The translations under genes were made by a program, and so were the position numbers. A stretch of DNA of 64,000 nt, from assembly GCA_016188915.1 (NCBI GenBank), contig JACPGU010000002.1, positions 85,287-149,286 on the forward strand. The letters are read 5' to 3'. Below the pieces are notes generated by a model. The model had not been told where the DNA came from. It saw nothing but the letters and a program-made list of their open reading frames with translations, and did no database searches. This document shows, piece after piece, positions 1 to 64,000 of this stretch. This DNA comes from Candidatus Microgenomates bacterium. Its GTDB lineage: Bacteria; Patescibacteriota; JACPGU01. Within the stretch, counting starts at the first letter, position 1. The number at the start of each line of letters is the position of its first letter.

Positions 1-279
1 GCGAAAAAAAGAAAAGAGGCCGAAGAAGCTTTTGCCAAAGGCGGAAGAGAAGATTTGGCCCAAAAAGAAAAAAATGAAAGTGATATGCTCGCTCCCTATT
101 TGCCTGTCAGCAAAACAGAAGATGAGATAAAAACCATAGTAGCTTCTGTTATTAGCGAAACGGAGGGGGCGTCTATGTCTGATATGGGAAAAATAATAAA
201 AACAGTTATGGAGAAAGCAGGCGGAGAAGCGGAAGGATCAATCGTTAGCCGATTGGTCAAAGAATCTCTATCAAAATAA
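1..279 (+). CDS. GatB/YqeY-domain protein, C-terminal part (5' end lies outside window)
   Basis: Frame 1 is open from nt 1 with no upstream stop. The translation ...LAPYLPVSKTEDEIKTIVASVISETEGASMSDMGKIIKTVMEKAGGEAEGSIVSRLVKESL fits the conserved C-terminal half of YqeY/GatB-like proteins (YLP..LSeeE...V..vI.E.Ga...mGkvMk.vM.k..G.adG..v...Vk..L). Confidence 0.65.
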   Translation, partial: AKKRKEAEEAFAKGGREDLAQKEKNESDMLAPYLPVSKTEDEIKTIVASVISETEGASMSDMGKIIKTVMEKAGGEAEGSIVSRLVKESLSK

Positions 280-731
280 TGTCTTATCGTTTTATTTATT
301 TAGACAAAACTCAACAAAAAATACCCAGAAGGTATTTTTTGTTTGTTTTAGAAAAGTTTTTAAAAATTATGTTGCCCGGAAAAACCGTGGAAGTAAATCT
401 CATTTTGATTGGTCAATCGGCCATCAAAAAATTAAACTACCAATATCGTAAAAAAGATTATTCAACCGACGTTTTGTCGTTCCCCATAGATATCGTAACC
501 CCTAAAGAAAAGAAGAAATGCAAAGATTTAATTTTGGGCGATATTTATATAGCACCAGATTTTGTAAAAAAAATAGAATCACCAAAGAATAAAAAAGATT
601 TAATAAAAAAACTACAATTTCTTTTTTTACATGGACTGCTACATTTGTCCGGCTATGATCATGAAACTGATAGAAAAGAAAGGCGCTGGAATAAATTGGC
701 TAAAATGATTCTGCCTTCTCTTCATCGGTAG
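279..731 (+). CDS. ybeY: endoribonuclease YbeY (rRNA maturation factor)
   Basis: 150 aa. The zinc-binding signature HGLLHLSGYDHETD (H..H.LGYDH) is near the C-terminus. Size is typical for YbeY. Confidence 0.8.
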   Translation: MSYRFIYLDKTQQKIPRRYFLFVLEKFLKIMLPGKTVEVNLILIGQSAIKKLNYQYRKKDYSTDVLSFPIDIVTPKEKKKCKDLILGDIYIAPDFVKKIESPKNKKDLIKKLQFLFLHGLLHLSGYDHETDRKERRWNKLAKMILPSLHR

Positions 732-2103
732 GCTGTCCCAGATCTTTGGATTTTCCAACCAAAAATTTTGCCCTCCATGGCACATAGTGAGAGTCAAAAC
801 GTTCTTTTACTTTTTCTCCGTTGGTGTGTTCTATCGTTCTGGTAAAATACGCGTCCGCTCCGATATGGGCCGTGTCGGTTTGTTTCTCTACCCCAGGCTC
901 TAGTTCTGTTGTCTCTATCCTTATTGGCTCTCCTGGCTGGACATAATTATAAATAATAGGACTAGAGACTGCCACTCTTCGACCATCTTTTGTGCCATAA
1001 AAATCTACAAAAAGATTATTTCCTATTATTCTTGTCTCTACTAAAATATATTTGCCTGTATCGTTTTTGAATACCAAGTCTGGTTTTGGGTCATAAATAG
1101 TAGAGTCAAAACCGGCTGGCTCATAATAAGTCACTCGATAGGCATGCGCTGTTCTTTCTACGATAGGTAGTCCAGCGTTAATTGCTGCTCTGAAAAAGGT
1201 GGTCGATACCTGACAAAGCCCACCCCCATATTCCGGTATTGTCTTGTCTTCTTTGATCACTAATTCTGGCAAAAATCCTGTCTTTGCGCTGACTTCTCCT
1301 AGAGTCTGCATAAAAGAAAAATTTTCTCCAGGAGGAATAATAACCCCATCAAATATTTTGGCTCCCGTATTAATATTGTGGATTCTATTGGGCGGAGAGC
1401 CAGCAAAACTGCTCTCTCCGGTAGCTACCAATTCTTTAACTCCCATAGAATCAATTTCTCGATTAGAATTTTTGGCCTCAAGTAAATCTATGGTCAGTTC
1501 TATTTTTTTATCATTATGAGCTATGCTGTTTTCTATTAATTTAATATTTTTTTCTATTAACAGTTTCTGTCCATCACTGCTGATATTGAAAATGACTGCC
1601 TTGCCATTTTTCATCTCCAGTTTTCCATCTACCGGATCTTTATCTATGATAGCTGCCAATTCTTTAAGATATCTTTGAATTTTAAAATTATCTATAGAAT
1701 AGGAAAAATCTACATTATTTTTATAAATCAAAGACTTCACCTGAACGATAAAATTTTTGACAAAGTTTTCTTCTCTTCCATAATTGATTATTTTTTCTAC
1801 CGTACCCTTATCGTCCCACAAGAAGCCAATATCTGTTATCTTGACCTCTATTTCATTTTCGCCATAAGAAAGGATTATTTTTTCTGATAATTTTTTTTTC
1901 TTATCTGCCACCAAAGATTCTATCTCGCCGATATTTTTTTGGCTTACTAATATATCGTCAAAATATGTATTGGGCAAAACCTTGTCAGAAAAATTTATTT
2001 TAAAATAAGCGGAGAAAGCTATGGCGACAATAAAAAACAATACGACAACAACTCCTATAGAGATAAAAACAAATTTTGCTACATGAAAAAAAGTATTTTT
2101 CAT
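700..2103 (-). CDS. VanW-domain protein with N-terminal membrane anchor
   Basis: 467 aa with an N-terminal TM helix. The core VanW motif is ...GGGLCQVSTTFFRAAINAGLPIVERTAHAY... Its 3' end overlaps ybeY by 32 nt, so the genes converge. Confidence 0.7.
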   Translation of the reverse strand: MKNTFFHVAKFVFISIGVVVVLFFIVAIAFSAYFKINFSDKVLPNTYFDDILVSQKNIGEIESLVADKKKKLSEKIILSYGENEIEVKITDIGFLWDDKGTVEKIINYGREENFVKNFIVQVKSLIYKNNVDFSYSIDNFKIQRYLKELAAIIDKDPVDGKLEMKNGKAVIFNISSDGQKLLIEKNIKLIENSIAHNDKKIELTIDLLEAKNSNREIDSMGVKELVATGESSFAGSPPNRIHNINTGAKIFDGVIIPPGENFSFMQTLGEVSAKTGFLPELVIKEDKTIPEYGGGLCQVSTTFFRAAINAGLPIVERTAHAYRVTYYEPAGFDSTIYDPKPDLVFKNDTGKYILVETRIIGNNLFVDFYGTKDGRRVAVSSPIIYNYVQPGEPIRIETTELEPGVEKQTDTAHIGADAYFTRTIEHTNGEKVKERFDSHYVPWRAKFLVGKSKDLGQPTDEEKAESF

Positions 2104-2106
2104 AAA

Positions 2107-3303
2107 CTATTTATTTATGTCGCTTAAGATTTTTTCATACACAGCTAGGGTTTCTTGTGCCATTTTATCCCAAGAAAAATTCTTTATCCTTTCCTCTCCC
2201 TTTCTGATAAGCTGTTCTCTCAAGCCAACATCGGTAAATATTTTTTCTAATTTTTGAGCCATATCTCTTTCATCCATGGGGTCAAAATAGAGTGCCGCAT
2301 CACCACCCACTTCAGGCAGACATGTGGCGTCTGACATCACGACCGGCACATTGCTGGCCATTGCCTCCAAAGGAGGGATACCAAATCCTTCGGCCAAAGA
2401 AGCAAACGCGCTGGCACACGCGCCCGATAGCAAAGATTGATATTCGGCATCATTGAGCATATCGGTTAAAATGACTTTGTCGGAAAGTCCTTTTTCGCGA
2501 ACGAATTCTTCTAGATCAATATAAAACTTATTTTTTTTACCAATCAAAACTAATTGCGCTTCTGGCTGCTTTTGTAGAAAAAGAGAAAAGGCAACAACAA
2601 GTCTTTTTAGATTTTTGTGCGGAGCAGCATTGCCTATATAAATAAAATAAGGATAGTGAATGTTGAAGCGCTTTTTTAGATTTTCCAAAATTCTTTTACT
2701 GCCAAGTTTCGCGAAATCTTTATCTACTGACTCATAGGTCACCGCTACCGTATCGCTCTTTATATTATATTTTTTTATTATATCTTTTTTTGAATATTTA
2801 GTAGGCACAACGATTGCTTTCGCTCGTCTGATAGTATCTTTTATGGCCTGTTCATAAACAAAATGCTTGATTTCAAAAATAATCGGTGGCAATTTTGATA
2901 TTCGGAGTTTTTTTTGCATTGAGTAGGTAAGGTCATGAATCGTCACTACGTATGGCTTTCGATAAAAAATCGATTTATTAAAATGAGTAAAATGCATCAA
3001 ATCAAGACGTGCTTCAAGCCATTTTGGCAAAGTGAAAAATTGTTCAGAAAAACCATACCACCCCACATCAACAAGCACTTTTTTAAAGTGCTCATTTTTT
3101 GGCCGATACTCTCTGTACCCTTCGCTATTCAAAAAAATTACAAAGTTTAAATCTTTGTTATAAGGATTTTGCGCTCTATCCTTCGCATCAATAATTGATT
3201 CCAGGCCACAGATGAGCTCCCTCGTATATCTGCCAATACCGCCCGTTGATGTTGAATAAATACGAGCGTCTATGCCGATTGTGTAGCTATTTTTTTTCTG
3301 CAT
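2107..3303 (-). CDS. glycosyltransferase family 1 (GT4-type)
   Basis: 398 aa. C-terminal GT1 signature EGFGIPPLEAMASNVPVVMSDATCLPEVGGDAALYFDP (E-x7-E motif). Confidence 0.8.
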   Translation of the reverse strand: MQKKNSYTIGIDARIYSTSTGGIGRYTRELICGLESIIDAKDRAQNPYNKDLNFVIFLNSEGYREYRPKNEHFKKVLVDVGWYGFSEQFFTLPKWLEARLDLMHFTHFNKSIFYRKPYVVTIHDLTYSMQKKLRISKLPPIIFEIKHFVYEQAIKDTIRRAKAIVVPTKYSKKDIIKKYNIKSDTVAVTYESVDKDFAKLGSKRILENLKKRFNIHYPYFIYIGNAAPHKNLKRLVVAFSLFLQKQPEAQLVLIGKKNKFYIDLEEFVREKGLSDKVILTDMLNDAEYQSLLSGACASAFASLAEGFGIPPLEAMASNVPVVMSDATCLPEVGGDAALYFDPMDERDMAQKLEKIFTDVGLREQLIRKGEERIKNFSWDKMAQETLAVYEKILSDINK

Positions 3304-4501
3304 AATAAATATTATACAATACGATAGACAAACCTAGCAAAAACCAAAAATAAATCATCAGATCGTTTTTCCAAATGGTACTCTCAACCAATCCATGAGA
3401 CAAAACAGCCACCATGGAAGATAAGACCGAAATCGACAAAAGAAAATCTTTGGTCAATACTTTACTTAGCATTTTCAAAGATGATATTATCAGCCAGATA
3501 ATAGAGGCTACGCCCAATATTCCTATTTGTAGCCAAATATTAATAAGCATATTGTGTGGTGTAATAGCATGAGGGGTGACATATTCAGGATAATTTATTC
3601 TGCTTTTTGTATATTCCCCAAAGTAAGATTGAAAATTACCCAGTCCAACCCCCGCGATAGGGCTACCAACCCCTATCTCCCAGCTGGTGCGCCATATTTC
3701 TATTCTTATAGAATCAGACTTCTCTATACGACTACTGGGTATCACGCCAAATAAATAGAGTCCTTTTACTATAAAAAGCGCAACCAAAGAAAGCATTATC
3801 AAAGCACCCACAAAGCCAATCCAGCGATAGTGAAAAAACTTTTTTATGATTGTCCAGACAGCCAAAAAAACTAAAGCCACCAACAGCCCCATCCAGGCAC
3901 CTCTGGAAAAAGTAAGAAACAAACCAAACAATAAAACAAAAAGAGCTGCCCAGATAATCTTTTTATTTATTTTTTTATCGGACAAAAGCCCTATAAACAA
4001 AAATATCAGTGGCGTAATGTATAAAGATAAATAATTAGGCGAAGAAAAAATAGATCGCAATCTGCCGTCTTCTAAAAAATTCGGAATGCTAAAATAACCC
4101 AAAAAACCTATGCCCACTAATAAAACGCCAGAAGAGACAATTGCTAAAAAAGAATTGCATACCTCTTGGCGAGTTTTTATCAATGATATGAATAAAAAGA
4201 AAAATAATAAACTATCAAAAAAATATGCCTTAAAAATGCCCAAAGCCGATAATTTGTCTGGCGATACAAAAACTGCCGATATTCCAGACAACAAAAATAA
4301 AACTGCCGGTAAAAACAATTTGCTGGCAATTATTTTTTTTATAATATCGCCCGTTTTTCTATTCTTTATATTAATACCCAAAAATATAACGAAAGCTGTA
4401 TAAATCTCCAATTCTAAAATAGTTGAAGGAATATTAAAAATTTTTACCTTAATTAAATAAAGAGGCAAAGAAAAAAGAATTAAATAGATAAAATTTGCCA
4501 T
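3287..4501 (-). CDS. O-antigen ligase/Wzy-like polytopic membrane protein
   Basis: 404 aa with more than 10 predicted TM helices. Wzy_C-like motif FSRGAWMGLLVALVFL. Overlaps the downstream glycosyltransferase gene by 17 nt. Confidence 0.6.
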   Translation of the reverse strand: MANFIYLILFSLPLYLIKVKIFNIPSTILELEIYTAFVIFLGINIKNRKTGDIIKKIIASKLFLPAVLFLLSGISAVFVSPDKLSALGIFKAYFFDSLLFFFLFISLIKTRQEVCNSFLAIVSSGVLLVGIGFLGYFSIPNFLEDGRLRSIFSSPNYLSLYITPLIFLFIGLLSDKKINKKIIWAALFVLLFGLFLTFSRGAWMGLLVALVFLAVWTIIKKFFHYRWIGFVGALIMLSLVALFIVKGLYLFGVIPSSRIEKSDSIRIEIWRTSWEIGVGSPIAGVGLGNFQSYFGEYTKSRINYPEYVTPHAITPHNMLINIWLQIGILGVASIIWLIISSLKMLSKVLTKDFLLSISVLSSMVAVLSHGLVESTIWKNDLMIYFWFLLGLSIVLYNIYYAEKK

Positions 4502-5778
4502 TATTTTTCGTTATTTGATAATCTTTGAGCTATAAGTATCAATCCAATAATCACCCATACATGCATTATATAGATAGTAGAGAAAGTAGCATACTGCAGC
4601 AAAATAGCAAAAAAAGATAAGCTCAAAGCAAAGATCAGAGTCTTAATCCATCTATCGTGGGATCTGATATAGGAAAAAATCGATTGCCAAAATACAGAGA
4701 TAATAAAAAGTAAAAAAGCTAAAAATCCTATTGTTCCGATTTCTGACAAAATCTCTAAATATTGATTATTGACTATGGGCCAACCAGCTTCTGGCACATT
4801 GACGGGGTAGCCAGAAAAATAAGGCCCAAAATTACCAATCCCTATGCCAACCCAGGGGTTATGGCGAAAAGCATCTATCGCTACCGCATAAGACTCTTGT
4901 CTTTCCTTGATAGAGCCTCCCTGAAAAATTATATTGTAAGCTTTTTCATAGCTTTTGTCCCAAGAATACCCCCCGATTTTGCTGACCGCAAACAAAGAAA
5001 TGAAAAAAACTAATAGAGAAATAAGGAGAAGGATATAATTTTTTTTATGAAAAACAATTTTTGCTCGTAATATCAAAAAAACTATAAGCGCGATAGTCGT
5101 AGCTATTATACCGCCTTTAGAAAAAGTAAGTAGCAAACTCAACAAAAGCGTCAAAAAACCGATAAAAAACCATGTTTTGTTTTTCTTTTCATCGGAGAAA
5201 AAAGAAGCAGACAAAAAAATCAAAACTGGCGCTATCAAAAAATTGGCGAAATACAATGGTTCAATAAAAGTAGACTGTATCCTTGGCAAACCGAAAACAT
5301 TATGAGTATAACGATTAGATAGCCCAGTCAAATATTGCGGAAGCCCTAAAAGATCACCGCTAAATTGAAAAAATCCAAAGATAGCGGCTAAGATGGTCGT
5401 TCCTAGAAAGATAGCCAAGGCGACATTAAACTTTTGTTTGGAATCTATCGCTGACACTAACGCAAAAGGTACAAAAAACATAAATGTCGAGAATGCCAAA
5501 ACATGAATACCTCTATCTAGATTTTGCGCCACTGTCAAAGAAATCAATCCTGCCAGTAAAAAAACTAAATAAAAAATCAAACTCTTGGGGATGTATATTT
5601 TTTTATTAAGAAATAGAAATCGCCAGCTGATGATAAAAATCAAGGCTACAACAAAGATCTGGCTTAATCTAATGGTAAATCCAGCAAAATCAAAGCTACC
5701 AATTCTTTCCATTGGCAAAACAATAATAGTGGCTAGAGCTAGAAAAAAATCTATATTTTTAACAAAATATTTAATCAT
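4501..5778 (-). CDS. O-antigen ligase/Wzy-like polytopic membrane protein (paralog 2)
   Basis: 425 aa and polytopic. Motif FSKGGIIATTIALIVFL in a Wzy_C-like position. Confidence 0.55.
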   Translation of the reverse strand: MIKYFVKNIDFFLALATIIVLPMERIGSFDFAGFTIRLSQIFVVALIFIISWRFLFLNKKIYIPKSLIFYLVFLLAGLISLTVAQNLDRGIHVLAFSTFMFFVPFALVSAIDSKQKFNVALAIFLGTTILAAIFGFFQFSGDLLGLPQYLTGLSNRYTHNVFGLPRIQSTFIEPLYFANFLIAPVLIFLSASFFSDEKKNKTWFFIGFLTLLLSLLLTFSKGGIIATTIALIVFLILRAKIVFHKKNYILLLISLLVFFISLFAVSKIGGYSWDKSYEKAYNIIFQGGSIKERQESYAVAIDAFRHNPWVGIGIGNFGPYFSGYPVNVPEAGWPIVNNQYLEILSEIGTIGFLAFLLFIISVFWQSIFSYIRSHDRWIKTLIFALSLSFFAILLQYATFSTIYIMHVWVIIGLILIAQRLSNNEK

Positions 5779-6923
5779 TTTTGTCTTAACTCCTCAAAAC
5801 ACTCTATCAAACTATTGGTAGCAGAAAACCAAGTAAAATTTTTTACTTGCTCAAATCCTTTTTTTATCATTTCTTCTTTTAATATTTGGCTGCTCAAAAT
5901 ACTTTCAATGTTTTTACTTATTTTTTTGACATCATAGGGATCGGCGTACAGAGCTGCTTCTCCCCCAACCTCCGGCAAAGAAGAGTAATTAGAGGCTACC
6001 ACTGGAACGCCACAGGCCATCGCCTCTAATATAGGCAGACCAAAGCCTTCATAGAAAGAAGGGAAAACAAATACAGATGCTCCATTGTAAATAAATGGCA
6101 GATCAGATTCATCTACATAGCCGGTAAACGTGACTAATTTTTCAAGACCATACCTTTTAATCGTATCGCGGATTGGTTCTCCATATCTGATGTCTTCCTT
6201 GCCCGCTATTATTAATTGATAACGATCTTTTAGATCATCCGGCAGATAATAATAGGCCAAAACTAAAGCTTTTATATTTTTATGCGGCTCATTCCTCCCT
6301 ACATAGAGTATATAGGATTTAGTTACATTGAATTTTTCTTTTATAAAATCTTTAGTTTTTTTCTTATCCAAAACACGAAAATTATCAGAAACACCCATAG
6401 GAATTAATTTTATTTTTTTAGTAGGTACTTTGAATTGCCTGACTAGATCTCTCGATGTATTCATAGATATGGTGACTATTTTGGTCGCTTTGGCAAAAAC
6501 CATTTTGGGTGCTAGCCTAATGTAATGATACATTTTTCTAGTAAAGCTTTTTTGCATTCCTGGATAAAAAAAATGGATAAGATCAAACACAGTTATGATC
6601 AATCTAGTTTTTTTGAAAAATGGTGAGGCAAAATAGTATGGAACATAAAAAATATCCGTATTCCGATCTTCTAGTACTTTTGGCATATAAAATATGTTTT
6701 GCCATGTAAGCATGCCAAATGGGACAATGAATATTTTGCATCTTCTTTTGATATGTCGTAGATTATGTATGATAAAATCTTTCATTTCGATGCTATCAAA
6801 AATAAGAGCGTAGTCATTTTTTTTATCAAACACCAAAAGTTTTTTCAAGAGCTCCAAAACCACCCTGGCAATACCGGCAGGATTTTTATCTCTAATAATG
6901 CGACAATCAAAAGCTATCAACAT
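5775..6923 (-). CDS. glycosyltransferase family 1
   Basis: 382 aa. Signature EGFGLPILEAMACGVPVVASNYSSLPEVGGEAALYADP. Confidence 0.8.
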   Translation of the reverse strand: MLIAFDCRIIRDKNPAGIARVVLELLKKLLVFDKKNDYALIFDSIEMKDFIIHNLRHIKRRCKIFIVPFGMLTWQNIFYMPKVLEDRNTDIFYVPYYFASPFFKKTRLIITVFDLIHFFYPGMQKSFTRKMYHYIRLAPKMVFAKATKIVTISMNTSRDLVRQFKVPTKKIKLIPMGVSDNFRVLDKKKTKDFIKEKFNVTKSYILYVGRNEPHKNIKALVLAYYYLPDDLKDRYQLIIAGKEDIRYGEPIRDTIKRYGLEKLVTFTGYVDESDLPFIYNGASVFVFPSFYEGFGLPILEAMACGVPVVASNYSSLPEVGGEAALYADPYDVKKISKNIESILSSQILKEEMIKKGFEQVKNFTWFSATNSLIECFEELRQK

Positions 6924-6930
6924 ACATCTA

Positions 6931-8037
6931 TTATTTTAACAAAATATCTATCAGCGCCGAAGCGCTTTTCTCCCAAGAAAATTGTTTTGCTCTTGTTCGG
7001 CCAAGAGTTTTCAGCTGATTTTGTCTTTTCTTATCATTTAATAAATCTGATATCTGGGTGGAAAGTTTTTTTGTATCATATGGGTCACAGTAAATAACAG
7101 CGTCTCCGCCTACCTCCGGCAGAGATGAATTACCTGAACAAATCGTGGGGACGCCATAACTCATAGCATCCAACACCGGCAGACCAAAGCCTTCATAGAA
7201 AGAAGGGAATACGAACAAAGATGCGTTGGCATACAAAGAAGATAAATCTTTTTTGTCTGCATACCCCGTAAAGATAACATTGCCTTTTTTAATTTTTTTG
7301 ACCGCATCAAATACTTTTTGATATTGCCAACCCTTGCCACCAGCAACTATCAAATCATATTTTTCCAATAAATTGCCATTGATCATGGCGTAAGCATCTA
7401 TCAAAGTATTAATATTTTTCCTAGGCTCTATCGTCCCCACGAATAAAATATATGGCTTTCGGAGATTGTATTTTTTTGCTATAGAAGATAAATCATTATG
7501 TGTATTCGACACTAAAGAAACAGCTGGATAGATTACTTTTATTTTTTCTTCTGGTAGCCCATAGTATTTCATTATATCTATTTTTGAATTATGAGATATA
7601 GTCACTATGATATCGGCTCTTTTGGCAGAAGAAAAAACATTTTTTTTCAAAAAATACAAATTTTTCTTTTCCACAAATCGCGAGTGCACCAAATAGGTAG
7701 TATCCGGTATTAAAAGTATTTTTTTCTTGGACCAAATTGGAAAGTCAACAAAATTGGTAAAAAAGAAAACGTCTGTTCTCCCTATTAAAAAATTAGCAGG
7801 CGGAAAATGAAGAAATTTCCACAGAAAGTTAAAACCTCTTTTGACGATCCCGCCCAAAGAAAATATTTTTATATTTTTTCCTCTAGCAAAAAAGCCATCT
7901 CCTAAAAGTTTGTAGCAATTGCGATCATCAATATCGAACATAGCTTTGAGTATATTTTCTAGCAAAACACCCATGCCTGTTTTTTTCTTCGGAGCGACTC
8001 TTGTGTCTATTCCAATAATCATAATAATTCCTCCCAT
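6931..8037 (-). CDS. glycosyltransferase family 1
   Basis: 368 aa. Signature EGFGLPVLDAMSYGVPTICSGNSSLPEVGGDAVIYCDP. Confidence 0.8.
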   Translation of the reverse strand: MGGIIMIIGIDTRVAPKKKTGMGVLLENILKAMFDIDDRNCYKLLGDGFFARGKNIKIFSLGGIVKRGFNFLWKFLHFPPANFLIGRTDVFFFTNFVDFPIWSKKKILLIPDTTYLVHSRFVEKKNLYFLKKNVFSSAKRADIIVTISHNSKIDIMKYYGLPEEKIKVIYPAVSLVSNTHNDLSSIAKKYNLRKPYILFVGTIEPRKNINTLIDAYAMINGNLLEKYDLIVAGGKGWQYQKVFDAVKKIKKGNVIFTGYADKKDLSSLYANASLFVFPSFYEGFGLPVLDAMSYGVPTICSGNSSLPEVGGDAVIYCDPYDTKKLSTQISDLLNDKKRQNQLKTLGRTRAKQFSWEKSASALIDILLK

Positions 8038-9173
8038 TTTTTGCGCATCACATCAATAGAGAAAAATGATAGATATTTTTTTCTGGCCGCAAAACCAAGA
8101 GTATGATATTTATCAAAATCTTTTAATATTTTATCCAATATTGCCGTTAATTCTTTATCATCGCCAGGGCAAAAAAGAAATCCGTTTTCCCCATTGTCTA
8201 TTAGCTCAGGGATACCACCTAGACGACTGGCAACAATTATTTTACCTAAAGCCATTGCTTCCGCTATCGCTATACCGAAAGACTCTCTGGCAACGGACGG
8301 CAGCACAAATATATCAGCAATATTCAAAAGGCCATTTATATCTTTTTCATAACCAGCGAATACAACTCTATCTTGTACCCCCATTTTTTCAGCTAATTTT
8401 TTAAGATTAGAATACTCCGGCCCATCTCCTACTATCAAAAGATACAGGCTCTTTATATGGTATGAATTAGCAATAGATTTAATCAAAACATCAAATCCTT
8501 TTTCTTTATGCAATCTGCCGACAGAAACTACTATCTTCTCTTGGACATCAATGCCATTGGCTTTTTTTAGACTATTTTTTTCATCATCGTTTGTTATAAA
8601 AATTTTCTTTGGGTCTATGCCTTTATAGATAATTATCAATTGGTCAGTCAGTTTTTGATCTATCATCGCCAATTGGTTTTTCACAAAACTAGATACGCAA
8701 ACGATTCTGTCAACTGATTTCGCAGATTTTAAATAAAGGGGCAATAACATATTTTTTGAAAGCCACGGCACCGGATCCAAATGTTCTACCCAAATAACTT
8801 TGCATCCATTTTTTTTAGCGATATGAGATAGTAATATTTTCTCATTAAGCCCCTGTAATATCACTGTGGTATTACTCTTTTGCCATATTTTTTTTAAAAT
8901 GAAATAAAACCGAACAAAATAAAAGAAATAAAAAATAAGAAATAAAAAAGCATACCGCCTAGATCCTGCTTCTTGCCCCCAGTAAATTTTTTTAGTTTTT
9001 GCTCCTAAAATATTTGCTTCCTCAATCAAGGGCGAATAGTTGGAAAAAAGATGAGCCTTAAAACCACCATCAAGAGCTTTGGCCAAAATATCTAAAGTAT
9101 ATCTTTCTCCTCCACCAAAAGCTTGGGCAAATTTTAGAATAATAATATTTTTTTTCATAATTCTATATTCCAA
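8019..9173 (-). CDS. glycosyltransferase family 1
   Basis: 384 aa. Signature ESFGIAIAEAMALGKIIVASRLGGIPELI. Overlaps both neighbours. Confidence 0.75.
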   Translation of the reverse strand: MEYRIMKKNIIILKFAQAFGGGERYTLDILAKALDGGFKAHLFSNYSPLIEEANILGAKTKKIYWGQEAGSRRYAFLFLIFYFFYFVRFYFILKKIWQKSNTTVILQGLNEKILLSHIAKKNGCKVIWVEHLDPVPWLSKNMLLPLYLKSAKSVDRIVCVSSFVKNQLAMIDQKLTDQLIIIYKGIDPKKIFITNDDEKNSLKKANGIDVQEKIVVSVGRLHKEKGFDVLIKSIANSYHIKSLYLLIVGDGPEYSNLKKLAEKMGVQDRVVFAGYEKDINGLLNIADIFVLPSVARESFGIAIAEAMALGKIIVASRLGGIPELIDNGENGFLFCPGDDKELTAILDKILKDFDKYHTLGFAARKKYLSFFSIDVMRKKWEELL

Positions 9174-10575
9174 TAGTTTCCCTGATAGATTGCCTGGAAA
9201 TGGCTCCGGTCATAAGCAGAACCAAAGAATATATTATAATCCCGATAGCCAAAGTCAAAGCCAAATTGTAGCCGGCGAAGTAATACATCACACCACTCAT
9301 GGCAACTGCGGCCAAAAAAGATTTTGCGAAAACAGCCCAACGGGGAAAAACAGAAAAATACCTGATAGCAACTATCGTAGCGAGTGTACAGACAGTCAAT
9401 TCGGTAAAAATAGTGGCGACAGATGCTCCTATGTATGAATAGCGTGGAATAAGATAAAGATTACCAATGATATTTAAGAAAACACTTAATATGTATATTG
9501 GCACTAATTTTTTTTGAATATCGGCCGCTACGATAAAATAACCCATCATGGTGCCGAAAAAAATAATGAACATAGCGAAAGCAAGATATTGCAAAGCGAT
9601 AGCTGATTCGATAAATCCTTCCCCTAGAAGAAAAATAGAAATAGGTCGAGCCATAGTAAAAAATATTGCCAACAGCGGAAAGGCCATCAAGGAAATAAAA
9701 TCAAAAGATTTTTGAAAGCTAAATTTAAGGCGATAATCTTTTTCTTTGATATATTTTGTCACCATTGGAAAAACAGATCCCATAAACATTGCCGGAATAG
9801 TAATCAATATCTCAATTATTTTGTAGGCCGCGCCATAGATGCCCACTGTTTTGCTATCTTTCATAATAGACAGCATAACCGTATCTATTTTAAAATAAAT
9901 AAATCCAAGAATGATAATAGCGCCCAAAGGAAAAGCCTCTTTGATGATAAACTTCATATGGATAAGGTCAAAATTGAGTCTAAAAGTGAGGAATTTCCTA
10001 GAAAGCATCCAAGATATAGCGGCCAAGGAAAAATTTCCCAAGACATACGCCCAAACAAAATAGATAACTGGTAACTCCAAGTAAATACAAAGCATCACCA
10101 AAATGAATAAGATAAAACGGGAGACAACATCACTAACGACCAATCTGTCCATTCTGAGATTGCTCTGAAATATACTGACGAAAAGTTGATTGATACCAAC
10201 AAAAAAACTAGAAGCAGTACCAACCAAAATACCTATTTTTATATCATAAGTATAATTTGGCACCAACCAAGCGACTAAAGGAGCTATTAATAGCATAGAT
10301 GTCAAAATCAATCTCCAGACAAAAATAGTACCCATTATTTTTTTAGCCCTATCTGGATTTTTGGCCATTTCTTTTACCGCTACCGTATAAAGTCCCATAT
10401 CAGACAAAATAGCAAAAAAACCCAAGAAGGCGAAGATAGTGGTAAAGTCCCCATATTTATCTACGCCCAAATATCTTGCCATATAGGCCAGCATTACGAC
10501 CGCTATGCCCGTGGTCGTCGCTTTGCCAATAATCTGGATAAACAAATTGGCTGCTATTTTTTTTGTGCTACTCAT
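9163..10575 (-). CDS. polysaccharide flippase (Wzx, MOP superfamily)
   Basis: 470 aa with about 12-14 TM helices. The N-terminus MSSTKKIAANLFIQIIGKATTTGIAVVMLAYMARYLGVDKYGDF is typical of Wzx/polysaccharide biosynthesis proteins. Confidence 0.7.
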   Translation of the reverse strand: MSSTKKIAANLFIQIIGKATTTGIAVVMLAYMARYLGVDKYGDFTTIFAFLGFFAILSDMGLYTVAVKEMAKNPDRAKKIMGTIFVWRLILTSMLLIAPLVAWLVPNYTYDIKIGILVGTASSFFVGINQLFVSIFQSNLRMDRLVVSDVVSRFILFILVMLCIYLELPVIYFVWAYVLGNFSLAAISWMLSRKFLTFRLNFDLIHMKFIIKEAFPLGAIIILGFIYFKIDTVMLSIMKDSKTVGIYGAAYKIIEILITIPAMFMGSVFPMVTKYIKEKDYRLKFSFQKSFDFISLMAFPLLAIFFTMARPISIFLLGEGFIESAIALQYLAFAMFIIFFGTMMGYFIVAADIQKKLVPIYILSVFLNIIGNLYLIPRYSYIGASVATIFTELTVCTLATIVAIRYFSVFPRWAVFAKSFLAAVAMSGVMYYFAGYNLALTLAIGIIIYSLVLLMTGAISRQSIRETIGI

Positions 10576-11917
10576 GATATCTTTTTTTATTGTCAGAATA
10601 AGCTACAGAAAAACTGATGATGAGAATAAAAAGAAAAAATCCCTGTCTAATATCCCAAAGATAATGATCAAAAAATAAAGCCGGAAAAAGAGCCAAAATA
10701 GAAAAAGACAATGGCAATATGGTTTTTTTAATTAATTTCAGGACAAAAAAACAAAGACCGATGAGGGATAGGAAACCACCTACGCCTAATTCTGCCAACG
10801 TTAGAAGAAAAGTATTATGTACTGGCTGCACCACCCAGGTCGGATACCCGGTCAAAAGATACGCGACATCAATAGTAAAATTACCCAGCCCCACTCCTAA
10901 TATATTATCATTTATCATAATCAAAGCCTTATCTTGCAAAATAGAACGAATTTGAAAAGATTCTAGATTACCAGGATCAGAAAAATCCATCCTGCCAACT
11001 ATCAATGGGTAAGCGTATAACAACAAAGCTAGAATAATAGCCGATAAAGCATAAACTATTTCCAGATGTCTAGTTTTGTCTGATTTCTCATTATTCGCTA
11101 CTTTCATGGTCATATAGATAAAAGATGGCCACATCAAAAAAGCTATTATCCAGATCATTCTAGAAAAAGTAAACAATATCGCCAAAGAAAAAATAGCCGC
11201 TATCGCTAAATTAATATTTATCTGTCGCCATTTTTTTTGTTGAAATAAAAAATAAAAATTGAAAAAGCCAGCCACTAGAATAAAAAAAGCTAGAATATTT
11301 GGATGTGGCAAAGTACCATAAGCTCTAATATGTTTTATGCCGTCTAATGTTATTTTTGCAACGCCATTGTTGTCGGCAGAAATAAACTGCTCACCTAAAA
11401 AATGTAACCCCAAATAACCGTTATTAATGAATTGCCCAATGGCTATCAAGGATTGAATAAATACCGCATAAATAAAAATTTTTAGACACCATTCCAGCCT
11501 ATTAATATTTTTTATTTTGTTAAGAACAAAAAGATAAAGGATCGAGCCAAGACATAAAACAAAAACGTAATAAAGGCTTATAAAAAAATATTCGGCAGAC
11601 AAAATAGATATTAGAGAGAAAAACAATAAAGCCAAAAAAGAAAAAAAGACATATTTGTCCCCTATTTTTATTTTTATTTTGTTTTTTGTAATATTTATTC
11701 CCCAAATAGCCAGAGCCGCTACAAGCAATATATCAAAGCCGTACAAAGAATATGTCAAATACTCCATAAAATACCCTTCCAAATAAGAAAAGTCAGTATA
11801 AAACTCTAATCTCTTCCAGAAAGGCAAGGAAAATATAAATAAACAAAAAAAAGCATAAGAATAATCTATGCTATGGAAAGAATCTCTTATTTTAGTTTTA
11901 AGTAAAGACGGCTTCAT
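10568..11917 (-). CDS. O-antigen ligase/Wzy-like polytopic membrane protein (paralog 3)
   Basis: 449 aa and polytopic. Motif FSRMIWIIAFLMW. First gene of the minus-strand glycan operon. Confidence 0.5.
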   Translation of the reverse strand: MKPSLLKTKIRDSFHSIDYSYAFFCLFIFSLPFWKRLEFYTDFSYLEGYFMEYLTYSLYGFDILLVAALAIWGINITKNKIKIKIGDKYVFFSFLALLFFSLISILSAEYFFISLYYVFVLCLGSILYLFVLNKIKNINRLEWCLKIFIYAVFIQSLIAIGQFINNGYLGLHFLGEQFISADNNGVAKITLDGIKHIRAYGTLPHPNILAFFILVAGFFNFYFLFQQKKWRQININLAIAAIFSLAILFTFSRMIWIIAFLMWPSFIYMTMKVANNEKSDKTRHLEIVYALSAIILALLLYAYPLIVGRMDFSDPGNLESFQIRSILQDKALIMINDNILGVGLGNFTIDVAYLLTGYPTWVVQPVHNTFLLTLAELGVGGFLSLIGLCFFVLKLIKKTILPLSFSILALFPALFFDHYLWDIRQGFFLFILIISFSVAYSDNKKRYHE

Positions 11918-11949
11918 TGTCGCATTATAGCATAAAGAACAAAATATAA

Positions 11950-11975
11950 AAAGAGGGCAAAGCCCTCTTTTTATA
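11950..11975 (-). terminator. rho-independent terminator hairpin
   Basis: AGAGGGC-aaa-GCCCTCT is a perfect 7-bp stem with T-runs on both sides. It lies immediately 3' of the 29-aa micro-ORF on the minus strand. Confidence 0.6.
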
Positions 11976-12001
11976 AACTGCGAATGAACAAAGCCGCAAA
12001 A

Positions 12002-12091
12002 CTATCTTTTCTTTTTCTTGGTGGCCTTTTTCTTTGTCTTTCTCTTTACAGTCTTTTTCTTCGCAGCCTTTTTCTTTTTCTTTGCTGGCAT
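12002..12091 (-). CDS. 29-aa lysine-rich micro-protein (MPAKKKKKAAKKKTVKRKTKKKATKKKKR)
   Basis: Translated by hand because it falls below the track cutoff. ATG at 12091, TAG stop at 12002-12004, 62 percent Lys. It sits in a 275-bp gap between operons and is followed by a strong terminator. Confidence 0.3.
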   Translation of the reverse strand: MPAKKKKKAAKKKTVKRKTKKKATKKKKR

Positions 12092-12192
12092 ATTTTTATT
12101 TTACTAATATTTTATTTTTGTTTAATTTGATTCTATATTATCGCGACTAGGATAATTGTCAATACACAATTTTTATTTTTTTAAAAATAAAA

Positions 12193-12963
12193 CTATTCCA
12201 AATTTTTTACAATGATAAACAACAAAACAAGACCAAAAGCAAAAGAAATAAAATGAGCAAAAGCTCTCAGGGCATTATCGTTATGATCATTTTTTATTTC
12301 TGGTATCAGATCGGTTGTTGAAATGTAGATAAAAGTGCCAGCGGCAAAAGCTAATAGAAATTGATTGAAGCCAAAAAACCTTTCGGAAACAAAATAGCCG
12401 ACCAATCCTCCCACTACCGCGGAAAAAGCAGTCAGTATATTTATCGCCAATGCCTTTTTTTTCTTCATCCCTCTATATATCAAGATGCTCATATCTCCAA
12501 TCTCACTAGGAATCTCATGAAAAATTACCGCCAAAGTAGTAGAAACGCCCAACCCTGGATTAGTCAAAAAAGAAATAGCGATGATAGCGCCATCAATGGC
12601 ATTGTGCAAGATATCGCCCAATATTATCAAATAATTAGTTGATCTCATGGTTTCACAATGAGGATCGTGTTTGGTTCTATAACAATGATTCCATCTTAAA
12701 ATCTGATCTAACACAAAGAAAGTAGTAAAGCCATAAACTACAAAAACAAATATGTCTATTGTCTCTATATTGGTAAGGCCCTCCAAAGACTCAGGAATGA
12801 GATCAAAAAAAGCAGCTCCCAAAAGAGATCCAGCCGCCATAGTTACCAGAAAAGGCAAAACACGATCTAATGATTTTTCCTTAACAAAAAACAAAAAGAG
12901 ACCAGCTAAAGATGTCAGACTGATCAGAGCAGTGGCAATAATAGTAATCAATAAAGGATGCAT
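12193..12963 (-). CDS. zupT: ZIP-family divalent metal (zinc) transporter
   Basis: 256 aa with 8 TM helices. Motifs HNAIDG and VIFHEIPSEIGDMSILI, as in ZupT. Confidence 0.75.
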   Translation of the reverse strand: MHPLLITIIATALISLTSLAGLFLFFVKEKSLDRVLPFLVTMAAGSLLGAAFFDLIPESLEGLTNIETIDIFVFVVYGFTTFFVLDQILRWNHCYRTKHDPHCETMRSTNYLIILGDILHNAIDGAIIAISFLTNPGLGVSTTLAVIFHEIPSEIGDMSILIYRGMKKKKALAINILTAFSAVVGGLVGYFVSERFFGFNQFLLAFAAGTFIYISTTDLIPEIKNDHNDNALRAFAHFISFAFGLVLLFIIVKNLE

Positions 12964-12979
12964 GGCTTAAAAATTAAAA

Positions 12980-13663
12980 TTATTTTATTACATTTGGTAT
13001 TAATTTTTTCTCCCAATTGTCTTTGGTGATTTTTTCTAAATCTATGGCTTGCTTCATTGAGAAAAAACCAGATTTTGTCCTGATCAAGGAAATCAAAACA
13101 CCACCGGTATCCAAAATTTCTCCCAAATCGTTGGCTATACTCCTAATATAGGTACCCTTGCCACAAACGACTTCTATTGATAAAAAAGGCCAATGATATT
13201 TTTTTACCTTTATGCTAAAAATTTTTACCACACATAAAGGTAAAATTATTTTTTTGCCTTGACGCGCCAGATGGTAAGCTTTTTTACCTTTTATTTTTTT
13301 TGCTGAAAAAATAGGTGGTCTTTGTTTTATCTCTCCTAAAAATTTTACCATTTGATCGGTTATATCTTTTTGAGAGGGTATTTTTTTTGTTAAAACTGCT
13401 TCTATTTTTCCATCGCTATCATAGGTATCACTTTTTTTGCCGAATTCAATCATCGCTTGATAGGTTTTTTTGCTATCCATTAAATAACTAATATTTTTAG
13501 TTGCCGATCGACCTATCGCGCAAACCAGTACCCCAGAAGCTAAAGGATCTAGGGTACCAGCATGACCTATTTTTTTTACACCGGTAATCTGTCGCAATCT
13601 TCTGACAACCGCAAAAGAGGTAATACCTGATGGTTTGTTGATCGCTAAAAAGCCTTCCTTCAT
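12980..13663 (-). CDS. truB: tRNA pseudouridine(55) synthase
   Basis: 227 aa. Catalytic motif GHAGTLDPLASGVLVCAIGRSATK. Confidence 0.85.
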   Translation of the reverse strand: MKEGFLAINKPSGITSFAVVRRLRQITGVKKIGHAGTLDPLASGVLVCAIGRSATKNISYLMDSKKTYQAMIEFGKKSDTYDSDGKIEAVLTKKIPSQKDITDQMVKFLGEIKQRPPIFSAKKIKGKKAYHLARQGKKIILPLCVVKIFSIKVKKYHWPFLSIEVVCGKGTYIRSIANDLGEILDTGGVLISLIRTKSGFFSMKQAIDLEKITKDNWEKKLIPNVIK

Positions 13664-13664
13664 A

Positions 13665-14477
13665 TTATCTCACAAAAATTAAGAAAAATATTGCCGAAAG
13701 AACGATTCTATAAATACCGAAAATAATAAACCCTTTCTTTTCTACCAAGCCAACAAACCAACGTATTGCCAAAATAGCGGCAAAGAAAGAAAAAATAAAA
13801 GACAATGCTAGGGGCCAAATACTGGCAAAGAGCAATTCGTCAACATTATCTAATAAAGAAAAGGCAGTAGCGACCAACATAGTCGGTACAGCCAGTAAAA
13901 AAGAAAATTCCACTGCCAATTTCCTATTAAAGCCTATCAATTGGCCGGCAATAATAGTAGCTGCCGAACGAGATACGCCAGGGATAAAAGATAATATCTG
14001 TAAAATTCCCACGAAAACCGCCTGATTGAGATTTATAGTATCTATTTTTTCTGATTTAATTTTTAATTTATCGACAAAATATTTATCAAAAATTATTAAA
14101 AATATTCCACCCAAAAGCAGGGACCATAAGACCACCATTGTGTTGCCTAATAAATAATTTTTGATAAAAGGATAAAAAATAATACCAGCTATGCCAGTAG
14201 GAATAAAAGCTACCAATAATTTGGAGAGGACATGGCGAAAATCAAAAAGATAACGCCAATACAAAAAAATCACAGCCAAAATAGCGCCTGATTGTATCGT
14301 TATCTCAAAATTTTTGAGAAAACTGGAATCTTTCAGTCCCAAAATGTCAGCTGTCAGAATAAGATGCCCAGTAGAAGAAACAGGCAAAAATTCTGTCAGT
14401 CCCTCCACCAACCCCAAAATGATAGCTTGAATACTGTTCATAATCTCCTCCAAACAAAAATCGCCAGTTTCAAACAA
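13665..14477 (-). CDS. uppP: undecaprenyl-diphosphatase
   Basis: 270 aa and polytopic. BacA/UppP motifs EFLPVSSTGHL and FIPGVSRSAATIIAG. Confidence 0.85.
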   Translation of the reverse strand: MFETGDFCLEEIMNSIQAIILGLVEGLTEFLPVSSTGHLILTADILGLKDSSFLKNFEITIQSGAILAVIFLYWRYLFDFRHVLSKLLVAFIPTGIAGIIFYPFIKNYLLGNTMVVLWSLLLGGIFLIIFDKYFVDKLKIKSEKIDTINLNQAVFVGILQILSFIPGVSRSAATIIAGQLIGFNRKLAVEFSFLLAVPTMLVATAFSLLDNVDELLFASIWPLALSFIFSFFAAILAIRWFVGLVEKKGFIIFGIYRIVLSAIFFLIFVR

Positions 14478-14495
14478 AGCGACTTTTGCGCGCGC

Positions 14496-14897
14496 TTAAT
14501 TTTTTGATTCTTTTTTTGCTAAACGCCAGTGATAAAGATACATAGGCAAACCAACCAAAAGCATCGCTAGATTGTTGGCTGCCTGTTCATGACGGCTGGA
14601 AACAACATAATCTATTTTGCCTTGATCGCTTTGCCATTTTTCGTAATCGGCTAACCATTCATCGATATTGATCTTTTGCGCCTCTGTTATGTTTCTTTTT
14701 TCTTTGAGATTTTCTATCTCTTCTATATATGGCGTCGGTGGAGGCGAGTAAGCTAATTTCTGATCTTGATCGGCCTTAGTAAAAACATAGGCCTTCAGCC
14801 CCATGTCCAAAAAACTAATCAAACTAATGGCCATAAAAATAAGCCCCAGAAAAGAGAAAAAGTAAATATAGACAGTTTTTATTGTGCTTGTTTGCAT
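14496..14897 (-). CDS. hypothetical membrane protein
   Basis: 133 aa with TM segments at both the N- and C-termini. No recognisable motif. Confidence 0.4.
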   Translation of the reverse strand: MQTSTIKTVYIYFFSFLGLIFMAISLISFLDMGLKAYVFTKADQDQKLAYSPPPTPYIEEIENLKEKRNITEAQKINIDEWLADYEKWQSDQGKIDYVVSSRHEQAANNLAMLLVGLPMYLYHWRLAKKESKN

Positions 14898-14927
14898 ATT
14901 TTTTTATAATTATTACGATTGAGCGCA

Positions 14928-15119
14928 TTAACAACATTTGCATTTTCTGTCTAGCAATTTACCCAGACCCCCTAAAATAACAATAGATGGCCAGACAATA
15001 GCCACCAATTCAGAAGCCAAAACTCCTAATGTCCCTAGTAAAAAAGTAAGGCCGAAAAGAATTACTAATATCGGTCCAAAGCTATGATGCACGCAATTGC
15101 AAGAGCAACATTTTTCCAT
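14928..15119 (-). CDS. 63-aa two-TM mini membrane protein with terminal cysteine clusters
   Basis: MEKCCSCNCVHH...two hydrophobic helices...DRKCKCC. Nine Cys and two His are concentrated at the two ends. Confidence 0.4.
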   Translation of the reverse strand: MEKCCSCNCVHHSFGPILVILFGLTFLLGTLGVLASELVAIVWPSIVILGGLGKLLDRKCKCC

Positions 15120-15167
15120 ATAGTCTCCTTTGTTTTACTAATAACACAATCGACCCTTTGTTATTTT

Positions 15168-15674
15168 TTAATAATTTTTCAGTAATAAACCAACAGCTAC
15201 TCCTATTATTATGGCCAGCCCTCCAACCAAAAGCATTCTCCAGCTCAAACGCCAAATATTTTCTTTCAACAGTTTGGCGCTAGAAAAGCCTAGAACAAAG
15301 AGCAAGCCCAAAGAAACCGCGATAGAGATAACCAGCGCTATTTCGCTAGTCAAAATCAAATAAGGAGCTAAAACTATAAAACCAAAAAAACAATAAGATA
15401 ATAACATTGTCAAAGCTCCTTTGATGGAATTAGCAAAATAATCTTTTATCTTGCGGCTTTCCTCCAAAGAGCTCTCTGATAAAAAACTTCCTACCCCCAT
15501 TGAAAAAGCTTCTACGAAAATCAGTATGGCGCCAGTCAAAATAATATTGGTCCTATCAATACCGCTAGCCGCTACCCCAGCTAAAAAACCAACTGTAGAG
15601 ACCAGGCTATCTTCCACGCCAAAGATAAAATTGCGTGTAAAAATATCCCTGGTTTGCCTATTGTTTTTTACCAT
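15168..15674 (-). CDS. VIT1/CCC1-family (iron/manganese) transporter-like membrane protein
   Basis: 168 aa. FGVEDSLVSTVGFLAGVAASG resembles the VIT-family helix. Three or four TM helices. Confidence 0.55.
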   Translation of the reverse strand: MVKNNRQTRDIFTRNFIFGVEDSLVSTVGFLAGVAASGIDRTNIILTGAILIFVEAFSMGVGSFLSESSLEESRKIKDYFANSIKGALTMLLSYCFFGFIVLAPYLILTSEIALVISIAVSLGLLFVLGFSSAKLLKENIWRLSWRMLLVGGLAIIIGVAVGLLLKNY

Positions 15675-15687
15675 TTTTTTTGAATTT

Positions 15688-16611
15688 TCACTGATTTATT
15701 ATTTTTTGAAGGGTTTTGGCTTTAATTTGCCGGTCAGAGGGAGTATTCTCCAGTCTGTCTTGTATTTTGTCTTTGATTATATTTTGCTTCAATGGAACTT
15801 TCTGATTGTTCTGACACCATGGCGGCGTTGCCCATGGCCCTTGTGGCGGACAGATTTTACCAATCCACATAATAATTACCACGAGCAAAACAAATCCAAC
15901 GATAGAGCCAGTAGAAATCAAGACTATTTTGACTATTTTGGAAGATTCTTTTTTGTCAGTTTTTAGCTCTTTTCCTCCACTGCCATCTTTAGAAAACCTG
16001 TTGGACGATTGAGCTAATTCTTTTCTGTAAGTTTTTGCCCTTTCTATCTCATCATGAGATCGCAGAACCCGATAAACCTTGACATTATCAGGTATCCCCT
16101 TAAGATGTCTGACGCCTATTTCGGCGGAAGGCACTTCATTTTTATTCATTGAAAGATAAACAGAATCAGAAAAGTAGACTTCGTTGGTTTCTGCTATAGA
16201 TTCAATACGAGAGGCGATATTGACGGCTTCACCGAAATAATCATCTCCCCTGATATTGACCTCACCACTATTGATCCCTATTCTGATCTCCATTTTTTCA
16301 TCATCGGACTCTTTGGCATTGTATTGTAAGAGCTCTTCTTGAATTTTTACTCCGCACAAAACAGCGTTGGTCGGACTTTCAAAGACCACCATAAAAGCGT
16401 CCCCAATGGTTTTGACTATTTTCCCTTTGTATTGAGCAAAAATAGGGCGAATTAATTTTTCTTGAGAATCTATCAAAGACTCTATCTGTTCACGAGTATG
16501 GGTTGAGGTCCTAGAGGTGAACCCTTTCATATCAGTGAACATGATAGTGAGATGTTTTGTCTCCATGGCCCAATTATATAATAATAGTGCAAAAAAGCAA
16601 TCTGTGAGCAT
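15688..16611 (-). CDS. class III adenylate/guanylate cyclase with C-terminal TM anchor
   Basis: 307 aa. Cyclase motifs FTDMKGFTSRT and KTIGDAFMVVFESP...RIGINSGEV. A single TM helix (IVKIVLISTGSIVGFVLLVVIIMWIG) follows the catalytic domain. Confidence 0.7.
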   Translation of the reverse strand: MLTDCFFALLLYNWAMETKHLTIMFTDMKGFTSRTSTHTREQIESLIDSQEKLIRPIFAQYKGKIVKTIGDAFMVVFESPTNAVLCGVKIQEELLQYNAKESDDEKMEIRIGINSGEVNIRGDDYFGEAVNIASRIESIAETNEVYFSDSVYLSMNKNEVPSAEIGVRHLKGIPDNVKVYRVLRSHDEIERAKTYRKELAQSSNRFSKDGSGGKELKTDKKESSKIVKIVLISTGSIVGFVLLVVIIMWIGKICPPQGPWATPPWCQNNQKVPLKQNIIKDKIQDRLENTPSDRQIKAKTLQKIINQ

Positions 16612-16681
16612 TCTCGACTCTCTCTTGTAAATAGCACTCTTTTACGCTACAATATTTGAGATAATTCTTCAAAGAAAATAT

Positions 16682-16753
16682 TCCGCGGTAGCTCAATGGT
16701 GGAGCAATCGGCTGTTAACCGATCGGTTGCTGGTTCGAGTCCAGCCCGCGGAG
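16682..16753 (+). tRNA. tRNA-Asn (anticodon GTT)
   Basis: Hand-folded cloverleaf. Acceptor TCCGCGG/CCGCGGA, D-stem GCTC/GAGC, anticodon stem ATCGG/CCGAT with loop CTGTTAA, T-stem GCTGG/CCAGC with loop TTCGAGT, discriminator G. No CCA is encoded. Confidence 0.85.
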
Positions 16754-16764
16754 TTAATAACAAA

Positions 16765-16790
16765 AATAGACCATATGGTCTATTTTGTTT
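16765..16790. terminator. bidirectional rho-independent terminator
   Basis: Perfect 20-nt palindrome AATAGACCAT|ATGGTCTATT followed by TTTGTTT. It lies between the tRNA-Asn 3' end and the rpoD 3' end, which converge. Confidence 0.6.
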
Positions 16791-16809
16791 AATGCAATTT
16801 TTTGCGGTT

Positions 16810-17940
16810 TTATTTCAAATATTCTTTCAACATTTTGCTCTCGCGGTTGCGACGAAGCTTCAAAAGAGCTTTTGCTTCTATCTGACGGATACGCTCGCGC
16901 GTAACGCCAAACTCCCGCCCCACTTCTTCCAGGGTATGACTTTTACCGTCCTCTAAACCAAATCTCATATTGACGATTTTTTGTTCTCTCGGATATAAAG
17001 TTTTGATAACGCCTCGCAATTGTTCTCTTAAAAGCTGGTGGGTCGCCGCATCATCGGGAGACATGTTTTTGTCATCAGGAATAAAATCTGATAATTTGCT
17101 GTCCTCTTCTTCTCCCACGCTGGTTTCCAAAGAAATAGTACCCTGAGAGATTTTCAAAATATGCTGAACTTTTTCTACTTCCATACTCATTTCAGCGGCT
17201 ATTTCTTCTGGAGTAGGGTCGCGCTGCAACTCTTGCGAAAGTTGTCTCTGCACGCGCGTTAATTTGTTGATAGTCTCCACCATATGCACAGGAATCCTGA
17301 TAGTGCGTGCCTGATCAGCAATAGCGCGAGAAATAGCCTGTCTAATCCACCAGGTAGCATAAGTAGAAAATTTGTAGCCACGATGGTAGTCAAATTTGTC
17401 CACCGCCTTCATCAGTCCTAAATTCCCTTCCTGAATTAGATCTAAAAGTTGTAATCCTCTACCCATATGTTTTTTGGCAATAGAAACAACCAAACGCAGA
17501 TTCGCTTCAGCCAATCTCGCCTTGGCGCCTTCCTCGCTCTTTTCTATTTTTTTGGCTAAAATCACTTCTTCTTCCGATGTCAAAAGAGGAATTCTGCCAA
17601 TCTCCCGAAGGTACATTCTCACCGAATCATTAGAAATATCAGCCAAAGCCATTTCTTGTTGTTTGACTTGTTCGGAAGCATCATCTTCGACAACATCGGC
17701 TGATACTTCACTCTCTTCCGCATTCTCTTCTATGCCACCCTCAGCAACTTCTACTCCTTCTTCTAGCATCACTGAATAAATCTCGTCGAATTTTTCTAAA
17801 TCTTCTTCGGCAGCGGGAACAGCCGATAGAATGTCGGCCTGTGTCACAAATCCTTGGCTACGACCTTTTTCCAACAATTGCTCCAATTCTGGATCGGCCT
17901 TTATTTTACGTGACTCTTTGACGGGTTTTTTCTTAGGCAT
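16810..17940 (-). CDS. rpoD: RNA polymerase sigma-70 factor
   Basis: 376 aa. Region 2 reads [34 protein letters not shown] region 4 HTH is present. There is an acidic N-terminal region. Confidence 0.9.
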
Positions 17941-18036
17941 ATGTTCTATTTAATTTCTAATTAATCTATTTTCTTCCGTCTCCTAATAATAGTAGTAGTT
18001 TATATTTTTAGAGTTTAGGGTTTAGGATTTCTGACT

Positions 18037-19800
18037 CTATATAAGCTCTTGTAATTTTTTCAGCAATTCTTTTGTTTTTTGCTTATCATCTTTCCCTATC
18101 TGGACTATCTCTCTCTCAATCAATTGTCTTTGCCTTTTTTTATAATTAGCCACCAGCTGATCAACTAAAAATTTAGCATCTTTGGTAATATCATTTGGGG
18201 ACAATGAATCAAAAAAAGTCTGCGCCAAAAAAATAGCTAAATCAAATTCCTGTTTGGCCGAAAAATTATCTAAATTATCTTTGATTGTCGCCAGAAAAAC
18301 AGCCTCTTCTGCTATATTCTGATTATGGCAGGCTTCGACTATTTTGTAAAGATTTTTTGTTTTTTCTAGTGTGAAATAATCCTCTTTTATGCTGGAAAGT
18401 ATTTCTTCTCTTACTTTTCCATACAGAACCATCGCTGCTAACAAAATTTCTTCCGGAGATAAAATTATTTCTTGACTTTTTGATTGTTCTTTTTTTGTCT
18501 CGCGTGTCGGTGGATTTTTTACTTTCTGTAAGGCTTCTGCTATATATTTTTCATCCGTTCCTAAGTCCTGACTGATTTTTTTGAGCCAATATGATTTTTC
18601 TATTGGATCTGCTACTCGCGCTATTATCGGAATCATTTCTGAGGCAATCGATTTTTTAGAAGCTAAATCCTGCCCATCTTTATTTTTTTCACTGATTTGC
18701 TGATAATAAAACTCCACCAAATCTATGGGGTGCTCACTGGCATCTATCCAGAAAGAAGGGTTTTTTTGAATTAATTCGTCCGGATCTTTGGCTTTTTTAA
18801 TCAAAATAGCTTTGGCCGCGATATCTTCTGATTTGGTCATCTCCAAAGCTCTTTTGGCGGCCATTAACCCTGCCATGTCCGTGTCAAAACAAAAAGCAAT
18901 ATTTTTCGTATAGCGGGATAATATCTTCACTTGTTCAAAAGTAAGAGCCGTACCTGAAGCCGCCACCACATTATCCACTCCTGCCTGATGGGAAGAGATA
19001 ACATCTAGGTATCCTTCTACTATTATTGCCATATCTTTTGCGCGGATAGACTCTTTGGCGCGATCTAGCCCATAGAGGATACTGCTTTTATCATAGATTG
19101 GTGACTGGGGCGAATTAAGATATTTGGGGGGAGTAAATTTGGGATTATTATTTTCTTTAAATATTCTTCCTCCAAAACCAGCTATTTTTCCATTGATGCC
19201 AATAATGGGAAAGATGATGCGTTCTCTGAATTTATCAACTGTTCTGCCATCGGTATTTTTGGTAATTAGACCCACTTCTGCCATTTCTTTTTCGCTGTAT
19301 CCTTTTTTGGATAAAAAATCTCGTAAAAGTACTGGCTGATGGGAAGTATATCCCAGATTAAACTTTTCTATCGTCTCTTCTGTCAATTTCCTTTTCTCCA
19401 AAAGATACCTTAGGGCTTCTCTGCCAACGGAGGTTTGAAGCAGAATATAATGAAAAAACTTGGCAGCTATTTCGGTTATCGCATAAAGCCTAGTTTTGTG
19501 GTCTTTTTGAACAATATTCTGCCTTTCCAAAATAATTCCTGCTCGATCAGCCAAAAGATGAAGCGCCCCTACGAAATCCAAACCTTCTATTTTTTCAATA
19601 AAGGAAAAAATATCGCCGCCCTGATTGCAACCAAAACAATACCATATCTGTTTGTCGGGTGTCACCATAAAAGATGGCGTTTTCTCCTGGTGAAAGGGAC
19701 AATTGGCGCGCCAATTCCGCCCCGCTTTTTGCAAGGTAAGATAACCTGATATCAGGTCTACTACATCTATTTTTTGTTTAATCTCGTCAGTTTGATCCAC
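18037..19800 (-). CDS. dnaG: DNA primase
   Basis: 587 aa. Zinc-finger CPFHQEKTPSFMVTPDKQIWYCFGCNQGGDIFSF. TOPRIM region EGYLDVIS...DTDMAG. Sits upstream of rpoD in MMS-operon order. Confidence 0.9.
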   Translation of the reverse strand: MDQTDEIKQKIDVVDLISGYLTLQKAGRNWRANCPFHQEKTPSFMVTPDKQIWYCFGCNQGGDIFSFIEKIEGLDFVGALHLLADRAGIILERQNIVQKDHKTRLYAITEIAAKFFHYILLQTSVGREALRYLLEKRKLTEETIEKFNLGYTSHQPVLLRDFLSKKGYSEKEMAEVGLITKNTDGRTVDKFRERIIFPIIGINGKIAGFGGRIFKENNNPKFTPPKYLNSPQSPIYDKSSILYGLDRAKESIRAKDMAIIVEGYLDVISSHQAGVDNVVAASGTALTFEQVKILSRYTKNIAFCFDTDMAGLMAAKRALEMTKSEDIAAKAILIKKAKDPDELIQKNPSFWIDASEHPIDLVEFYYQQISEKNKDGQDLASKKSIASEMIPIIARVADPIEKSYWLKKISQDLGTDEKYIAEALQKVKNPPTRETKKEQSKSQEIILSPEEILLAAMVLYGKVREEILSSIKEDYFTLEKTKNLYKIVEACHNQNIAEEAVFLATIKDNLDNFSAKQEFDLAIFLAQTFFDSLSPNDITKDAKFLVDQLVANYKKRQRQLIEREIVQIGKDDKQKTKELLKKLQELI

Positions 19801-19942
19801 GAAATGGTATTAAGTATTATGTATCAAGTATAAAGCAATGTCCCCTAATTCAAAAACAAAAAGACCGCAGGGGCCTTTTTGTCTGTGTGTTTCGTATTCC
19901 TGTTGCTTAGTTTTTTAGTTTTTTTGTTGCTTAGTTGCCCTC

Positions 19943-20557
19943 CTATATCTTCCCCACCAGATCCAGCCCAGGCTTTAATGTTTTTTCTCCCGGGTGCCAA
20001 TTGGCGGGGCATACTTCTCCGCCGTTTTCACGAACGAATTTGGCTGCCTGCAATTTGCGAAGCAATTCATCCGCGGAACGCCCGACTGAATTGTCATGAA
20101 TTTCAATAGTTTTCAAAACGCCATCGGGATCTATCAGAAATGTCCCGCGCAGGGAGAGTCCTTCGCTTTCAATATAGGTGCCAAAAGCACGGCAAAGCGT
20201 GCCAGTCGGATCGGCCGCCATAGGAAATTTGATTGTGCCGATGGCTTTACTCTCGTCATGCCACGCTTTGTGGGTAAAGACCGTATCGGTGGAAACGGAA
20301 ATTACTTCACACCCTTCTTTTTGGAACTCTTCGTAGTGGTGGGAGGCGTCCTCCAGCTCGGTTGGGCAAATGAAGGTGAAGTCAGCCGGGTAAAAGATAA
20401 GTGCCAACCACTGGCCTTTGAAGTCAACAAGTTTGGCTTTTTTTATCTTGTCGCCCTGATAGTACTCGAAAGAAAAATCCACAATCTCGGCAATATCTTT
20501 GATGTTTTGATTGATTTGGATCATAGGAATTAAATTAGTAGTTATTTTGTCTATCAA
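19943..20557 (-). CDS. peroxiredoxin (AhpC/Prx1 family, 2-Cys type)
   Basis: 204 aa. Peroxidatic motif FTFICPTE and resolving-Cys region VCPANWHPGEKTLKPG. Confidence 0.85.
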   Translation of the reverse strand: MIDKITTNLIPMIQINQNIKDIAEIVDFSFEYYQGDKIKKAKLVDFKGQWLALIFYPADFTFICPTELEDASHHYEEFQKEGCEVISVSTDTVFTHKAWHDESKAIGTIKFPMAADPTGTLCRAFGTYIESEGLSLRGTFLIDPDGVLKTIEIHDNSVGRSADELLRKLQAAKFVRENGGEVCPANWHPGEKTLKPGLDLVGKI

Positions 20558-20629
20558 AAATTGTACTAAATATTTTGATATAAAACAACAGATATGATTG
20601 AGATTTTTAGTTTTTTGTGATTTAATGAC

Positions 20630-22240
20630 TTAGCAATTGGAGAGGTCGCATAGTGGCCTAGTGCGCCGCCTTGGAAAGGCGGTATATCCGCAAGGGTATC
20701 GGGAGTTCGAATCTCCCCCTCTCCGTTTATAGGGATAGATGTGCCTTTTCTGTATTATCAGGAAGGGTTTTTTTAGTATAATATCGAGTTTTTTGTTAGT
20801 CAAAGTGAAGTTCGAACCGATTGTTTTCAGGATTTGCTTTTTCGTCTCCATATTTCCAGTTTCAAACTTTATTTTGGTGTAATAAGAGAAATTAAACAGT
20901 TCCTCTACTAGTTCGAGCTGACAGTATTCTTTGTCCCTCCATTTGTTCTCTAGTGTTGTTATTTCTTGTTCTTCCTGTATTGTTTCTTTGGAGAATTTTT
21001 CACAATCCTCTGAAGTGAAAAATCCATTATCTTCCAATATCTGTCTTTTCAGATTATCCATTTTCTTTTTATTGCTTTGCCTGCGTTGCTGAAGACCTTT
21101 CAATATCTCGGTCTGAGTTTTTATCTCCTGATTGTTATGCTCTCTTGCATATTTCAAGACCCATTCCTTGAATTTATCAGAGATAGTTATACTATTTATG
21201 GTTTCTAGTAATTGCCTGTCGAGCTCTTTAGCTACTATGTATGGTTGGGAGCACTTTATCGCTTTGTTCTTTCTTGTGCAACGGTAGTAGGTGTAGTATG
21301 GGGTTTTAATGCGAGTTGCGTGGCGGTTCCTGTGTTCCTCTGCTGTTATCGAGCAACCACATTCGCCACATTGTATTAGGCCAGTGAAATCAAAGTCGTG
21401 CTTTTGTTTTCTTGGCTTACCCTTACTTCCTAGGGCATCCTGAATGTAATCAAACTCCTCTGGCGTTATCAGGGATATATGATGGCCTTGCTTAATGCTT
21501 CCTCTGTGCTTAATCATTCCGTAGTAGAACGGGTCGGTCAAAATCCTATAAAATGTGCTCCTAGACATTGGGCCACCACCCATTTTTTTAGTTCTTGGAG
21601 TTCGGTAGCCATACTCATTGTTTAGTGTTTCCAGAGCCTGTCTAACTTCGTATTTGTCATACAGGATTAGCTCTAACGACTTTCTTATTAGGTTAAATCT
21701 CTCAGGGTCGGGGATGGATTCACTCAATCCCTCTCCCCTAGAACCATCGTTAATATATCCTGCTGGTGCAGAGCCAGGCCTTAACCCTCTCTCGAACTTC
21801 TGCCTATACCCCCTCAGGATATCCTCACTTTTATTGTCGTTTTCTAACTTTGCCTGATTGCAAATCATACTAAAAAGAAATTTATCATTGGGGGTATTTT
21901 TGAATACTTGGTTTGGTGTTCTAATTTCAGCTATTTTACCCGAATCCATCAGGTATACCAACATCCCAGTGTCGACAGAATTTCTCGATAACCTGTTTGC
22001 ATTCCAAGTAAGAATACCGTTAGCTTTATTATGTTCGAATCCCTTAATCATATCATTGAACACTGGTCTGCCAGGCTTCTTGGCGGTGTGAGATTCCTGT
22101 AATGTATCGCAAATATGTAAACCAATCTTTTTTGACAATACACTTAACTCCGCTATTTGTGACTCAATAGAAGCAGCCTGCTTCTCTTCTTGCTCTGACG
22201 ATTTTCTTGCGTATAGAATATAATTTATTTTTTCTTCCAT
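20630..22240 (-). CDS. large serine recombinase (integrase), 3' end antisense to tRNA-Ser
   Basis: 536 aa. Resolvase-type catalytic N-terminus YILYARKSSEQEEKQAASIESQ. Central recombinase domain and a Cys-rich zinc-ribbon region (CGECGCS...YYRCTRKNKAIKCSQPY). The last roughly 30 codons lie entirely within the tRNA-Ser gene on the opposite strand. Confidence 0.85.
   Translation of the reverse strand: MEEKINYILYARKSSEQEEKQAASIESQIAELSVLSKKIGLHICDTLQESHTAKKPGRPVFNDMIKGFEHNKANGILTWNANRLSRNSVDTGMLVYLMDSGKIAEIRTPNQVFKNTPNDKFLFSMICNQAKLENDNKSEDILRGYRQKFERGLRPGSAPAGYINDGSRGEGLSESIPDPERFNLIRKSLELILYDKYEVRQALETLNNEYGYRTPRTKKMGGGPMSRSTFYRILTDPFYYGMIKHRGSIKQGHHISLITPEEFDYIQDALGSKGKPRKQKHDFDFTGLIQCGECGCSITAEEHRNRHATRIKTPYYTYYRCTRKNKAIKCSQPYIVAKELDRQLLETINSITISDKFKEWVLKYAREHNNQEIKTQTEILKGLQQRRQSNKKKMDNLKRQILEDNGFFTSEDCEKFSKETIQEEQEITTLENKWRDKEYCQLELVEELFNFSYYTKIKFETGNMETKKQILKTIGSNFTLTNKKLDIILKKPFLIIQKRHIYPYKRRGGDSNSRYPCGYTAFPRRRTRPLCDLSNC
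20639..20725 (+). tRNA. tRNA-Ser (anticodon GGA), class II with long variable arm
   Basis: Hand-folded. Acceptor GGAGAGG/CCTCTCC, D-stem GCAT/GTGC, anticodon stem CCGCC/GGCGG with loop TTGGAAA, 6-bp variable arm ATATCC-GCAA-GGGTAT, T-stem GGGAG/CTCCC with loop TTCGAAT, discriminator G. Confidence 0.85.
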
Positions 22241-22299
22241 ATACTTGTTGTTTATTTATATTATAGTTATTTTCCAAACAAAATAAAAGAGTTTTTGGC

Positions 22300-22530
22300 T
22301 TAATCAAGCGTAGTTTTTCGATGCTGTTCTCGGAATCTACTTTCTGACTTTATACTGCTTCCTATACCAACAACTGCTTTCGGCAAGCAATCGACCTCTT
22401 GTGGAGCGACTAACTGAAATATCTCTATCAGTTCTGCTCCTTTGCCCATAGCTTCACTGTCGGGGATAGTCTCTCCGAACTCTTCTTCCCAAATATCTTG
22501 TAATGCTCTTATGGACTCGTCTGACAACAT
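22300..22530 (-). CDS. hypothetical protein
   Basis: 76 aa, acidic, no motif. Confidence 0.3.
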   Translation of the reverse strand: MLSDESIRALQDIWEEEFGETIPDSEAMGKGAELIEIFQLVAPQEVDCLPKAVVGIGSSIKSESRFREQHRKTTLD

Positions 22531-22576
22531 TTCACTCTTCTTTCTCGTAATTTCTTACGGTTCTTTATAATAAAAA

Positions 22577-22605
22577 AATCTGGGTCAGTGCGGTGAACCC
22601 AGATT
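22577..22605 (-). terminator. hairpin terminator candidate, also one arm of an 11-nt inverted repeat
   Basis: AATCTGGGT-(11 nt)-ACCCAGATT. On the minus strand it is followed by TTTTTTTATTAT. Its loop GGTCAGTGCGG recurs inverted at 22655-22665 (CCGCACTGACC). Confidence 0.4.
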
Positions 22606-22953
22606 CTTTTAACTAAACTCAATTTAATTTAATTAAATTCAGTAAACATAAGTCCGCACTGACCTTGACTCTTAAAGTGTTAAGTTGCAGGCGGTAATAA
22701 AAAACCGTCCTGCTGATATCAAAAAAGCTTTCATCACGTGAGCAATATATGCTTCTTTGATTTTGGCAGAACGGCATTATAGCCAGTTCTTATAATGTCT
22801 TGTATTTTTGTTTAACTTTGCCTAGTTGTTAATTCTATTTTAACTCTCTGGGATAAAGCGTCAATAGCTTTTTTGGCTTATCTATGTGATAGTTTGGTAG
22901 AGTATTGAAGACTAGTCAAAATATCTGTGGAAAACTATAATGCGTTGACCTTA

Positions 22954-24249
22954 TTATATTCGTCGTTCTATAAATTTATCTTGAAACTTTTCAATAGTCT
23001 GGAACGACACTTCGTTGAAGTTAAATATCTTGAAAAGCTTTATGCATAAATCATTTGCTGTTTCTTTCCATAAAGACTTTAGTTTTACCGATGACACTCT
23101 TTCGTCCAAAGATACTACGGATTCACGACAAATATACCAATCGTAAAGCAAAATATTAAAGTCGTAGGATTTTAGCTTTCTATCTTCAGCACCGTAAAGT
23201 TTTATACCAATATCAATATCGCCATCGTAGTTTAGCTCATCTACATAAAACTGTTTAGAGAATAAGAGAAATTCTGTTATTGAGTATATGGCTCCTATAT
23301 AGCTTAATGCTTTGCCTGTGTCGGTTTCGTCCTGTTTTGCACCGTCTTCTCTTAGAGTGATTTTGTAAACAAAAAGACCGCTCTGGAAAAGACGGAAAGC
23401 TTCATAATGCTTTGGTTCAAATTTTGTCCACGACTGAACACCTTTTGAAAAGTTAGCAAAATCGTTTTTATCAAGATGTGGAAAATCCCACCCCCTCAAT
23501 TGAACTCTCTGGTTCTCAACTGCTTGTTTTACTTTGGTTATATCTGGAATTAAGTCTTTTTTATATTCGGTTGGTTTTACCACTATTTCCCAATATCCAT
23601 ATTTTTTTAACTCTTCTCCTATTTTTTTCTCGATATAGTCACTGGCTTCGACCAACTCATCCTTGTAATCGTCATTTTCTTCTGTATTGCTGGGTCTTCC
23701 ACTAAACAGTCGTCCAATCTGATTCAATAGAAAATCTCCTTTCTTGGTCATTGCCCTACCAAGTAATTCTCGCATTTCCGTTGAAGATGGTATGGCTTCG
23801 CTCGATCCCTTTTCCGTTCTAATATAAATGCCCCCATCTTTTAGTATCGGTTGCTGTTTTGTATTCTGATTACTCCTCTTGCATATTATTGGTTCTTCAT
23901 CGAATTCGGGTACTTCTATTATGACAAGGTTCTTTCCTTTATAAATAGGTCGTTGAACATAAACTGTAAATTTAGGGTCTGTATAACTATGCAATTTATT
24001 ATTAAAGGAAGTCTGGTCAAAGGACGCGAGATTCTCATCGGATAAACCCTCTACTGTGCCGTCATCCTTTATGCCAATAAAAATTCTCCCACCGTTTTTA
24101 GTGTTTGCCATCGCCAATATGTCTTTTATGACACCGAGATGACAATCTTTATCAGTGTTGCAATTAAAATCTTCCTTAAAGTCGACATTGGCTGTCTCTG
24201 CTCTCGATTTAAATATTTGCTCTAGCTCTTCTTCTGGGTATTGCGACAT
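22954..24249 (-). CDS. Schlafen-like AlbA_2 (putative DNA-binding) domain protein
   Basis: 431 aa. The N-terminal 120 aa, FKEDFNCNTDKDCHLGVIKDILAMANTKNGGRIFIGIKDDGTVEGL, match the AlbA_2/divergent-Schlafen pattern (E..EfK....DK...i.k.isAfANt.GG.l.iGv.DdG.i.G). The C-terminal 250 aa are unassigned. Confidence 0.55.
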   Translation of the reverse strand: MSQYPEEELEQIFKSRAETANVDFKEDFNCNTDKDCHLGVIKDILAMANTKNGGRIFIGIKDDGTVEGLSDENLASFDQTSFNNKLHSYTDPKFTVYVQRPIYKGKNLVIIEVPEFDEEPIICKRSNQNTKQQPILKDGGIYIRTEKGSSEAIPSSTEMRELLGRAMTKKGDFLLNQIGRLFSGRPSNTEENDDYKDELVEASDYIEKKIGEELKKYGYWEIVVKPTEYKKDLIPDITKVKQAVENQRVQLRGWDFPHLDKNDFANFSKGVQSWTKFEPKHYEAFRLFQSGLFVYKITLREDGAKQDETDTGKALSYIGAIYSITEFLLFSKQFYVDELNYDGDIDIGIKLYGAEDRKLKSYDFNILLYDWYICRESVVSLDERVSSVKLKSLWKETANDLCIKLFKIFNFNEVSFQTIEKFQDKFIERRI

Positions 24250-24409
24250 AAAGTTTCATTAATATCTCTATTTATTATAACACAAAAAAACAGGATTTGC
24301 CCTGTTATTTTTGTCCGAAAAAGAGTTGTTTAATGGACAGATGTTTTACTTTTACCTGTAAGGTTGAATAGCCACTATTTTCGATAGGGTTTTTTGGACA
24401 GGCGATATT

Positions 24410-25198
24410 TCATTTAATATCTATGTCGTCCATATCAATATCCATAAGCTCTCTAAATTTTTCGGCTATGCTTTTCCATTTACCTGCCGTTGGTTCGGAA
24501 ATATCTATTACTAACTCGCCATTAAGGTTTTTCTTTATATACTTATGTTTCTTGATTTTCTCATAAAAAATTACTTCCATAAATTCATTTAGTAAGCTAA
24601 GTGTCGTCTTGATAGCCATAAACACCCCATAATGATATTTCTCGTGTTCTTTTTTGTAACCACCACCAATCCAAAGTGTAGGATTTGTCTGGTCGAGATT
24701 TCCCTTGGGGGCAGTATGTAAGAGGCTTATATGCGAAATATAGTTGCTTAGTACTCCATACTCCTGCCCAGCCAATGGAATAGCTTTGGTGGCAATTGAG
24801 ATAGCCTTTGTAGAGTCATACTTATTCGATTTTAACTGTATCAGTTTGTCGGGGTTAGAATGTATATCAAAAGCAGAAGCCACTGTTTCTACTACCATTC
24901 TTAAGATTGTCTGTGGCTCCAAGATATGTCCTCTTCTAAAGATTTCTATTGCAGATATTATTGACCCAAGCCCATTCCATAAAAAAATAGCGGATTGAAA
25001 ATCTGCATCAGATAGAGCATTCTCTCCTTCAGAATCAATAAGACCGATAAGGGTTTCTAATGACTCGGCTATTTCTTCTGCGAGACCATAGAATATCTCG
25101 TCATAATTACTATCAAAATCTTGGGCGACAAGGTCGCTTTTTGACTTTATATGTCCCAAAACGGTTTCTGTTGTAATTGGTTGCCTAACCGTATCCAT
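24410..25198 (-). CDS. hypothetical protein (island cargo)
   Basis: 262 aa, no recognisable motif. Acidic C-terminus MDIDMDDIDIK. Confidence 0.35.
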   Translation of the reverse strand: MDTVRQPITTETVLGHIKSKSDLVAQDFDSNYDEIFYGLAEEIAESLETLIGLIDSEGENALSDADFQSAIFLWNGLGSIISAIEIFRRGHILEPQTILRMVVETVASAFDIHSNPDKLIQLKSNKYDSTKAISIATKAIPLAGQEYGVLSNYISHISLLHTAPKGNLDQTNPTLWIGGGYKKEHEKYHYGVFMAIKTTLSLLNEFMEVIFYEKIKKHKYIKKNLNGELVIDISEPTAGKWKSIAEKFRELMDIDMDDIDIK

Positions 25199-25223
25199 AG
25201 TAACATTATACTATTTTTATAGA

Positions 25224-25805
25224 CTATTTGAAACTAGAAATCGCATTTTGTACTGTCGATTTTGAGATGTTTACCATACTTGCTATTCTCCTAACAGACA
25301 ACCCTTGCTGTCTTAATTCACTTATCCGAACAATATCAATCTCTGATGCTGGTCTGCCTATTTTCTTTCCTTTTGCTCTTGCCTTTGCCATTCCTGCCCT
25401 CACCCTCTCTTGGATTATTGACCTCTCAAATTCTGCGAAAGCAGATATCATTGTGAACATTACCTTCCCTGTCGGTGTCGATGTGTCTATCGCCTCTTGA
25501 TAGCTCACAAAGTCTATTCCTAGCGAATTAAAGGTATCCAGAGAGGTTATGAGTTGCTTTGTGCTTCTACTGAACCTATCAAAGCGAAATACCACCACAC
25601 AATCAAATTTTCTCTTGTGAGCGTCATTTAATAGCTCCGTAAGGGCCGGTCTGTTTTCTTTGCTTCCGCTATCCGTATCAGTGTAGCTTCTGAATACCTC
25701 CCAGCCTCTATTTTTCACATACTCTTGTAATGGTATCAGTTGGGTATCGAGGTCTTGGTTCTTATCTGTGGTACTTATACGAGCGTAGATTGCAATTTTT
25801 TTCAT
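25224..25805 (-). CDS. small serine recombinase (resolvase/invertase family)
   Basis: 193 aa. Catalytic N-terminus IAIYARISTTDKNQDLDTQ. C-terminal HTH LSVRRIASMVNISKSTVQNAI. Confidence 0.8.
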   Translation of the reverse strand: MKKIAIYARISTTDKNQDLDTQLIPLQEYVKNRGWEVFRSYTDTDSGSKENRPALTELLNDAHKRKFDCVVVFRFDRFSRSTKQLITSLDTFNSLGIDFVSYQEAIDTSTPTGKVMFTMISAFAEFERSIIQERVRAGMAKARAKGKKIGRPASEIDIVRISELRQQGLSVRRIASMVNISKSTVQNAISSFK

Positions 25806-25844
25806 ATCTTGTGGTTAGTTATATTGCTATTGGCACAAAACAAA

Positions 25845-25866
25845 AGCCTCGCATTTCTACGAGGCT
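25845..25866 (-). terminator. rho-independent terminator (minus strand)
   Basis: AGCCTCG-catttcta-CGAGGCT. Followed on the minus strand by TTTTGTTTTG. Lies 3' of yidD. Confidence 0.55.
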
Positions 25867-26003
25867 TTATTGTTGAGTAATTTCTCTTTTCTATTTTTCG
25901 GTTTTTTCTTTTCGCTCCCCATAACCAAAATTATTGTATAGATTTAGTATAGAATATGAACTATCTGTGTCAATAGTTATTGTCTATATGAGGCCAAATA
26001 TCA

Positions 26004-26219
26004 CTATGGGTAATCTATACAGCTCTCGAAATTGTCTGGGCGACATCGGTTAATACGATTGAGGGCTTTTCTTGTCCCCATTGTCACTCCATACTTCTCA
26101 ATAGCCAATATGGCATAATCGGAACAAGTTGGATAAAAACGGCACTGTATCCTGCGTCTCAAAAGTGGCGAAATTGTCTTCTGGTAGACAACTATTAAGA
26201 ATATAACTAATTTTGACAT
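26004..26219 (-). CDS. yidD: membrane protein insertion efficiency factor YidD
   Basis: 71 aa. The RFYPTCSDYA motif and overall pattern are typical of the YidD family. Confidence 0.75.
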   Translation of the reverse strand: MSKLVIFLIVVYQKTISPLLRRRIQCRFYPTCSDYAILAIEKYGVTMGTRKALNRINRCRPDNFESCIDYP

Positions 26220-26220
26220 C

Positions 26221-26478
26221 CTATAGTTCGTGTGTTATTTCTTCTTTTTTTATAGCTCGAGAACCACATTTTGGGCACTTGCCAAGGTCTAGTGGCTTTT
26301 TGTCTGGGATAAATGCAGCGGGGCCACAACCAGAACAGCACGATGCAGATTTGCCACAATTCTCCATCGATTCGCCACACGACTGTGCCGCTTCCTGCTT
26401 ACCATAGAACCAGATATTCCCACAAGCACTACAGCTACATTTTGTTTCCTTTATGATTTTGGGCTTTGTTTTTTCCAT
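26221..26478 (-). CDS. zinc-ribbon protein
   Basis: 85 aa with four CxxC pairs (CSCSAC, CCSGC, CPKC). Its end abuts the yidD start. Confidence 0.45.
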   Translation of the reverse strand: MEKTKPKIIKETKCSCSACGNIWFYGKQEAAQSCGESMENCGKSASCCSGCGPAAFIPDKKPLDLGKCPKCGSRAIKKEEITHEL

Positions 26479-26522
26479 ATTTCGTATTTAGTTAATAATA
26501 TGACAGTTGGGCTATTATTATC

Positions 26523-28073
26523 CTATTTGCAGGGTTCGTGTAGGGTTCTACTGGGATATGCTTTCTGTACAGCTTCTAAACTCGGAAAAGATTGTAGATA
26601 TTTTGTAGAGAGATTCTTATAGGCCGAGTCTGTATCGCAATAATAAAGATATGCTGTGCCATAAGAGCTCGCATAATAAGTGTGTCCAGATGTGGTTTGC
26701 GGGGCAGGGACTGGAGTGGGCGTTACTGGTGCTGGCACAGGGCTAGTTGGTGCTGGTGTGGTGGTAGTTGGTGACGAACTTGTTGTATTGCCGCTACAGG
26801 TAGTCGAGCTCCATAATCCCTTCTGCCCACTTCTCGCTTGTTTCTCTGCTTCTTTGAACTCGGCTTGGTATTTATATGGGATATCGTATGTATATTCGTG
26901 AGCATACCCATCACCAATCATTTGCTTGTTAAAAAATGTGCCATTTTCAAGATAAACATAACGCAATAGCCGACCATATTTGTCCCTATCCCCTTGAGTC
27001 GCATCAGATTCAAGCTTAACTTTCTTCCCCGAAAGCAATGCCTTCGCTCTATTGGAAGCCTCAACACCAAAACACTGAACTGGTTTTCGAGGGTCAACAG
27101 TTTCAGGAGTATCTACACCTATTAGACGAATCGTTTCTGTCTTTCCGCTAACACTGGCCTTAAAAGTATCGCCATCCGTTACGGAAACAACGCCATAATA
27201 CTGTGTAGTGGTCTGGGTGGGCGTTGTCTGGTTGCTCTGGGTGTTTGAACCAGAAGATGACTGACTAGCGTCCGTTTTGTTGTCTTCCCCTGTTGTTTGG
27301 GATTCTTGATTTGCCTCCTCCTTCTTTGGTGGAGTATAGGTTATTTTTATATCCTTTCTGTCGCTTTGATTCCCTGCTTCATCTATAGCTATAAGATAAA
27401 AATTGTTCTCTCCTTCATTCAGGCTGACTGAATCAACGGTAATTTCTTCGCTGGATTCTCGTACCTCTTTAATTTTTTTGTTGTCTGAACCAAAAAGTTC
27501 TATTCTTGCGTTTTTCTCTGTTTTTCCTTTTATATCTGTCTTGTCTTTGTCGCTAGTAATCTCTGTATTTTCAAGTTCTATGTTTGGCTTTTGTGTATCA
27601 AGAATAATTTTTTTAGTAGCACTTTTATTTGTACTGCCATTACTGTCTGTTGTGCTTACATAAACTGTGTTTTCACCTTCATTGAGCGTAAACTCTCCAA
27701 AAATGAACTTTCCGTTGGAATCGGCAATCACTTCTTGGATTTCTTGATTATTTATCATAAGTTTCGCTTTTGTCCCGCTTTCAATATGGTAGCCAGAGAC
27801 AACAACCGCCTTTTGATTAGTCGGACTTTTTATTTCATCTAAAAAAGGTTGTCCTTTTGCCGACAAGGACATTATCAGAATCAAAAACACCACAACAACT
27901 ATGGTGGCAATGATTTTATAGACTCGTCCCCATTTGGTCTTCGCCCAAATAGTCCAGACAGCAATAAAGGGTAATAAGAGAATGATAACTGGTAGTAAAA
28001 CGATGATGGCTACAATGCCCCACCATTTTGCATACCATCCTCTTTTTTTGGTTTTTACTTCGGTGTTTTCCAT
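26523..28073 (-). CDS. membrane-anchored secreted thermonuclease (SNase-like) with Ig-like domains
   Basis: 516 aa. N-terminal TM helix, then two beta-sandwich-like regions, then an SNase core VSVTDGDTFKASVSGKTETIRLIGVDTPETVDP...RDKYGRLLRYVY. Ends in a Pro/Thr-rich linker and a Cys-containing C-terminus. Confidence 0.7.
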   Translation of the reverse strand: MENTEVKTKKRGWYAKWWGIVAIIVLLPVIILLLPFIAVWTIWAKTKWGRVYKIIATIVVVVFLILIMSLSAKGQPFLDEIKSPTNQKAVVVSGYHIESGTKAKLMINNQEIQEVIADSNGKFIFGEFTLNEGENTVYVSTTDSNGSTNKSATKKIILDTQKPNIELENTEITSDKDKTDIKGKTEKNARIELFGSDNKKIKEVRESSEEITVDSVSLNEGENNFYLIAIDEAGNQSDRKDIKITYTPPKKEEANQESQTTGEDNKTDASQSSSGSNTQSNQTTPTQTTTQYYGVVSVTDGDTFKASVSGKTETIRLIGVDTPETVDPRKPVQCFGVEASNRAKALLSGKKVKLESDATQGDRDKYGRLLRYVYLENGTFFNKQMIGDGYAHEYTYDIPYKYQAEFKEAEKQARSGQKGLWSSTTCSGNTTSSSPTTTTPAPTSPVPAPVTPTPVPAPQTTSGHTYYASSYGTAYLYYCDTDSAYKNLSTKYLQSFPSLEAVQKAYPSRTLHEPCK

Positions 28074-28297
28074 ATCGTTTGGTTATTTATAAACACAAAA
28101 AAGGTCACCTGAACTAGCGGTGTAACCTTGCGGACACACCCGCTATCCTTTCGGATAGTGACCTCAACGACGAAGTACCAGTCAGATGACCGTTCTTGTC
28201 GTTGAGGATTTCATAACCATACCTCAAATTACTTCGAGGGTTAGGTTAATACTCTAAATTGTAAATATACTCTATCATAAAAATCTACCAGAGTAAA

Positions 28298-28930
28298 CTA
28301 CCCATAAAACTTCCATTTCTTCTTTAATTCTTCTTGATAGCAGTCAAAGGATTCATCTTCATTTTCAATTAAAGACCATTGTGAAAACCAAAGTCGCACT
28401 CTTTTTTGTTTATCTTCTTCCGTTCCATCTTGCCATCCCCCAAACCTCTTTTTTCCTATAGCCGTATGGGAATCTATAAAAATTTCTTTTATCTCTGGAA
28501 AATTTTCATCCTTATCTATTTCGTCCACTACGATATTGGTCAGGTTATCTCCGAGTCTTGTCTTTTTATTCCTGCAAGCCAAAACTATTAGATTAACAAA
28601 GGGGAGAAATCCATCTCCCCCAAAGTTCGTTTTGAATACTGATAGGTTCATTCTTATTTCCAGTATCCCTGCCAACGTTAGTGCTGTTGTGTTTGCTAGT
28701 CCTATGTCCTCGTGGACTATCGTGTTTAATCGTCTGCTCAAATATTTTCCGTATCCTGAAGCGTAAAATATGTAAGCAAATTTACAAGCGTCTCTTTCGT
28801 CTCCCCTCCTGATACATTTCTGAAGAGCTGAAGCAACGAGGTCAAAAGTATATCCTTTATCTTCAAATTTCTTTGCCAATTTTATCTCCCATCCTTTTCC
28901 TGCTTTTTGTTTCTTTTCTTCTGCCATCAA
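28298..28930 (-). CDS. stand-alone RarA/MgsA C-terminal-domain (MgsA_C)-like protein lacking AAA+ module
   Basis: 210 aa. FDLVASALQKCIRRGDERDACKFAYIFYASGYGKYLSRRLNTIVHEDIGLANTTAL...LIVLACRNKK lines up with the RarA C-terminal pattern [47 protein letters not shown]...VYLACAPKS. Confidence 0.5.
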   Translation of the reverse strand: MMAEEKKQKAGKGWEIKLAKKFEDKGYTFDLVASALQKCIRRGDERDACKFAYIFYASGYGKYLSRRLNTIVHEDIGLANTTALTLAGILEIRMNLSVFKTNFGGDGFLPFVNLIVLACRNKKTRLGDNLTNIVVDEIDKDENFPEIKEIFIDSHTAIGKKRFGGWQDGTEEDKQKRVRLWFSQWSLIENEDESFDCYQEELKKKWKFYG

Positions 28931-29120
28931 TTTGTTTTAGTTATGTTTTTATTTTAGTTTATGTACCCACTGTGTCAATAGGATTTTAGCTTAACCAAGG
29001 GTCTTTTCTGCCATCACACAACATCGTGTACAACCCTTGCTGTCTTGAATGATGGGTTTGATTTAAGTCATTATTTGTGCGATAATACAAGCGAATTACA
29101 GGTAATAGCGTGTAAAAACA

Positions 29121-30569
29121 ATGTCAAATATAGACTCGCCTCAATATCTATCAAGCAAGGACATCGGAGTTTTGAAAAAAACCCTTGTCTCGTTTGCAAT
29201 CGACACATCAAAAGACAAACGAATCGGGCAACCCTATTTCCAGAACAATGAGCAATGGGAATTTTTCTATTTATACTTTAAAAAACACGCAGAGGAAGAT
29301 ATAAAGAAAATCTGTAGCAATATCATAAGCAATCATAAAGAGATTAAAAAGACGATATTTTTTGATGCAATCTACGATATATTCCAAAGAAATGTTTTTT
29401 ATGCTATTTTTCGAGGCGAATTCACCGCTGTGGCGTTAAAAACCGAGAAATTTGATGATGGCAGTATGGCTATTGACCTCGCTCCTCGTAAAGTGGGTTT
29501 AGATACATTCATTAAATATTCTGATGACTTAGCTATTCCGATTGTCGAGCACATAAACCAGCAGATAGCCAATAAAATATCTTTTTACAAGAATCATAGA
29601 GTGATAACGTGGGTGCCAGTTACCAACTTACGCATAGACAAAGATGTATGTTTTGAATTTGCCAATGTTAGTTTTATCTCTAAAGAGTGTCCCGCTCTTA
29701 CGGAAAATTTTGTAAAGTGGGTTAAAATGGATAAGTTTCGAGATGGCGAGAGGACAATGCTTAGAGATTCTGGAAATTTTGCTATTATAAAGTTCGAGGG
29801 CTGTTCAGCACCAAAAGCAATCTTTGATTTAAGTAGGCCATATTTCAATAAAGTGTTTGGTGTCCTCCGTCTATTGCTAGATTGGGCAGAGGTAGAAGGA
29901 GAACTTATAGGGACAAAGCAGTCATTGGAGACAGAATATACCGTGATTTATTCTGAGAGTAGTCACGATAACTCCACGATGACAGCAGTGATGCCAGAAA
30001 TAAATAGCGATTTCTTTATTGCAAGAAATGAATATTGGATACGTTGTCCGATAATTAGCAGTAAGAGCATTGAGCAAATATCGAACTCTCCTAACCTCAA
30101 AGCCACAAATGCGTTATTGGAAAGGGCATATAACAGTAAGAGTACCTCATTGGATAGCAAGATTTTTGACTCATTATTTTGGTATTCAGAAAGCTTAAAA
30201 CATTTTACTACTCCCCATAAACTTGTTGGATTTGTAACTGCCCTAGAGACTATTCTTACAAGCAATAAGCTAACAGAGGGTTTTTATGACAAATCAATAT
30301 CGGAAATGTTCTCAGAACGAGGAGCTATAGTGTTGTGCGATAGCTATGAAGATAGATTGGAAATGAAACGAAAACTAAAAGGGATATATCGCATAAGAAG
30401 TATATTGGTTCACGGTTCTGGAACGGGTAGCATATCAGATTCCGAAATCACCGATGCTCATCATCTAGCCACAGGCATTTTGTTGGGAGTCATTGACTTA
30501 GCGAACAAAGAGAATATTTCTTCAGTAGAAGAACTGAACGATTATTTTCAAAAAGTATTACTGTCCTAG
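29121..30569 (+). CDS. HEPN-like (Rx4-6H) domain protein, possible abortive-infection/defense effector
   Basis: 482 aa. The C-terminal alpha region carries KLKGIYRIRSILVHGSG (R-x4-H and R-x6-H). The N-terminal 300 aa are unassigned. Confidence 0.4.
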   Translation: MSNIDSPQYLSSKDIGVLKKTLVSFAIDTSKDKRIGQPYFQNNEQWEFFYLYFKKHAEEDIKKICSNIISNHKEIKKTIFFDAIYDIFQRNVFYAIFRGEFTAVALKTEKFDDGSMAIDLAPRKVGLDTFIKYSDDLAIPIVEHINQQIANKISFYKNHRVITWVPVTNLRIDKDVCFEFANVSFISKECPALTENFVKWVKMDKFRDGERTMLRDSGNFAIIKFEGCSAPKAIFDLSRPYFNKVFGVLRLLLDWAEVEGELIGTKQSLETEYTVIYSESSHDNSTMTAVMPEINSDFFIARNEYWIRCPIISSKSIEQISNSPNLKATNALLERAYNSKSTSLDSKIFDSLFWYSESLKHFTTPHKLVGFVTALETILTSNKLTEGFYDKSISEMFSERGAIVLCDSYEDRLEMKRKLKGIYRIRSILVHGSGTGSISDSEITDAHHLATGILLGVIDLANKENISSVEELNDYFQKVLLS

Positions 30570-30595
30570 GTTTAATACTATAAGCAACCACTATA

Positions 30596-31129
30596 TTAAC
30601 AGCTTCTCCTTATTCCCAGCTTTATTTCAAAATCTATAAGTGTCTTGGTGGCTTCTAAAGCAAATTTCAATGCTTTGTGCCTTGCTCTAAGAGGCATCTT
30701 GGTTGTTTCTTCGTAGTCTCTCCCTAATTCTTGGTACCTTTTCATAGCTTCTTGGCAAATCGCAATGAGTGATTTCAGGGAATCAAATTCCTGTTTTTCA
30801 TAAACAATTTTTATCTTTCTAAAAAAATATGGATTTCCACTAATAATTACTGCTGAATCTTGTGTTAAGAGATTATTTCTATAATTATTTATAACAGTGT
30901 GGGACGGGATACTTATATTGGGATAATTTATACGGTTGCTTCTAACCAAATACTCTAACTCTGACTTAACTTTTCTTGAAGAATAACCACCGATTACCAT
31001 TTGCCTTAATTCATCCTCTAGCTCCGTTGGGAGAGTAGCTATCTTATTTTTATACCCATAGTCCTTTAGCAGGAGCATTTCTGCTAAGTTATCGGTATTT
31101 CTTTTGATTTGTTCTTCGGTCATTTTCAT
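30596..31129 (-). CDS. hypothetical protein
   Basis: 177 aa, no motif. Confidence 0.35.
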   Translation of the reverse strand: MKMTEEQIKRNTDNLAEMLLLKDYGYKNKIATLPTELEDELRQMVIGGYSSRKVKSELEYLVRSNRINYPNISIPSHTVINNYRNNLLTQDSAVIISGNPYFFRKIKIVYEKQEFDSLKSLIAICQEAMKRYQELGRDYEETTKMPLRARHKALKFALEATKTLIDFEIKLGIRRSC

Positions 31130-31304
31130 ATTTTCTCCTGCATTTCCCGAACAGTTGTAAAGGGATAATTGTATTACCTCATATTTTTTGGTATTATTTA
31201 TGAAGTTTGTATATTAAATGACTGGGATTAGTATTGGCTCTAGCTCCATCAAAGAAATTCGAATGTCGTCCCAGAAGTCCCGTTTTTTGAAAAAAATGCC
31301 GAAA

Positions 31305-31990
31305 GAAAAGCGCGGGGCGTGATGCCCCGCGATAAAATGTATGCTTCAAGCGATCTGCGAGGGGCGCAGATTGCCCAAAACATTACGCGTAATGTCTTAG
31401 TTTTAGTTTCCACTTCACACTATCCCCATAGTGCTTTTTCACCTCTTAATGCTGGCCAGCCACGAAGTTGTGATAATTCTCGAGATCTGACCTTGTCGAA
31501 ATCGTGAAGGACCTGGTGTTGCCGTCACAATCAGAGGCCGTCAGGGTGTCTCCTTTGTGAACCACTTTTCCCCCCAAACAACCAATGATTTCCCTCTCTT
31601 TTGTAGCTTCCCATAAAATCGGGAGTTCTTCTTTCCGCCCTTCTCTTACTGTTCCTTGATCTTGAGTTCGCATGCTCTGAGCCTTTCTGGTTCGTCTGCC
31701 GTAGACAGACTATGGTTTTTTCCTTCCTACTGAAAGGAAAGCTCTACTCTCCCTTCAGGGATTAGCCCCGAGTTATTCCCGGTTTGTTTTGGGACTAATC
31801 CAGTGCCGATAGATCACCTCCTTGCGTTCTCCTTGAGATTTTACACCAGAGCCCAGAAAGTAGGCTTTTATTTTTAAGGTCGGAAAGGTGTTCGCAACAA
31901 CATGGAGAGAAAACTGTCAGAGCATGCGAAGGCGAGCCAGTTTTCTCATCCATGTGTCGCGAACCTGCCGGAATAATAATCTTATGTTAG
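31305..31990. ncRNA. candidate large structured non-coding RNA (identity and strand unresolved)
   Basis: This is an ORF-free stretch of about 0.7 kb with visibly higher GC than the flanks. It contains local hairpins GCGGGGC-gtgat-GCCCCGC (31311-31332), ATCTGCG-aggg-CGCAGAT (31352-31374), CCTTCC-tactgaa-AGGAAAG and GGATTAG...CTAATCC. It also has a perfect 14-nt long-range complement GTTCGCATGCTCTGA (31668-31682) with TCAGAGCATGCGAA (31918-31932), and a crossing complement ATTCCCGG (31781-88) with CCGGAAT (31964-70). Confidence 0.35.
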
Positions 31991-32015
31991 CAAAATAAGA
32001 GAAGAAAGTCAAGCC

Positions 32016-33497
32016 CTAGGGTAGATGCACGGCCTTGGCGGCGTAGGACCTGTGATCGTTGGCAACAATCACCACCAAATCTTCTTTTTTGGCCAATTTT
32101 TTGGTTTTGACGAAATGGGCGATTTCCGCCATCAACTTTTTCTCATTTTCCAGAAAAATCCCGTAGCCGGCCACTACCCCCCAAGAAAGAGCCAGTTGAT
32201 TGATGACTTTTTTGTCATGGGAGAGCGCCACCACGAAACATTGCGGCCTGGACTGCGATATCATCCGCGCCGAAAATCCTGTTTCGGTAAAGCAAACGAT
32301 GCATTTAGCCTTCACATTTTTGGCCAAGGCTTTCGCCGAAGGACCGATGATTTTTGGCGAGATGACGCGATGCGACTGGTTTTTCAAGGGTACCAGATTG
32401 GTTAGTGAAAAATTCTCAAAATTGAGCCTGCCAGTGCGGAAAAGTCCCTTCTCTGTCTCGCGAATGATAGAGGCCATCATTTTCACCGCCTTGATCGGAT
32501 AGGGCCCCATAGCTGTTTCTTCCGACAGCATCACCGCGTCCGTGCCATCCAGCACCGCGTTGGCCACATCGGAAACTTCGGCTCTGGTTGGCCTGGGACT
32601 GGTCATCATTGACTCCATCATTTGAGTCGCCGTAATGACCGGCTTGCCACTTGATACCGCGGCCGCAATGATTTCTTTTTGCGCCAAAGGCACTCTCTCC
32701 GGTGGCAATTCAATCCCTAGATCGCCACGAGCCACCATCACGCCATCGGCTTCCCGCAAGATGCTTTTGATACTGCTGTATGCGTGCGGTTTTTCTATTT
32801 TGGCGATGATTTTGACTCGCGAATCTTTGCGAATTTTGCGAATTTCTTTGCGAAGAATACGAATGTCTTCCGCCGACTGAACAAAAGAAAGCCCAATGAA
32901 ATCCACGTCGTGTTCCACTCCCCAGCGCAAATCGGCCAAATCTTTTTTCGTTAACGCGCCTATGGATAGATGAGCGTTGGGAATATTGATGCCCTTACGA
33001 GACAAAACCAATCCCCCGCGAACCACTTGCGCCTCGGCCATTCCTTTTGCTTTGCCGATCACTTTGAGCTCCACCATGCCGTCCATCATAAGGATTTTGG
33101 TGCCAATTTTTACCTCTTCGGCCAATTGTTTGTAATCAATGGGAAGAAAACCTTTTTTGAATTTGCCGAAACCTACCGAGATTTTCTCGCCTTCGGTCAA
33201 AACAACGCCTTTTTTCGGCAGATCGGCTCCCAAGCGAATCCGCGGCCCTTGAAGATCTTGCAAGATGGCCAGCGACTGATGGTCTTCGTTAGCAATACGC
33301 CTCAATTGATAAAGCCATTGCTCGAACTCTTCATATTTACCGTGCGAAAAATTAAACCGCGCCACATCAAGCCCGGCCTCAATCAAGGCTCTCTGCGTTT
33401 TTTCATCTTTCGTCGCCGGCCCGATGGTGGCGACAATCTTTGTGCGATTTTGGGAAATGTTCATTTTGTTTTTATTAGTTTCTCTATTGTGTTCCAA
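32016..33497 (-). CDS. pyk: pyruvate kinase
   Basis: 493 aa. KIVATIGPATKDEKTQRALIEAGLDVARFNFSHG, ...MVARGDLGIE and later motifs are present. Has a short N-terminal extension. Confidence 0.9.
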   Translation of the reverse strand: MEHNRETNKNKMNISQNRTKIVATIGPATKDEKTQRALIEAGLDVARFNFSHGKYEEFEQWLYQLRRIANEDHQSLAILQDLQGPRIRLGADLPKKGVVLTEGEKISVGFGKFKKGFLPIDYKQLAEEVKIGTKILMMDGMVELKVIGKAKGMAEAQVVRGGLVLSRKGINIPNAHLSIGALTKKDLADLRWGVEHDVDFIGLSFVQSAEDIRILRKEIRKIRKDSRVKIIAKIEKPHAYSSIKSILREADGVMVARGDLGIELPPERVPLAQKEIIAAAVSSGKPVITATQMMESMMTSPRPTRAEVSDVANAVLDGTDAVMLSEETAMGPYPIKAVKMMASIIRETEKGLFRTGRLNFENFSLTNLVPLKNQSHRVISPKIIGPSAKALAKNVKAKCIVCFTETGFSARMISQSRPQCFVVALSHDKKVINQLALSWGVVAGYGIFLENEKKLMAEIAHFVKTKKLAKKEDLVVIVANDHRSYAAKAVHLP

Positions 33498-34078
33498 GAA
33501 AACCCTCTCCCGGCCAAATAGCGCGTCATTTTCTCCCGTTGTTTACGATCCGCCATATCAGTCCAGACACGAGATTTTTTTTCAAAGGCCTGGTGGGCGA
33601 GAGACTCTTCTGTTTCGGTATCAATATTTTCCGCTAAAACCTGTTTTAAAATCTCATCAGCAATGCCTTTCTGTCGCAACTCCATCTGTAACGCTCTTTT
33701 GCCCTTTGGGTTAAATTTCGCCCGCTCTCTAATCCACATCTCGGCAAAACGCTGATCGTCAATCAAATTTAAATCTTTGGCTTTCTCCAAAGTCTGTGCA
33801 ATAACATTATCACTAAATTCCTTGCTTTTCAATTTGTTGATAACCTCTTTTTCTGACCTTTCCCTGCTTTTCAGGAAAAAAAGAAGCGCGTTCCACGCCT
33901 TGGCGCTTGTCTCCTCATTTTCCATCTTGGCCAAAAAATCTTCATCTACTTCCTGCCCAATTTTGAGTCCCAGTCGCGCCACCGCTCCTTCGTCCATCCC
34001 ACAATAAAACTCCCCGTCCAAGAACAGATTCCAGCGATCTTTACGCTTTTTTTGAGGAGAAAGATTGGTGATTTTCAT
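33461..34078 (-). CDS. recX: RecA regulator RecX
   Basis: 205 aa with a three-repeat helical pattern. ...KAWNALLFFLKSRERSEKEVINKLKSKEF...ELRQKGIADEI is typical of RecX. Confidence 0.7.
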   Translation of the reverse strand: MKITNLSPQKKRKDRWNLFLDGEFYCGMDEGAVARLGLKIGQEVDEDFLAKMENEETSAKAWNALLFFLKSRERSEKEVINKLKSKEFSDNVIAQTLEKAKDLNLIDDQRFAEMWIRERAKFNPKGKRALQMELRQKGIADEILKQVLAENIDTETEESLAHQAFEKKSRVWTDMADRKQREKMTRYLAGRGFSWNTIEKLIKTK

Positions 34079-34107
34079 GTAGTGGCAGTAAATAATTAAG
34101 TATATAT

Positions 34108-35349
34108 TTACAGGTTATTGCTAGAAGCGGCTTCAAAGTTCATTTTGCTTAATTGTTTCGTTGTTTTCTTGGTTAATTGGAACGCCGCGCAAGTCGCGAT
34201 CATGACGGCGTTGTCACCACAATAAATAGTATCAGGTATTAAGTATTGAGTGTTAGGTATGAGCTGCCGAATTTCCAGTCTCATTTTTTCTCGCAATCTT
34301 TTATTCGCCGCCACACCACCAGCGATGCTGATAGTTTTTGCCTTATATTTCTGCGCGGCCTTGATGGTCTTGGCGACCAAAACATCGGTGGCGGCTTCTT
34401 CGAATTCATAAGCGAACATTCTTTTTCTCGCTTCAGTGGAGGTCTCACCTCCAGCAAAGCCGGAGGAAAGACCTCCGCTTTCGCGTTGCCATGCATACAA
34501 AACTGCGGTTTTCAGACCAGAAAAAGAAAAATTGAAATCGTTGCTATCGAGCATTGGACGAGGGAGAACAATCGGAGATTTATGATTTAAGATTTCAGAT
34601 TTTGGATTTTCAATCTGCAATCCTGCCTCGCCGGCAGGCAGGCTACAATCTGCAATCTGCAATTTTTCACGATATTTTTCGGCTTCTGCCGAAACGACCG
34701 GTCCGCCCGGGTACGGCAACCCCAAGATTTTGGCGACTTTATCAAACGCTTCTCCCGCTGCGTCATCCAAAGTTTCTCCGAGTGTTTGATATTGGCCGTG
34801 ATCTTTCATTAAAATAAGCGAGGTATGACCACCAGAGACCAGCAATATAATTGCTGGAAATTCAAAATTATTAGCGTTTAGCGTAGAGCGCTTAGCGTCT
34901 AGTTTAAGATTTTGGATTTTGGATTTATTTGAGATTTGAGTTTTGAGATTTGAGATTTCGCAAACGAAGTTTGCGTAAATGTGTCCCTCCAGATGATTCA
35001 CCGGTATTAAGGGCTTCCCCCACGCCAGCGCCAATGATTTGGCGGTATTAACGCCTACCAAAAGCGAGCCGATCAGTCCCGGATAGGCCGTCACGGCGAT
35101 TGCGTCTATCTGCGAAGGTGTCACCTTCGCATCTTTGAGAGCTCGTTCCGCCACCGAGATTATTTTTTCTACATGGGCGCGGGATGCTACCTCCGGTACC
35201 ACTCCGCCAGTCAAAGCGTGTATATCTATTTGAGAGGAGACAACATTGGAGAGGATAATCGCAGATTGTGGATTTTTAATTTCAGATTGTAGCTCAACTA
35301 CTGCCGCCGCTGTTTCATCGCATGATGTTTCAATACCTAATATTTTCAT
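34108..35349 (-). CDS. tsaD: tRNA N6-adenosine threonylcarbamoyltransferase TsaD (with three in-frame insertions)
   Basis: 413 aa versus about 340 for typical TsaD. Motifs MKILGIETSCDETAAA, HLEGH, LLVSGGHTSL, GLPYPGG and FSFSGLKTAV are all present. The extra length comes from three repeat-derived insertions (see repeat features). Confidence 0.85.
   Translation of the reverse strand: MKILGIETSCDETAAAVVELQSEIKNPQSAIILSNVVSSQIDIHALTGGVVPEVASRAHVEKIISVAERALKDAKVTPSQIDAIAVTAYPGLIGSLLVGVNTAKSLALAWGKPLIPVNHLEGHIYANFVCEISNLKTQISNKSKIQNLKLDAKRSTLNANNFEFPAIILLVSGGHTSLILMKDHGQYQTLGETLDDAAGEAFDKVAKILGLPYPGGPVVSAEAEKYREKLQIADCSLPAGEAGLQIENPKSEILNHKSPIVLPRPMLDSNDFNFSFSGLKTAVLYAWQRESGGLSSGFAGGETSTEARKRMFAYEFEEAATDVLVAKTIKAAQKYKAKTISIAGGVAANKRLREKMRLEIRQLIPNTQYLIPDTIYCGDNAVMIATCAAFQLTKKTTKQLSKMNFEAASSNNL
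34573..34662. repeat. heptamer-repeat/palindromic mini-element, in-frame 90-nt insertion in tsaD (copy A)
   Basis: AGATTTcAGATTTtGGATTTt heptamers, then the hairpin CCTGCC-tcgcc-GGCAGG, then CAATCTGCAATCTGCAA. It encodes the 30-aa insert LQIADCSLPAGEAGLQIENPKSEILNHKSP, which lies between conserved ...EKYREK and IVLPRPM... Confidence 0.6.
34873..34965. repeat. heptamer-repeat/palindromic mini-element, in-frame 93-nt insertion in tsaD (copy B)
   Basis: TTAGCGTAGAGCGCTTAGCG palindrome, then AGATTTTGGATTTTGGATTTATTTGAGATTTGAGTTTTGAGATTTGAGATTT, then the hairpin CGCAAAC-gaag-GTTTGCG. It encodes VCEISNLKTQISNKSKIQNLKLDAKRSTLNA between HLEGHIYANF and NFEFPAIILLVSGGH. Confidence 0.6.
35263..35292. 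repeat. short related insertion in tsaD N-terminus (copy C)
   Basis: AGATTGTGGATTTTTAATTTCAGATTGTAG contains a direct repeat of CAGATTGT. It encodes LQSEIKNPQS, which is absent from canonical TsaD between the ETSCDETA and LSNVxxSQ segments. Confidence 0.4.
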
Positions 35350-35430
35350 ATTATTGTGTAGCGTATTATAATAGACACAGTATATTATATCAGATTATTG
35401 GTTTTCTTGCTTTAATAAGCTATAATACTA

Positions 35431-36333
35431 TTGACTATGTCAACCGACAACCTGTTGCAATCAAAACGATGGGCGGAATTTCAAAAAGCTCTGGGAAGAG
35501 AGGTTTTTTGGATTGAAGATGCTTTATTGATAAAAAATAATCTCCCAAAAAACAAATGTTATCTTTTTTGCCCCTGGGGTCCAGAAAAATTAAATCAAGA
35601 TTTTTTGTTTAAGGCAAAGCTTTTGGCCAAAAAAGAGAAAGCTATTTTTATTCGCGTGGAGCCACGGGCAGGATTTAAGACAAAGGGTTTAGGATATAGA
35701 ATAAAAAAAACAAAAGACATCCATCCAAAGAATACTTTGGTCCTAGACCTTACCCAGGGCGAAGAAGAGTTGCTCAAAAATTTAAAGCAAAAAACTAGGT
35801 ACAATATCAATCTGGCAGCTAAAAAGGGCGTAAAAATAGAGACAACAACTAACCCCGAGCATATAAAAGTTTTCTATAAAATTATTGAGCAAACCAACAA
35901 AAGAGATCATGTTCGCTCTCATTCTAAAGATTACTACAAAAAAATGCTGGAGTCTCTGGGTGATGATGGCATCCTAAGGCTTTATTTGGCTCGCTACAAC
36001 AATCAATACATTGCCGGTAATCTCATCGCTTTTTATGGCAATACTGCAACTTACCTCCACGGAGCTTCTTCTGATTCAGAAAGAAATGTCATGGCGCCCT
36101 ACCTTTTGCAATGGCAAGCGATTAAAGATGCCAAGGAATACGGATGTCAGTATTATGATTTTTTCGGTATCGCTCCTAATGATTCCGTCCGTCATCCCTG
36201 GGCAGGAATTACCAGATTCAAAAAAGGCTTTGGTGGAACGCAAATAAATTTTCCGGGAACATACGATGTGGTGATTTCTGGAGGATGGTATATGATGTAT
36301 AAAATCTTTAGAACTTTGAATAGGCTAAGATAA
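35431..36333 (+). CDS. FemAB-family peptidoglycan interpeptide-bridge aminoacyltransferase-like protein
   Basis: 300 aa with two GNAT-like halves. TRYNINLAAKKGVKIE...NLIAFYGNTATYLHGASS...LLQWQAIKDAKEYGCQYYDFFGIAP resembles FemX/FemAB proteins. Confidence 0.5.
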   Translation: MTMSTDNLLQSKRWAEFQKALGREVFWIEDALLIKNNLPKNKCYLFCPWGPEKLNQDFLFKAKLLAKKEKAIFIRVEPRAGFKTKGLGYRIKKTKDIHPKNTLVLDLTQGEEELLKNLKQKTRYNINLAAKKGVKIETTTNPEHIKVFYKIIEQTNKRDHVRSHSKDYYKKMLESLGDDGILRLYLARYNNQYIAGNLIAFYGNTATYLHGASSDSERNVMAPYLLQWQAIKDAKEYGCQYYDFFGIAPNDSVRHPWAGITRFKKGFGGTQINFPGTYDVVISGGWYMMYKIFRTLNRLR

Positions 36334-36344
36334 CAGAAAAATTA

Positions 36345-36470
36345 TAAGCTCTAAATCCTAAATTATAAAGAAATTACAAGGCCCGAATCAAAAAGCTTAA
36401 AATGATTTGGAGTTTATGATTTGGAGCTTTTTTTTAGAATTTAGATTTTAGAATTTAGAGTTTAAGCCCC
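36345..36470. repeat. intergenic copy of the heptamer-repeat/palindromic element family (copy E)
   Basis: GCTCTAAATCCTAAATT ... GATTTGGAGTTTATGATTTGGAGC ... AATTTAGATTTTAGAATTTAGAGTTTAAGC. It has the same GATTTGR heptamers and imperfect inverted arms. Lies between the femAB-like gene and holA. Confidence 0.4.
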
Positions 36471-36475
36471 CTCTG

Positions 36476-37420
36476 ATGCTTTATCTTTTTCACGGAGAAG
36501 ATGATTTTCTCTCTTCGCAGCAATTGCAAAGGCAAAAAAATAATTTCGTCACCAAACACGGAGATATCAATCTTTCGGTCTATGACGAAGATAATTTTGT
36601 TTTTGAAAATCTAGCCAATGATCTTTTATCTTCTCCTTTTTTGGGTGAAAAAAGATTGGTGGTAGCAGAAAATCTTTTGGGCGTTTGGAAAAAAGAAGAC
36701 AAAGAAAAATTTGAAAAAATTATACCAAAAATAGCCGATACCACTATCGTTATCTTTCACGAAATAAAAAAAACAGACAGCCGCAATATGCTACTAAAAT
36801 ATTTTTCAAAAGACAACATCAAAGAATTTGTTCCGATGGACCAACCCCGATTAAGAAACTGGATAGATGCTCAAATGAGAGAATCTGGCTATCAAATAGA
36901 GTCAAAGACAAGCTTTGTTTTGGCCAATCGCGCCGGAGGCAACACCCGCCAAATTTACCATGAAATACAAAAATTATTAGCCTACAAATTTGAAGAAAAA
37001 AAAATTACCGCTCAAGATGTGGGAATGATAGTCTCCGAGCAGATGAATACTAATATTTTTGATTTTTCTAATGCTTTAGCCCAAAAAAATCTCACCCTAT
37101 CAGAGAAAGTTTTGAAAAATATTAGCGATACAGGAGAAAGTACTTTTGGCATTATGTCGCTTATCTCCAAACAATTTCGAAATCTTTTAGGCCTCAAAAT
37201 AGCCCGAGAAGAAAAAATAGACCAAAACACTATTGCTGAAAAATTAGCTATTCATCCTTACGCCTTGAAAAAATCAGCCGAACAGCTCCACAATTTCAGT
37301 ATAGAGAAATTACTTCAGATATATCATGCTATCGCCGCCACCGATCTGGCTATCAAGACCGGCGAAATGGAAGAAAGTCTAGCATTGGATCTTTTGGTGG
37401 TGAAAATTTGCCAACACTAA
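36476..37420 (+). CDS. holA: DNA polymerase III subunit delta
   Basis: 314 aa. The N-terminus MLYLFHGEDDFLSSQQLQ and overall pattern are typical of HolA. Confidence 0.7.
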   Translation: MLYLFHGEDDFLSSQQLQRQKNNFVTKHGDINLSVYDEDNFVFENLANDLLSSPFLGEKRLVVAENLLGVWKKEDKEKFEKIIPKIADTTIVIFHEIKKTDSRNMLLKYFSKDNIKEFVPMDQPRLRNWIDAQMRESGYQIESKTSFVLANRAGGNTRQIYHEIQKLLAYKFEEKKITAQDVGMIVSEQMNTNIFDFSNALAQKNLTLSEKVLKNISDTGESTFGIMSLISKQFRNLLGLKIAREEKIDQNTIAEKLAIHPYALKKSAEQLHNFSIEKLLQIYHAIAATDLAIKTGEMEESLALDLLVVKICQH

Positions 37421-37429
37421 GAACTTTTC

Positions 37430-40213
37430 CTACATCCCCCAGTTTTTGCCCTCTTTGGTATCCACTATAAGTGGACATTTGAGCTCCAAAACGTTTTCCA
37501 TTATTTTTGAGATTTGAGATTTGAGACCTGCCCCGCCGACAGGATGGTTTGAGATTTTTCCATCGGGAATTTCAAAAACCAGTTCATCATGCACTTGCAA
37601 AATCATCTTGACCTCCGAATTTTTCGAGAGAATCTGCCGGTCTATCTCAATCATCGCCAGCTTAATAATGTCGGCGGCGGTACCTTGGATAGGCATATTA
37701 ATCGCCATCCTTTCGGCAGCTTTTCGAACTTGCACCACCGGTGAGAGGATGTCGGGTGTCGGGCGACGACGCCCGAGCAGAGTCTCCACATGCCCGTGCT
37801 CTTTGGCAAATTCTATCGTGTCATTCAGATAATCACGAACGCCAGAAAAATTTTCAAAATATTGGTCAATAAATTCTTTCGCCTCGGTCGGCGAAACACC
37901 GATAGATTGCGAAAGTCCGAAAGCGCTCATGCCATAAAGAATGCCAAAATTCACCACCTTGGCGGTGCGTCTCTGTTCTTTCGTTACTTTGTCGGCCGAC
38001 ACACCAAAGACCGCTTGCGCCGTCTCGGCATGAATATCACGCCCATCACGAAAAGCTTGGAGCATTTTCTTGTCCCCTGATAGATGCGCTACCACGCGTA
38101 ACTCAATCTGTGAATAGTCAAATTTGATTAAAACATGACCTTTTTCCGCCACGAAAGCGGAACGAATCTGTTGCCCCCATTCTTCAGAAGCGGGAATATT
38201 TTGGAGATTGGGGTCAATAGAGGAAAGGCGTCCGGTGGCCGCAATCGTCTGACTGAAATTGGTATGGATTCTCCCGTCCATGGGATTGACCGCCTTGGGG
38301 AGAGCTTCCAGATAGGTATTTTGCAATTTGGTCAGCTCTCGGTATTCCAAAATCGGCTCAATAATAGGATGCGCGCCTTTCAATTTTTCCAGTTCACCGG
38401 CAGCGGTAGAAAGTCCGGTTTTGTTTTTTTTCACAAACTCGGAAGATATTTTTAGTTTTTTGAAAAGCACTTCCGCGAGTTGTTGGGGAGAAGCGATATT
38501 GAAGTCCTCTCCTGCTAATTGATGGATTTGTTTTTCTGATTTTTTAATTTTTTCCGCGACAACCTGTGATATTTCCTTCAATTTTCCCGCGTCAATCCGC
38601 ACCCCCCACCACTCCATATCGGCCAGCACGGAAAGAAGGGGCATCTCCACATCGTAAAAAAGGTCGTTGGTCTTTCCCGTCAATCTTCCCTTCAAAACCT
38701 CGTAGAGTCGCCAGGTGAAATCCGCGTCCTCGGCGGCGTATTCGGTCGCCTCATTGACATCGGTTTCGGCAAAAGATTTTTGTTTGGCGCCGGCGCCAAT
38801 GAGCGCGGTAATCGGAATCATCTGATGACCAAATTCAATGAAAGCCATATTGTCCAACGAATGTCCGCGTCTGACCGGATCGAGACAGTAAGAAGCGAGC
38901 ATGGTGTCAAAATAAATCCCCGTCATCTTCACCCCCGCTTTTCTGATGGCGAGCATGTCGTATTTGATATTTTGGCCGATTTTTTTTATTTTTTCGTTTT
39001 CTAGAATGGGTCGCAAGGTCTCTAAAACTGATTTTTTCGGCAATTGTTGCCCTTTGCTGTGTCCAACGGGGATATAATATCCCTCGCCCGCTTTCCAGGA
39101 AAAAGAAAGGCCGACCAATTCGGAATCCAGCGCGCCGAGAGCCGATGTCTCGGTATCTATGGCAAATTCTTTCTGCTTTTTTAATTCTTTGAGAAATTCT
39201 CCGAACGACCGCTGGTCATTGACGAGAATATAGTTGTTATTTAATTTCTTAATTTCTTCTTTTTTTAATTTCTTATCAAAAAGGGTCAGCTCATCTTGTT
39301 TACTTACGCTTTTTGATCCCTCGCCCATCAGCTTCAGCAACCTCGGCATTAGCGAGCGAAATTCAAATTTTTGGAAAGTGGCCGTCGCTTTCCCGAAATC
39401 CACATCCGTCAACTCGCACGCGGGCAATACCAATTTGATCGGCGCTTCTCTGTTGATTGTTGCCAATTTTTGCGATAGATAAGCATTTTCTTTATCAGCC
39501 AGCAGTTTTTCCTTCACCGCATCCGAGAACCCAAAATCCTTGCCTCCCACCGCCTCGTAAACGCTATCTAATGTCTGGTATTTTTGCAAAAGGTCGGTTG
39601 CGGTCTTTTCTCCTATCCCCTTCACCCCCGGGATATTGTCCGAAGCGTCACCTCGAAGCGCCTTGTAGTCCACTACTTGCGACGGCGTCAAACCCATCTT
39701 TTCCACCACCCCTTTCTCATCGTAAACGATGGTGTCCTTGATGCCTTTTTTCAAAGTGTAAACGAAAGTATTGTCGTCCACCAGCTGCAAAGTGTCCATA
39801 TCGCCAGTCACAATATAGGTATCCACACCAAGATTTTTTTCGTCAATCTTGGCGCACAATGTGCCGATGATGTCATCGGCCTCAAAGCCCTGTAGCTCAA
39901 AAATGGGGATATTGAGCGAGACCAAAACCTCCTGCGCCATCGGGATTTGTTCGTACAGCTCATCGGGAGCTTTGACGCGAGTGGCCTTGTAGTCGGCGTA
40001 TTCTTCGTGCCGGAAGGTGGGCCCAGCCATATCAAAAGTAGCGGCAATATAGTCGGGCTTGGTATCCTCAATGGCCTTCAAAAGCGTGGAGGTAAAGCCA
40101 TAGACCGCCCCGATAGGTCGGCCGTCTCTGGTGCGAAGATTGGGTATCGCGTGAAACGCCCGATGCACGAGCGCGTTGGAATCGATTAAGAGAAATTTCT
40201 TGTTCTTGGGCAT
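37430..40213 (-). CDS. polA: DNA polymerase I
   Basis: 927 aa. Has a 5'-3' exonuclease N-terminus, a 3'-5' exonuclease-like middle domain and a polymerase domain with RRTAKVVNFGILYGMSAFGLSQ (motif B) and VHDELVFEIPDG (motif C). Confidence 0.9.
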   Translation of the reverse strand: MPKNKKFLLIDSNALVHRAFHAIPNLRTRDGRPIGAVYGFTSTLLKAIEDTKPDYIAATFDMAGPTFRHEEYADYKATRVKAPDELYEQIPMAQEVLVSLNIPIFELQGFEADDIIGTLCAKIDEKNLGVDTYIVTGDMDTLQLVDDNTFVYTLKKGIKDTIVYDEKGVVEKMGLTPSQVVDYKALRGDASDNIPGVKGIGEKTATDLLQKYQTLDSVYEAVGGKDFGFSDAVKEKLLADKENAYLSQKLATINREAPIKLVLPACELTDVDFGKATATFQKFEFRSLMPRLLKLMGEGSKSVSKQDELTLFDKKLKKEEIKKLNNNYILVNDQRSFGEFLKELKKQKEFAIDTETSALGALDSELVGLSFSWKAGEGYYIPVGHSKGQQLPKKSVLETLRPILENEKIKKIGQNIKYDMLAIRKAGVKMTGIYFDTMLASYCLDPVRRGHSLDNMAFIEFGHQMIPITALIGAGAKQKSFAETDVNEATEYAAEDADFTWRLYEVLKGRLTGKTNDLFYDVEMPLLSVLADMEWWGVRIDAGKLKEISQVVAEKIKKSEKQIHQLAGEDFNIASPQQLAEVLFKKLKISSEFVKKNKTGLSTAAGELEKLKGAHPIIEPILEYRELTKLQNTYLEALPKAVNPMDGRIHTNFSQTIAATGRLSSIDPNLQNIPASEEWGQQIRSAFVAEKGHVLIKFDYSQIELRVVAHLSGDKKMLQAFRDGRDIHAETAQAVFGVSADKVTKEQRRTAKVVNFGILYGMSAFGLSQSIGVSPTEAKEFIDQYFENFSGVRDYLNDTIEFAKEHGHVETLLGRRRPTPDILSPVVQVRKAAERMAINMPIQGTAADIIKLAMIEIDRQILSKNSEVKMILQVHDELVFEIPDGKISNHPVGGAGLKSQISKIMENVLELKCPLIVDTKEGKNWGM
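37506..37560. repeat. heptamer-repeat/palindromic mini-element embedded in-frame near polA 3' end (copy D)
   Basis: TTTGAGATTTGAGATTTGAGA, then the hairpin CCTG-ccccgccga-CAGG, then GATGGTTTGAGATTTTT. It encodes GKISNHPVGGAGLKSQISKI in the variable linker after VHDELVFEIP. The hairpin core CCTGCCYCGCCGRCAGG is shared with copy A. Confidence 0.55.
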
Positions 40214-40341
40214 AGATTATAGCTTTACTGGCTAGAATCTATTATACTAGATTGTGAAGAATATGAAAATGTCAGAACAGAGTTCCGATTAGCGCGGGAT
40301 AATGACTGTCTATAATACTCAATATACTGCCCTTATGCGAA

Positions 40342-40680
40342 TTGTCTTCGCATAAAAACGAGTTCTGCAAAATTAATTTTTATTTCTTTTTTATGAACAA
40401 TGAGTTACCGCCACACAATATTGAGAAAGGCTTTTCTCAGATCGAAGCCGAGATGAAGAAAAGAGGATTTGTTTATGCTGGATTAGAAAGTTTAACAAAA
40501 TTTAAGTTTAGCGATGGGGCCAAATTCAATGCTGTACCAACCCAAACAAAGGATGATGTTGTCGGCAAGTATATTCAGAAATATAAAAAGGAGGGTGTTG
40601 ATATTGAAATTGAGCTAATAGACAAGACCGGAATGGACGAACGACAACAATCCGTTTATGTATTTATAAGAAAGAAATAA
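40342..40680 (+). CDS. hypothetical protein
   Basis: 112 aa, no motif. Confidence 0.35.
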   Translation: MSSHKNEFCKINFYFFFMNNELPPHNIEKGFSQIEAEMKKRGFVYAGLESLTKFKFSDGAKFNAVPTQTKDDVVGKYIQKYKKEGVDIEIELIDKTGMDERQQSVYVFIRKK

Positions 40681-41068
40681 AAATTAACTTCGCAGAACAC
40701 GGCATATCTGGTTCGCTCCTGCCGTCGCTCACTTCTTCGCCCATCATTCTTCGCTTTCAGCTACGAATGACACGGACTACGAAGCGCACAGCGTCCATAT
40801 TTCAGGCTCTTTTCTACATTTAATATTGAAGGGGAGTCAGATACTAACTAGTTTTGGATATAATTGGATATGGTTAAAATATCCGATTAAAAAATTAGTT
40901 TTTTTCTTTTGACATAATATTAACTAAGTGCTGATATAGTTTATATTGCTATTCTTAATGTAAAAATGTAAACTAAAATTAAAGTATTTTTGGCTTGGGC
41001 ATTCACCCCCCCCTAATTCCCCTCTGCCCTTCGCCCAAAACAAAAATTTTACCTGTTCTTTAAAATAA

Positions 41069-41290
41069 TTGACGACAACTGCTGTTAGAAAAATAAAATC
41101 GCGAAAGGATATCACTGTGATTAGCGTAGATGACCTTCTCGACATGATAACAACCGAAGCCATAACACCACTCTCGCACGAGTGTCGCGTTTGTGGTCAT
41201 ATTTTTTCACCAGACGGAGAAGGGTGTCCTGTTTGCGGCAAAAACGGCGTAGCCTCACCTCTTCCCCGCCAAGATCACCAAAACAAGTAA
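41069..41290 (+). CDS. small zinc-ribbon protein
   Basis: 73 aa. CRVCGH...(12 aa)...CPVCG. Confidence 0.35.
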   Translation: MTTTAVRKIKSRKDITVISVDDLLDMITTEAITPLSHECRVCGHIFSPDGEGCPVCGKNGVASPLPRQDHQNK

Positions 41291-41420
41291 TTCGTCAATC
41301 TGTGGCAACTTGCTTACAAAAAAATATGGCTTTGGCCATATTTTTACTTACTTTAAAAACTTATCCTTAACCATCAAAAAGACCTTCTCCGAAGGTCTTT
41401 TTTGCGAAAAGCTAGAAATC

Positions 41421-41663
41421 TCACCGAAAATGTCGATGAAACAGCGGGCGACATAATACAAAACGACAACCGCCAGACCTTTCGATCCTGTCAAGATACA
41501 TGCCGACTTTGAGATTGGCTATTCTTAGTTCTCTATCTATTCTTTCGGCAAATTTTGGATCATCTCTAAGCTTTCTTTCATGTTCATTGAGAGCTTTCAC
41601 GATTTCGTTCATCTTTTCTGCCGATAATTCTCCTGACGAAGTTTTTAAAGGTCTTTTTCTCAT
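41421..41663 (-). CDS. hypothetical small protein (doubtful)
   Basis: 80-aa ORF downstream of the Mur ligase gene. The charged helical N-half looks plausible but the C-terminal tail is odd. No motif. Confidence 0.2.
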   Translation of the reverse strand: MRKRPLKTSSGELSAEKMNEIVKALNEHERKLRDDPKFAERIDRELRIANLKVGMYLDRIERSGGCRFVLCRPLFHRHFR

Positions 41664-41698
41664 CTTTCCCTCTCCTTAGCAGTAGTTTAACCTTCAAA

Positions 41699-43039
41699 CT
41701 ATCTCAAATATTTCAACACCACTTCACGATCGTTGAAAGGGACTATCTTGCCCATCACATTCATCCCGACCTCCGAACCTTTGCCGGTTATCACCACCAC
41801 ATCGCCATCGCCATGCGCCATCAGCAGAGCTTTCTCTATCGCGTGTTCGCGATTGATAATAATTTCATAATCCTCTCCTTCTTTTTTGTCGTTATCTTTG
41901 AAGCCATTCGCTATCTCTCTTACTATTCCATACGGATCATCAAAATAAGGGTCTTCGTTAGTTAGAATAGAATAATCAGCGTAACCCGAAACCACTTGCC
42001 CCATCGGTGCTCTTTTGCCCTTATCTCTCCCGCCACCACAAGCACCAAAAACAGCTACTATTTTACCTTTGTAAAGCGCTCTAATGGTAGCATAGAGGCC
42101 TCGCAAAGAATCGGGAGTCAGGGCATAATCAATGATGACATCATAGCCTTTTTTGCTAGATAATTTTTCCATTCGACCACTTACTCCCAAAAAATCCCCA
42201 AGATTTGCCGCCAAACTGTCCCAAGAAAAACCCGCCAAATGACCCACTGCTGCTGCTGCCAAAAGATTGTAGACATTTACCTCTCCCAAAAGAGGGGATA
42301 TGATTTCTGCCTTTTCTCCTCCCAGGCTTATATTAAAGGTCAATTCTTTTTGGCTTTGTTTTACATCGCTGGCTAAAATAACTTTTTCGGCAAAAAGAGA
42401 AGGTTTATTTTTTACTGAAAAGCCCATCTTGTAATCAGCGCCAAATTTCAAAAAGCTATCGGCATGCTGATCGTCTGTATTGGCAATGATAGTTTTTTTA
42501 GCCAATCCCGTCGCGGGAAAAGCTATTTTTTTCCTGGCAGATTTACCTAAACTGGCAAATATTTTTTGTTTAGCTTTTTTGTATTTTTCAAAACTGCCAT
42601 GCGACTCTATGTGCTCTGGCGAAAGATTGGTAAAAACCAATATATCAAAATTGATGCCAAAAACACGATGACTTGCTACCCCCTCAGATGACACTTCCAG
42701 CACAGCTACCCGGCAGCCGTTTTTGACCATTTTGGAAAGCATACTTTGCATTCCAAAACGCCCCAGCATTGTATTTTTGGTTTTGTTAATCCATTCTTTG
42801 TTGCCGATTTTAAAATTGGCCGTAGAGATCAAACCAGATCTTATCCCGCCCGACTGCAAAATCCAATGGATAGCATTAACCGTAGAAGTCTTGCCATTAG
42901 TACCGGTTACGCCAACAACCAATAGATTTTTGGAAGGATTGAGGTAAAAAAGAGCCGCCGCCAAAGACCAGGCAAAATAATACCAAGAAAAAACAAATCT
43001 TGGCGTAAAGCGCCGGATAAATTCTTTAATTTTTTTCAT
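41699..43039 (-). CDS. Mur ligase family protein (MurE-like) with N-terminal TM segment
   Basis: 446 aa. ATP-binding motif VGVTGTNGKTSTVNAIHWIL. Mur ligase middle and C-terminal regions follow. An unusual hydrophobic N-terminus FVFSWYYFAWSLAAALFYLN precedes them. Confidence 0.65.
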   Translation of the reverse strand: MKKIKEFIRRFTPRFVFSWYYFAWSLAAALFYLNPSKNLLVVGVTGTNGKTSTVNAIHWILQSGGIRSGLISTANFKIGNKEWINKTKNTMLGRFGMQSMLSKMVKNGCRVAVLEVSSEGVASHRVFGINFDILVFTNLSPEHIESHGSFEKYKKAKQKIFASLGKSARKKIAFPATGLAKKTIIANTDDQHADSFLKFGADYKMGFSVKNKPSLFAEKVILASDVKQSQKELTFNISLGGEKAEIISPLLGEVNVYNLLAAAAVGHLAGFSWDSLAANLGDFLGVSGRMEKLSSKKGYDVIIDYALTPDSLRGLYATIRALYKGKIVAVFGACGGGRDKGKRAPMGQVVSGYADYSILTNEDPYFDDPYGIVREIANGFKDNDKKEGEDYEIIINREHAIEKALLMAHGDGDVVVITGKGSEVGMNVMGKIVPFNDREVVLKYLR

Positions 43040-43118
43040 AATGCTATTCTACCTTTTTTTATAAAAAAAAGAAGCACTCTCGGCTCCCCCCTTAATCAGA
43101 TCAAGCCCAACAGAAACA

Positions 43119-43907
43119 CTACCAGCTTTTGCGTATTAACTCTTTGATTTTTTCTTCACTGGTCCGATAAACATTGTCCGAAAAATAGTAAGCGCCAGCG
43201 TAGGAAGAGAGCAAAATACCTAAAGCAACTACTAAATAGCCCAAAAAATATTGCGAGGAAAAAGAAACGACAAAACCATCGATTATAATAGCAAAGAAAA
43301 ATTTGACCGCAAAATATAGAAAGAAAGTTTTTTTGAATAGAGAGTGCCAGATTTTAAATGGCCAAACATTCAAAAGATAACGCAAGAAAAGATAGGAAAT
43401 AACCGCCCCCCAGATAAAACTCCATAAAACACTGGCGACTAAAGATCCCAGTCCAACATAAAGGATAAAGACATCAGGCAACGCTAAAGCGCCTAAAGCA
43501 CCAAAATTAATAGCTACCTTAGGATAAACTATTTGCCCGCCAAAATACTGAAAAACAAAAGTCAAAATAGTGACGATAGCAAAAGACAGCGCGCCATATT
43601 TGACAGCAGCCAGATAAAGCTCTCTCTCGCCCGGAGATACTTTGAGCAGTTTGAGCAGAGCGTATAAAACATCATCGGCTTTTTGACGATAGTTCCCTGA
43701 GCCACGCAAATGAGCACTAGGGGAAGAAAGGTCATCTGGCTGAATAACTATTTTTTTGTTTTTTTCATCGGCTTCTTCAATGAAAGCCAGCGCTTCTTCT
43801 ATCTCGGAGATAGCAATACCTTGCTTTAACAAGCCCTTTTTTAGCTTTTCGGTGCCATAATCATCTAGATTGTTTCTGATGTAGGCGATTAGTTCGCTGT
43901 CAGGCAT
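43119..43907 (-). CDS. hypothetical polytopic membrane protein
   Basis: 262 aa. A soluble 90-aa N-terminus is followed by about 5 TM helices. Confidence 0.45.
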   Translation of the reverse strand: MPDSELIAYIRNNLDDYGTEKLKKGLLKQGIAISEIEEALAFIEEADEKNKKIVIQPDDLSSPSAHLRGSGNYRQKADDVLYALLKLLKVSPGERELYLAAVKYGALSFAIVTILTFVFQYFGGQIVYPKVAINFGALGALALPDVFILYVGLGSLVASVLWSFIWGAVISYLFLRYLLNVWPFKIWHSLFKKTFFLYFAVKFFFAIIIDGFVVSFSSQYFLGYLVVALGILLSSYAGAYYFSDNVYRTSEEKIKELIRKSW

Positions 43908-43976
43908 AGGATAAAAATTAGATATTTGCCACTATTTTACCTTTTTTCGTAAAGTTTGGCAAAATCTTGAAAAAAA

Positions 43977-46055
43977 TTATTCCGGACGTAATTTTTCCAT
44001 CTCGGTTAATTGCTTCGGAGAAGTAGTGATAATTTGATCTTCAGTATAGGAAGCAGTCACCTTTATGGCCACATGATTGACCCCGGCAAAAAATAATCCC
44101 TCTCCCACACGCGACTCCAAAAGCAAGGCTTTTTCGCCTTCGGTCAGATTAAAAGTCGTCCCCACAGACTCAATAGAAGCAGGAGACTGTTTCAAAAGAA
44201 GTTGCATGGAAGAGTTCGTTACGATTGCCCGACCATATTTTGAGCCCAAAAAATCTTCCACATCTTGTGTTATGGTAGTCAGTCCCAAAAAATATTTGCG
44301 GGCTCTTTTGGCGATAGAAAAAATGAATTTGGCCGCGTCTTCGTTCTCCATCATCAACCATGCCTCGTCTACTATGAGCATTCTTTTTCTTCTCTCGGCC
44401 CTGACTCTGGCCCAAATGTAATCCAAAATCATATACATCGCAATCGGCCGAAGAGAGGTCTCCAAATCACGGATATTAAAAACCACGAAACCTTTGTGCA
44501 AATCAATATTGGTCGGTTTATTAAAAATCCCCGCGAAAGTACCAGAAACGTATTTTTCCATCCTTTGCGCTAAAGACAAACCATTTTGTGTTCTCAATAA
44601 TAGATTATACAAATCCCCCATCAAAGGAGCAGGGTTTTTTTGTGATTTGGGATCTTTGGTAATTCCCTTACTCATATAAACTTCCAATAGGGAGTGCTCT
44701 ATGATAGCGTCTTCTTCGTTATTCAATTTACCAAGCAGAAGGTTGATTAATCCTTTGACGGTAATAATAGTGGCACGCAAATTATCTTCTCCAATATCCT
44801 CCGTGGCATCATCAGCCAAAGGCGGGACATCAAATGGATTGATACGTTCATTGGAGGAAAGAGAAAAATTCAGATAACTGCCACCCACTATACGACAAAG
44901 ATTTTGATATTCATTTTCTGGGTCAATAACCATCACGTCTACCCCCAACATCATATAGCGCAAAGCTTCTAATTTTACCGCGTAAGACTTACCGCCTCCA
45001 GACTTAGCAAAAACTACTGAATTGGCGTTTTCCAGCTCCTCAAAGCGGTCAAAAATAATCAAGCCACGATTGTGCCTATTGATGCCGTACATGATGCCTT
45101 TATTGCCAGTTAAATCCATGGAAGTGAAGGGGAAGCTGGTGGACAAAGACCCCGTATCCATATTGCGACGAATGTCCAAAAGATCCGCGCCCTGTGGAAT
45201 GGTAGAGCGAAAGCCTTGTGCCATCTGGAAATTGGCCCTTTTGGTGTAGATAAGATTGCCGCCCAAGGTTGTCTCTATATTTTTGGTAATTAGCTCCAAA
45301 TCATCTAAAGTTTTGGCATAAATCGTAAAATAAAGGCAAAAATGAAATAATTTTTCCTCACCGCGCGAGAGTCTGTCGCGCAGATCTTCAATGTCTTGCA
45401 TGGCTGTTTCCAGCTCGGGATTTCTAACCAGACCCTTCTGCGCTTCAATAGACAGGGCAGATTCTACTTGGCCCGATCTTTTACGCAAAGTATCCAGTGC
45501 TCCGCGCGACTCTATCGGATAAATAAACATGCCGATATCAATGGTTTGATCAATATTGATAATGGGAGATAGCCAATTAGGGAAAATGTAGCGCGGATAA
45601 TTAAAAACGAAAAGAGTACGCACATAATAATCGTTAAGCATCAGATAGGAAGGCAAGGCCTGCAAGGAAGAAGGAGAGATTAAGTCACGAATAGAGGCCA
45701 AACCTTTTTCATAAGTTTCCTGCGCTTCTTTTTCTCTTTTTATTTGCTCTTGTTTTTTGTGTTCCGTCTCTTTTTGACGAGCCAATTCTTCAGGGCTCAT
45801 TTTTGGCCCAAACAAAGAAAATCCTTTTGGAGGAGACGCTGGCGATGGTGAAATAGGCGCGGGAGGAGGAGTAACCGGAGCAGGGCTTGGGCTAGAAGCC
45901 TTGGGAGCGCTCTGATAGGCCGAATAGATGCCAGCCGGAGCAGAAACAGGAATAGTAGAAGCAGGCGCGCTTTGTGGCGGCTTGATTGCGTCAAAAGTTT
46001 TTTGATTTTGGTTGTCTGGTTTTGATTCGGGCATAATCTCTCCACGATCTAACAA
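43977..46055 (-). CDS. VirB4/TraC/PrgJ-family type IV secretion ATPase-like protein
   Basis: 692 aa. Walker A VVFAKSGGGKSYAVKLEALRYMMLGVDVMVIDPENEYQNL. Walker B RKRMLIVDEAWLMMENEDAAKFI. About 100 aa of Pro/Ser/Ala-rich low-complexity N-terminus. Confidence 0.65.
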   Translation of the reverse strand: MLDRGEIMPESKPDNQNQKTFDAIKPPQSAPASTIPVSAPAGIYSAYQSAPKASSPSPAPVTPPPAPISPSPASPPKGFSLFGPKMSPEELARQKETEHKKQEQIKREKEAQETYEKGLASIRDLISPSSLQALPSYLMLNDYYVRTLFVFNYPRYIFPNWLSPIINIDQTIDIGMFIYPIESRGALDTLRKRSGQVESALSIEAQKGLVRNPELETAMQDIEDLRDRLSRGEEKLFHFCLYFTIYAKTLDDLELITKNIETTLGGNLIYTKRANFQMAQGFRSTIPQGADLLDIRRNMDTGSLSTSFPFTSMDLTGNKGIMYGINRHNRGLIIFDRFEELENANSVVFAKSGGGKSYAVKLEALRYMMLGVDVMVIDPENEYQNLCRIVGGSYLNFSLSSNERINPFDVPPLADDATEDIGEDNLRATIITVKGLINLLLGKLNNEEDAIIEHSLLEVYMSKGITKDPKSQKNPAPLMGDLYNLLLRTQNGLSLAQRMEKYVSGTFAGIFNKPTNIDLHKGFVVFNIRDLETSLRPIAMYMILDYIWARVRAERRKRMLIVDEAWLMMENEDAAKFIFSIAKRARKYFLGLTTITQDVEDFLGSKYGRAIVTNSSMQLLLKQSPASIESVGTTFNLTEGEKALLLESRVGEGLFFAGVNHVAIKVTASYTEDQIITTSPKQLTEMEKLRPE

Positions 46056-46069
46056 TATAACGATTTTAT

Positions 46070-46798
46070 TTATCCTATCTCCATCTCTTCTGGCAATTTT
46101 TCTATAATCTCGGCCTCCATCTGCGAAGGATCAATTAATTTTTGCGTCACCGCCTGATCGGGATTGTAGGTGCCATAAAAAAGCTCAATTAGGTCCTGGC
46201 TGACTAATTGCGAGATTTTTATACCCACTCCCTGCAAACCACTGGCCGTAGTAGCTACTTTTTGCATCAAATATTTTCTTTCATCAACAAAATTATTTAC
46301 AGCCACCGTCCCTTTGGCCCCAAAAAATCGACTCATTCCACCAATCTTGGCTACTCCGGCAGGATAATGGGAAATAACTACAAAAAATCTTTTTTGCATA
46401 ATGTTGGATTGCGTAATCAGCTCGCGAACATAATTAATATATTCTGCCATCTGCGTTCGCAAAAGCTCATTGGATTCTTGGTTTTTTCTTTCCTCAATAG
46501 TTTTCAAATAAACATCCAAATCCAGTCTCCTGGATTGCAATACTATCTGAATAGGAAAATCCAAAGAATTCAAAAAGCTTTGATAGCCATAAATAATAGA
46601 GTCGCGCTCTATCTCTGATTTCAATTCAAAATTGACTGCCGAACACATCAAAACAGCCTTCATACTACCGTCTTTTAGGATCAGAATGCCTTCGCGTATT
46701 TGATCAATATCTAAAAAAGACTGAGTGGCTGTGCTTTTTGCGGTCGATGCTTCCAGCGACGGATTGGTAATATTTTTTTGTGTTTTATTATCTGCCAT
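46070..46798 (-). CDS. hypothetical protein co-operonic with T4SS-like genes
   Basis: 242 aa, no TM helix, no motif. There is a 14-nt gap to the ATPase gene. Confidence 0.4.
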   Translation of the reverse strand: MADNKTQKNITNPSLEASTAKSTATQSFLDIDQIREGILILKDGSMKAVLMCSAVNFELKSEIERDSIIYGYQSFLNSLDFPIQIVLQSRRLDLDVYLKTIEERKNQESNELLRTQMAEYINYVRELITQSNIMQKRFFVVISHYPAGVAKIGGMSRFFGAKGTVAVNNFVDERKYLMQKVATTASGLQGVGIKISQLVSQDLIELFYGTYNPDQAVTQKLIDPSQMEAEIIEKLPEEMEIG

Positions 46799-46851
46799 CA
46801 GAATATTTGATTATTTGCCTACTTGATTAGTTGATTACTTGTTTGCTCCTA

Positions 46852-47478
46852 TCATTTCTTTGCTATCACGCCAGACAATGATGCCGCCAGATCTCGGAAG
46901 TCAGTGGTCTCTCTAGGGGTCACTGTCACATTTTCCAAAGCTTGCTCCAGGTCAGAAAAAACATCCTCCAAATCTTCTTCTATATTAGCATCTGCCACCG
47001 GGGCATTGGCAACTCCAACAATACGATCGGGGCTTATGCTACCACCTACCGCTCCGTGCGTATCCATAATGGTAGCCAATTCCGCCAAACGTGACTCTAT
47101 TATCCCGCTAGCCGCTTGACGGGCAATACCTTTTTTAGATTCTTCTGATTCAACCACTGACTGAGTTACCATATTTTTTACCCTTACCGATTTTTGCCAA
47201 GTTTTAATCTTCGGCTCTATAGTAAAAGCAGTAAAGAAAAGTAAAAAGTCCAAAAATGGCCTCTCATTAATTTTGACAAAGATCAAAGCGAAGCTCAAAG
47301 TAACCACCGGCAAAGCCAAAATAATGAAAAGGAGAAAGTTAGTAGAAGCAATAGCCAGATAAAGGACATAGGTAATCGCGCCACCCCCCACCATATACAA
47401 AAATTGCTTGAGCGTAAAGGGCCCGAATATTTTGTCTTCAATATCTATATTTTGCGGTATTTTATAATTGTCTTGCAT
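46852..47478 (-). CDS. PrgI/VirB3-like small two-TM protein
   Basis: 208 aa. The N-terminus ...KIFGPFTLKQFLYMVGGGAITYVLYLAIA is followed by a second TM helix, matching the PrgI-family pattern. The C-terminal 100 aa are acidic. Confidence 0.5.
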   Translation of the reverse strand: MQDNYKIPQNIDIEDKIFGPFTLKQFLYMVGGGAITYVLYLAIASTNFLLFIILALPVVTLSFALIFVKINERPFLDFLLFFTAFTIEPKIKTWQKSVRVKNMVTQSVVESEESKKGIARQAASGIIESRLAELATIMDTHGAVGGSISPDRIVGVANAPVADANIEEDLEDVFSDLEQALENVTVTPRETTDFRDLAASLSGVIAKK

Positions 47479-47505
47479 AAAAATTAACTAAAATCATTAC
47501 CTCGT

Positions 47506-50500
47506 TTATGGACCATAGTATATACCAGAAGTAGGCTGGCCTTGACTCGGTGGCTCTTTCTTTTTAGAGGCTGTTTTTTCTTGAACAGCTTTACCGCTAG
47601 CCAAGGTTCCGATATTTTTCTTTAATATTCCCTCTCTTGCCCAATCAATAGCCCTGGTAGTAGCGTCTATCTGCATTCTGATTTCCTCAGGATCAATCTG
47701 GTCAGTCTCTCGTCCGGCAAACTGCGGAGCAAAAACTTCTTTGGCTTTTCTAATCGCTTCAGAAAAATTATTCTGTAAATCATTAGTGATGCCCTGCATA
47801 TCATTCGTAATCTTTGTATACAACCCTTGTTCATTGCCTCCATACATCTGCAAAACTGATGGATTATCCAAAAATCCTTTTAACCGACTAGCGGCTTGCA
47901 ACTGCACATCATTTTTGCGACGAGCAAAAATCTGATCTAGATTGGAACGAATATTAACATTTTTCATAATCTTGGCCAGATCGCCAGCGTTATCACCTGG
48001 AGGCATCTCTAGATTCGCGTCCGACATATCCAGCTTTACATCAATACCATTTTCAGACAACACTTTGTTTATCTCGTCTTGGTCTCCGCTCATCATTGTT
48101 CTCTTAATAGCGTCTTTGGCGTCTTGAGAGATACCATTCTTTAAATTCATCAAAAACTGGTCTATCGTTCCATCTTGAGCAAACATATCACTTTTATTTC
48201 TAGCGCTAGCTTGCGCCAGATAACCCCATTGCTTGGATTCCAAAAGCCCAGTATCCATACTGCTAGCCTGCTGGCGTGGCATAGTAGTCAACAATTTTTC
48301 CGCCTCTTCGACAGGATTGAACCCCTCTGGAACGGGTTTGTATTTCTCTGGTTTGTCAAAGCCTTCTTCTCCGGCAAATTTAGATTGCCTTTTCATTTTC
48401 TCAACCGAATCCATAGTGATTCTATCTTCGCGGCTTACGCCCAAAGACTGGAAAAATCCTCTGGCTTCTTCTTGCCTTCTGGCGCCTTTTTCGCCGTTGC
48501 TTAACATCTGTAAGGCCTTCAAGGCAATGGCCCTTTCTTTATCGCTTTTATCGTTCATCAAAGTATTATACAGAGCCGAAGCAGCCACGCCCTGATCGGC
48601 TTTCTTCTGCGCTTCTTCTTTAATCTCCAACTCGGAGGCTCTCTTTGCCCACTTAGTAAAGGCACCTCTACTACTAGCCTTGCCAAAGGCTTTTTCTTGT
48701 TCTTTTTGAAATCTTTCGGCATTTTCTTCTATCATCTTGGGAGCGTTCTGGATAGTCAGTCCAGCGCTGGTGCCTTTTTTGGCTACTCTTGCCAATCCAT
48801 ATTTTAATTTTCCCCACCCACTAGAGTCTTTCAAATTGCCTTGATCGTCTTTGAACGTTTTGTCCAAATCCATAGAAGCCACTTTTTGTCTTTGTCCTTT
48901 GAGCCTTGCCCCCGCTGCTTTTTTCAAAGATTTAGCCGTAGCACTACCCAAAGGACCTTTTTTGCCACTAGCATATTCGGAAACCGCTTTCATAATATCA
49001 CCCCCCGCTTTCATCGGATAAGTGGCCGCGATATACAAGATCACTCCGGCTGTGATGAGTTGTAAAAGTCTCGGGGTGTCAGAAGTATATTCCGCATCAG
49101 GCAGAGGAGCTACCTCTAGCCCTGCCACAGCGATAGTTTTGGCCGCGACATACAAAAGCAGGGCCACCATCGGTCCCATCATCGCCCACTTCATAAACAT
49201 ATCCCACCATTTGCCGGTCTGCTCTTTGATTGCTTTGACCGGCGCGACATTAGCCAAATAGGGAATGGCCGAAAACATAAACAAAATATTCAAAACTATT
49301 ACCCGAACCCAAAGCAAAAGATATAGATAAAGCAAAATAATAGAAAAAGCCCAGGACAAAATAACTTGAACAAGGGCCGCGCCAAAAGTTTTATCGGCCA
49401 ATTGGTCAATAGTTTCCTTGCCCAGACCAAAAAGAGAATCTAAGGAAGCGCTGGAGCTAGTCGCATTTGGCTCGCCGAAAAGGAAAAAATTGGTCAAAAC
49501 ATTCATAAAAAGAATAATGAAATTGCAAATCGCCAAAGAAAAATTAACCAGTAAAATAGCTCCCACAATAGCCGGAATCATTCGACGAAACTGCCAAGTC
49601 TTCAAATCATAGCCAACAATATTAAGTAGTGCCATCGCCAAAAAAGAAAGCAAAAAGCCAATATTAATAATATTTCTAATAGTTCCCCAGACTTCCACTA
49701 CCTGATTATTACCTTCGGTCACCCCATAAACCAGCAGAACTTTTGACAAAAGCTCCGGATTGATCCAACCAAAAATAAATCTTTTTATCGCCAAAAGCAG
49801 AGACAAAAACCAACAACCGATACTGACAAAAACATCATGTTTTCCGGAAAACAATGTGAAAAAATTATAACTTGGCGGACAAGTATTTTTATTTGCTCCA
49901 GGCCCTAGTGGGTCTTTGCTCAAAGACTGTTCTCCTTTTAATTCCAATAATTCTTCTATTTCCTCCGATTTCTGAACAAAAGCTGTATATTCCGAACAAT
50001 CGCTTAGCGCCCCCGAACAAGAGCTATTGATAGCGGTTTGAGCCAACAATACGACTGTTTGCATATTGCTGATTTCTGTGGTTGCTTTTGTACAAGCATC
50101 TACTCTTTCTTGTGAAATTTCGTTGCCATCTTTGTCTTTGGCCTCATCGCCATTTTTAACAAAATAACAGAAATCTTTACTACTAGGTTTCCAGCGATCT
50201 CTTTCTGCCATAAAAGCCTCTGTGTCTGCCGTGCTAATATTTTTCAATTCTTCTGCTGTTTGCACTGCTCTGGTGTCCTCTACTATTTTTGAATAAAGAT
50301 CTTGCAGTTTTGTTATTGATTCTTTTTCTTCATCGGAAAGTTCATTTAACTGACTATAGGTCAAATTCTGAGGAGTATTGTCATAATAAGCCACCTGAAG
50401 ACCCCAATCTTTGAGAACATTTTCCATGGCAGAATCAAGCTGATTGGCATTTTGTCCTGTTATTCTTTCTACAAAAACCATCTTTGACTCATCTGTATAC

Positions 50501-50877
50501 AGACACTCTCTGGCTTTGTTGTCGTCTAGGCTTTCTATTTTATCTGTAGAGGGAAAACATACCGGCTCAATTTTGTTTCCCGTTGCCTGATTATAAAAAA
50601 GAGCATAACGAGCACCATCGGTTTGACTTTTCTCCCAAGTACAAGAAACCGAATAATCTCTTTTATATCCAGTGAGAAAATTACCCTTTTTGCCAATTAC
50701 TTCAAAAGAGCAATCTACAGAACCGAATTTATCTGGAGTACTTTTTAGTTCAGACAGCTTGTTAACCACTGCCAAAGCAGGATTTTGATTCAGCCCCGCC
50801 ATCAAAAAAGGCAACACCAAAAAGGTTGCCAAGACAATAAATATCGCGCGACGGATTTTTTGCCCTCTTTTACTCAT
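47506..50877 (-). CDS. VirB6/TrbL-like giant polytopic membrane protein
   Basis: 1123 aa. Signal peptide, then a 330-aa Cys-containing extracytoplasmic domain, then a block of at least 6 TM helices (LLLAIKRFIFGW...IVGAILLVNFSLAICNFIILFMNV...). A roughly 500-aa hydrophilic C-terminal domain follows. Confidence 0.55.
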   Translation of the reverse strand: MSKRGQKIRRAIFIVLATFLVLPFLMAGLNQNPALAVVNKLSELKSTPDKFGSVDCSFEVIGKKGNFLTGYKRDYSVSCTWEKSQTDGARYALFYNQATGNKIEPVCFPSTDKIESLDDNKARECLYTDESKMVFVERITGQNANQLDSAMENVLKDWGLQVAYYDNTPQNLTYSQLNELSDEEKESITKLQDLYSKIVEDTRAVQTAEELKNISTADTEAFMAERDRWKPSSKDFCYFVKNGDEAKDKDGNEISQERVDACTKATTEISNMQTVVLLAQTAINSSCSGALSDCSEYTAFVQKSEEIEELLELKGEQSLSKDPLGPGANKNTCPPSYNFFTLFSGKHDVFVSIGCWFLSLLLAIKRFIFGWINPELLSKVLLVYGVTEGNNQVVEVWGTIRNIINIGFLLSFLAMALLNIVGYDLKTWQFRRMIPAIVGAILLVNFSLAICNFIILFMNVLTNFFLFGEPNATSSSASLDSLFGLGKETIDQLADKTFGAALVQVILSWAFSIILLYLYLLLWVRVIVLNILFMFSAIPYLANVAPVKAIKEQTGKWWDMFMKWAMMGPMVALLLYVAAKTIAVAGLEVAPLPDAEYTSDTPRLLQLITAGVILYIAATYPMKAGGDIMKAVSEYASGKKGPLGSATAKSLKKAAGARLKGQRQKVASMDLDKTFKDDQGNLKDSSGWGKLKYGLARVAKKGTSAGLTIQNAPKMIEENAERFQKEQEKAFGKASSRGAFTKWAKRASELEIKEEAQKKADQGVAASALYNTLMNDKSDKERAIALKALQMLSNGEKGARRQEEARGFFQSLGVSREDRITMDSVEKMKRQSKFAGEEGFDKPEKYKPVPEGFNPVEEAEKLLTTMPRQQASSMDTGLLESKQWGYLAQASARNKSDMFAQDGTIDQFLMNLKNGISQDAKDAIKRTMMSGDQDEINKVLSENGIDVKLDMSDANLEMPPGDNAGDLAKIMKNVNIRSNLDQIFARRKNDVQLQAASRLKGFLDNPSVLQMYGGNEQGLYTKITNDMQGITNDLQNNFSEAIRKAKEVFAPQFAGRETDQIDPEEIRMQIDATTRAIDWAREGILKKNIGTLASGKAVQEKTASKKKEPPSQGQPTSGIYYGP

Positions 50878-50990
50878 TTGTTTTTATCTAAATTTTCCCA
50901 ACAAAAATCTTTCAGCAATATTACTTAAGTATAGCATAGCTCACCAGCTTTTGATAACTAATCTTTTTATGGCTAAAAACAGGCAAAATA

Positions 50991-51018
50991 TTGACATTAA
51001 TAAAAAACAAAGTAAAAT
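50991..51018 (+). promoter_or_regulatory. sigma70-like promoter candidate
   Basis: TTGACA (50991-96), 16-nt spacer, TAAAAT (51013-18). The RBS-like AAGGAAGG (51064-71) precedes the ATG at 51078. Confidence 0.35.
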
Positions 51019-51077
51019 AAGCTAACGGACAGGATTTGCTCTTTAACAGTCCGAATTCAAAAAGAAGGAAGGTCGCT

Positions 51078-51788
51078 ATGAAAAAAATGCTTTGGTTGTG
51101 TCGGCGCAATAAAGGAGAGGTTAGCTCTTCAATTATCATCCTGATGGTGATATTTTCGATTGTCGCGATTTTTTATTTCGCTACAAAATGGCAAAAGCAA
51201 GCAGAGTACACAGAGAGAAAAGAAAGGGCCGAAATGCTGGCCAGTCTCTCCGATGGTTCCATTCCGTCCGACATTCAAGAAAACAAGGTCCGGTTGAAAT
51301 CGTCGGATTATGGCTCCCAAGAATTCGCCGAAAGGTTGGTGGAAAAGAATCCCCACAAAGGCATCGTTGGTGGCACTCTTTACATGGAAGACGGGAACCG
51401 CTTTGTCAAAACCAATATTGACGAATCCATCACCGTTTTCAAAAATGTTCGGACAGGCACTCGCATCGCCTATATTCTCTACAATTACAAAGGCAATTTG
51501 GAGCCAGAGCGAATCATCCACTGCCCGAAATATAAACCTCGCCCCAATAATACAGGGTTTTATTCCGACCAGATCGACGAAGTCAGTGGCATTTATTCGC
51601 TCGGGATGCACTGGGGATGCAAAGCTATTGGCAGCGACGTCAGAATCGTCAAAGCCAAAGACGGAGAAGCATACACCGTCATCACAACCCCCGAACAGTT
51701 AAAGCCCGACACTTCTTACACCCTGGAGGTGCCAACGTTTGGCAGAATAGGCGTCCAGCGTCCATTGGTTCAATTTGCCAATCGCTAA
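51078..51788 (+). CDS. hypothetical secreted/membrane-anchored protein
   Basis: Preferred start at 51078 (MKKMLWLCRR... with an upstream AAGGAAGG), not the track start at 51036. An N-terminal TM or signal sequence is present. No motif. Confidence 0.45.
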   Translation: MKKMLWLCRRNKGEVSSSIIILMVIFSIVAIFYFATKWQKQAEYTERKERAEMLASLSDGSIPSDIQENKVRLKSSDYGSQEFAERLVEKNPHKGIVGGTLYMEDGNRFVKTNIDESITVFKNVRTGTRIAYILYNYKGNLEPERIIHCPKYKPRPNNTGFYSDQIDEVSGIYSLGMHWGCKAIGSDVRIVKAKDGEAYTVITTPEQLKPDTSYTLEVPTFGRIGVQRPLVQFANR

Positions 51789-51826
51789 AAAGCCATATTC
51801 ATAAACCTCATTGCCGTAATCATAAA

Positions 51827-51849
51827 ATACCCCCTCTCAGAGGGGGTAT
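51827..51849. terminator. bidirectional rho-independent terminator
   Basis: ATACCCCCTC-tca-GAGGGGGTAT, a perfect 10-bp stem, between converging genes. Confidence 0.65.
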
Positions 51850-51865
51850 TATTGTGTTTATCTTT

Positions 51866-52669
51866 TTACTTTTTTCTCCACAGCACCACTTGATTACGAC
51901 CATTGTTTTTTGCCCTGTATAGAGCTTCATCGGCACGGCCAATTAATTTTGGTATGAACATATCGGTGACAACAGTTTTGGCCAAATGCTGACCTTCTAC
52001 ATGAGCCACTCCGATACTAATCGTAAAGCTAATTTTTTTCTTACCAGTTCTATCAATGGCAAATTTTGTTTTGGCTACTATTTTGTTGATACGTTCGGCC
52101 GCGGTCATTGCCATGGCAGGTGTTGAATCGGGCAGAAGAATAGCAAATTCTTCACCGCCATAGCGAAAGACTGTGTCGGTACCACGCGCCTGTTTTTGAA
52201 GTAGACTGGCTAAATTCTTCAAAGCGATATCGCCGGCCAAGTGTCCGTATTTGTCGTTAATTTTTTTGAAATAGTCAATGTCAATCATCATCAAAGATAA
52301 AGTCATTGGCTCTTCCAAAAGTTTTTGAATCTGCAAATGTTTAGCACGCAAACGAGAAAGCTCTTTGGAGAGATTGTCTATAAAGGCACGACGGTTATAG
52401 ACCTGGGTCAACTCATCGGTCGTTGCCAAAGCTTCGTGCTCTTTGGCTCTCTCATCGGCCGAAACCGCCAAAACTCCCAGCCAAAACATCGCGTCTTTTT
52501 CTTTCAATTTTCCTTGATGAAAAAGAGTTAGAATGTCTTCCGGACGCATAGAAGAAAAATCTTCCGCCTTACGGCCAGAAAAAACTCTCGTTCCCAATTT
52601 CGTTGCCAACCCCTGCATACGACGAGAGGCCAAGAAAGATTTTTCAATTGTTTTGTTGGTGGTTTTCAT
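51866..52669 (-). CDS. diguanylate cyclase (GGDEF domain)
   Basis: 267 aa. Active-site VFRYGGEEFAILLPD and upstream LTQVYNRRAF. Confidence 0.8.
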   Translation of the reverse strand: MKTTNKTIEKSFLASRRMQGLATKLGTRVFSGRKAEDFSSMRPEDILTLFHQGKLKEKDAMFWLGVLAVSADERAKEHEALATTDELTQVYNRRAFIDNLSKELSRLRAKHLQIQKLLEEPMTLSLMMIDIDYFKKINDKYGHLAGDIALKNLASLLQKQARGTDTVFRYGGEEFAILLPDSTPAMAMTAAERINKIVAKTKFAIDRTGKKKISFTISIGVAHVEGQHLAKTVVTDMFIPKLIGRADEALYRAKNNGRNQVVLWRKK

Positions 52670-52914
52670 TTTGTTTTTGTTTGCTAAAAAAGAGGAGCCC
52701 TGGCCCCCCTTTATTTTTAGCTTGCCTCCATTATAGCACAGATATCGGCAATTGTCAATGGTTTTCTGATGTATCAGAACATATTTTTTCTGTTATAATA
52801 AAAATTGGCCAAATATAGCCATATTTAGCTATCTCTCTCTTTTATCTTTTCTAACCTATTATTATATGTTATGCTTTAATCAACACTATTTAATCATCAT
52901 CAAAAGGAGGGAAA

Positions 52915-54372
52915 ATGGAAAATCCTATTCAGCCGGAAAAGGAGCCGATGGTTCCGGTTGCGCCACCTATTTCACCGGAAATACCCCTGGCCCCCAAACC
53001 AATGGAAAGTTTTGCTCCGCCAACGGAAATCGCGCCGGAAGCGCCCACACCCAACATTCCACCTCCAGTAACAAAGGAAGCTTTCTCCCCTGGGCCAGAA
53101 AAACCGAAAAGGAAATTGGACAAAAAAATTCTTTTGATTTTAGGAGCTATTGTCGCTGGTATTATTTTGGTTTTGGCCATCTGGCTGGGAATAGCCTATT
53201 TCCGCGCCGCCACCGTAGAAATCAGTGTCAACGAAAATGGTTTTGATGTTCTGTTAGACCAGAGAAAAATAGCCACCAACGTAAACTCGCCGCACAAAAT
53301 AAAAGTAAAGCCGGGCAAACATACTATTGCTATCGTCAAAGAAGATTTTTTTTCCAGCAGTGAAAATGTGGAAGTGACTGGCACGGCCGGGAAAAAAACC
53401 TTGGTTTTTAGCCTATCGGCCAAGCAAACTATCGGAAAAATTTTGGACAAAGAAATATTTTTTCCCGCCTATGATAAAATTACCAACAGCCTGCTTTATT
53501 TTGACAAACAAGAAAGCGGCTATTTCATAAATAATTACAATCTGGATACGCAGACAGAGACTGTCCTCACAACCAAGCCGATAGCTAGTATAGAGAGTGT
53601 TTCTTGGTCGCCCACCTACAAACAATTAATCGTCAAGACAACTAATAGCCTCGCTCTGCAAAATGGGCTCTTAAACTATCTCCCAGAACATGGCGAAGGT
53701 ACCAAAATCAGCTGGCTAATCAATCTGGAAAGGGTTGATTTGGTTAATATTTCTGTTAAAAATTATCGTCCGAGCCTAGTCAATATCGCCTTTTCTCCAC
53801 AGGGAGACAAAATCGGCTATTTCTTCAAAAGCGCGGAAGAAAAAACTATCGCCAGCGCTGATTTGGACGGAAGCAATTTTGTCAGAATATTGATGTTGGC
53901 AACATTGGAATTTGAGCCAGCTATTTTGTGGTCTCCGGACGGACTAAATGTTGCTATTTTTAATCCCGACAGTCAATCGCCAGGAGATATTTTTCTTTTC
54001 AGTTTTGCCAGTCGCCTATCGACCAAAGTTACCAATGACGGCAAAGGAAATGAAGTTGGCTTTTCTCCGGACGGTAAAATGATTTTGTATAGATCAAACA
54101 ATCAATTGTGGTGGGCGGAAACAGCCGACTCAGACAAAACTCAAAGTCTGGGCACGGACGGTCATGTCAACACTAGCTCCTGGCTGGATAATGAAAGATT
54201 GGTAGTGGCCAATAACAATGAACTTTGGAAAGTAAAAATATCCGGCGAAAAAGAAGCATTAGATTACAAAAAATCTTCTCTGCCCGGCAATATAAAAAAT
54301 ATTCTGCTTGGTACCGGCATTCTGCTTCTAGTTAATGACCAGGGAGTTTTCAGCTTCTCTTTGACCGAATAG
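52915..54372 (+). CDS. TolB-like beta-propeller (PD40 repeat) protein with Pro-rich N-terminus and TM anchor
   Basis: 485 aa. Pro-rich 70 aa, then a TM helix, then repeated WSPDG/FSPDG blades (WSPDGLNVAIFNPD, FSPDGKMILYRSN). Confidence 0.5.
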   Translation: MENPIQPEKEPMVPVAPPISPEIPLAPKPMESFAPPTEIAPEAPTPNIPPPVTKEAFSPGPEKPKRKLDKKILLILGAIVAGIILVLAIWLGIAYFRAATVEISVNENGFDVLLDQRKIATNVNSPHKIKVKPGKHTIAIVKEDFFSSSENVEVTGTAGKKTLVFSLSAKQTIGKILDKEIFFPAYDKITNSLLYFDKQESGYFINNYNLDTQTETVLTTKPIASIESVSWSPTYKQLIVKTTNSLALQNGLLNYLPEHGEGTKISWLINLERVDLVNISVKNYRPSLVNIAFSPQGDKIGYFFKSAEEKTIASADLDGSNFVRILMLATLEFEPAILWSPDGLNVAIFNPDSQSPGDIFLFSFASRLSTKVTNDGKGNEVGFSPDGKMILYRSNNQLWWAETADSDKTQSLGTDGHVNTSSWLDNERLVVANNNELWKVKISGEKEALDYKKSSLPGNIKNILLGTGILLLVNDQGVFSFSLTE

Positions 54373-54393
54373 CTAATCTAATAATTTATTTCC

Positions 54394-55581
54394 GTGTCTC
54401 CCAGTCTGCAAAAAAAAATTGCCATCATTATCATTATTTTTGGCTTGCTTACGCCTATGCTCTGGCTAGTCTTGGCTTTCGGCGCAGCCAAAATTTTTCT
54501 GGATGTCGCCTGCAATTTTGAAGTAGCCTTAAGATTGGTCTTAAGCCAAGAGCAGGAGCAGGTAATGAAAACTCTTTGCCAAGAAGCCGAAGCAGGAGCC
54601 GGTGGCGATGATTATGCCGGCGGTATCGGTAATGAGTGTATAAATAAAGCCGGCAATATGCCGATTGAGTACAAGCCATTTGTAAAATCGGCCGCCGATA
54701 AATATCTCAACGGCGATCAAGCCAAAATTATCGCTATTGTGTTAAGAGAGTCCAATTGGAATCAATACGCCACTTCCCCAACTGGACCGGCCGGCATAGG
54801 GCAATTCGCGGCCAAGACTGCCATAGGCCTGGATTCTTTTCCCAACAAAAACTCTATCAAGACTATTCCAGAAAACATGCGCGGCGAAAAAAACATAAAT
54901 GCTCTATTGCAATCGGAGTACAAAAATGATGACCGCTTTAATCCAGAATATGCCATTATGGCGATTGCTGAATACATATCAGAAGGTCTTAGCGACTATA
55001 ATCAAGATTTTAGAATGGCTTACGCCAAACATTACAACAGAGAGCCAAATGGAAAAGATATAATAAATGCCGACATAGTTTGGAAAAATTATAATAATCT
55101 TTTAAATAATAATTCTTGCAATCCTCCCGAACCGCCCATACCGGGCAAAAATATTTTAGCAGGGACATATGTAACGATAGATTCTTTGCGATTGCCAAAA
55201 CTTTTCAAGCCTAGCCCTCCAAGACGCGACAGCCCTGAAGTAGATGCTAATTGCGCTGCCGCCGCAAAAGTAGTTTATGAAATTATTGACCAAGGAGATG
55301 ATAACGAAATTAATAAAAGTATCCTGATTACCGGCGCCCACGACCCTGATGGATCTTCCCATGTTTCGCAAGCTCACAAACGAGGTTTTGGACTGGATAT
55401 CGCCGGCGGTAGCCTCACCAAAAGTAATGCCCCGGGCATAACTAGCTCTCTGCTCGCCAGCGGATGGACGATCAAAGTAATAGACGAATACAATCACGCA
55501 ACCAAGATGAAAACGGGCAATCATATCCACGCAGAATTAGCTTGCCAACCGCCAGAAACAGAAAACAACACCACTACTTAA
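54394..55581 (+). CDS. SLT-domain lytic transglycosylase with C-terminal peptidase-like domain (possible VirB1/PrgK analog)
   Basis: 395 aa. N-terminal TM helix. SLT signature VLRESNWNQYATSPTGPAGIGQFAAKTA (E-S...S..GA.GlmQ). C-terminal ITGAHDPDGSSHVSQAHKRGFGLDIAG is reminiscent of M15/LAS-type peptidase metal ligands, but this is weak. Confidence 0.55.
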   Translation: MSPSLQKKIAIIIIIFGLLTPMLWLVLAFGAAKIFLDVACNFEVALRLVLSQEQEQVMKTLCQEAEAGAGGDDYAGGIGNECINKAGNMPIEYKPFVKSAADKYLNGDQAKIIAIVLRESNWNQYATSPTGPAGIGQFAAKTAIGLDSFPNKNSIKTIPENMRGEKNINALLQSEYKNDDRFNPEYAIMAIAEYISEGLSDYNQDFRMAYAKHYNREPNGKDIINADIVWKNYNNLLNNNSCNPPEPPIPGKNILAGTYVTIDSLRLPKLFKPSPPRRDSPEVDANCAAAAKVVYEIIDQGDDNEINKSILITGAHDPDGSSHVSQAHKRGFGLDIAGGSLTKSNAPGITSSLLASGWTIKVIDEYNHATKMKTGNHIHAELACQPPETENNTTT

Positions 55582-55589
55582 AACAAAAG

Positions 55590-55610
55590 GGGAAGGCCTA
55601 AAGCCTTCCC
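55590..55610. terminator. bidirectional rho-independent terminator
   Basis: GGGAAGGC-ctaaa-GCCTTCCC followed by TGCATTTTT, between converging genes. Confidence 0.6.
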
Positions 55611-55633
55611 TGCATTTTTCTCAAAAATTTGAT

Positions 55634-56662
55634 TTAATCATCAATAGTCTCTATGGCTTCTTCGTCGGAGACAACCTTCCAGCCCAATTGATTCAATACC
55701 ACCGAGGAAAGACTAAAGTATTCAGCCTCGCCTTCGGTTATCCAAGGAGGCTCTCCATCGGTTTCGGCAAGACAAAATGTTACAACATCCCACTGATCGC
55801 CAATTTTTTCCAAAAGGTAATGAATGATATGCGTTGGCTTCCCCTCCGAGGAAATTTCCGTCGCAGAAAAACTGAGAAAGTTATCCCCTTCCGCCCTGCC
55901 AGAGAAATTTAGATTTCTTTTCCCTCCTTCTTTTTGATAATACGCGAGGGTGGCCTCTTCGGGCAGAGATCGGCAAAATTCACAAATCTGTCCGCCCCTA
56001 TCGACCAATTCTTTCTCTAATAGCTCCAACAAATCGTCGGAAACGGCCCACCCGCCAAATTTACCGATGCCACTGTATAGTGGCTGAGTGCGATCGGAAG
56101 GATCTTTTATGTGAGCGGATATCCTGTATGCTCCGTCCAGCCTTTTGGCAAAGACATCCATATAGTAGGGCACCCACCAATTATCCCGAAAACGATCTTC
56201 GCTTTTGTAAAAAAGCAAGATTTCTTTTCCCCGATACTCCGGGAAAAGATCGTAGAAGATAAAAGCTCCTTCGTTGCCCAGATTGGCACCTAGAATGGTC
56301 TCGTTGTCACTTTCAATGTGCAAACGACAAATAATTTCTTCTGAGGGGGCTCTATTTGGTTGTGGAGCCAAAGAAAAAAATGCAGTGATTTTTTCCTTTT
56401 TTCCGTCATAGTCAATGTCGGCCTCAAAGCTTTTGTTCCAAAATCGTTTTTTCCAGATTTCCTTGGCTCCTTTGTTTCTGCCCATGTCTTGATAATGAGA
56501 GAACATATTCTCTCTGGCTTCTTCCCACAAAGGATATTGTTCTTTATAAATTTTTTCCCAAAGCTTGTCTTCGTTCAGCCCATTGATGGCGCCCAAACTG
56601 GGCGAACAGAAAAAAAACAATCCGGTAAAAAATACTGCAAAAACTGCCAACATTTTTTTCAT
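55634..56662 (-). CDS. hypothetical secreted protein
   Basis: 342 aa with an N-terminal signal peptide (MKKMLAVFAVFFTGLFFFCSPSLGA). No motif. Confidence 0.4.
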   Translation of the reverse strand: MKKMLAVFAVFFTGLFFFCSPSLGAINGLNEDKLWEKIYKEQYPLWEEARENMFSHYQDMGRNKGAKEIWKKRFWNKSFEADIDYDGKKEKITAFFSLAPQPNRAPSEEIICRLHIESDNETILGANLGNEGAFIFYDLFPEYRGKEILLFYKSEDRFRDNWWVPYYMDVFAKRLDGAYRISAHIKDPSDRTQPLYSGIGKFGGWAVSDDLLELLEKELVDRGGQICEFCRSLPEEATLAYYQKEGGKRNLNFSGRAEGDNFLSFSATEISSEGKPTHIIHYLLEKIGDQWDVVTFCLAETDGEPPWITEGEAEYFSLSSVVLNQLGWKVVSDEEAIETIDD

Positions 56663-56784
56663 CTCTTCCCTCCCTAGAGAATTTGGATTTTAAAAACTGC
56701 GCGTCTTGTTGTATAATAAAAACAAGATAAAAAACTTTTTTCATAATAACATATTATAAAACAAAAATCAATAAAAATAGCCCT

Positions 56785-57918
56785 ATGAGCAAAAAAAATA
56801 AGATCTTGCTAGCTATTATCATAGGCAGTTTCGCAATCGCTATTATTTTGGTTTACTTTTTCAGCAATAATAAAAAAAATATTCCGACCGACAATACTGA
56901 CCAAAATTCAGATAAACAAAGCACTCTTTCCGTAGAAAAAATAGCCGACCAAATAATGCTTTTCCCCGCGATTTCACCGGACGGAGAAAAGCTTTTTTAT
57001 TTTTCCGATGCCAATTCTCAATTTTTTTCTTTTAACTTAAAAACTAAAGAAAGTATTGCTCTCAGTGAAAGACTGGAGATTTTGCCGGAACAAATCTGGT
57101 GGTCGCCTCAACGAGACAAGGTGATTGTGCGATTCACCTACAACAAGGCAGTAGCTGAAAAATTTGAGGGTCCTTTTGCCGATTTGAATATGGCCGACAA
57201 CGATAATGCTGTTTGGCTATATGATCTACTCAATAAAAAAGCCAGTCGCTTGAGTAGTAATATAGAGAATATTGCCTGGTCGCCAGACGGTTCAAAAATT
57301 ATTTATCATTATGTGGATTTTGAAAATAATTTTGACAATATTGCCATCGCTAATCCAGACGGTTCCTCCTGGCGCAAATTAGCCGATGTTTCTTATCCTC
57401 TCGGAGCAAAATTGGGATTTATCTCCAGCGAAAAAGTATTTTATTATCAATATACCGGTAGCGAAAAGGAGGAAATCGCCCCCACTCAAAAAACAGAAAT
57501 CATGATAGCCGATATAGAGACTAACAAGACAGAAAAAATACTAGATGCCGAAAGTGCTACCGGCATTGTTTTTCCCAATAACAATAATTCTTTAGCAATC
57601 TACGAAAGAATCAAAGACGATAGTTTTTCACTTGGTATTTTTGATTTAGAAAAAAAAGAAGTAAAAGACTTGGATTTTTATGCCGATTTGGACAGAATAA
57701 CAATCTTAAACAGCAAATTAATCGCTATTTCGATTGATAATGAAAAAAATATTATTCATTCCATTGATCTAAAAACCGGAGCCAAAAATCAAATCATGAC
57801 CAATAAGCCACTGCCTCTTTCTGTTGACGATTGGCTATTTGACCAAGAGCAAGGTATCGTTTACTTTACATCTGGTTATTATCCTTATAGAATAAATCTA
57901 ACCAAAGACAACCTTTAG
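56785..57918 (+). CDS. TolB-like beta-propeller (PD40 repeat) protein, membrane anchored
   Basis: 377 aa. N-terminal TM helix. Blades with ISPDGEKLFYFSD, WSPQRDKVIV and WSPDGSKIIYHYV. Confidence 0.5.
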   Translation: MSKKNKILLAIIIGSFAIAIILVYFFSNNKKNIPTDNTDQNSDKQSTLSVEKIADQIMLFPAISPDGEKLFYFSDANSQFFSFNLKTKESIALSERLEILPEQIWWSPQRDKVIVRFTYNKAVAEKFEGPFADLNMADNDNAVWLYDLLNKKASRLSSNIENIAWSPDGSKIIYHYVDFENNFDNIAIANPDGSSWRKLADVSYPLGAKLGFISSEKVFYYQYTGSEKEEIAPTQKTEIMIADIETNKTEKILDAESATGIVFPNNNNSLAIYERIKDDSFSLGIFDLEKKEVKDLDFYADLDRITILNSKLIAISIDNEKNIIHSIDLKTGAKNQIMTNKPLPLSVDDWLFDQEQGIVYFTSGYYPYRINLTKDNL

Positions 57919-57928
57919 GTTTTAAGCT

Positions 57929-60900
57929 ATGGCCGATCTCTCAAACCAAAACAAAAATCCTAAAAATTCTACCGGTCCTGATATCAAGGGCTATGTTCAG
58001 GGTGCCAAATCAGCCGCCAGTATGACTCGTGGCCAAGAAGGCAAATCTAAAGAACAGATAAAAAAAGAGCGTGAAGAGGTTGGCGGAGCAACCCTAAAAG
58101 GCATCGCTGATTATAGTACTGGCGGAAAAGGGTCGAGCATCATTAGTAAATTTGAGAATGCTCCCCTGATCGGCCGTTTGATCAAAAAAAGAGAAGCTGA
58201 GCTAGGGAAAAAAATAGAAAAGCCCTTGGCCACTGCCGGCAAAGCTACCGGTTTGTCTAAAAAAAGTCGTGGCGCCACCTCTGTCGCCGAGCCAGAAGAA
58301 AACGAGGAAGAATCTTTTGATGAAGAAGGGAGTCTAGAAGAAGAGGAGGATTCTCGCGCCAATCAAGCCCGCCAAACGGCTGCTACCGCTGCTAAACAAA
58401 AAGCAAAGCAAGCCGCCATTCGCGCCACTATGCCCTATTGGGGTGCGGCTTGTGTTGTTTTGGTGATTTCTTTTTTGGTTTTTATGATTGTCTTGGGACT
58501 GATTAACGCCTTTGTTAATCATGGCTCTGCTGGTAAAACAAAAGGGCAATTGCTATCCAAGGGCGATCCTTCTGACGAAGCCCTCAAGGATCAAGTAATG
58601 GCTAACGCTGGTGAAGACGCTGCCCTGTCTCGTTCTATCGCTAGTCAAACAGAGTCTGCGTTGGCATCAGTACAGGGAATACTAGATGTCGCCAAAGAAA
58701 AAAATCTACCCGCCGTCCAAGAAGAAGCGCAAACTTTGCAAGCCGAAATATTGGCCTTGGGCACCGGGAATTCTTCCGCAGATAAAGCCAATATTGAAAG
58801 GCTCCAAAAAAGAGTCTCTATTCTACTAGGAGATAAAGAAGACTTCAAAGAAGCGTCTGAAAAAGTCAAAACCACCAACCCTGGACAAAATAAAGACGCG
58901 GTAGGTGATATGGAAAAATTAAGTCGCGTCCGAGAGGAGATGACCAAAAGCCCCGAAAGCAAACAAGGCCTGATTTTATTAAAAACTCAATTGCAAAAAT
59001 TAGAAACTATTGTCGCTACTACCGTTTCTTCCAAGTTGGTTATTTCGGAAAAAGATAAATATTATATTCGCTCCTATCAGGTAGACCGTCGCGTGTTAAA
59101 GGCTTTAAATTATTTGGTAACACCAATTAATCAGGGTGGCGCCGGATTTCGCAAAATAAAAGTGGGGCGGATTAAAAGCTCTTACGATTCGGAGGGGAGA
59201 AAGTTTTCTAAAGAATGGGATTTTACCACTAGCGAAGATCGCTCTGTTAGTCCACATTTTTCTGGTCAAGCTTTTGATGTGACGGCCATTGATTATGTGG
59301 ATAGAAGACTTTACAAAAAAGGCATTGTTAGAAAAAAAATCAAAAAGCTTCCCAGCAAAGATATTCTAGTAGCTCTCCAGTCTAACAAATCTGGTAAAGG
59401 CATTGGCAATTCCCTGACTAGTAGTGGCGAAACTTTTGGTTTGCTGGCCGAGGATGCCTCTACTTCAGTACTGCTTGCCCAAATCAGCGAGATGACCGGC
59501 TATAATCTAGAGGGGCTAGACGTTGGCAGCGGAAGCTTTGCTGACCTTACTAAAAATATTGGCTTGGCCATTTTGGCCGAAGAGCTAGGTTCTTCCATGG
59601 ACTCTGATCAAAGCAATGGTTCTTTTGAGGATTTGCTGAAAAATGTCGGGGCCGAAGCTATCGCCGACTGCCTGGATCTGCCAAAAAGTTCTTTTGATGT
59701 TTACGGAATAGAAAATTTGGCAGTCGGCGATAGCCAACTGGCAGCCCTGGATTTTGCCGGCAAACCAGCCGCCACACTAGAAGAAAATATCGGTCGCGCC
59801 CTAACCGAGCAAAGGCTCAATCTCGCTCCTGGCTCTTTGATTGGCGCAAGCTCTGAAGAAATATTAAAGAACCTAGGCAAAAGAAAATTGGAGAAAAATC
59901 TAGGGCTACCTAATCTTTCTCTGGAAAATATTTCTAATAATACCGACGTTGTCGCCCACATCGGCCAGATTGTCATTGAGCAAAGAATAAATCTACCAAA
60001 AAATAGTCTGAGTAGCAACAATCTACCTGATATAAAAAGTGCTCTTGGAGAAAAATTATTCCGTAACGCCTTTGCCATTAATCCGGCCTCTACTGATACT
60101 ATTTTGGGGCTAGATCCCAAGGGAACGAGATTGACTTTTGACTCCAACGACCCAGAGCTAGGAACATTAAAACAGATGAATGGAAAATACATTGTCGCGC
60201 CATCGCAAAAATTAGCGTCTGGACAATATTCTGTTCTTGATTACAAAAAAATGGTTGGGGCCAGCCTTCTTCAGACAAAAATCGGCTCTTTTGCCACATA
60301 CCCTATAGCCACAACAAAAATACTGCCTTTCTCCGGTATTATTATGGTCCCCTCTAGCTTGCTAGGCTCACAAAAAGACGAGGCGATGGACATGCCCGAT
60401 GGTAGTATCAAAAAAATATTGGAAGAAAAATCGAACATAGAGTCGGCACTGTCCGATATCGGTCTGGACGAAATAATCAAAAGGCTCACCGATAATAGCA
60501 ACGAGCGCGATGTTTTGTACCAATGGCATTCTCTCAACAAAAATCTGTCATCAGAAAAAAGAGTTGAGCTAGACACTATTGGTTTCCGTCCGACCATAAA
60601 TACTCCCTTAAAGAAAGCGTCTATTAGCGCCCTAGACGATTCTTCCTCTATCTCTTTGAACGCTGACAGTCTCGGCAATACTTTTAATCTTGTCAGTCGC
60701 TACGGGCCAACAGAAACAAAAATAAATGATAAAAAAAATCTTTCCAAGGCGGAGATATCTTCTCTGGACATAAAAATAGGAGAAAAATTGGCCAAAGACG
60801 AGCTGGAAAAATACAAAGATGACTATGAAAACGAAACGACTGATTCTTTCTTCGCCTATATCACCGAAAGCTATTTTGATGAGTCTCTAGCTCTGCCAGA

Positions 60901-63900
60901 TAATGCCCTGGAAGATATTTTACTAAATAACAAAGCAGGGGAGGTTTTTGCTCAAATAGGCAACAATAAAACCACTGTAATCAAAGAAACAAATGGTCTT
61001 TTGGGCAAAGGCGTGGGAGTAGATGCTCAGCTTGACAGTCTTTATCAAAAAAGAGCGCGACTAGAAGAAGATTTAGACTTTTTCAAATCAAATGCCGAAT
61101 CGGCAACAACAGATAAAGAAGAAAAAGAATATGAAAAAGAGGCCGATGCTTCTAAAAAAGAGCTGAATAAAATCAATAGCCAAATTCGTCTTTTAGAATA
61201 TGAAAAAGAAAGCCTCTACCAGGAGACACAAAAACAAGCCAAAGACAAGGTCTCTTGCTCTAAAAAATCCATCAGCTCTATCATTAATAATCAAGACACA
61301 GGTAGCCTAGTGGAAAGTATCGCCAAAATCGGCGCTTCTGTTTTGGAGTCCGATTTGGAATTACCGGCAGGCTCTCTGTCCGGCGCGCTGACCACTATCC
61401 AGGCCTTTGGCACTAAGCCAAAACCAGAAGAAGTCTCGGCTATCCAATTGCAATCCATTGGCATTCGTTATCTGGAAGATAGCCTGGGCTTCAAAAAAAG
61501 AGTCTTTAACGAACCAAATGTTTTGGGTGTAGTGATTTTGGCTGGCGGATATGATAAATTTTTTGCCAAACTTTTCCCTGGCAGATCGGGCAATGAAATG
61601 GCCAAAAAACTACCAGTAGAAAGTAATCCGGCCTATTTCAAAGCAGCCGGCGAAGATCTAGACAAAAGACTCGGGATTGGACGGGGCGCAAGCTATGATT
61701 TCTTGACCACAAAGATAAACACGGCTGAGTTTACTGCTATGGTTGGACGAGCCTATTTGGATAGCACTTCGTCGGATAGCCTAAACGGCACTGTTAACAC
61801 CACCAATTTTGGTTCTGTCATTAACTCAGACAATATTATCTCTCTTTTGGCCGGTAACGCCAAAGACATTGGACTAAAAATTGGCGCTACCTATGTAGAA
61901 AGCGGACTGGAATTACCACCAGGCACTGTCACCGGCATTATCCATGGCGCCGATAGCTCTTGCCAAGACTTCAATGTCTCTTTGGGTTGCATAGAAAATA
62001 TTTTGGCTGCCGCCGGCAAAGACAAATTAGCAGGTTTTATGGGTGTCTATGAAGATATCTCGGCCAGCGACAATAGCAAAGAAAAGATAGCCCAAAATAA
62101 AATTGAGAGCGCTCTTGGCGGATCTTTGCCGGCTGGCTGGTTTGAAGGAGAAAGTCTTTTGGATATCAAAAATAATGTTACTAAAAAACAAAATTTAGAC
62201 GCTCGCTATGTGGACCAACAAATATTACAGGCCTTCGGTTTTGATACTAAAAATCCGAATTTTAATTTAAATGTTTTACGGCAAATAGATTTTTTACAAA
62301 ATACGGATTACTACAATGTCGCCATTAATGTAGACCGCAAACTGGGATTGTCTGAGGGTACCTCCGCTAAATTATTCCGAGATAATATCTCGGTCACCAA
62401 TTATAAAAAGGAAGTTTATTCTAATTATGCCGATGGCCGCATAGACGAGTTGGGCAAAAATCTTTTAGGGGAAGACGCGCAAAAAATAATGGAAAAGTTT
62501 GATCTTCGTCCAAGCGAACTCAAGGATCTCTTGAAAAATCCCGACGACCTCAAAAATAGAGCCATATTTAATGCTATTCCAGCGCGCGAGATGAGCCTTC
62601 TTTTTGGGCTAGGGCTGGGAGACAAATTACCCATACCGATAGAAGGCGAATTCACTGCCAATTTCGCCCAAAAACAAGTAGAAGAAACCCTAGGACTTAG
62701 CAATGGTTCTTTCTCTCCCGATCGTCCCATTAGCGAAGTAGCCAAAATCAATGGAGCAAAAAATTTCGCTCGTGCTTTCAGGATCACTATACCATCCGAC
62801 AAAAAAACCGATGCCGAGGTCTTACAATTTCTAAATAGTGACGTTTTCTCGGGCGGTGCCTATTGGCAATTGCCCACCACCGAGTTTTTGACTGGCAATA
62901 TTGATGCCGCGCTCAAACTAGACAAAGCAGGGAGGATGACCCAAAAGCTTTTGTCTGGCTCTTTGTCTATCGCCAATTATCTTGAGAGCGTTCGCCAAAA
63001 TCAATTCAAAAAATTAGACACTGACGGCTTTTTGGGATTTTTGGCCAGTAATAATATAGAAGAATTGGGCAGTATCCCTACCTATATTGCCACTGCCAAA
63101 ACAGCTCTTGATTTAATAAAAAACCCCGATGCTCTAAAAACACCGGGCACACAACTTCAGATTCTTTCCGCTTTGAAAAATTCTGCTGGCATTGACTTGG
63201 ACGACAAATGGGGGCTTTCTCCTGGCACTCTAGAAAATTTCATTGCTAACCCCAAAGAGGGCCGCGGCATTTTGATTTCCGAGGGAATTCGCATGTTGGG
63301 CGAAGAACAATTCTTGGACGACCCGAAGGCCCAAATAGCTTTGTCTCTCGCCTATAATTACTTGATTCCGAATAAACCAGGAGCGGTCGGAGATGCCCTG
63401 GGCCGCCTAATCAGTGAGACCAATCCCAATCAAAACAGTTGTGGCGTTATCCCGACACAGACCATTCAAGAAGATTTCAGCTTAGGACAAACTAGTGTCT
63501 GCCAGTTTAGTCTGATGAATACTTTGCAAAACAGAATAAACAAACTCACAGACGAGATGGTCCCGGGAGACAATAATGGGGTAAAAGTGCCCATCAACGA
63601 TCTGACTAATATTATCAATGGCGACATGCGCTCTCTTTCTGTCATCGGCATCGCCTTTACCGTCAATTCTGTCAATGCCACAAAAGACCCCAACGGGGAA
63701 AGCACAGGAATTATCCCGGCTGGCTTTCAGGTTAGTTACGAAGAAATCAAGGGTGCTATTTGGGGAGACACGGGCAAGAGGCAGGATGTTTCTAAAAAAA
63801 CATCGAATGATTATTTCGCCAACAATGCCTTCCTCTTGGCTAGCAATCCCGAGGCCTACCAAAAAGGCCTGGACGAAGCCATTAACGAAGCGCAAGACAA

Positions 63901-64000
63901 AGTAATCCCAGATGCTAGGCGCGACCTGCAATTCAAATATGTTGACGCTCAGGTGGCTGCTCTTTCCAGTAAGCTGGTGGGCAATGAGGTTGTTCCGCCT
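57929..64000 (+). CDS. giant protein (at least 2024 aa, 3' end outside window), single N-proximal TM segment
   Basis: Hand translation from the ATG at 57929 found no stop through nt 64000 (2024 codons); an in-frame TAA at 57923-25 lies just upstream. The track lists only short antisense ORFs across these 6 kb. The ORF is missing from the track presumably because there is no stop within the window. It starts 11 nt after the TolB-like gene. One TM helix at about aa 165-195 (MPYWGAACVVLVISFLVFMIVLGLINAF). The rest is hydrophilic with coiled-coil-like stretches. Confidence 0.6.
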   Translation, partial: MADLSNQNKNPKNSTGPDIKGYVQGAKSAASMTRGQEGKSKEQIKKEREEVGGATLKGIADYSTGGKGSSIISKFENAPLIGRLIKKREAELGKKIEKPLATAGKATGLSKKSRGATSVAEPEENEEESFDEEGSLEEEEDSRANQARQTAATAAKQKAKQAAIRATMPYWGAACVVLVISFLVFMIVLGLINAFVNHGSAGKTKGQLLSKGDPSDEALKDQVMANAGEDAALSRSIASQTESALASVQGILDVAKEKNLPAVQEEAQTLQAEILALGTGNSSADKANIERLQKRVSILLGDKEDFKEASEKVKTTNPGQNKDAVGDMEKLSRVREEMTKSPESKQGLILLKTQLQKLETIVATTVSSKLVISEKDKYYIRSYQVDRRVLKALNYLVTPINQGGAGFRKIKVGRIKSSYDSEGRKFSKEWDFTTSEDRSVSPHFSGQAFDVTAIDYVDRRLYKKGIVRKKIKKLPSKDILVALQSNKSGKGIGNSLTSSGETFGLLAEDASTSVLLAQISEMTGYNLEGLDVGSGSFADLTKNIGLAILAEELGSSMDSDQSNGSFEDLLKNVGAEAIADCLDLPKSSFDVYGIENLAVGDSQLAALDFAGKPAATLEENIGRALTEQRLNLAPGSLIGASSEEILKNLGKRKLEKNLGLPNLSLENISNNTDVVAHIGQIVIEQRINLPKNSLSSNNLPDIKSALGEKLFRNAFAINPASTDTILGLDPKGTRLTFDSNDPELGTLKQMNGKYIVAPSQKLASGQYSVLDYKKMVGASLLQTKIGSFATYPIATTKILPFSGIIMVPSSLLGSQKDEAMDMPDGSIKKILEEKSNIESALSDIGLDEIIKRLTDNSNERDVLYQWHSLNKNLSSEKRVELDTIGFRPTINTPLKKASISALDDSSSISLNADSLGNTFNLVSRYGPTETKINDKKNLSKAEISSLDIKIGEKLAKDELEKYKDDYENETTDSFFAYITESYFDESLALPDNALEDILLNNKAGEVFAQIGNNKTTVIKETNGLLGKGVGVDAQLDSLYQKRARLEEDLDFFKSNAESATTDKEEKEYEKEADASKKELNKINSQIRLLEYEKESLYQETQKQAKDKVSCSKKSISSIINNQDTGSLVESIAKIGASVLESDLELPAGSLSGALTTIQAFGTKPKPEEVSAIQLQSIGIRYLEDSLGFKKRVFNEPNVLGVVILAGGYDKFFAKLFPGRSGNEMAKKLPVESNPAYFKAAGEDLDKRLGIGRGASYDFLTTKINTAEFTAMVGRAYLDSTSSDSLNGTVNTTNFGSVINSDNIISLLAGNAKDIGLKIGATYVESGLELPPGTVTGIIHGADSSCQDFNVSLGCIENILAAAGKDKLAGFMGVYEDISASDNSKEKIAQNKIESALGGSLPAGWFEGESLLDIKNNVTKKQNLDARYVDQQILQAFGFDTKNPNFNLNVLRQIDFLQNTDYYNVAINVDRKLGLSEGTSAKLFRDNISVTNYKKEVYSNYADGRIDELGKNLLGEDAQKIMEKFDLRPSELKDLLKNPDDLKNRAIFNAIPAREMSLLFGLGLGDKLPIPIEGEFTANFAQKQVEETLGLSNGSFSPDRPISEVAKINGAKNFARAFRITIPSDKKTDAEVLQFLNSDVFSGGAYWQLPTTEFLTGNIDAALKLDKAGRMTQKLLSGSLSIANYLESVRQNQFKKLDTDGFLGFLASNNIEELGSIPTYIATAKTALDLIKNPDALKTPGTQLQILSALKNSAGIDLDDKWGLSPGTLENFIANPKEGRGILISEGIRMLGEEQFLDDPKAQIALSLAYNYLIPNKPGAVGDALGRLISETNPNQNSCGVIPTQTIQEDFSLGQTSVCQFSLMNTLQNRINKLTDEMVPGDNNGVKVPINDLTNIINGDMRSLSVIGIAFTVNSVNATKDPNGESTGIIPAGFQVSYEEIKGAIWGDTGKRQDVSKKTSNDYFANNAFLLASNPEAYQKGLDEAINEAQDKVIPDARRDLQFKYVDAQVAALSSKLVGNEVVPP

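Follow-up and report, generated by a model that had tools for sequence, protein, structure and literature searches.

The window analysed here, a stretch of 64,000 nucleotides from a Candidatus Microgenomates genome, carries five co-directional ORFs on the minus strand between positions 43119 and 50877, all of them located where the original prediction, made from the sequence alone, had placed them. The ORFs are separated by short gaps of 27, 53, 35 and 69 nt, followed by another 79 nt before murE (Table 1), and publicly available assemblies of this organism carry identical gene calls. That they are real genes rather than chance ORFs is indicated by the existence of orthologous clusters in other genomes, where VirB4 identity is 60-78%. 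Operon boundaries were inferred from the short gaps and from consensus scans, which place a promoter-like site 50 nt 5′ of the start codon of the VirB6-like gene.

Table 1. Genes and features of the locus, ordered by position in the window.
Feature	Position	Strand	Basis or detail
MurE-type Mur ligase without N-terminal domain	41699..43039	-	TIGR01085
262-aa membrane protein	43119..43907	-	Lineage-specific neighbour
VirB4-type ATPase, 685 aa, without extreme N-terminal segment	43977..46034	-	NF045971, PF19044
TrsD/TraC-like soluble protein, 242 aa	46070..46798	-	VirB4-model matches
PrgI/VirB3-like two-TM protein, 208 aa	46852..47478	-	PF12666
Extended VirB6/TrbL-like polytopic membrane protein, 1123 aa	47506..50877	-	Profile and transitive evidence
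Promoter-like site, TTATCA-18-TATACT with TG	50928..50957	-	Consensus scan
GGDEF diguanylate cyclase, 267 aa	51866..52669	-	PF00990, 1.6e-43
Single-TM protein with PEGA and PD40/TolB-like β-propeller, 485 aa	52915..54372	+	TM 72-90
Membrane-anchored SLT lytic transglycosylase, 395 aa	54394..55581	+	PF01464, 33.7 bits vs GA 21.3
Single-TM PD40 β-propeller paralogue, 377 aa	56785..57918	+	
Giant surface protein, 2360 aa in full	57929..64000, continues past window end	+	

By homology, the ATPase is a VirB4 of the CD1110 family, as had been proposed: it scores 367.2 bits against NF045971 (cutoff 325; E 1.7e-109), also matches PF19044 (3.4e-28) and carries the Walker A motif AKSGGGKS at residues ~343-350 and the Walker B motif MLIVDE at residues 552-557. 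Read from a TTG codon, its ORF spans 43977-46055 (692 aa); the ATG at 46034 is the more likely start, given the GGAG that precedes it by 7 nt. The Pro/Ser-rich N-terminus that had been described as unusual is borne out as well, with proline, serine and alanine accounting for 47% of residues 1-100 in a disordered stretch of ~95 aa. More than 7800 homologues of this protein exist and, among the 120 matches listed, all named ones belong to CPR.

The 242-aa protein, previously taken for a soluble unknown, is identified by its model matches as TrsD/TraC-like, i.e. as a detached homologue of the VirB4 N-terminal segment. It covers positions 99-280 of the VirB4_plasma model NF045975 (E 7.9e-9), directly abutted by the match of the ATPase at 281-893, and further matches NF045971 (positions 10-119) and PF11130. 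Against the TrsD model NF041427 it reaches an E value of 8e-8, but only 32 bits versus a cutoff of 200, and its public record lists PF26593 TraC-like without any qualifying mark. VirB4 is therefore split here, an arrangement in keeping with the 52 of 80 loci in which TrsD forms its own ORF beside virB4; a separate 274-aa TrsD orthologue (1e-48) occurs in Pontibacillus, and a PrgI-TrsD fusion in Embleya. The same homology rules out the 242-aa protein as a VirB8 candidate. Its upstream neighbour passes the PF12666 check (42.9 bits; GA 27) that the prediction of a PrgI-type two-TM protein called for: the PrgI domain (residues 6-91), with TM segments at 26-44 and 50-68, is followed by an acidic tail of ~115 aa, and the profile of its family matches pCF10 PrgI. 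PrgI lies directly upstream of TrsD/VirB4 in 50 of 80 loci.

The 1123-aa protein is best described as VirB6-like, a putative divergent and extended member of the VirB6/TrbL family. An N-terminal anchor (residues 11-29) precedes a presumably extracytoplasmic domain of ~310 aa that holds 9 of the 11 cysteines, a 6-TM core (residues ~350-622) and a charged C-terminal domain of 433 aa. The protein itself stays below the gathering score of every Pfam family, its N- and C-terminal domains match no family, and a single-sequence structure model is unusable (pLDDT 51). Its public record carries PF19590 TrbL_3, marked '(weak)'. Relatives share only the TM core (residues ~336-676), and 10 of 34 such cores match PF04610 TrbL (best 1.4e-7), with the homologue from locus L001 scoring 31.5 bits against a GA of 25.9. 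A VirB6 profile seeded from the window also picks out R388 TrwI (13.0 bits) and pCF10 PrgH (12.9 bits), versus at most 0.7 bits for 12 other proteins, including eight polytopic membrane proteins from the window. Together, these matches uphold the proposed VirB6/TrbL assignment. The VirB6-like gene always precedes the PrgI gene, with both on one strand. Since VirB6 is scarce in Microgenomatia according to a survey (PMC12102498), its identification in this class constitutes a modest addition.

The earlier label 'minimal' understates the locus, which has several conserved neighbours. The active site of the GGDEF cyclase reads GGEEF, and its I-site RxxD. Every close relative, as well as three Gracilibacteria-type loci, likewise has a cyclase gene co-directional with and directly 5′ of the T4SS genes; in the window, consensus scanning assigns the gene a 12/12 promoter of its own at 52758-52730 and, at 51826-51850, a terminator hairpin. 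The 485-aa propeller protein is encoded on the opposite strand. Its relatives have virB4 no more than 10 kb away in 33 of 84 non-duplicate loci, and in 26 of these the propeller gene is downstream of virB4 and co-directional with it. The 395-aa SLT protein, a candidate VirB1-like lytic transglycosylase, has its ES catalytic motif at residue 119 and an uncharacterised C-terminal domain of ~190 aa; an orthologue occupies the equivalent position in locus L083, and there is weak similarity (8.6e-4) to the virB4-adjacent SLT protein of L086. The giant surface protein has one TM segment (residues 174-192) and matches no Pfam family, and its homologues lie downstream of virB4 in ten non-duplicate loci, with L006-L013 showing the order VirB4 - Y - propeller - Z - giant. 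Both the retention of the cyclase directly upstream and the recurrence of membrane β-propeller, giant surface protein and SLT hydrolase beside virB4 are further modest additions.

Four adjacent genes thus described, encoding the VirB6-like protein, PrgI/VirB3 and a two-piece VirB4 (TrsD plus the 685-aa body), make up the core of a cytoplasmic-membrane translocon. Their order is common to at least 50 of 86 related loci across CPR classes and in close relatives, and also occurs in plasmids of Actinomycetota and Bacillota. Pfam searches and direct phmmer searches with five such proteins agree that there is no relaxase or T4CP in the 64-kb window or in ~8 kb beyond its right end, and no VirB2 pilin was found in either stretch, as anticipated for the window; no VirB8-like component was found at the locus. 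With the ATPase, PrgI and VirB6-like assignments holding, the proposal stands that this is a T4SS core of Gram-positive type, belonging to an episymbiont with a reduced genome, rather than a conjugative element. Neither of the two findings named in advance as refuting it was made: the ATPase does not group with FtsK/HerA translocases, and no relaxase or VirD4 adjoins the locus within the window or the ~8 kb past its right end. The locus very probably represents a chromosomal Patescibacteria-type T4SS derived from monoderm MPF_FATA conjugation machinery.

The system was correctly recognised, but it is of a kind already known from the ultra-small Patescibacteria (CPR). The same system is needed for epibiotic growth of Southlakia epibionticum (Wang 2023 Cell, PMC10633639), and a catalogue of 2,417 CPR genomes found virB4 in the company of TrsD, PrgI and VirB6, with relaxases almost entirely absent (Quiñonero-Coronel 2025 Microb Genom, PMC12102498). 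For the clade, vertical inheritance of the cluster is reported, with a VirB4 tree that agrees with the species tree and with purifying selection (PMC12102498). Shared with this clade (S. epibionticum SEML1_0006-0019, PMC10633639; PMC12102498) are the CPR-type VirB4 with an adjoining separate TrsD, PrgI/VirB3 and VirB6, a chromosomal position near dnaA/dnaN, the lack of relaxase and T4CP nearby and an associated peptidoglycan hydrolase. In contrast, the window has no VirB2-like pilin array, even though such arrays are reported to be common in Microgenomatia; the hydrolase, an SLT protein, is encoded divergently and upstream instead of downstream of virB4; VirB6 is present despite its scarcity in the class; and the 262-aa membrane protein and the upstream GGDEF cyclase are lineage-specific extras.

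Outside the CPR, the pCF10 Prg/Pcf system of Enterococcus faecalis, the MPF_FATA prototype, has the same PrgH(VirB6)-PrgI(VirB3)-PrgJ(VirB4) order (there followed by a cell-wall hydrolase), an ATPase of the same NCBIfam family (CD1110) and a monoderm architecture without VirB7, VirB9 and VirB10. However, PrgJ is one chain of 796 aa, in contrast to the two VirB4 pieces of 242 and 685 aa here, PrgH has 266 aa compared to 1123 aa, and the T4CP PcfC, relaxase PcfG, adhesin PrgB and VirB8-like PrgL of pCF10 were not found here. The Trs clusters of pGO1/pSK41 (TrsC-TrsD-TrsE) and the related clusters on monoderm plasmids of Pontibacillus (NZ_CP062975) and Embleya (NZ_CP108778) share the separate TrsD-type protein followed by a short VirB4, in an identical VirB6-like/PrgI/TrsD/VirB4 order. 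Yet VirB4 identity is only 35-39%, and Embleya, besides its fused PrgI, encodes a T4CP and a replication-relaxation protein directly after VirB4. Extended VirB6 proteins such as those of Rickettsiales (PMC12857230) similarly combine a core of at least five TM segments with large hydrophilic domains, but outside the TM core no relationship in sequence is detectable.

As for how the machine might work, PrgI would hold TrsD at the membrane, a role to which the natural PrgI-TrsD fusion of an actinomycete plasmid points. TrsD would in turn dock the ATPase body via the disordered P/S-rich linker, reconstituting a full VirB4. Characterised VirB4 ATPases are hexameric, and the ATPase oligomer may power passage through the VirB6-like channel, while the nearby SLT hydrolase would open the cell wall and the Cys-rich outer domain of VirB6, the β-propeller proteins and the giant surface protein could make contact with the host cell. 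The most likely function is T4CP-independent transfer of macromolecules, protein or other, between epibiont and host cell rather than conjugation. As to direction, export toward the host is tentatively preferred, at somewhat less than even confidence, and import of host material is possible but rather doubtful. An inward DNA or nucleotide uptake machine akin to H. pylori ComB or archaeal Ced, feeding an organism unable to make nucleotides, is likewise considered doubtful: T4CP and relaxase are absent as in ComB, and import is among the hypotheses in the literature (PMC11665869), but the CedB and CedD model matches of the ATPase (E 2e-8 and 1.5e-5) reach only 33 and 24 bits versus cutoffs of 700 and 600 and are confined to the P-loop region, and no ComEC- or Ced-type channel gene adjoins the locus. 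The T4SS, but not competence (comEC), is essential in S. epibionticum, a result compatible with import or its absence (PMC10633639, PMC12857230).

It is also rather doubtful that the 262-aa protein, and possibly MurE too, are true T4SS subunits that could stand in for VirB8 or link secretion to the building of the cell wall. The 262-aa gene is present in the cluster as originally described, yet its status as a component is unproven: the protein (an N-terminal three-helix module of ~50 aa, a disordered linker and a bundle of 4-5 TM segments) has no recognisable fold and belongs to a tiny, narrow-lineage family that one close relative lacks. The Mur-ligase-like gene is indeed next in the row, and its position downstream of the T4SS genes is conserved in close relatives. 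Its product matches TIGR01085 with 360 bits over model positions 71-471, lacking the N-terminal Mur-ligase domain, while the odd N-terminal TM segment ascribed to it is a hydrophobic stretch below the TM threshold used. MurE is probably a housekeeping protein outside the machine.

It is very unlikely that the T4SS genes are instead remnants of an integrative conjugative element, decayed or cryptic, that has lost its relaxase, T4CP and integrase or has them at another site. The nearest plasmid relatives are conjugation-type clusters, most CPR genomes reportedly have T4CP homologues elsewhere (PMC12102498), and a recombinase-bearing island lies at 20.6-30.6 kb, 13-23 kb from the T4SS locus. However, pyk, recX, tsaD, holA and polA separate the two, all core genes are intact with their catalytic motifs retained, GC content is the same as in the flanks (0.41 vs 0.39-0.42), and 64 kb plus 8 kb are free of relaxase and T4CP. 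Moreover, the locus is surrounded by housekeeping genes, with dnaA about 15-20 kb away (dciA-dnaN-dnaA follows just past the right end of the window, in the ~8 kb beyond), and the synteny GGDEF ... murE-polA-holA-tsaD is held across genomes whose VirB4 proteins are only 60-78% identical. Finally, the idea of an FtsK/HerA-type translocase in a cluster that is no T4SS at all, to which the ATPase's public name 'DUF87 domain-containing protein' and a PF01935 DUF87/HerA-central domain (E 2e-6) might point, was tested and can be rejected with near certainty, since the protein reaches 367 bits with the VirB4 model, above the curated cutoff, versus 14 bits with HerA (E 0.013; cutoff 970), and its gene adjoins those of PrgI, TrsD and VirB6.

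The five co-directional ORFs of the original prediction were all found on the minus strand, separated by the short gaps it had described (27, 53, 35 and 69 nt across the run), with a further 79 nt between the gene of the 262-aa membrane protein and the murE-type gene. The start of the VirB4 ATPase is more plausibly ATG 46034, giving a 685-aa product, since a GGAG lies 7 nt upstream. Public assemblies of this organism, labelled 'Candidatus Microgenomates bacterium', contain the same gene calls.

Features of the type IV secretion locus, its neighbours and the rest of the window
Feature	Position	Strand	Remark
Class III adenylate/guanylate cyclase	15688-16611	-	C-terminal TM segment
Mobile/defence-like island	20630-30569		
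tRNA-Ser	20638-20726		overlapped by large serine recombinase
LOOT RNA (RF03000)	28119-28247	-	Rfam match, 74.2 bits vs gathering score 46.4
polA-murE stretch	40213-41699		1.5 kb
murE-type gene	41699-43039	-	Mur ligase model match
262-aa membrane protein	43119-43907	-	ORF
VirB4 ATPase	43977-46055	-	ORF; 692 aa from TTG
242-aa TrsD/TraC-like protein	46070-46798	-	ORF
208-aa PrgI	46852-47478	-	ORF
1123-aa VirB6-like protein	47506-50877	-	ORF
236-aa single-TM protein without family	51078-51788	+	between GGDEF and VirB6 genes
Terminator hairpin	51826-51850		11-bp stem, strong, bidirectional
GGDEF cyclase	51866-52669	-	GGEEF site and RxxD I-site intact
485-aa PEGA/PD40 β-propeller	52915-54372		membrane-anchored
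PD40 β-propeller protein	56785-57918		membrane-anchored
Giant single-pass surface protein	57929-64000 (window end)		2360 aa full length; homologues beside virB4

The window belongs to an ordinary Patescibacteria/CPR chromosome (rpoD, dnaG, pyk, recX, tsaD, holA, femAB, polA), also holds a glycosyltransferase/O-antigen cluster, and shows matching GC content in the operon and its flanks (0.41 vs 0.42). Directly past its right end lie dciA, dnaN and dnaA (18236-21134 of locus L091 in our comparison set), and the GC skew per sub-window is negative over almost the whole window, turns positive in the 58-60 kb interval alone and lies close to zero from 60 to 64 kb. The skew change and these three genes together put the likely origin of replication some 15-20 kb away from the T4SS locus.

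The ATPase is a VirB4, as had been proposed, and not an FtsK/HerA translocase: it scores 367.2 bits (E = 1.7e-109) against a cutoff of 325 on NCBIfam NF045971 (VirB4-like, CD1110 family), the same family that names PrgJ of pCF10, and 14 bits (E = 0.013) against a cutoff of 970 on HerA NF040819. Both nucleotide-binding motifs are intact (Walker A, AKSGGGKS, with G346, G348, K349 and S350 invariant across 24 homologues; Walker B, MLIVDE, at 552), and each named match among the 120 best homologues is a CPR/Patescibacteria entry. The unusual Pro/Ser-rich N-terminus is likewise real, Pro, Ser and Ala making up 47% of the first ~95 residues, and is unconserved among relatives. The full VirB4 N-terminal domain is not on this chain, whose match begins at position 175 of the CD1110 model and 281 of VirB4_plasma, and whose profile begins at PrgJ residue 224; the missing segment is supplied by the preceding gene, that of the 242-aa protein, directly upstream of virB4. 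On NF045975 (VirB4_plasma) the 242-aa protein occupies positions 99-280 (E = 7.9e-9) and the ATPase 281-893, and on NF045971 the two occupy 10-119 and 175-734, respectively. Because one product matches the VirB4 models over the N-terminal segment and the other over the remainder, VirB4 is encoded in two pieces, TrsD and an ATPase body.

Of the earlier description of the 242-aa protein as a soluble unknown, the first half holds, as it has no TM segment, but the second does not, given its TrsD/TraC-like match to the VirB4 N-terminus; the same two observations rule out a VirB8-like protein. Its match to the TrsD/TraD family NF041427 has an E-value of 8e-8 at 32.3 bits (cutoff 200), its Pontibacillus orthologue is found at E = 1e-48, and PF26593 ('TraC-like') is recorded for it unmarked (E <= 1e-5) and is absent from the matches of our own Pfam scan. 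A sequence search of the PDB with this protein gave no match, and no fused TrsD domain was detected in Gracilibacteria-type VirB4s. A frameshift artefact as the cause of the split is ruled out by its retention elsewhere: TrsD and VirB4 occur as separate ORFs in 52 of 80 loci from other CPR genomes, and a phylum-wide survey counted 1,664 TrsD genes adjoining virB4 (PMC12102498).

The closest plasmid VirB4s are from monoderm bacteria (35-39% identity; the best, 38.7% to the window ATPase). The Embleya plasmid NZ_CP108778 carries the same core, directly followed by a T4CP and a replication-relaxation protein, with PrgI and TrsD as one 349-aa fusion (7377-8426, annotated 'PrgI family protein'; PrgI at residues 14-101, TrsD at 136-241) ahead of a short VirB4, and Pontibacillus has a separate TrsD of 274 aa. 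The presence of the same core in these plasmid clusters means that the module is older than the CPR. Actinomycete and Bacillus-group plasmids have the split VirB4 in common with the window, as well as the gene order VirB6-PrgI-TrsD-VirB4.

The 208-aa protein is PrgI, as predicted (PF12666, 42.9 bits vs a gathering score of 27), with the two-TM hairpin expected of this family (26-44 and 50-68), and PrgI stands directly upstream of TrsD/VirB4 in 50 of the 80 loci. The gene directly upstream encodes the 1123-aa protein, in which an N-terminal anchor is followed by a ~310-aa domain containing 9 of its 11 cysteines, then by a core of six TM segments and lastly by a charged tail of 433 aa; the TM core is the only part conserved in relatives. 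This protein itself reaches no Pfam threshold and has no PF04610 match at E <= 1; TrbL_3 (PF19590) is on record for it with the flag '(weak)', and a direct homologue search returned only the query. Pfam found nothing in its N- and C-terminal domains or in the PrgI tail, and the VirB6-core profile matched no PDB sequence.

Its family is more informative. An iterative search seeded from the window collected 37 VirB6-like proteins from 35 loci, always with PrgI downstream. Pfam TrbL/VirB6 is the sole family to recur among 34 family cores, matching 10 of them (best E = 1.4e-7) and one above the gathering score, and the homologue from the related locus L001 (phmmer E = 6e-24 to the 1123-aa protein) scores 31.5 bits on TrbL, above its gathering score of 25.9. 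The family profile gives 13.0 bits to TrwI of R388 and 12.9 bits to PrgH of pCF10, as against at most 0.7 bits for 12 other proteins, eight of which are polytopic membrane proteins encoded in the window; hhalign P-values were 4e-4 for TrwI, 0.043 for PrgH and at least 0.13 for the other proteins tested, the ranking against the single PrgH, TrwI, PrgJ and TrwK sequences being correct but weak. A single-sequence model of the core had a pLDDT of 51 and a pTM of 0.30, too low in quality for a fold comparison. Family profile and transitive TrbL evidence thus bear out the earlier reading of a VirB6/TrbL-like protein with large extra domains, and on these sequence comparisons we regard the protein as an extended and divergent VirB6. 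This assigns a VirB6 candidate in Microgenomatia, a class in which VirB6 was reported to be scarce (PMC12102498).

The earlier observation that no conjugation genes are visible held as well. Pfam (E <= 1e-5, ORFs of at least 120 aa) revealed no relaxase or coupling protein in the window, phmmer searches of it with PcfC, PcfG, TrwB, TrwC and the Embleya T4CP and replication-relaxation proteins gave a best E-value of 0.017, and neither a relaxase nor a T4CP was found in the ~8 kb past its end. Likewise, an integrase linked to the T4SS genes along with a relaxase or T4CP had no Pfam match among window ORFs of at least 120 aa. An iterated VirB2-type profile that finds 50 pilins in 20 loci finds none in the window or in close relatives, in agreement with the reported absence of a pilin.

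What distinguishes the window is the loss of DNA-processing partners and a fixed chromosomal location. In being chromosomal, near dnaA/dnaN and free of a nearby relaxase or T4CP, the locus resembles the Patescibacteria-clade T4SS, and the original prediction of a T4SS-like cluster of the episymbiotic reduced-genome type correctly recognized a known kind. In contrast to the window, this clade frequently, though not universally, has VirB2-like pilin genes near virB4 (PMC12102498). The system has been surveyed across the phylum (PMC12102498), reviewed (PMC12857230) and found to be essential in Southlakia epibionticum (PMC10633639). With essentiality for epibiotic growth established in the one species tested, one more example adds little alone; the increments are the VirB6 in Microgenomatia, the split VirB4 and gene order shared with plasmids, and the conserved GGDEF, propeller and giant-protein neighbours.

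From the observed gene content, motifs and synteny, we infer how the parts might assemble and work. PrgI would tether TrsD at the membrane, a direct contact supported by the fusion in Embleya and by the VirB3-VirB4 fusions reported for some conjugative systems (PMC12102498), the natural PrgI-TrsD fusion predicting how the pieces come together. TrsD would complete the VirB4 N-terminal domain and dock the ATPase body via the flexible Pro/Ser-rich linker, the ATPase ring may then drive transport via the VirB6 channel, and an SLT enzyme could open the peptidoglycan. Cargo and direction are reported to be unknown for the whole family (PMC11665869); we lean towards T4CP-independent export toward the host cell rather than import.

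Close relatives share a longer arrangement, in which an SLT hydrolase gene and a PEGA/β-propeller gene are divergent from the run GGDEF-VirB6-PrgI-TrsD-VirB4-(262-aa)-MurE-PolA, and every gene of it is present in the window. The SLT domain of the 395-aa hydrolase (PF01464, 33.7 bits vs 21.3) retains the catalytic Glu in an ES motif, and its gene, 3.5 kb from the T4SS operon, keeps the same position in the related locus L083, making the protein a candidate VirB1-like cell-wall hydrolase with a putative functional link to the T4SS. A LAS/M15 peptidase in its C-terminal half and in part of the giant protein was rejected, the likeness being at motif level (E ~0.04-0.1) with no Pfam match.

A promoter and terminator scan gave the GGDEF gene a perfect promoter of its own as well as a strong terminator; the terminator hairpin is shared with the 236-aa gene, which is absent from the relatives L081 and L083. 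Pfam found nothing in the 236-aa and 342-aa neighbours. Three Gracilibacteria-type loci likewise have a GGDEF gene directly upstream of virB4. The co-directional placement of a GGDEF cyclase directly upstream of T4SS genes in two CPR lineages unrelated to each other (the window and the comparison loci L018, L022, L055, L081, L083 and L085) suggests a link between c-di-GMP and the T4SS; a literature search linking c-di-GMP with Patescibacteria secretion returned nothing specific.

In 33 of 84 non-duplicate loci, relatives of the 485-aa propeller are encoded no more than 10 kb from virB4 (26 of these downstream and co-directional), and homologues of the giant protein lie downstream in 10 non-duplicate loci, with the order VirB4-Y-propeller-Z-giant in comparison loci L006-L013. 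In many CPR loci, propellers and surface proteins of ~2000-2400 aa lie downstream of virB4 and co-directional with it; in the window lineage they are divergent. The main text of neither key paper (PMC10633639, PMC12102498) mentions either protein. That in several CPR lineages, this one included, the T4SS belongs to a larger, conserved module for host contact (GGDEF, propeller, giant), beyond what the main text of the published surveys describes, is a tentative and on balance rather doubtful reading. If true, the upstream GGDEF gene would imply c-di-GMP control of secretion, and the propeller and ~2000-aa surface protein, whose genes lie within or next to the virB4 operon, could form an envelope-spanning scaffold or be an adhesin or substrate, standing in for the absent VirB8, pilin and adhesin functions. 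We flag GGDEF, propeller, giant protein and SLT hydrolase as candidates for regulation and host contact.

Three related genomes have an orthologue of the 262-aa membrane protein (34-39% identity) at the equivalent position; a fourth close relative and all 80 more distant loci have none, and its family is small, with 9 clusters among 5.8 billion and ~10-16 representatives among 1.84 billion. In a model built from an MSA (pLDDT 77.7), three helices form an N-terminal module, which a disordered linker joins to a helical bundle in the membrane; the model, all-helical and without an NTF2 match, rules out a VirB8-like protein. The adjoining MurE is missing its N-terminal Mur-ligase domain, with the model match starting at position 71, and has a short hydrophobic stretch instead, a length of 446-455 aa being kept in relatives. 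Between polA and murE there are only short, unconvincing ORFs (80, 95 and 73 aa, the last Cys-rich and zinc-ribbon-like), and this stretch is an insertion because the two genes are directly adjacent in the relative L081.

Elsewhere in the window, with housekeeping genes lying between it and the T4SS locus, the apparent mobile/defence island carries the large serine recombinase at tRNA-Ser, a Schlafen/AlbA_2 protein, a second resolvase, two large proteins without family and a secreted staphylococcal-nuclease protein with Ig-like repeats. The LOOT RNA site also belongs to this island, where it is flanked by the nuclease gene and a 210-aa ORF. Finally, the class III cyclase, together with the GGDEF gene, shows nucleotide second-messenger signalling in this reduced genome.

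Follow-up and report, generated by a model that had tools for sequence, protein, structure and literature searches.

The window, which is the whole stretch of 64,000 nucleotides analysed here, comes from a Candidatus Microgenomates bacterium and ends inside a giant gene that lies beside a T4SS gene cluster (Table 1). Retranslation of the plus strand in frame 1 agreed with the initial annotation that the frame is open from the ATG at 57929 to the window end, with 2,024 codons and zero stops; at a stop probability of 0.0596 per codon, taken from the base composition of the segment 57929-64000, a run of this length is expected by chance with a probability of about 1e-54. The gene was extended on a public contig, Logan SRR12113422_89146 (L001), which is base-for-base identical to the window over the 6,072 overlapping bases. 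The complete gene has 2,360 codons (L001:11145-18227) and its stop is located 1,011 nt past the window end, just before dciA-dnaN-dnaA, so that the earlier proposal of one real giant gene is borne out. The locus is also present on a second public contig (Logan SRR12113420_20616), and the product is deposited as MBI2448272.1, a "hypothetical protein" of Candidatus Microgenomates, at NCBI. An artefact, or a region made up of several ordinary ORFs, is ruled out by the single stop-free frame, the identical contig and the end-to-end alignment of homologues. The open frame codes for a real protein of 2,360 residues in a Candidatus Microgenomates bacterium, a member of the CPR/Patescibacteria. The ATG at 57929 was taken as the start because the homologues likewise begin with MA[DE] and because the stop of the upstream gene is at 57918. 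The gene is absent from the ORF track only because that track omits ORFs running off the end of the source. Inside it, the list holds five antisense ORFs (83 to 163 aa), as had been described, together with one same-strand, out-of-frame ORF that the description of antisense ORFs only had left out.

Table 1. Features of the giant gene, its product and the neighbouring T4SS cluster. Coordinates are those of the window unless L001 is given.
Feature	Coordinates	Strand	Size or residues	Remarks
VirB4-type ATPase	43977..46055	-	692 aa	
TraC-N/TrsD-like protein	46070..46798	-	242 aa	
PrgI (VirB3-like) protein	46852..47478	-	208 aa	
TrbL/VirB6-like polytopic protein	47506..50877	-	1,123 aa	
PEGA + beta-propeller protein	52915..54372	+	485 aa	Kept in every related locus that includes upstream DNA
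SLT lytic transglycosylase, VirB1-like hydrolase	54394..55581	+	395 aa	
PD40 beta-propeller gene	56785..57918	+	377 aa	10 nt before giant gene
Promoter-like site TTTACA-17-TAGAAT	57865..57893	+		Consensus match only; within the 3' end of the propeller gene and 36 nt upstream of ATG
Giant gene, part in window	57929..64000	+	first 2,024 of 2,360 codons	Translation and identical public contig
Giant gene, remainder	L001:17217-18227		last 336 codons + stop	Outside window; identical public contig
N-terminal tail	57929..58423	+	aa 1-165	Lys/Glu/Ala/Gly-rich; predicted cytoplasmic
TM helix / signal-anchor	58442..58513	+	aa 172-195	Peak Kyte-Doolittle hydropathy 3.17; preceded by Lys/Arg
Linker	58514..59029	+	aa 196-367	Moderately conserved; helical/coiled-coil look by eye only
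LAS (Hedgehog/DD-peptidase fold)-like domain	59030..59404	+	aa 368-492	Most conserved region of the family
LAS zinc motif SPHFSGQAFD (SxHxxGxAxD)	59249..59278	+	aa 441-450	Sequence, alignment
Codon of invariant Gln484	59378..59380	+	aa 484	34 residues past Asp450 (alignment)
All-alpha-helical repeat body, part in window	59405..64000	+	aa 493-2024	Extends to ~aa 2180
Repeat module	59945..60265	+	aa 673-779	hhalign
Charged heptad-like stretch	61016..61288	+	~aa 1030-1120	Coiled-coil look by eye
Repeat module	62648..63001	+	aa 1574-1691	hhalign
Same-strand, out-of-frame ORF	63618-63905	+	95 aa	ORF list

The gene immediately upstream had been called TolB-like, a name that its score of 25 bits against the TolB equivalog TIGR02800 (cut-off 343) does not sustain; only PD40 repeats matched (32.8 bits), and the gene is paralogous to the PEGA-propeller gene, itself a conserved member of these T4SS clusters. 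The Tol-Pal context expected of TolB is that of a diderm; the Patescibacteria have been described as monoderm (PMC12857230). Co-transcription of the propeller and giant genes, as first proposed, is plausible from the sequence because the two are separated by a gap of 10 nt and no terminator was found. This falls short of proof because a promoter-like site is also located just upstream of the ATG.

The giant gene is tied to secretion machinery more firmly than the initial annotation had claimed. The order PrgI-TrsD-VirB4-hydrolase-propeller-giant gene, usually facing dnaN-dnaA, was found in 11 of 11 distinct related loci, each cluster having a single copy of the giant gene, always in the same position, and the association with a VirB4 cluster was seen in the window and in all of the related loci with upstream DNA. 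The giant gene is thus a candidate for an undescribed part of the Patescibacteria T4SS machine, encoded at the end of its gene cluster, of which it is a fixed component.

An exhaustive profile search returned 253 clusters of relatives, which include proteins from Microgenomates and Saccharibacteria genomes. The complete relatives among the matches listed were 1,288 to 3,106 aa long and relatives were ~20-36% identical to the giant protein, indicating rapid divergence and large variation in the length of the body. Word-index homology searches returned 3, 3 and 1 proteins with the whole protein, the 55-member alignment and the N-domain alignment, respectively; the giant protein was missing from these results because a 47-aa fragment serves as the representative of its 90% cluster. 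The six relatives looked up by name were unnamed or "hypothetical protein". Searches of Pfam, NCBIfam, PHROGs and PDB sequences with the whole giant protein gave no match, a PDB sequence search with the whole-family profile gave nothing meaningful, and no relatives were found in IMG/VR viral contigs. As judged from these comparisons, the family is unannotated and lineage-specific.

The TM helix that the initial annotation placed about 165 aa from the N-terminus was located at aa 172-195, and the bulk that follows it is indeed large and mostly hydrophilic. The tail preceding the helix is restricted to the protein's own sub-clade (alignment occupancy ~0.08). In the body, a ~30-aa motif (G..x.E..L.LP.GS) recurs at least 16 times, and there are internally homologous modules of ~100 aa: hhalign matched the module at aa 673-779 to those at aa 1172-1272 and 1574-1691 (probability 99.3%, E 2e-20). 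In the AlphaFold model of a homologue, which spans 1,189 consecutive residues of the shortest complete relative, the body was predicted to be ~69% helix and 0.2% strand. Only one other hydrophobic segment was detected by hydropathy, at ~aa 2211-2240, and it is followed by a conserved 120-aa C-terminal domain, both being located outside the window; the positive-inside and Cys-count statistics on the topology of this domain were weak or irregular. Conservation in the family is highest in the membrane-proximal peptidase-like domain and at the C-terminal end, rather than at a distal tip.

While the initial annotation had found no motif that it could name, the residues SPHFSGQAFD (aa 441-450) correspond to the zinc motif of LAS peptidases, SxHxxGxAxD, with the H-x6-D arrangement that marks this group, and the Hedgehog/DD-peptidase fold expected of its members was also recognised in the giant protein. 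The group used for comparison comprised MepA, VanX, VanXY, the Streptomyces albus DD-peptidase and the Sonic hedgehog (Shh) N-domain, as well as the phage L-Ala-D-Glu peptidases T5, RB49, Ply500 and LysB4. HMMER aligned SPHFSGQAFD with the zinc motif of Shh, and the PDB sequence matches of the domain were Hedgehog. H443 was conserved in 55 of the 55 sequences aligned, D450 in 54 and S441 in 52, and S441, E429 and R388 were nearly invariant across clusters only ~20-36% identical to the giant protein, which is the pattern expected of an active site. Compared with LAS peptidases such as Peptidase_M15/VanY and the Hedgehog N-domain, which are small enzymes, the domain forms part of a giant protein and scores below all Pfam thresholds, the best fragment scores being 15 bits for VanY (cut-off 25), 13.2 for M15_4 (25) and 12.8 for M15_3 (23.2). 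These comparisons suggest that aa 368-492 form a zinc-peptidase-like domain, with putative zinc binding and peptidoglycan cleavage.

LAS peptidases also differ from this domain by their third zinc-ligand histidine: no conserved histidine follows D450 within the domain, where HxH or [D/E]xxH would be expected ~35-60 residues after the Asp, no Glu/His-x-x-His motif is present within the domain, and the expected histidine is replaced by the invariant Gln484, at about the spacing where the third ligand is presumably located in Shh and the S. albus enzyme. Together with the Hedgehog matches, and with the separate active-looking hydrolases (SLT, M15_4, M23, C39-like or CHAP) that are always encoded beside the giant gene, this would be consistent with a dead enzyme, a purely structural wall-binding anchor or spacer for the T4SS in which the His/Asp pair binds a peptide stem, as in Hedgehog. 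We consider such a loss of activity quite unlikely, since H443 is invariant and D450, S441, E429 and R388 are almost so despite the low identity of the relatives, and since an invariant histidine near the C-terminus could be the missing ligand.

This histidine, His2357, is located four residues from the C-terminus in the motif [D/E/A]xxH[IV]G[FYW], about 1,900 residues from the N-terminal domain, and is the only candidate for the third ligand. Its motif ([D/E]xxH-hydrophobic-x-aromatic) resembles that of M15 enzymes. We tentatively propose, as a possibility with some chance of being right, a split peptidase in which the His443/Asp450 half would lie by the N-terminal anchor while the extreme C-terminus would contribute the last helix and the beta-hairpin with His2357, so that an active site would exist only once both ends of the helical body meet. 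The proposed analogue is the SMC/Rad50 ATPase head, of which the two halves are joined across a long coiled coil. Mini-chimeras of the N- and C-terminal domains matched Pfam via the N-terminal motif only, without any gain from the C-terminal part, and the alignment by hhalign with a genuine M15_4 domain likewise ran through the N-terminal motif only, the C-terminal part adding nothing. The top pair in the mutual information between the two domains was V481-V2356, a coupling that is uninformative because the columns involved are clade markers. No short "Rosetta stone" protein with both domains adjacent was found among 150 listed relatives and 6 metagenome loci, and a PDB sequence search with the profile of the C-terminal domain gave nothing meaningful. 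If true, the split site would make the protein an assembly-gated or tension-gated wall hydrolase inside a secretion machine, an unusual mode of regulation.

The best reading of the giant protein, which we hold to be somewhat probable, is an accessory of the T4SS, specific to the lineage, with a role in processing or spanning the cell wall. As a working model, we infer that the N-terminal TM helix would anchor the protein in the membrane, leaving the 165-aa tail on the cytoplasmic side, and that the LAS-type (VanX/VanY/MepA/Hedgehog fold) zinc-peptidase-like domain would lie just outside the membrane, where it may bind or cut the peptide stems of peptidoglycan, either in the cell's own wall or in that of the host at the contact site. 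The ~1,700 residues of ~100-aa helical modules would make up a long rod or scaffold, which could run alongside the channel and pilus of the T4SS through the wall and surface layers, and the C-terminal hydrophobic segment and conserved 120-aa domain would tie the far end to the membrane or to the machine. The role would resemble that of the membrane-anchored VirB1-type wall hydrolases/scaffolds of Gram-positive T4SSs (PrgK, TraG, CwlT), and the protein would have the neighbouring hydrolases (here SLT) and the PEGA-propeller protein as its partners.

The reading proposed in the initial annotation, a giant adhesin on the surface or a fibre for host contact, is weaker, and we regard it as rather unlikely. 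The helical body would extend from the epibiont, bind the host surface and take the place of the PrgB-type adhesins of Gram-positive T4SSs, which were undetected in Patescibacteria T4SS clusters (PMC12102498). Most of the giant protein is predicted to be extracytoplasmic, the length variation and fast divergence of the relatives would suit such a fibre, and a Laminin_G_3 lectin-like protein is encoded directly downstream of the giant gene in one related locus (L007). However, specific support was not found: no adhesin domain was detected by Pfam in the giant protein, which has no Ig-like, beta-helix or lectin domains, the LPXTG sorting signal typical of PrgB-type adhesins was present in 0 of 153 members, and the body of the homologue model is mostly helix. 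The position of the strongest conservation, at the membrane-proximal domain and the C-terminal end, also argues against a fibre, and both ends are apparently tethered, which fits a scaffold more than a free fibre. The adhesin reading overlaps that of a wall-processing or wall-spanning accessory and does not exclude it.

The other suggestion of the initial annotation, a secretion substrate, is disfavoured. A T4SS-delivered antibacterial effector would be a peptidoglycan-degrading toxin delivered to the interior or surface of the host cell, comparable to the wall-hydrolase effectors with which Xanthomonas-type T4SSs kill bacteria, and we regard it as very unlikely. The signal-anchor of the giant protein and the Sec-type signal peptides read at the N-termini of members P0152, P0058 and P0147 point to export by Sec, the gene is present in one copy at a fixed place per cluster, and the whole length is conserved, both ends and the second hydrophobic segment included. 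No small immunity-like gene recurs beside the giant gene across the related loci and no coupling protein was found near it.

The wall-processing or wall-spanning accessory was compared with known systems. The giant gene shares with those of PrgK (pCF10), TraG (pIP501), CwlT (ICEBs1) and TcpG (pCW3) a cluster of the VirB4/PrgI/VirB6-type MPF-FATA kind, and its product shares with these proteins a predicted N-terminal anchor followed by a hydrolase-type domain outside, and the presumed role of opening or organising the wall around the channel. It differs from them by a LAS-like fold instead of SLT, lysozyme, CHAP or NlpC/P60, no lytic transglycosylase/lysozyme or CHAP/NlpC-P60 domain being found in it with Pfam and NCBIfam, and by the ~1,700 residues of helical repeats, the second hydrophobic segment and the conserved C-terminal domain, which it alone possesses. 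We take it to be several times larger than these four proteins. As for VirB1-like hydrolases, the cluster already has a separate SLT protein.

Phage tape-measure and T5 Pb2-type tail proteins are very long and almost all-helical like the giant protein, an analogy only; both kinds also carry a wall-hydrolase domain within the chain, as well as hydrophobic segments. Tape-measure proteins came first in a Foldseek search against viral models (BFVD), with a best E of 2.6e-3, a probability of 0.28 and a TM of 0.08. A tape-measure protein was rejected, as there was no significant fold match, no PHROG match and no IMG/VR relative, and the context is that of a T4SS and dnaA, not of a phage. The extended VirB6 proteins of Rickettsiales are also giant T4SS-locus proteins, of up to ~4,300 aa with large hydrophilic extensions (PMC7648143, PMC12857230), but their core has at least five TM helices; this identity was rejected, since the giant protein has only two hydrophobic segments and a separate VirB6-like protein is present.

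The Patescibacteria T4SS, of which the role was called completely unknown, was the first T4SS found to be indispensable to the bacterium that carries it, Southlakia epibionticum (PMC10633639, PMC11665869, PMC12857230). Published cluster inventories often detected no VirB1 and VirB8 homologues, recorded PrgB-type adhesins as absent and left unannotated neighbours unassigned (PMC12102498). The large, conserved, lineage-specific giant gene is a candidate new member of this cluster, and its family provides a specific candidate for the part of the T4SS that crosses the wall or contacts the host, with H443, D450 and H2357 as testable candidate catalytic residues. An essential T4SS-cluster protein of S. 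epibionticum ML1, SEML1_0007 (1,113 aa), has a C-terminal Hedgehog/DD-peptidase domain (PMC10633639) and occupies the same place as the giant gene, between virB4 and the PEGA protein and beside recF-dnaN-dnaA (PMC10633639 supplement). Its peptidase domain is of the same fold class as that of the giant protein, whereas SEML1_0007 is at most half the size of the giant protein and has a complete peptidase domain at its C-terminus (residues 951-1105).

Translation of positions 57929-64000 in frame 1 gave 2,024 codons with zero stops, whereas the base composition of this segment predicts a stop every ~17 codons and a chance of ~1e-54 for such a run. This bore out the initial annotation, in which the ORF was open to the window end and missing from the ORF track; it is absent from the track because ORFs leaving the source end are not listed. 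The short antisense ORFs described inside the gene are present (n = 5), but they are not the only ones, since one short, out-of-frame ORF lies on the same strand. Public contigs were located by the exact sequence of the upstream 377-aa protein, which two contigs carry. One of them (L001) agrees with the window at every base of their 6,072-nt overlap and contains a gene of 2,360 codons (L001:11145-18227). The gene thus runs 1,011 nt past the window end, where its true end had been expected, and stops 8 nt before a convergent dciA-dnaN-dnaA block. The giant gene is thus real and its description more specific than first proposed. Its product is MBI2448272.1 at NCBI ([quoted passage not shown]). 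In the 90%-identity clustering of a large protein collection, the cluster that contains this 2,360-aa protein has a fragment of 47 aa as its representative, which hides the protein from representative-only searches.

Scans of the whole protein against Pfam, NCBIfam and PHROGs gave zero matches, a profile search against sequences in PDB found none, and viral contigs yielded no relatives. Word-index searches picked up almost none of the family; when 1.84 billion representatives were searched exhaustively with a profile, 253 clusters passed E<=1e-3, of which 152 reached E<=1e-30, with complete members of 1,288 to 3,106 aa among the 150 matches listed. The six relatives whose names were looked up had none or were called "hypothetical protein". 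The six matches in species-representative genomes all came from CPR-type or unclassified MAGs, labelled "Patescibacteria group" (n = 2), Saccharibacteria (n = 1) or "bacterium" (n = 3). The family is sizeable, conserved and unannotated.

The TM helix placed ~165 aa from the N-terminus was found again, and the relatives P0152, P0058 and P0147, which were the members read, begin with Sec-type signal peptides. Residues D386, H443, Q484 and H2357 are invariant across 55 full-length members (19-38% identity with the giant protein), and R388, E429, S441, D450 and D455 are conserved at >=90% in the same set. The earlier statement that no motif could be named did not hold, as SPHFSGQAFD at aa 441-450 is an SxHxxGxAxD zinc motif, present in its strict form in 111/153 family sequences. 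A PDB search with the domain profile gave Sonic hedgehog (Shh) as sole match, exactly at its zinc motif (E ~1.4). Weak single-sequence Pfam matches include VanY, M15_3, M15_4, Extensin-like_C and HH_signal; a few unrelated families match at similar levels, and all Pfam scores were under the threshold for membership of a curated LAS family. The assignment of the most conserved block to the LAS (Hedgehog/DD-peptidase) fold, with its first zinc motif, is reasonably secure.

As to a third zinc ligand, the invariant Gln484 lies inside the N-terminal domain 34 residues past Asp450, a spacing close to that at which Shh and the Streptomyces albus enzyme carry their third His. The sole other invariant His of the family is four residues from the C-terminus. 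The consensus G-[LVI]-[WF]-x8-[D/A]-x-x-H-[IV]-G-[FYW] ends the C-terminal domain in 121/121 complete sequences (in some of them a short GG-hydrophobic tail comes after it), and its His motif resembles DPMHFQY of a genuine M15_4 protein encoded in the related locus L005. HMMER and hhalign detected nothing in the C-terminal part, and covariation between the two ends is confounded by phylogeny. The motif is suggestive of a third ligand but no proof, and the two structure models depict different proteins; a split zinc site completed by the C-terminal His seems to us rather unlikely.

The body is a new, modular helical repeat. In the model of P0152 (1,288 aa, the shortest complete member listed) helix makes up 69% of the region between the conserved ends and strand 0.2%, with many short helices. 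The window protein carries at least 16 copies of a ~30-aa motif, G..x.E..L.LP.GS, and profile-profile comparison of family-alignment windows showed homologous modules of ~100 aa (aa 673-779 against aa 1574-1691: probability 99.3%, E 2e-20).

Features of the window, of the giant protein (aa) and of related loci
Feature	Position	Strand	Remarks
Ten consecutive genes	700-11917	-	~370-470 aa each; lower-GC stretch (0.33-0.36)
tRNA gene	16682-16753	+	
tRNA gene	20639-20725	+	overlaps 3' end of ORF listed at 20630-22240 (-)
516-aa gene	26523-28073	-	staphylococcal-nuclease and bacterial Ig-like domains
LOOT RNA	28119-28247	-	Rfam RF03000, 74 bits vs gathering score 46
ORF, 262 aa	43119-43907	-	no family match
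VirB4 ATPase	43977-46055	-	692 aa
TraC-N/TrsD-like protein	46070-46798	-	242 aa
PrgI/VirB3	46852-47478	-	
TrbL/VirB6-like polytopic protein	47506-50877	-	1,123 aa
ORF, 250 aa	51036-51788	+	no family match; weak YajC-like match only, E 0.016
GGDEF cyclase (diguanylate cyclase)	51866-52669	-	
Sigma-70-like promoter	52730-52758	-	perfect 12/12, extended -10; precedes GGDEF gene
PEGA + beta-propeller protein	52915-54372	+	
SLT lytic transglycosylase	54394-55581	+	
Bidirectional terminator	55589-55611		
ORF, 342 aa	55634-56662	-	no family match
PD40 propeller	56785-57918	+	377 aa; 10 nt before giant gene
Promoter-like site	57865-57893		upstream of giant gene
Charged tail	aa 1-165		this sub-clade only
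TM helix	aa 172-195		
Linker	aa 196-367		moderately conserved
Most conserved block (LAS-like)	aa 368-492		
Body	aa 493 to ~2180		
Hydrophobic segment	aa ~2183-2240		uncharged
Conserved C-terminal domain	aa 2241-2360		
~450-500-aa upstream protein	L005 7854-9368		
~450-500-aa upstream protein	L004 3678-5039		
~450-500-aa upstream protein	L007 4668-6185		weak sub-threshold M23 peptidase match
~450-500-aa upstream protein	L013 ~4003-5535		
T4SS pilin gene	L009 13854-14354	+	directly downstream of giant gene, then dciA
Laminin_G_3 lectin-like protein	L007 14627-17860	+	1,077 aa; Saccharibacteria; directly downstream of giant gene

Between 7 and 14 kb upstream of the giant gene, the minus strand encodes the core of a Gram-positive-type type IV secretion system (T4SS). 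VirB4 function is divided over two genes (TraC-N/TrsD-like, then ATPase), an arrangement typical of Patescibacteria clusters according to the literature. The GGDEF gene separates the divergent core from the accessory and giant genes, and cyclic-di-GMP signalling could connect to the locus through it. The gene directly upstream of the giant gene, previously called TolB-like, scored 25 bits against a TolB model cut-off of 343, which rules out that identity; this gene and the PEGA-propeller gene are paralogues. The co-transcription claimed for the two genes agrees with the short gap and the lack of a terminator-like site between them, but a promoter-like site lies at 57865-57893, and co-transcription is therefore only plausible.

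Comparison of 11 distinct loci, with ORFs labelled by BLAST against reference neighbours and several checked by Pfam, showed that the place of the giant gene in the T4SS cluster is fixed. T4SS core genes and a propeller gene precede it in every locus with upstream DNA, VirB4 is on the same strand in 9 loci, and (RecF)-DnaN-DnaA is convergent just downstream in 8. The usual order is PrgI-TrsD-VirB4-(wall hydrolases)-propeller-(~500-aa protein)-giant gene, with one to three hydrolases (SLT, M15_4, M23, C39-like or CHAP); in the window and L011 the core is inverted, with VirB6-PrgI divergent. The recurring ~450-500-aa protein overlaps or abuts the start of the giant gene; the window lacks it and has a second propeller gene there instead. 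Related loci differ in the gene that directly follows the giant gene, and the giant protein may partner with the L009 pilin or the L007 Laminin_G_3 protein.

This layout matches published Patescibacteria T4SSs, which are MPF-FATA-like, near dnaA and mostly without relaxase, with no PrgB-type adhesin and with VirB1 and VirB8 homologues often undetected (PMC12102498). The giant gene is unmentioned in these studies of Patescibacteria T4SSs (PMC12102498, PMC10633639, PMC12857230, PMC11665869), where unannotated cluster neighbours were left unassigned. The equivalent position in S. epibionticum ML1 is occupied by an essential protein of 1,113 aa that carries a Hedgehog/DD-peptidase domain at its C-terminal end.

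The giant protein, which has a LAS-peptidase-like domain, is an undescribed component of the Patescibacteria T4SS cluster, and we infer that it serves as a T4SS-associated wall hydrolase or scaffold. Its N-terminus would be cytoplasmic, with the LAS-like domain and the body outside the cell, where the domain would act on, or hold, peptidoglycan peptide stems and the body would form a long scaffold beside the channel or pilus. We propose a membrane-anchored role similar to that of the VirB1-type hydrolase/scaffold of Gram-positive T4SSs, although the protein is no member of those families. The initial annotation had suggested an adhesin or a secretion substrate. The location next to secretion machinery stands, but a giant adhesin, which overlaps with the scaffold reading, is less likely and has no specific support, and a secreted effector is disfavoured because the N-termini are of Sec type, the gene is a single copy in a fixed place and no immunity-like neighbour recurs.

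Elsewhere in the window, the LOOT RNA lies just downstream of the 516-aa gene, whose product may be a secreted nuclease. The ORF overlapped by the second tRNA gene may be shorter than listed. A run of ten genes occupies a lower-GC stretch.
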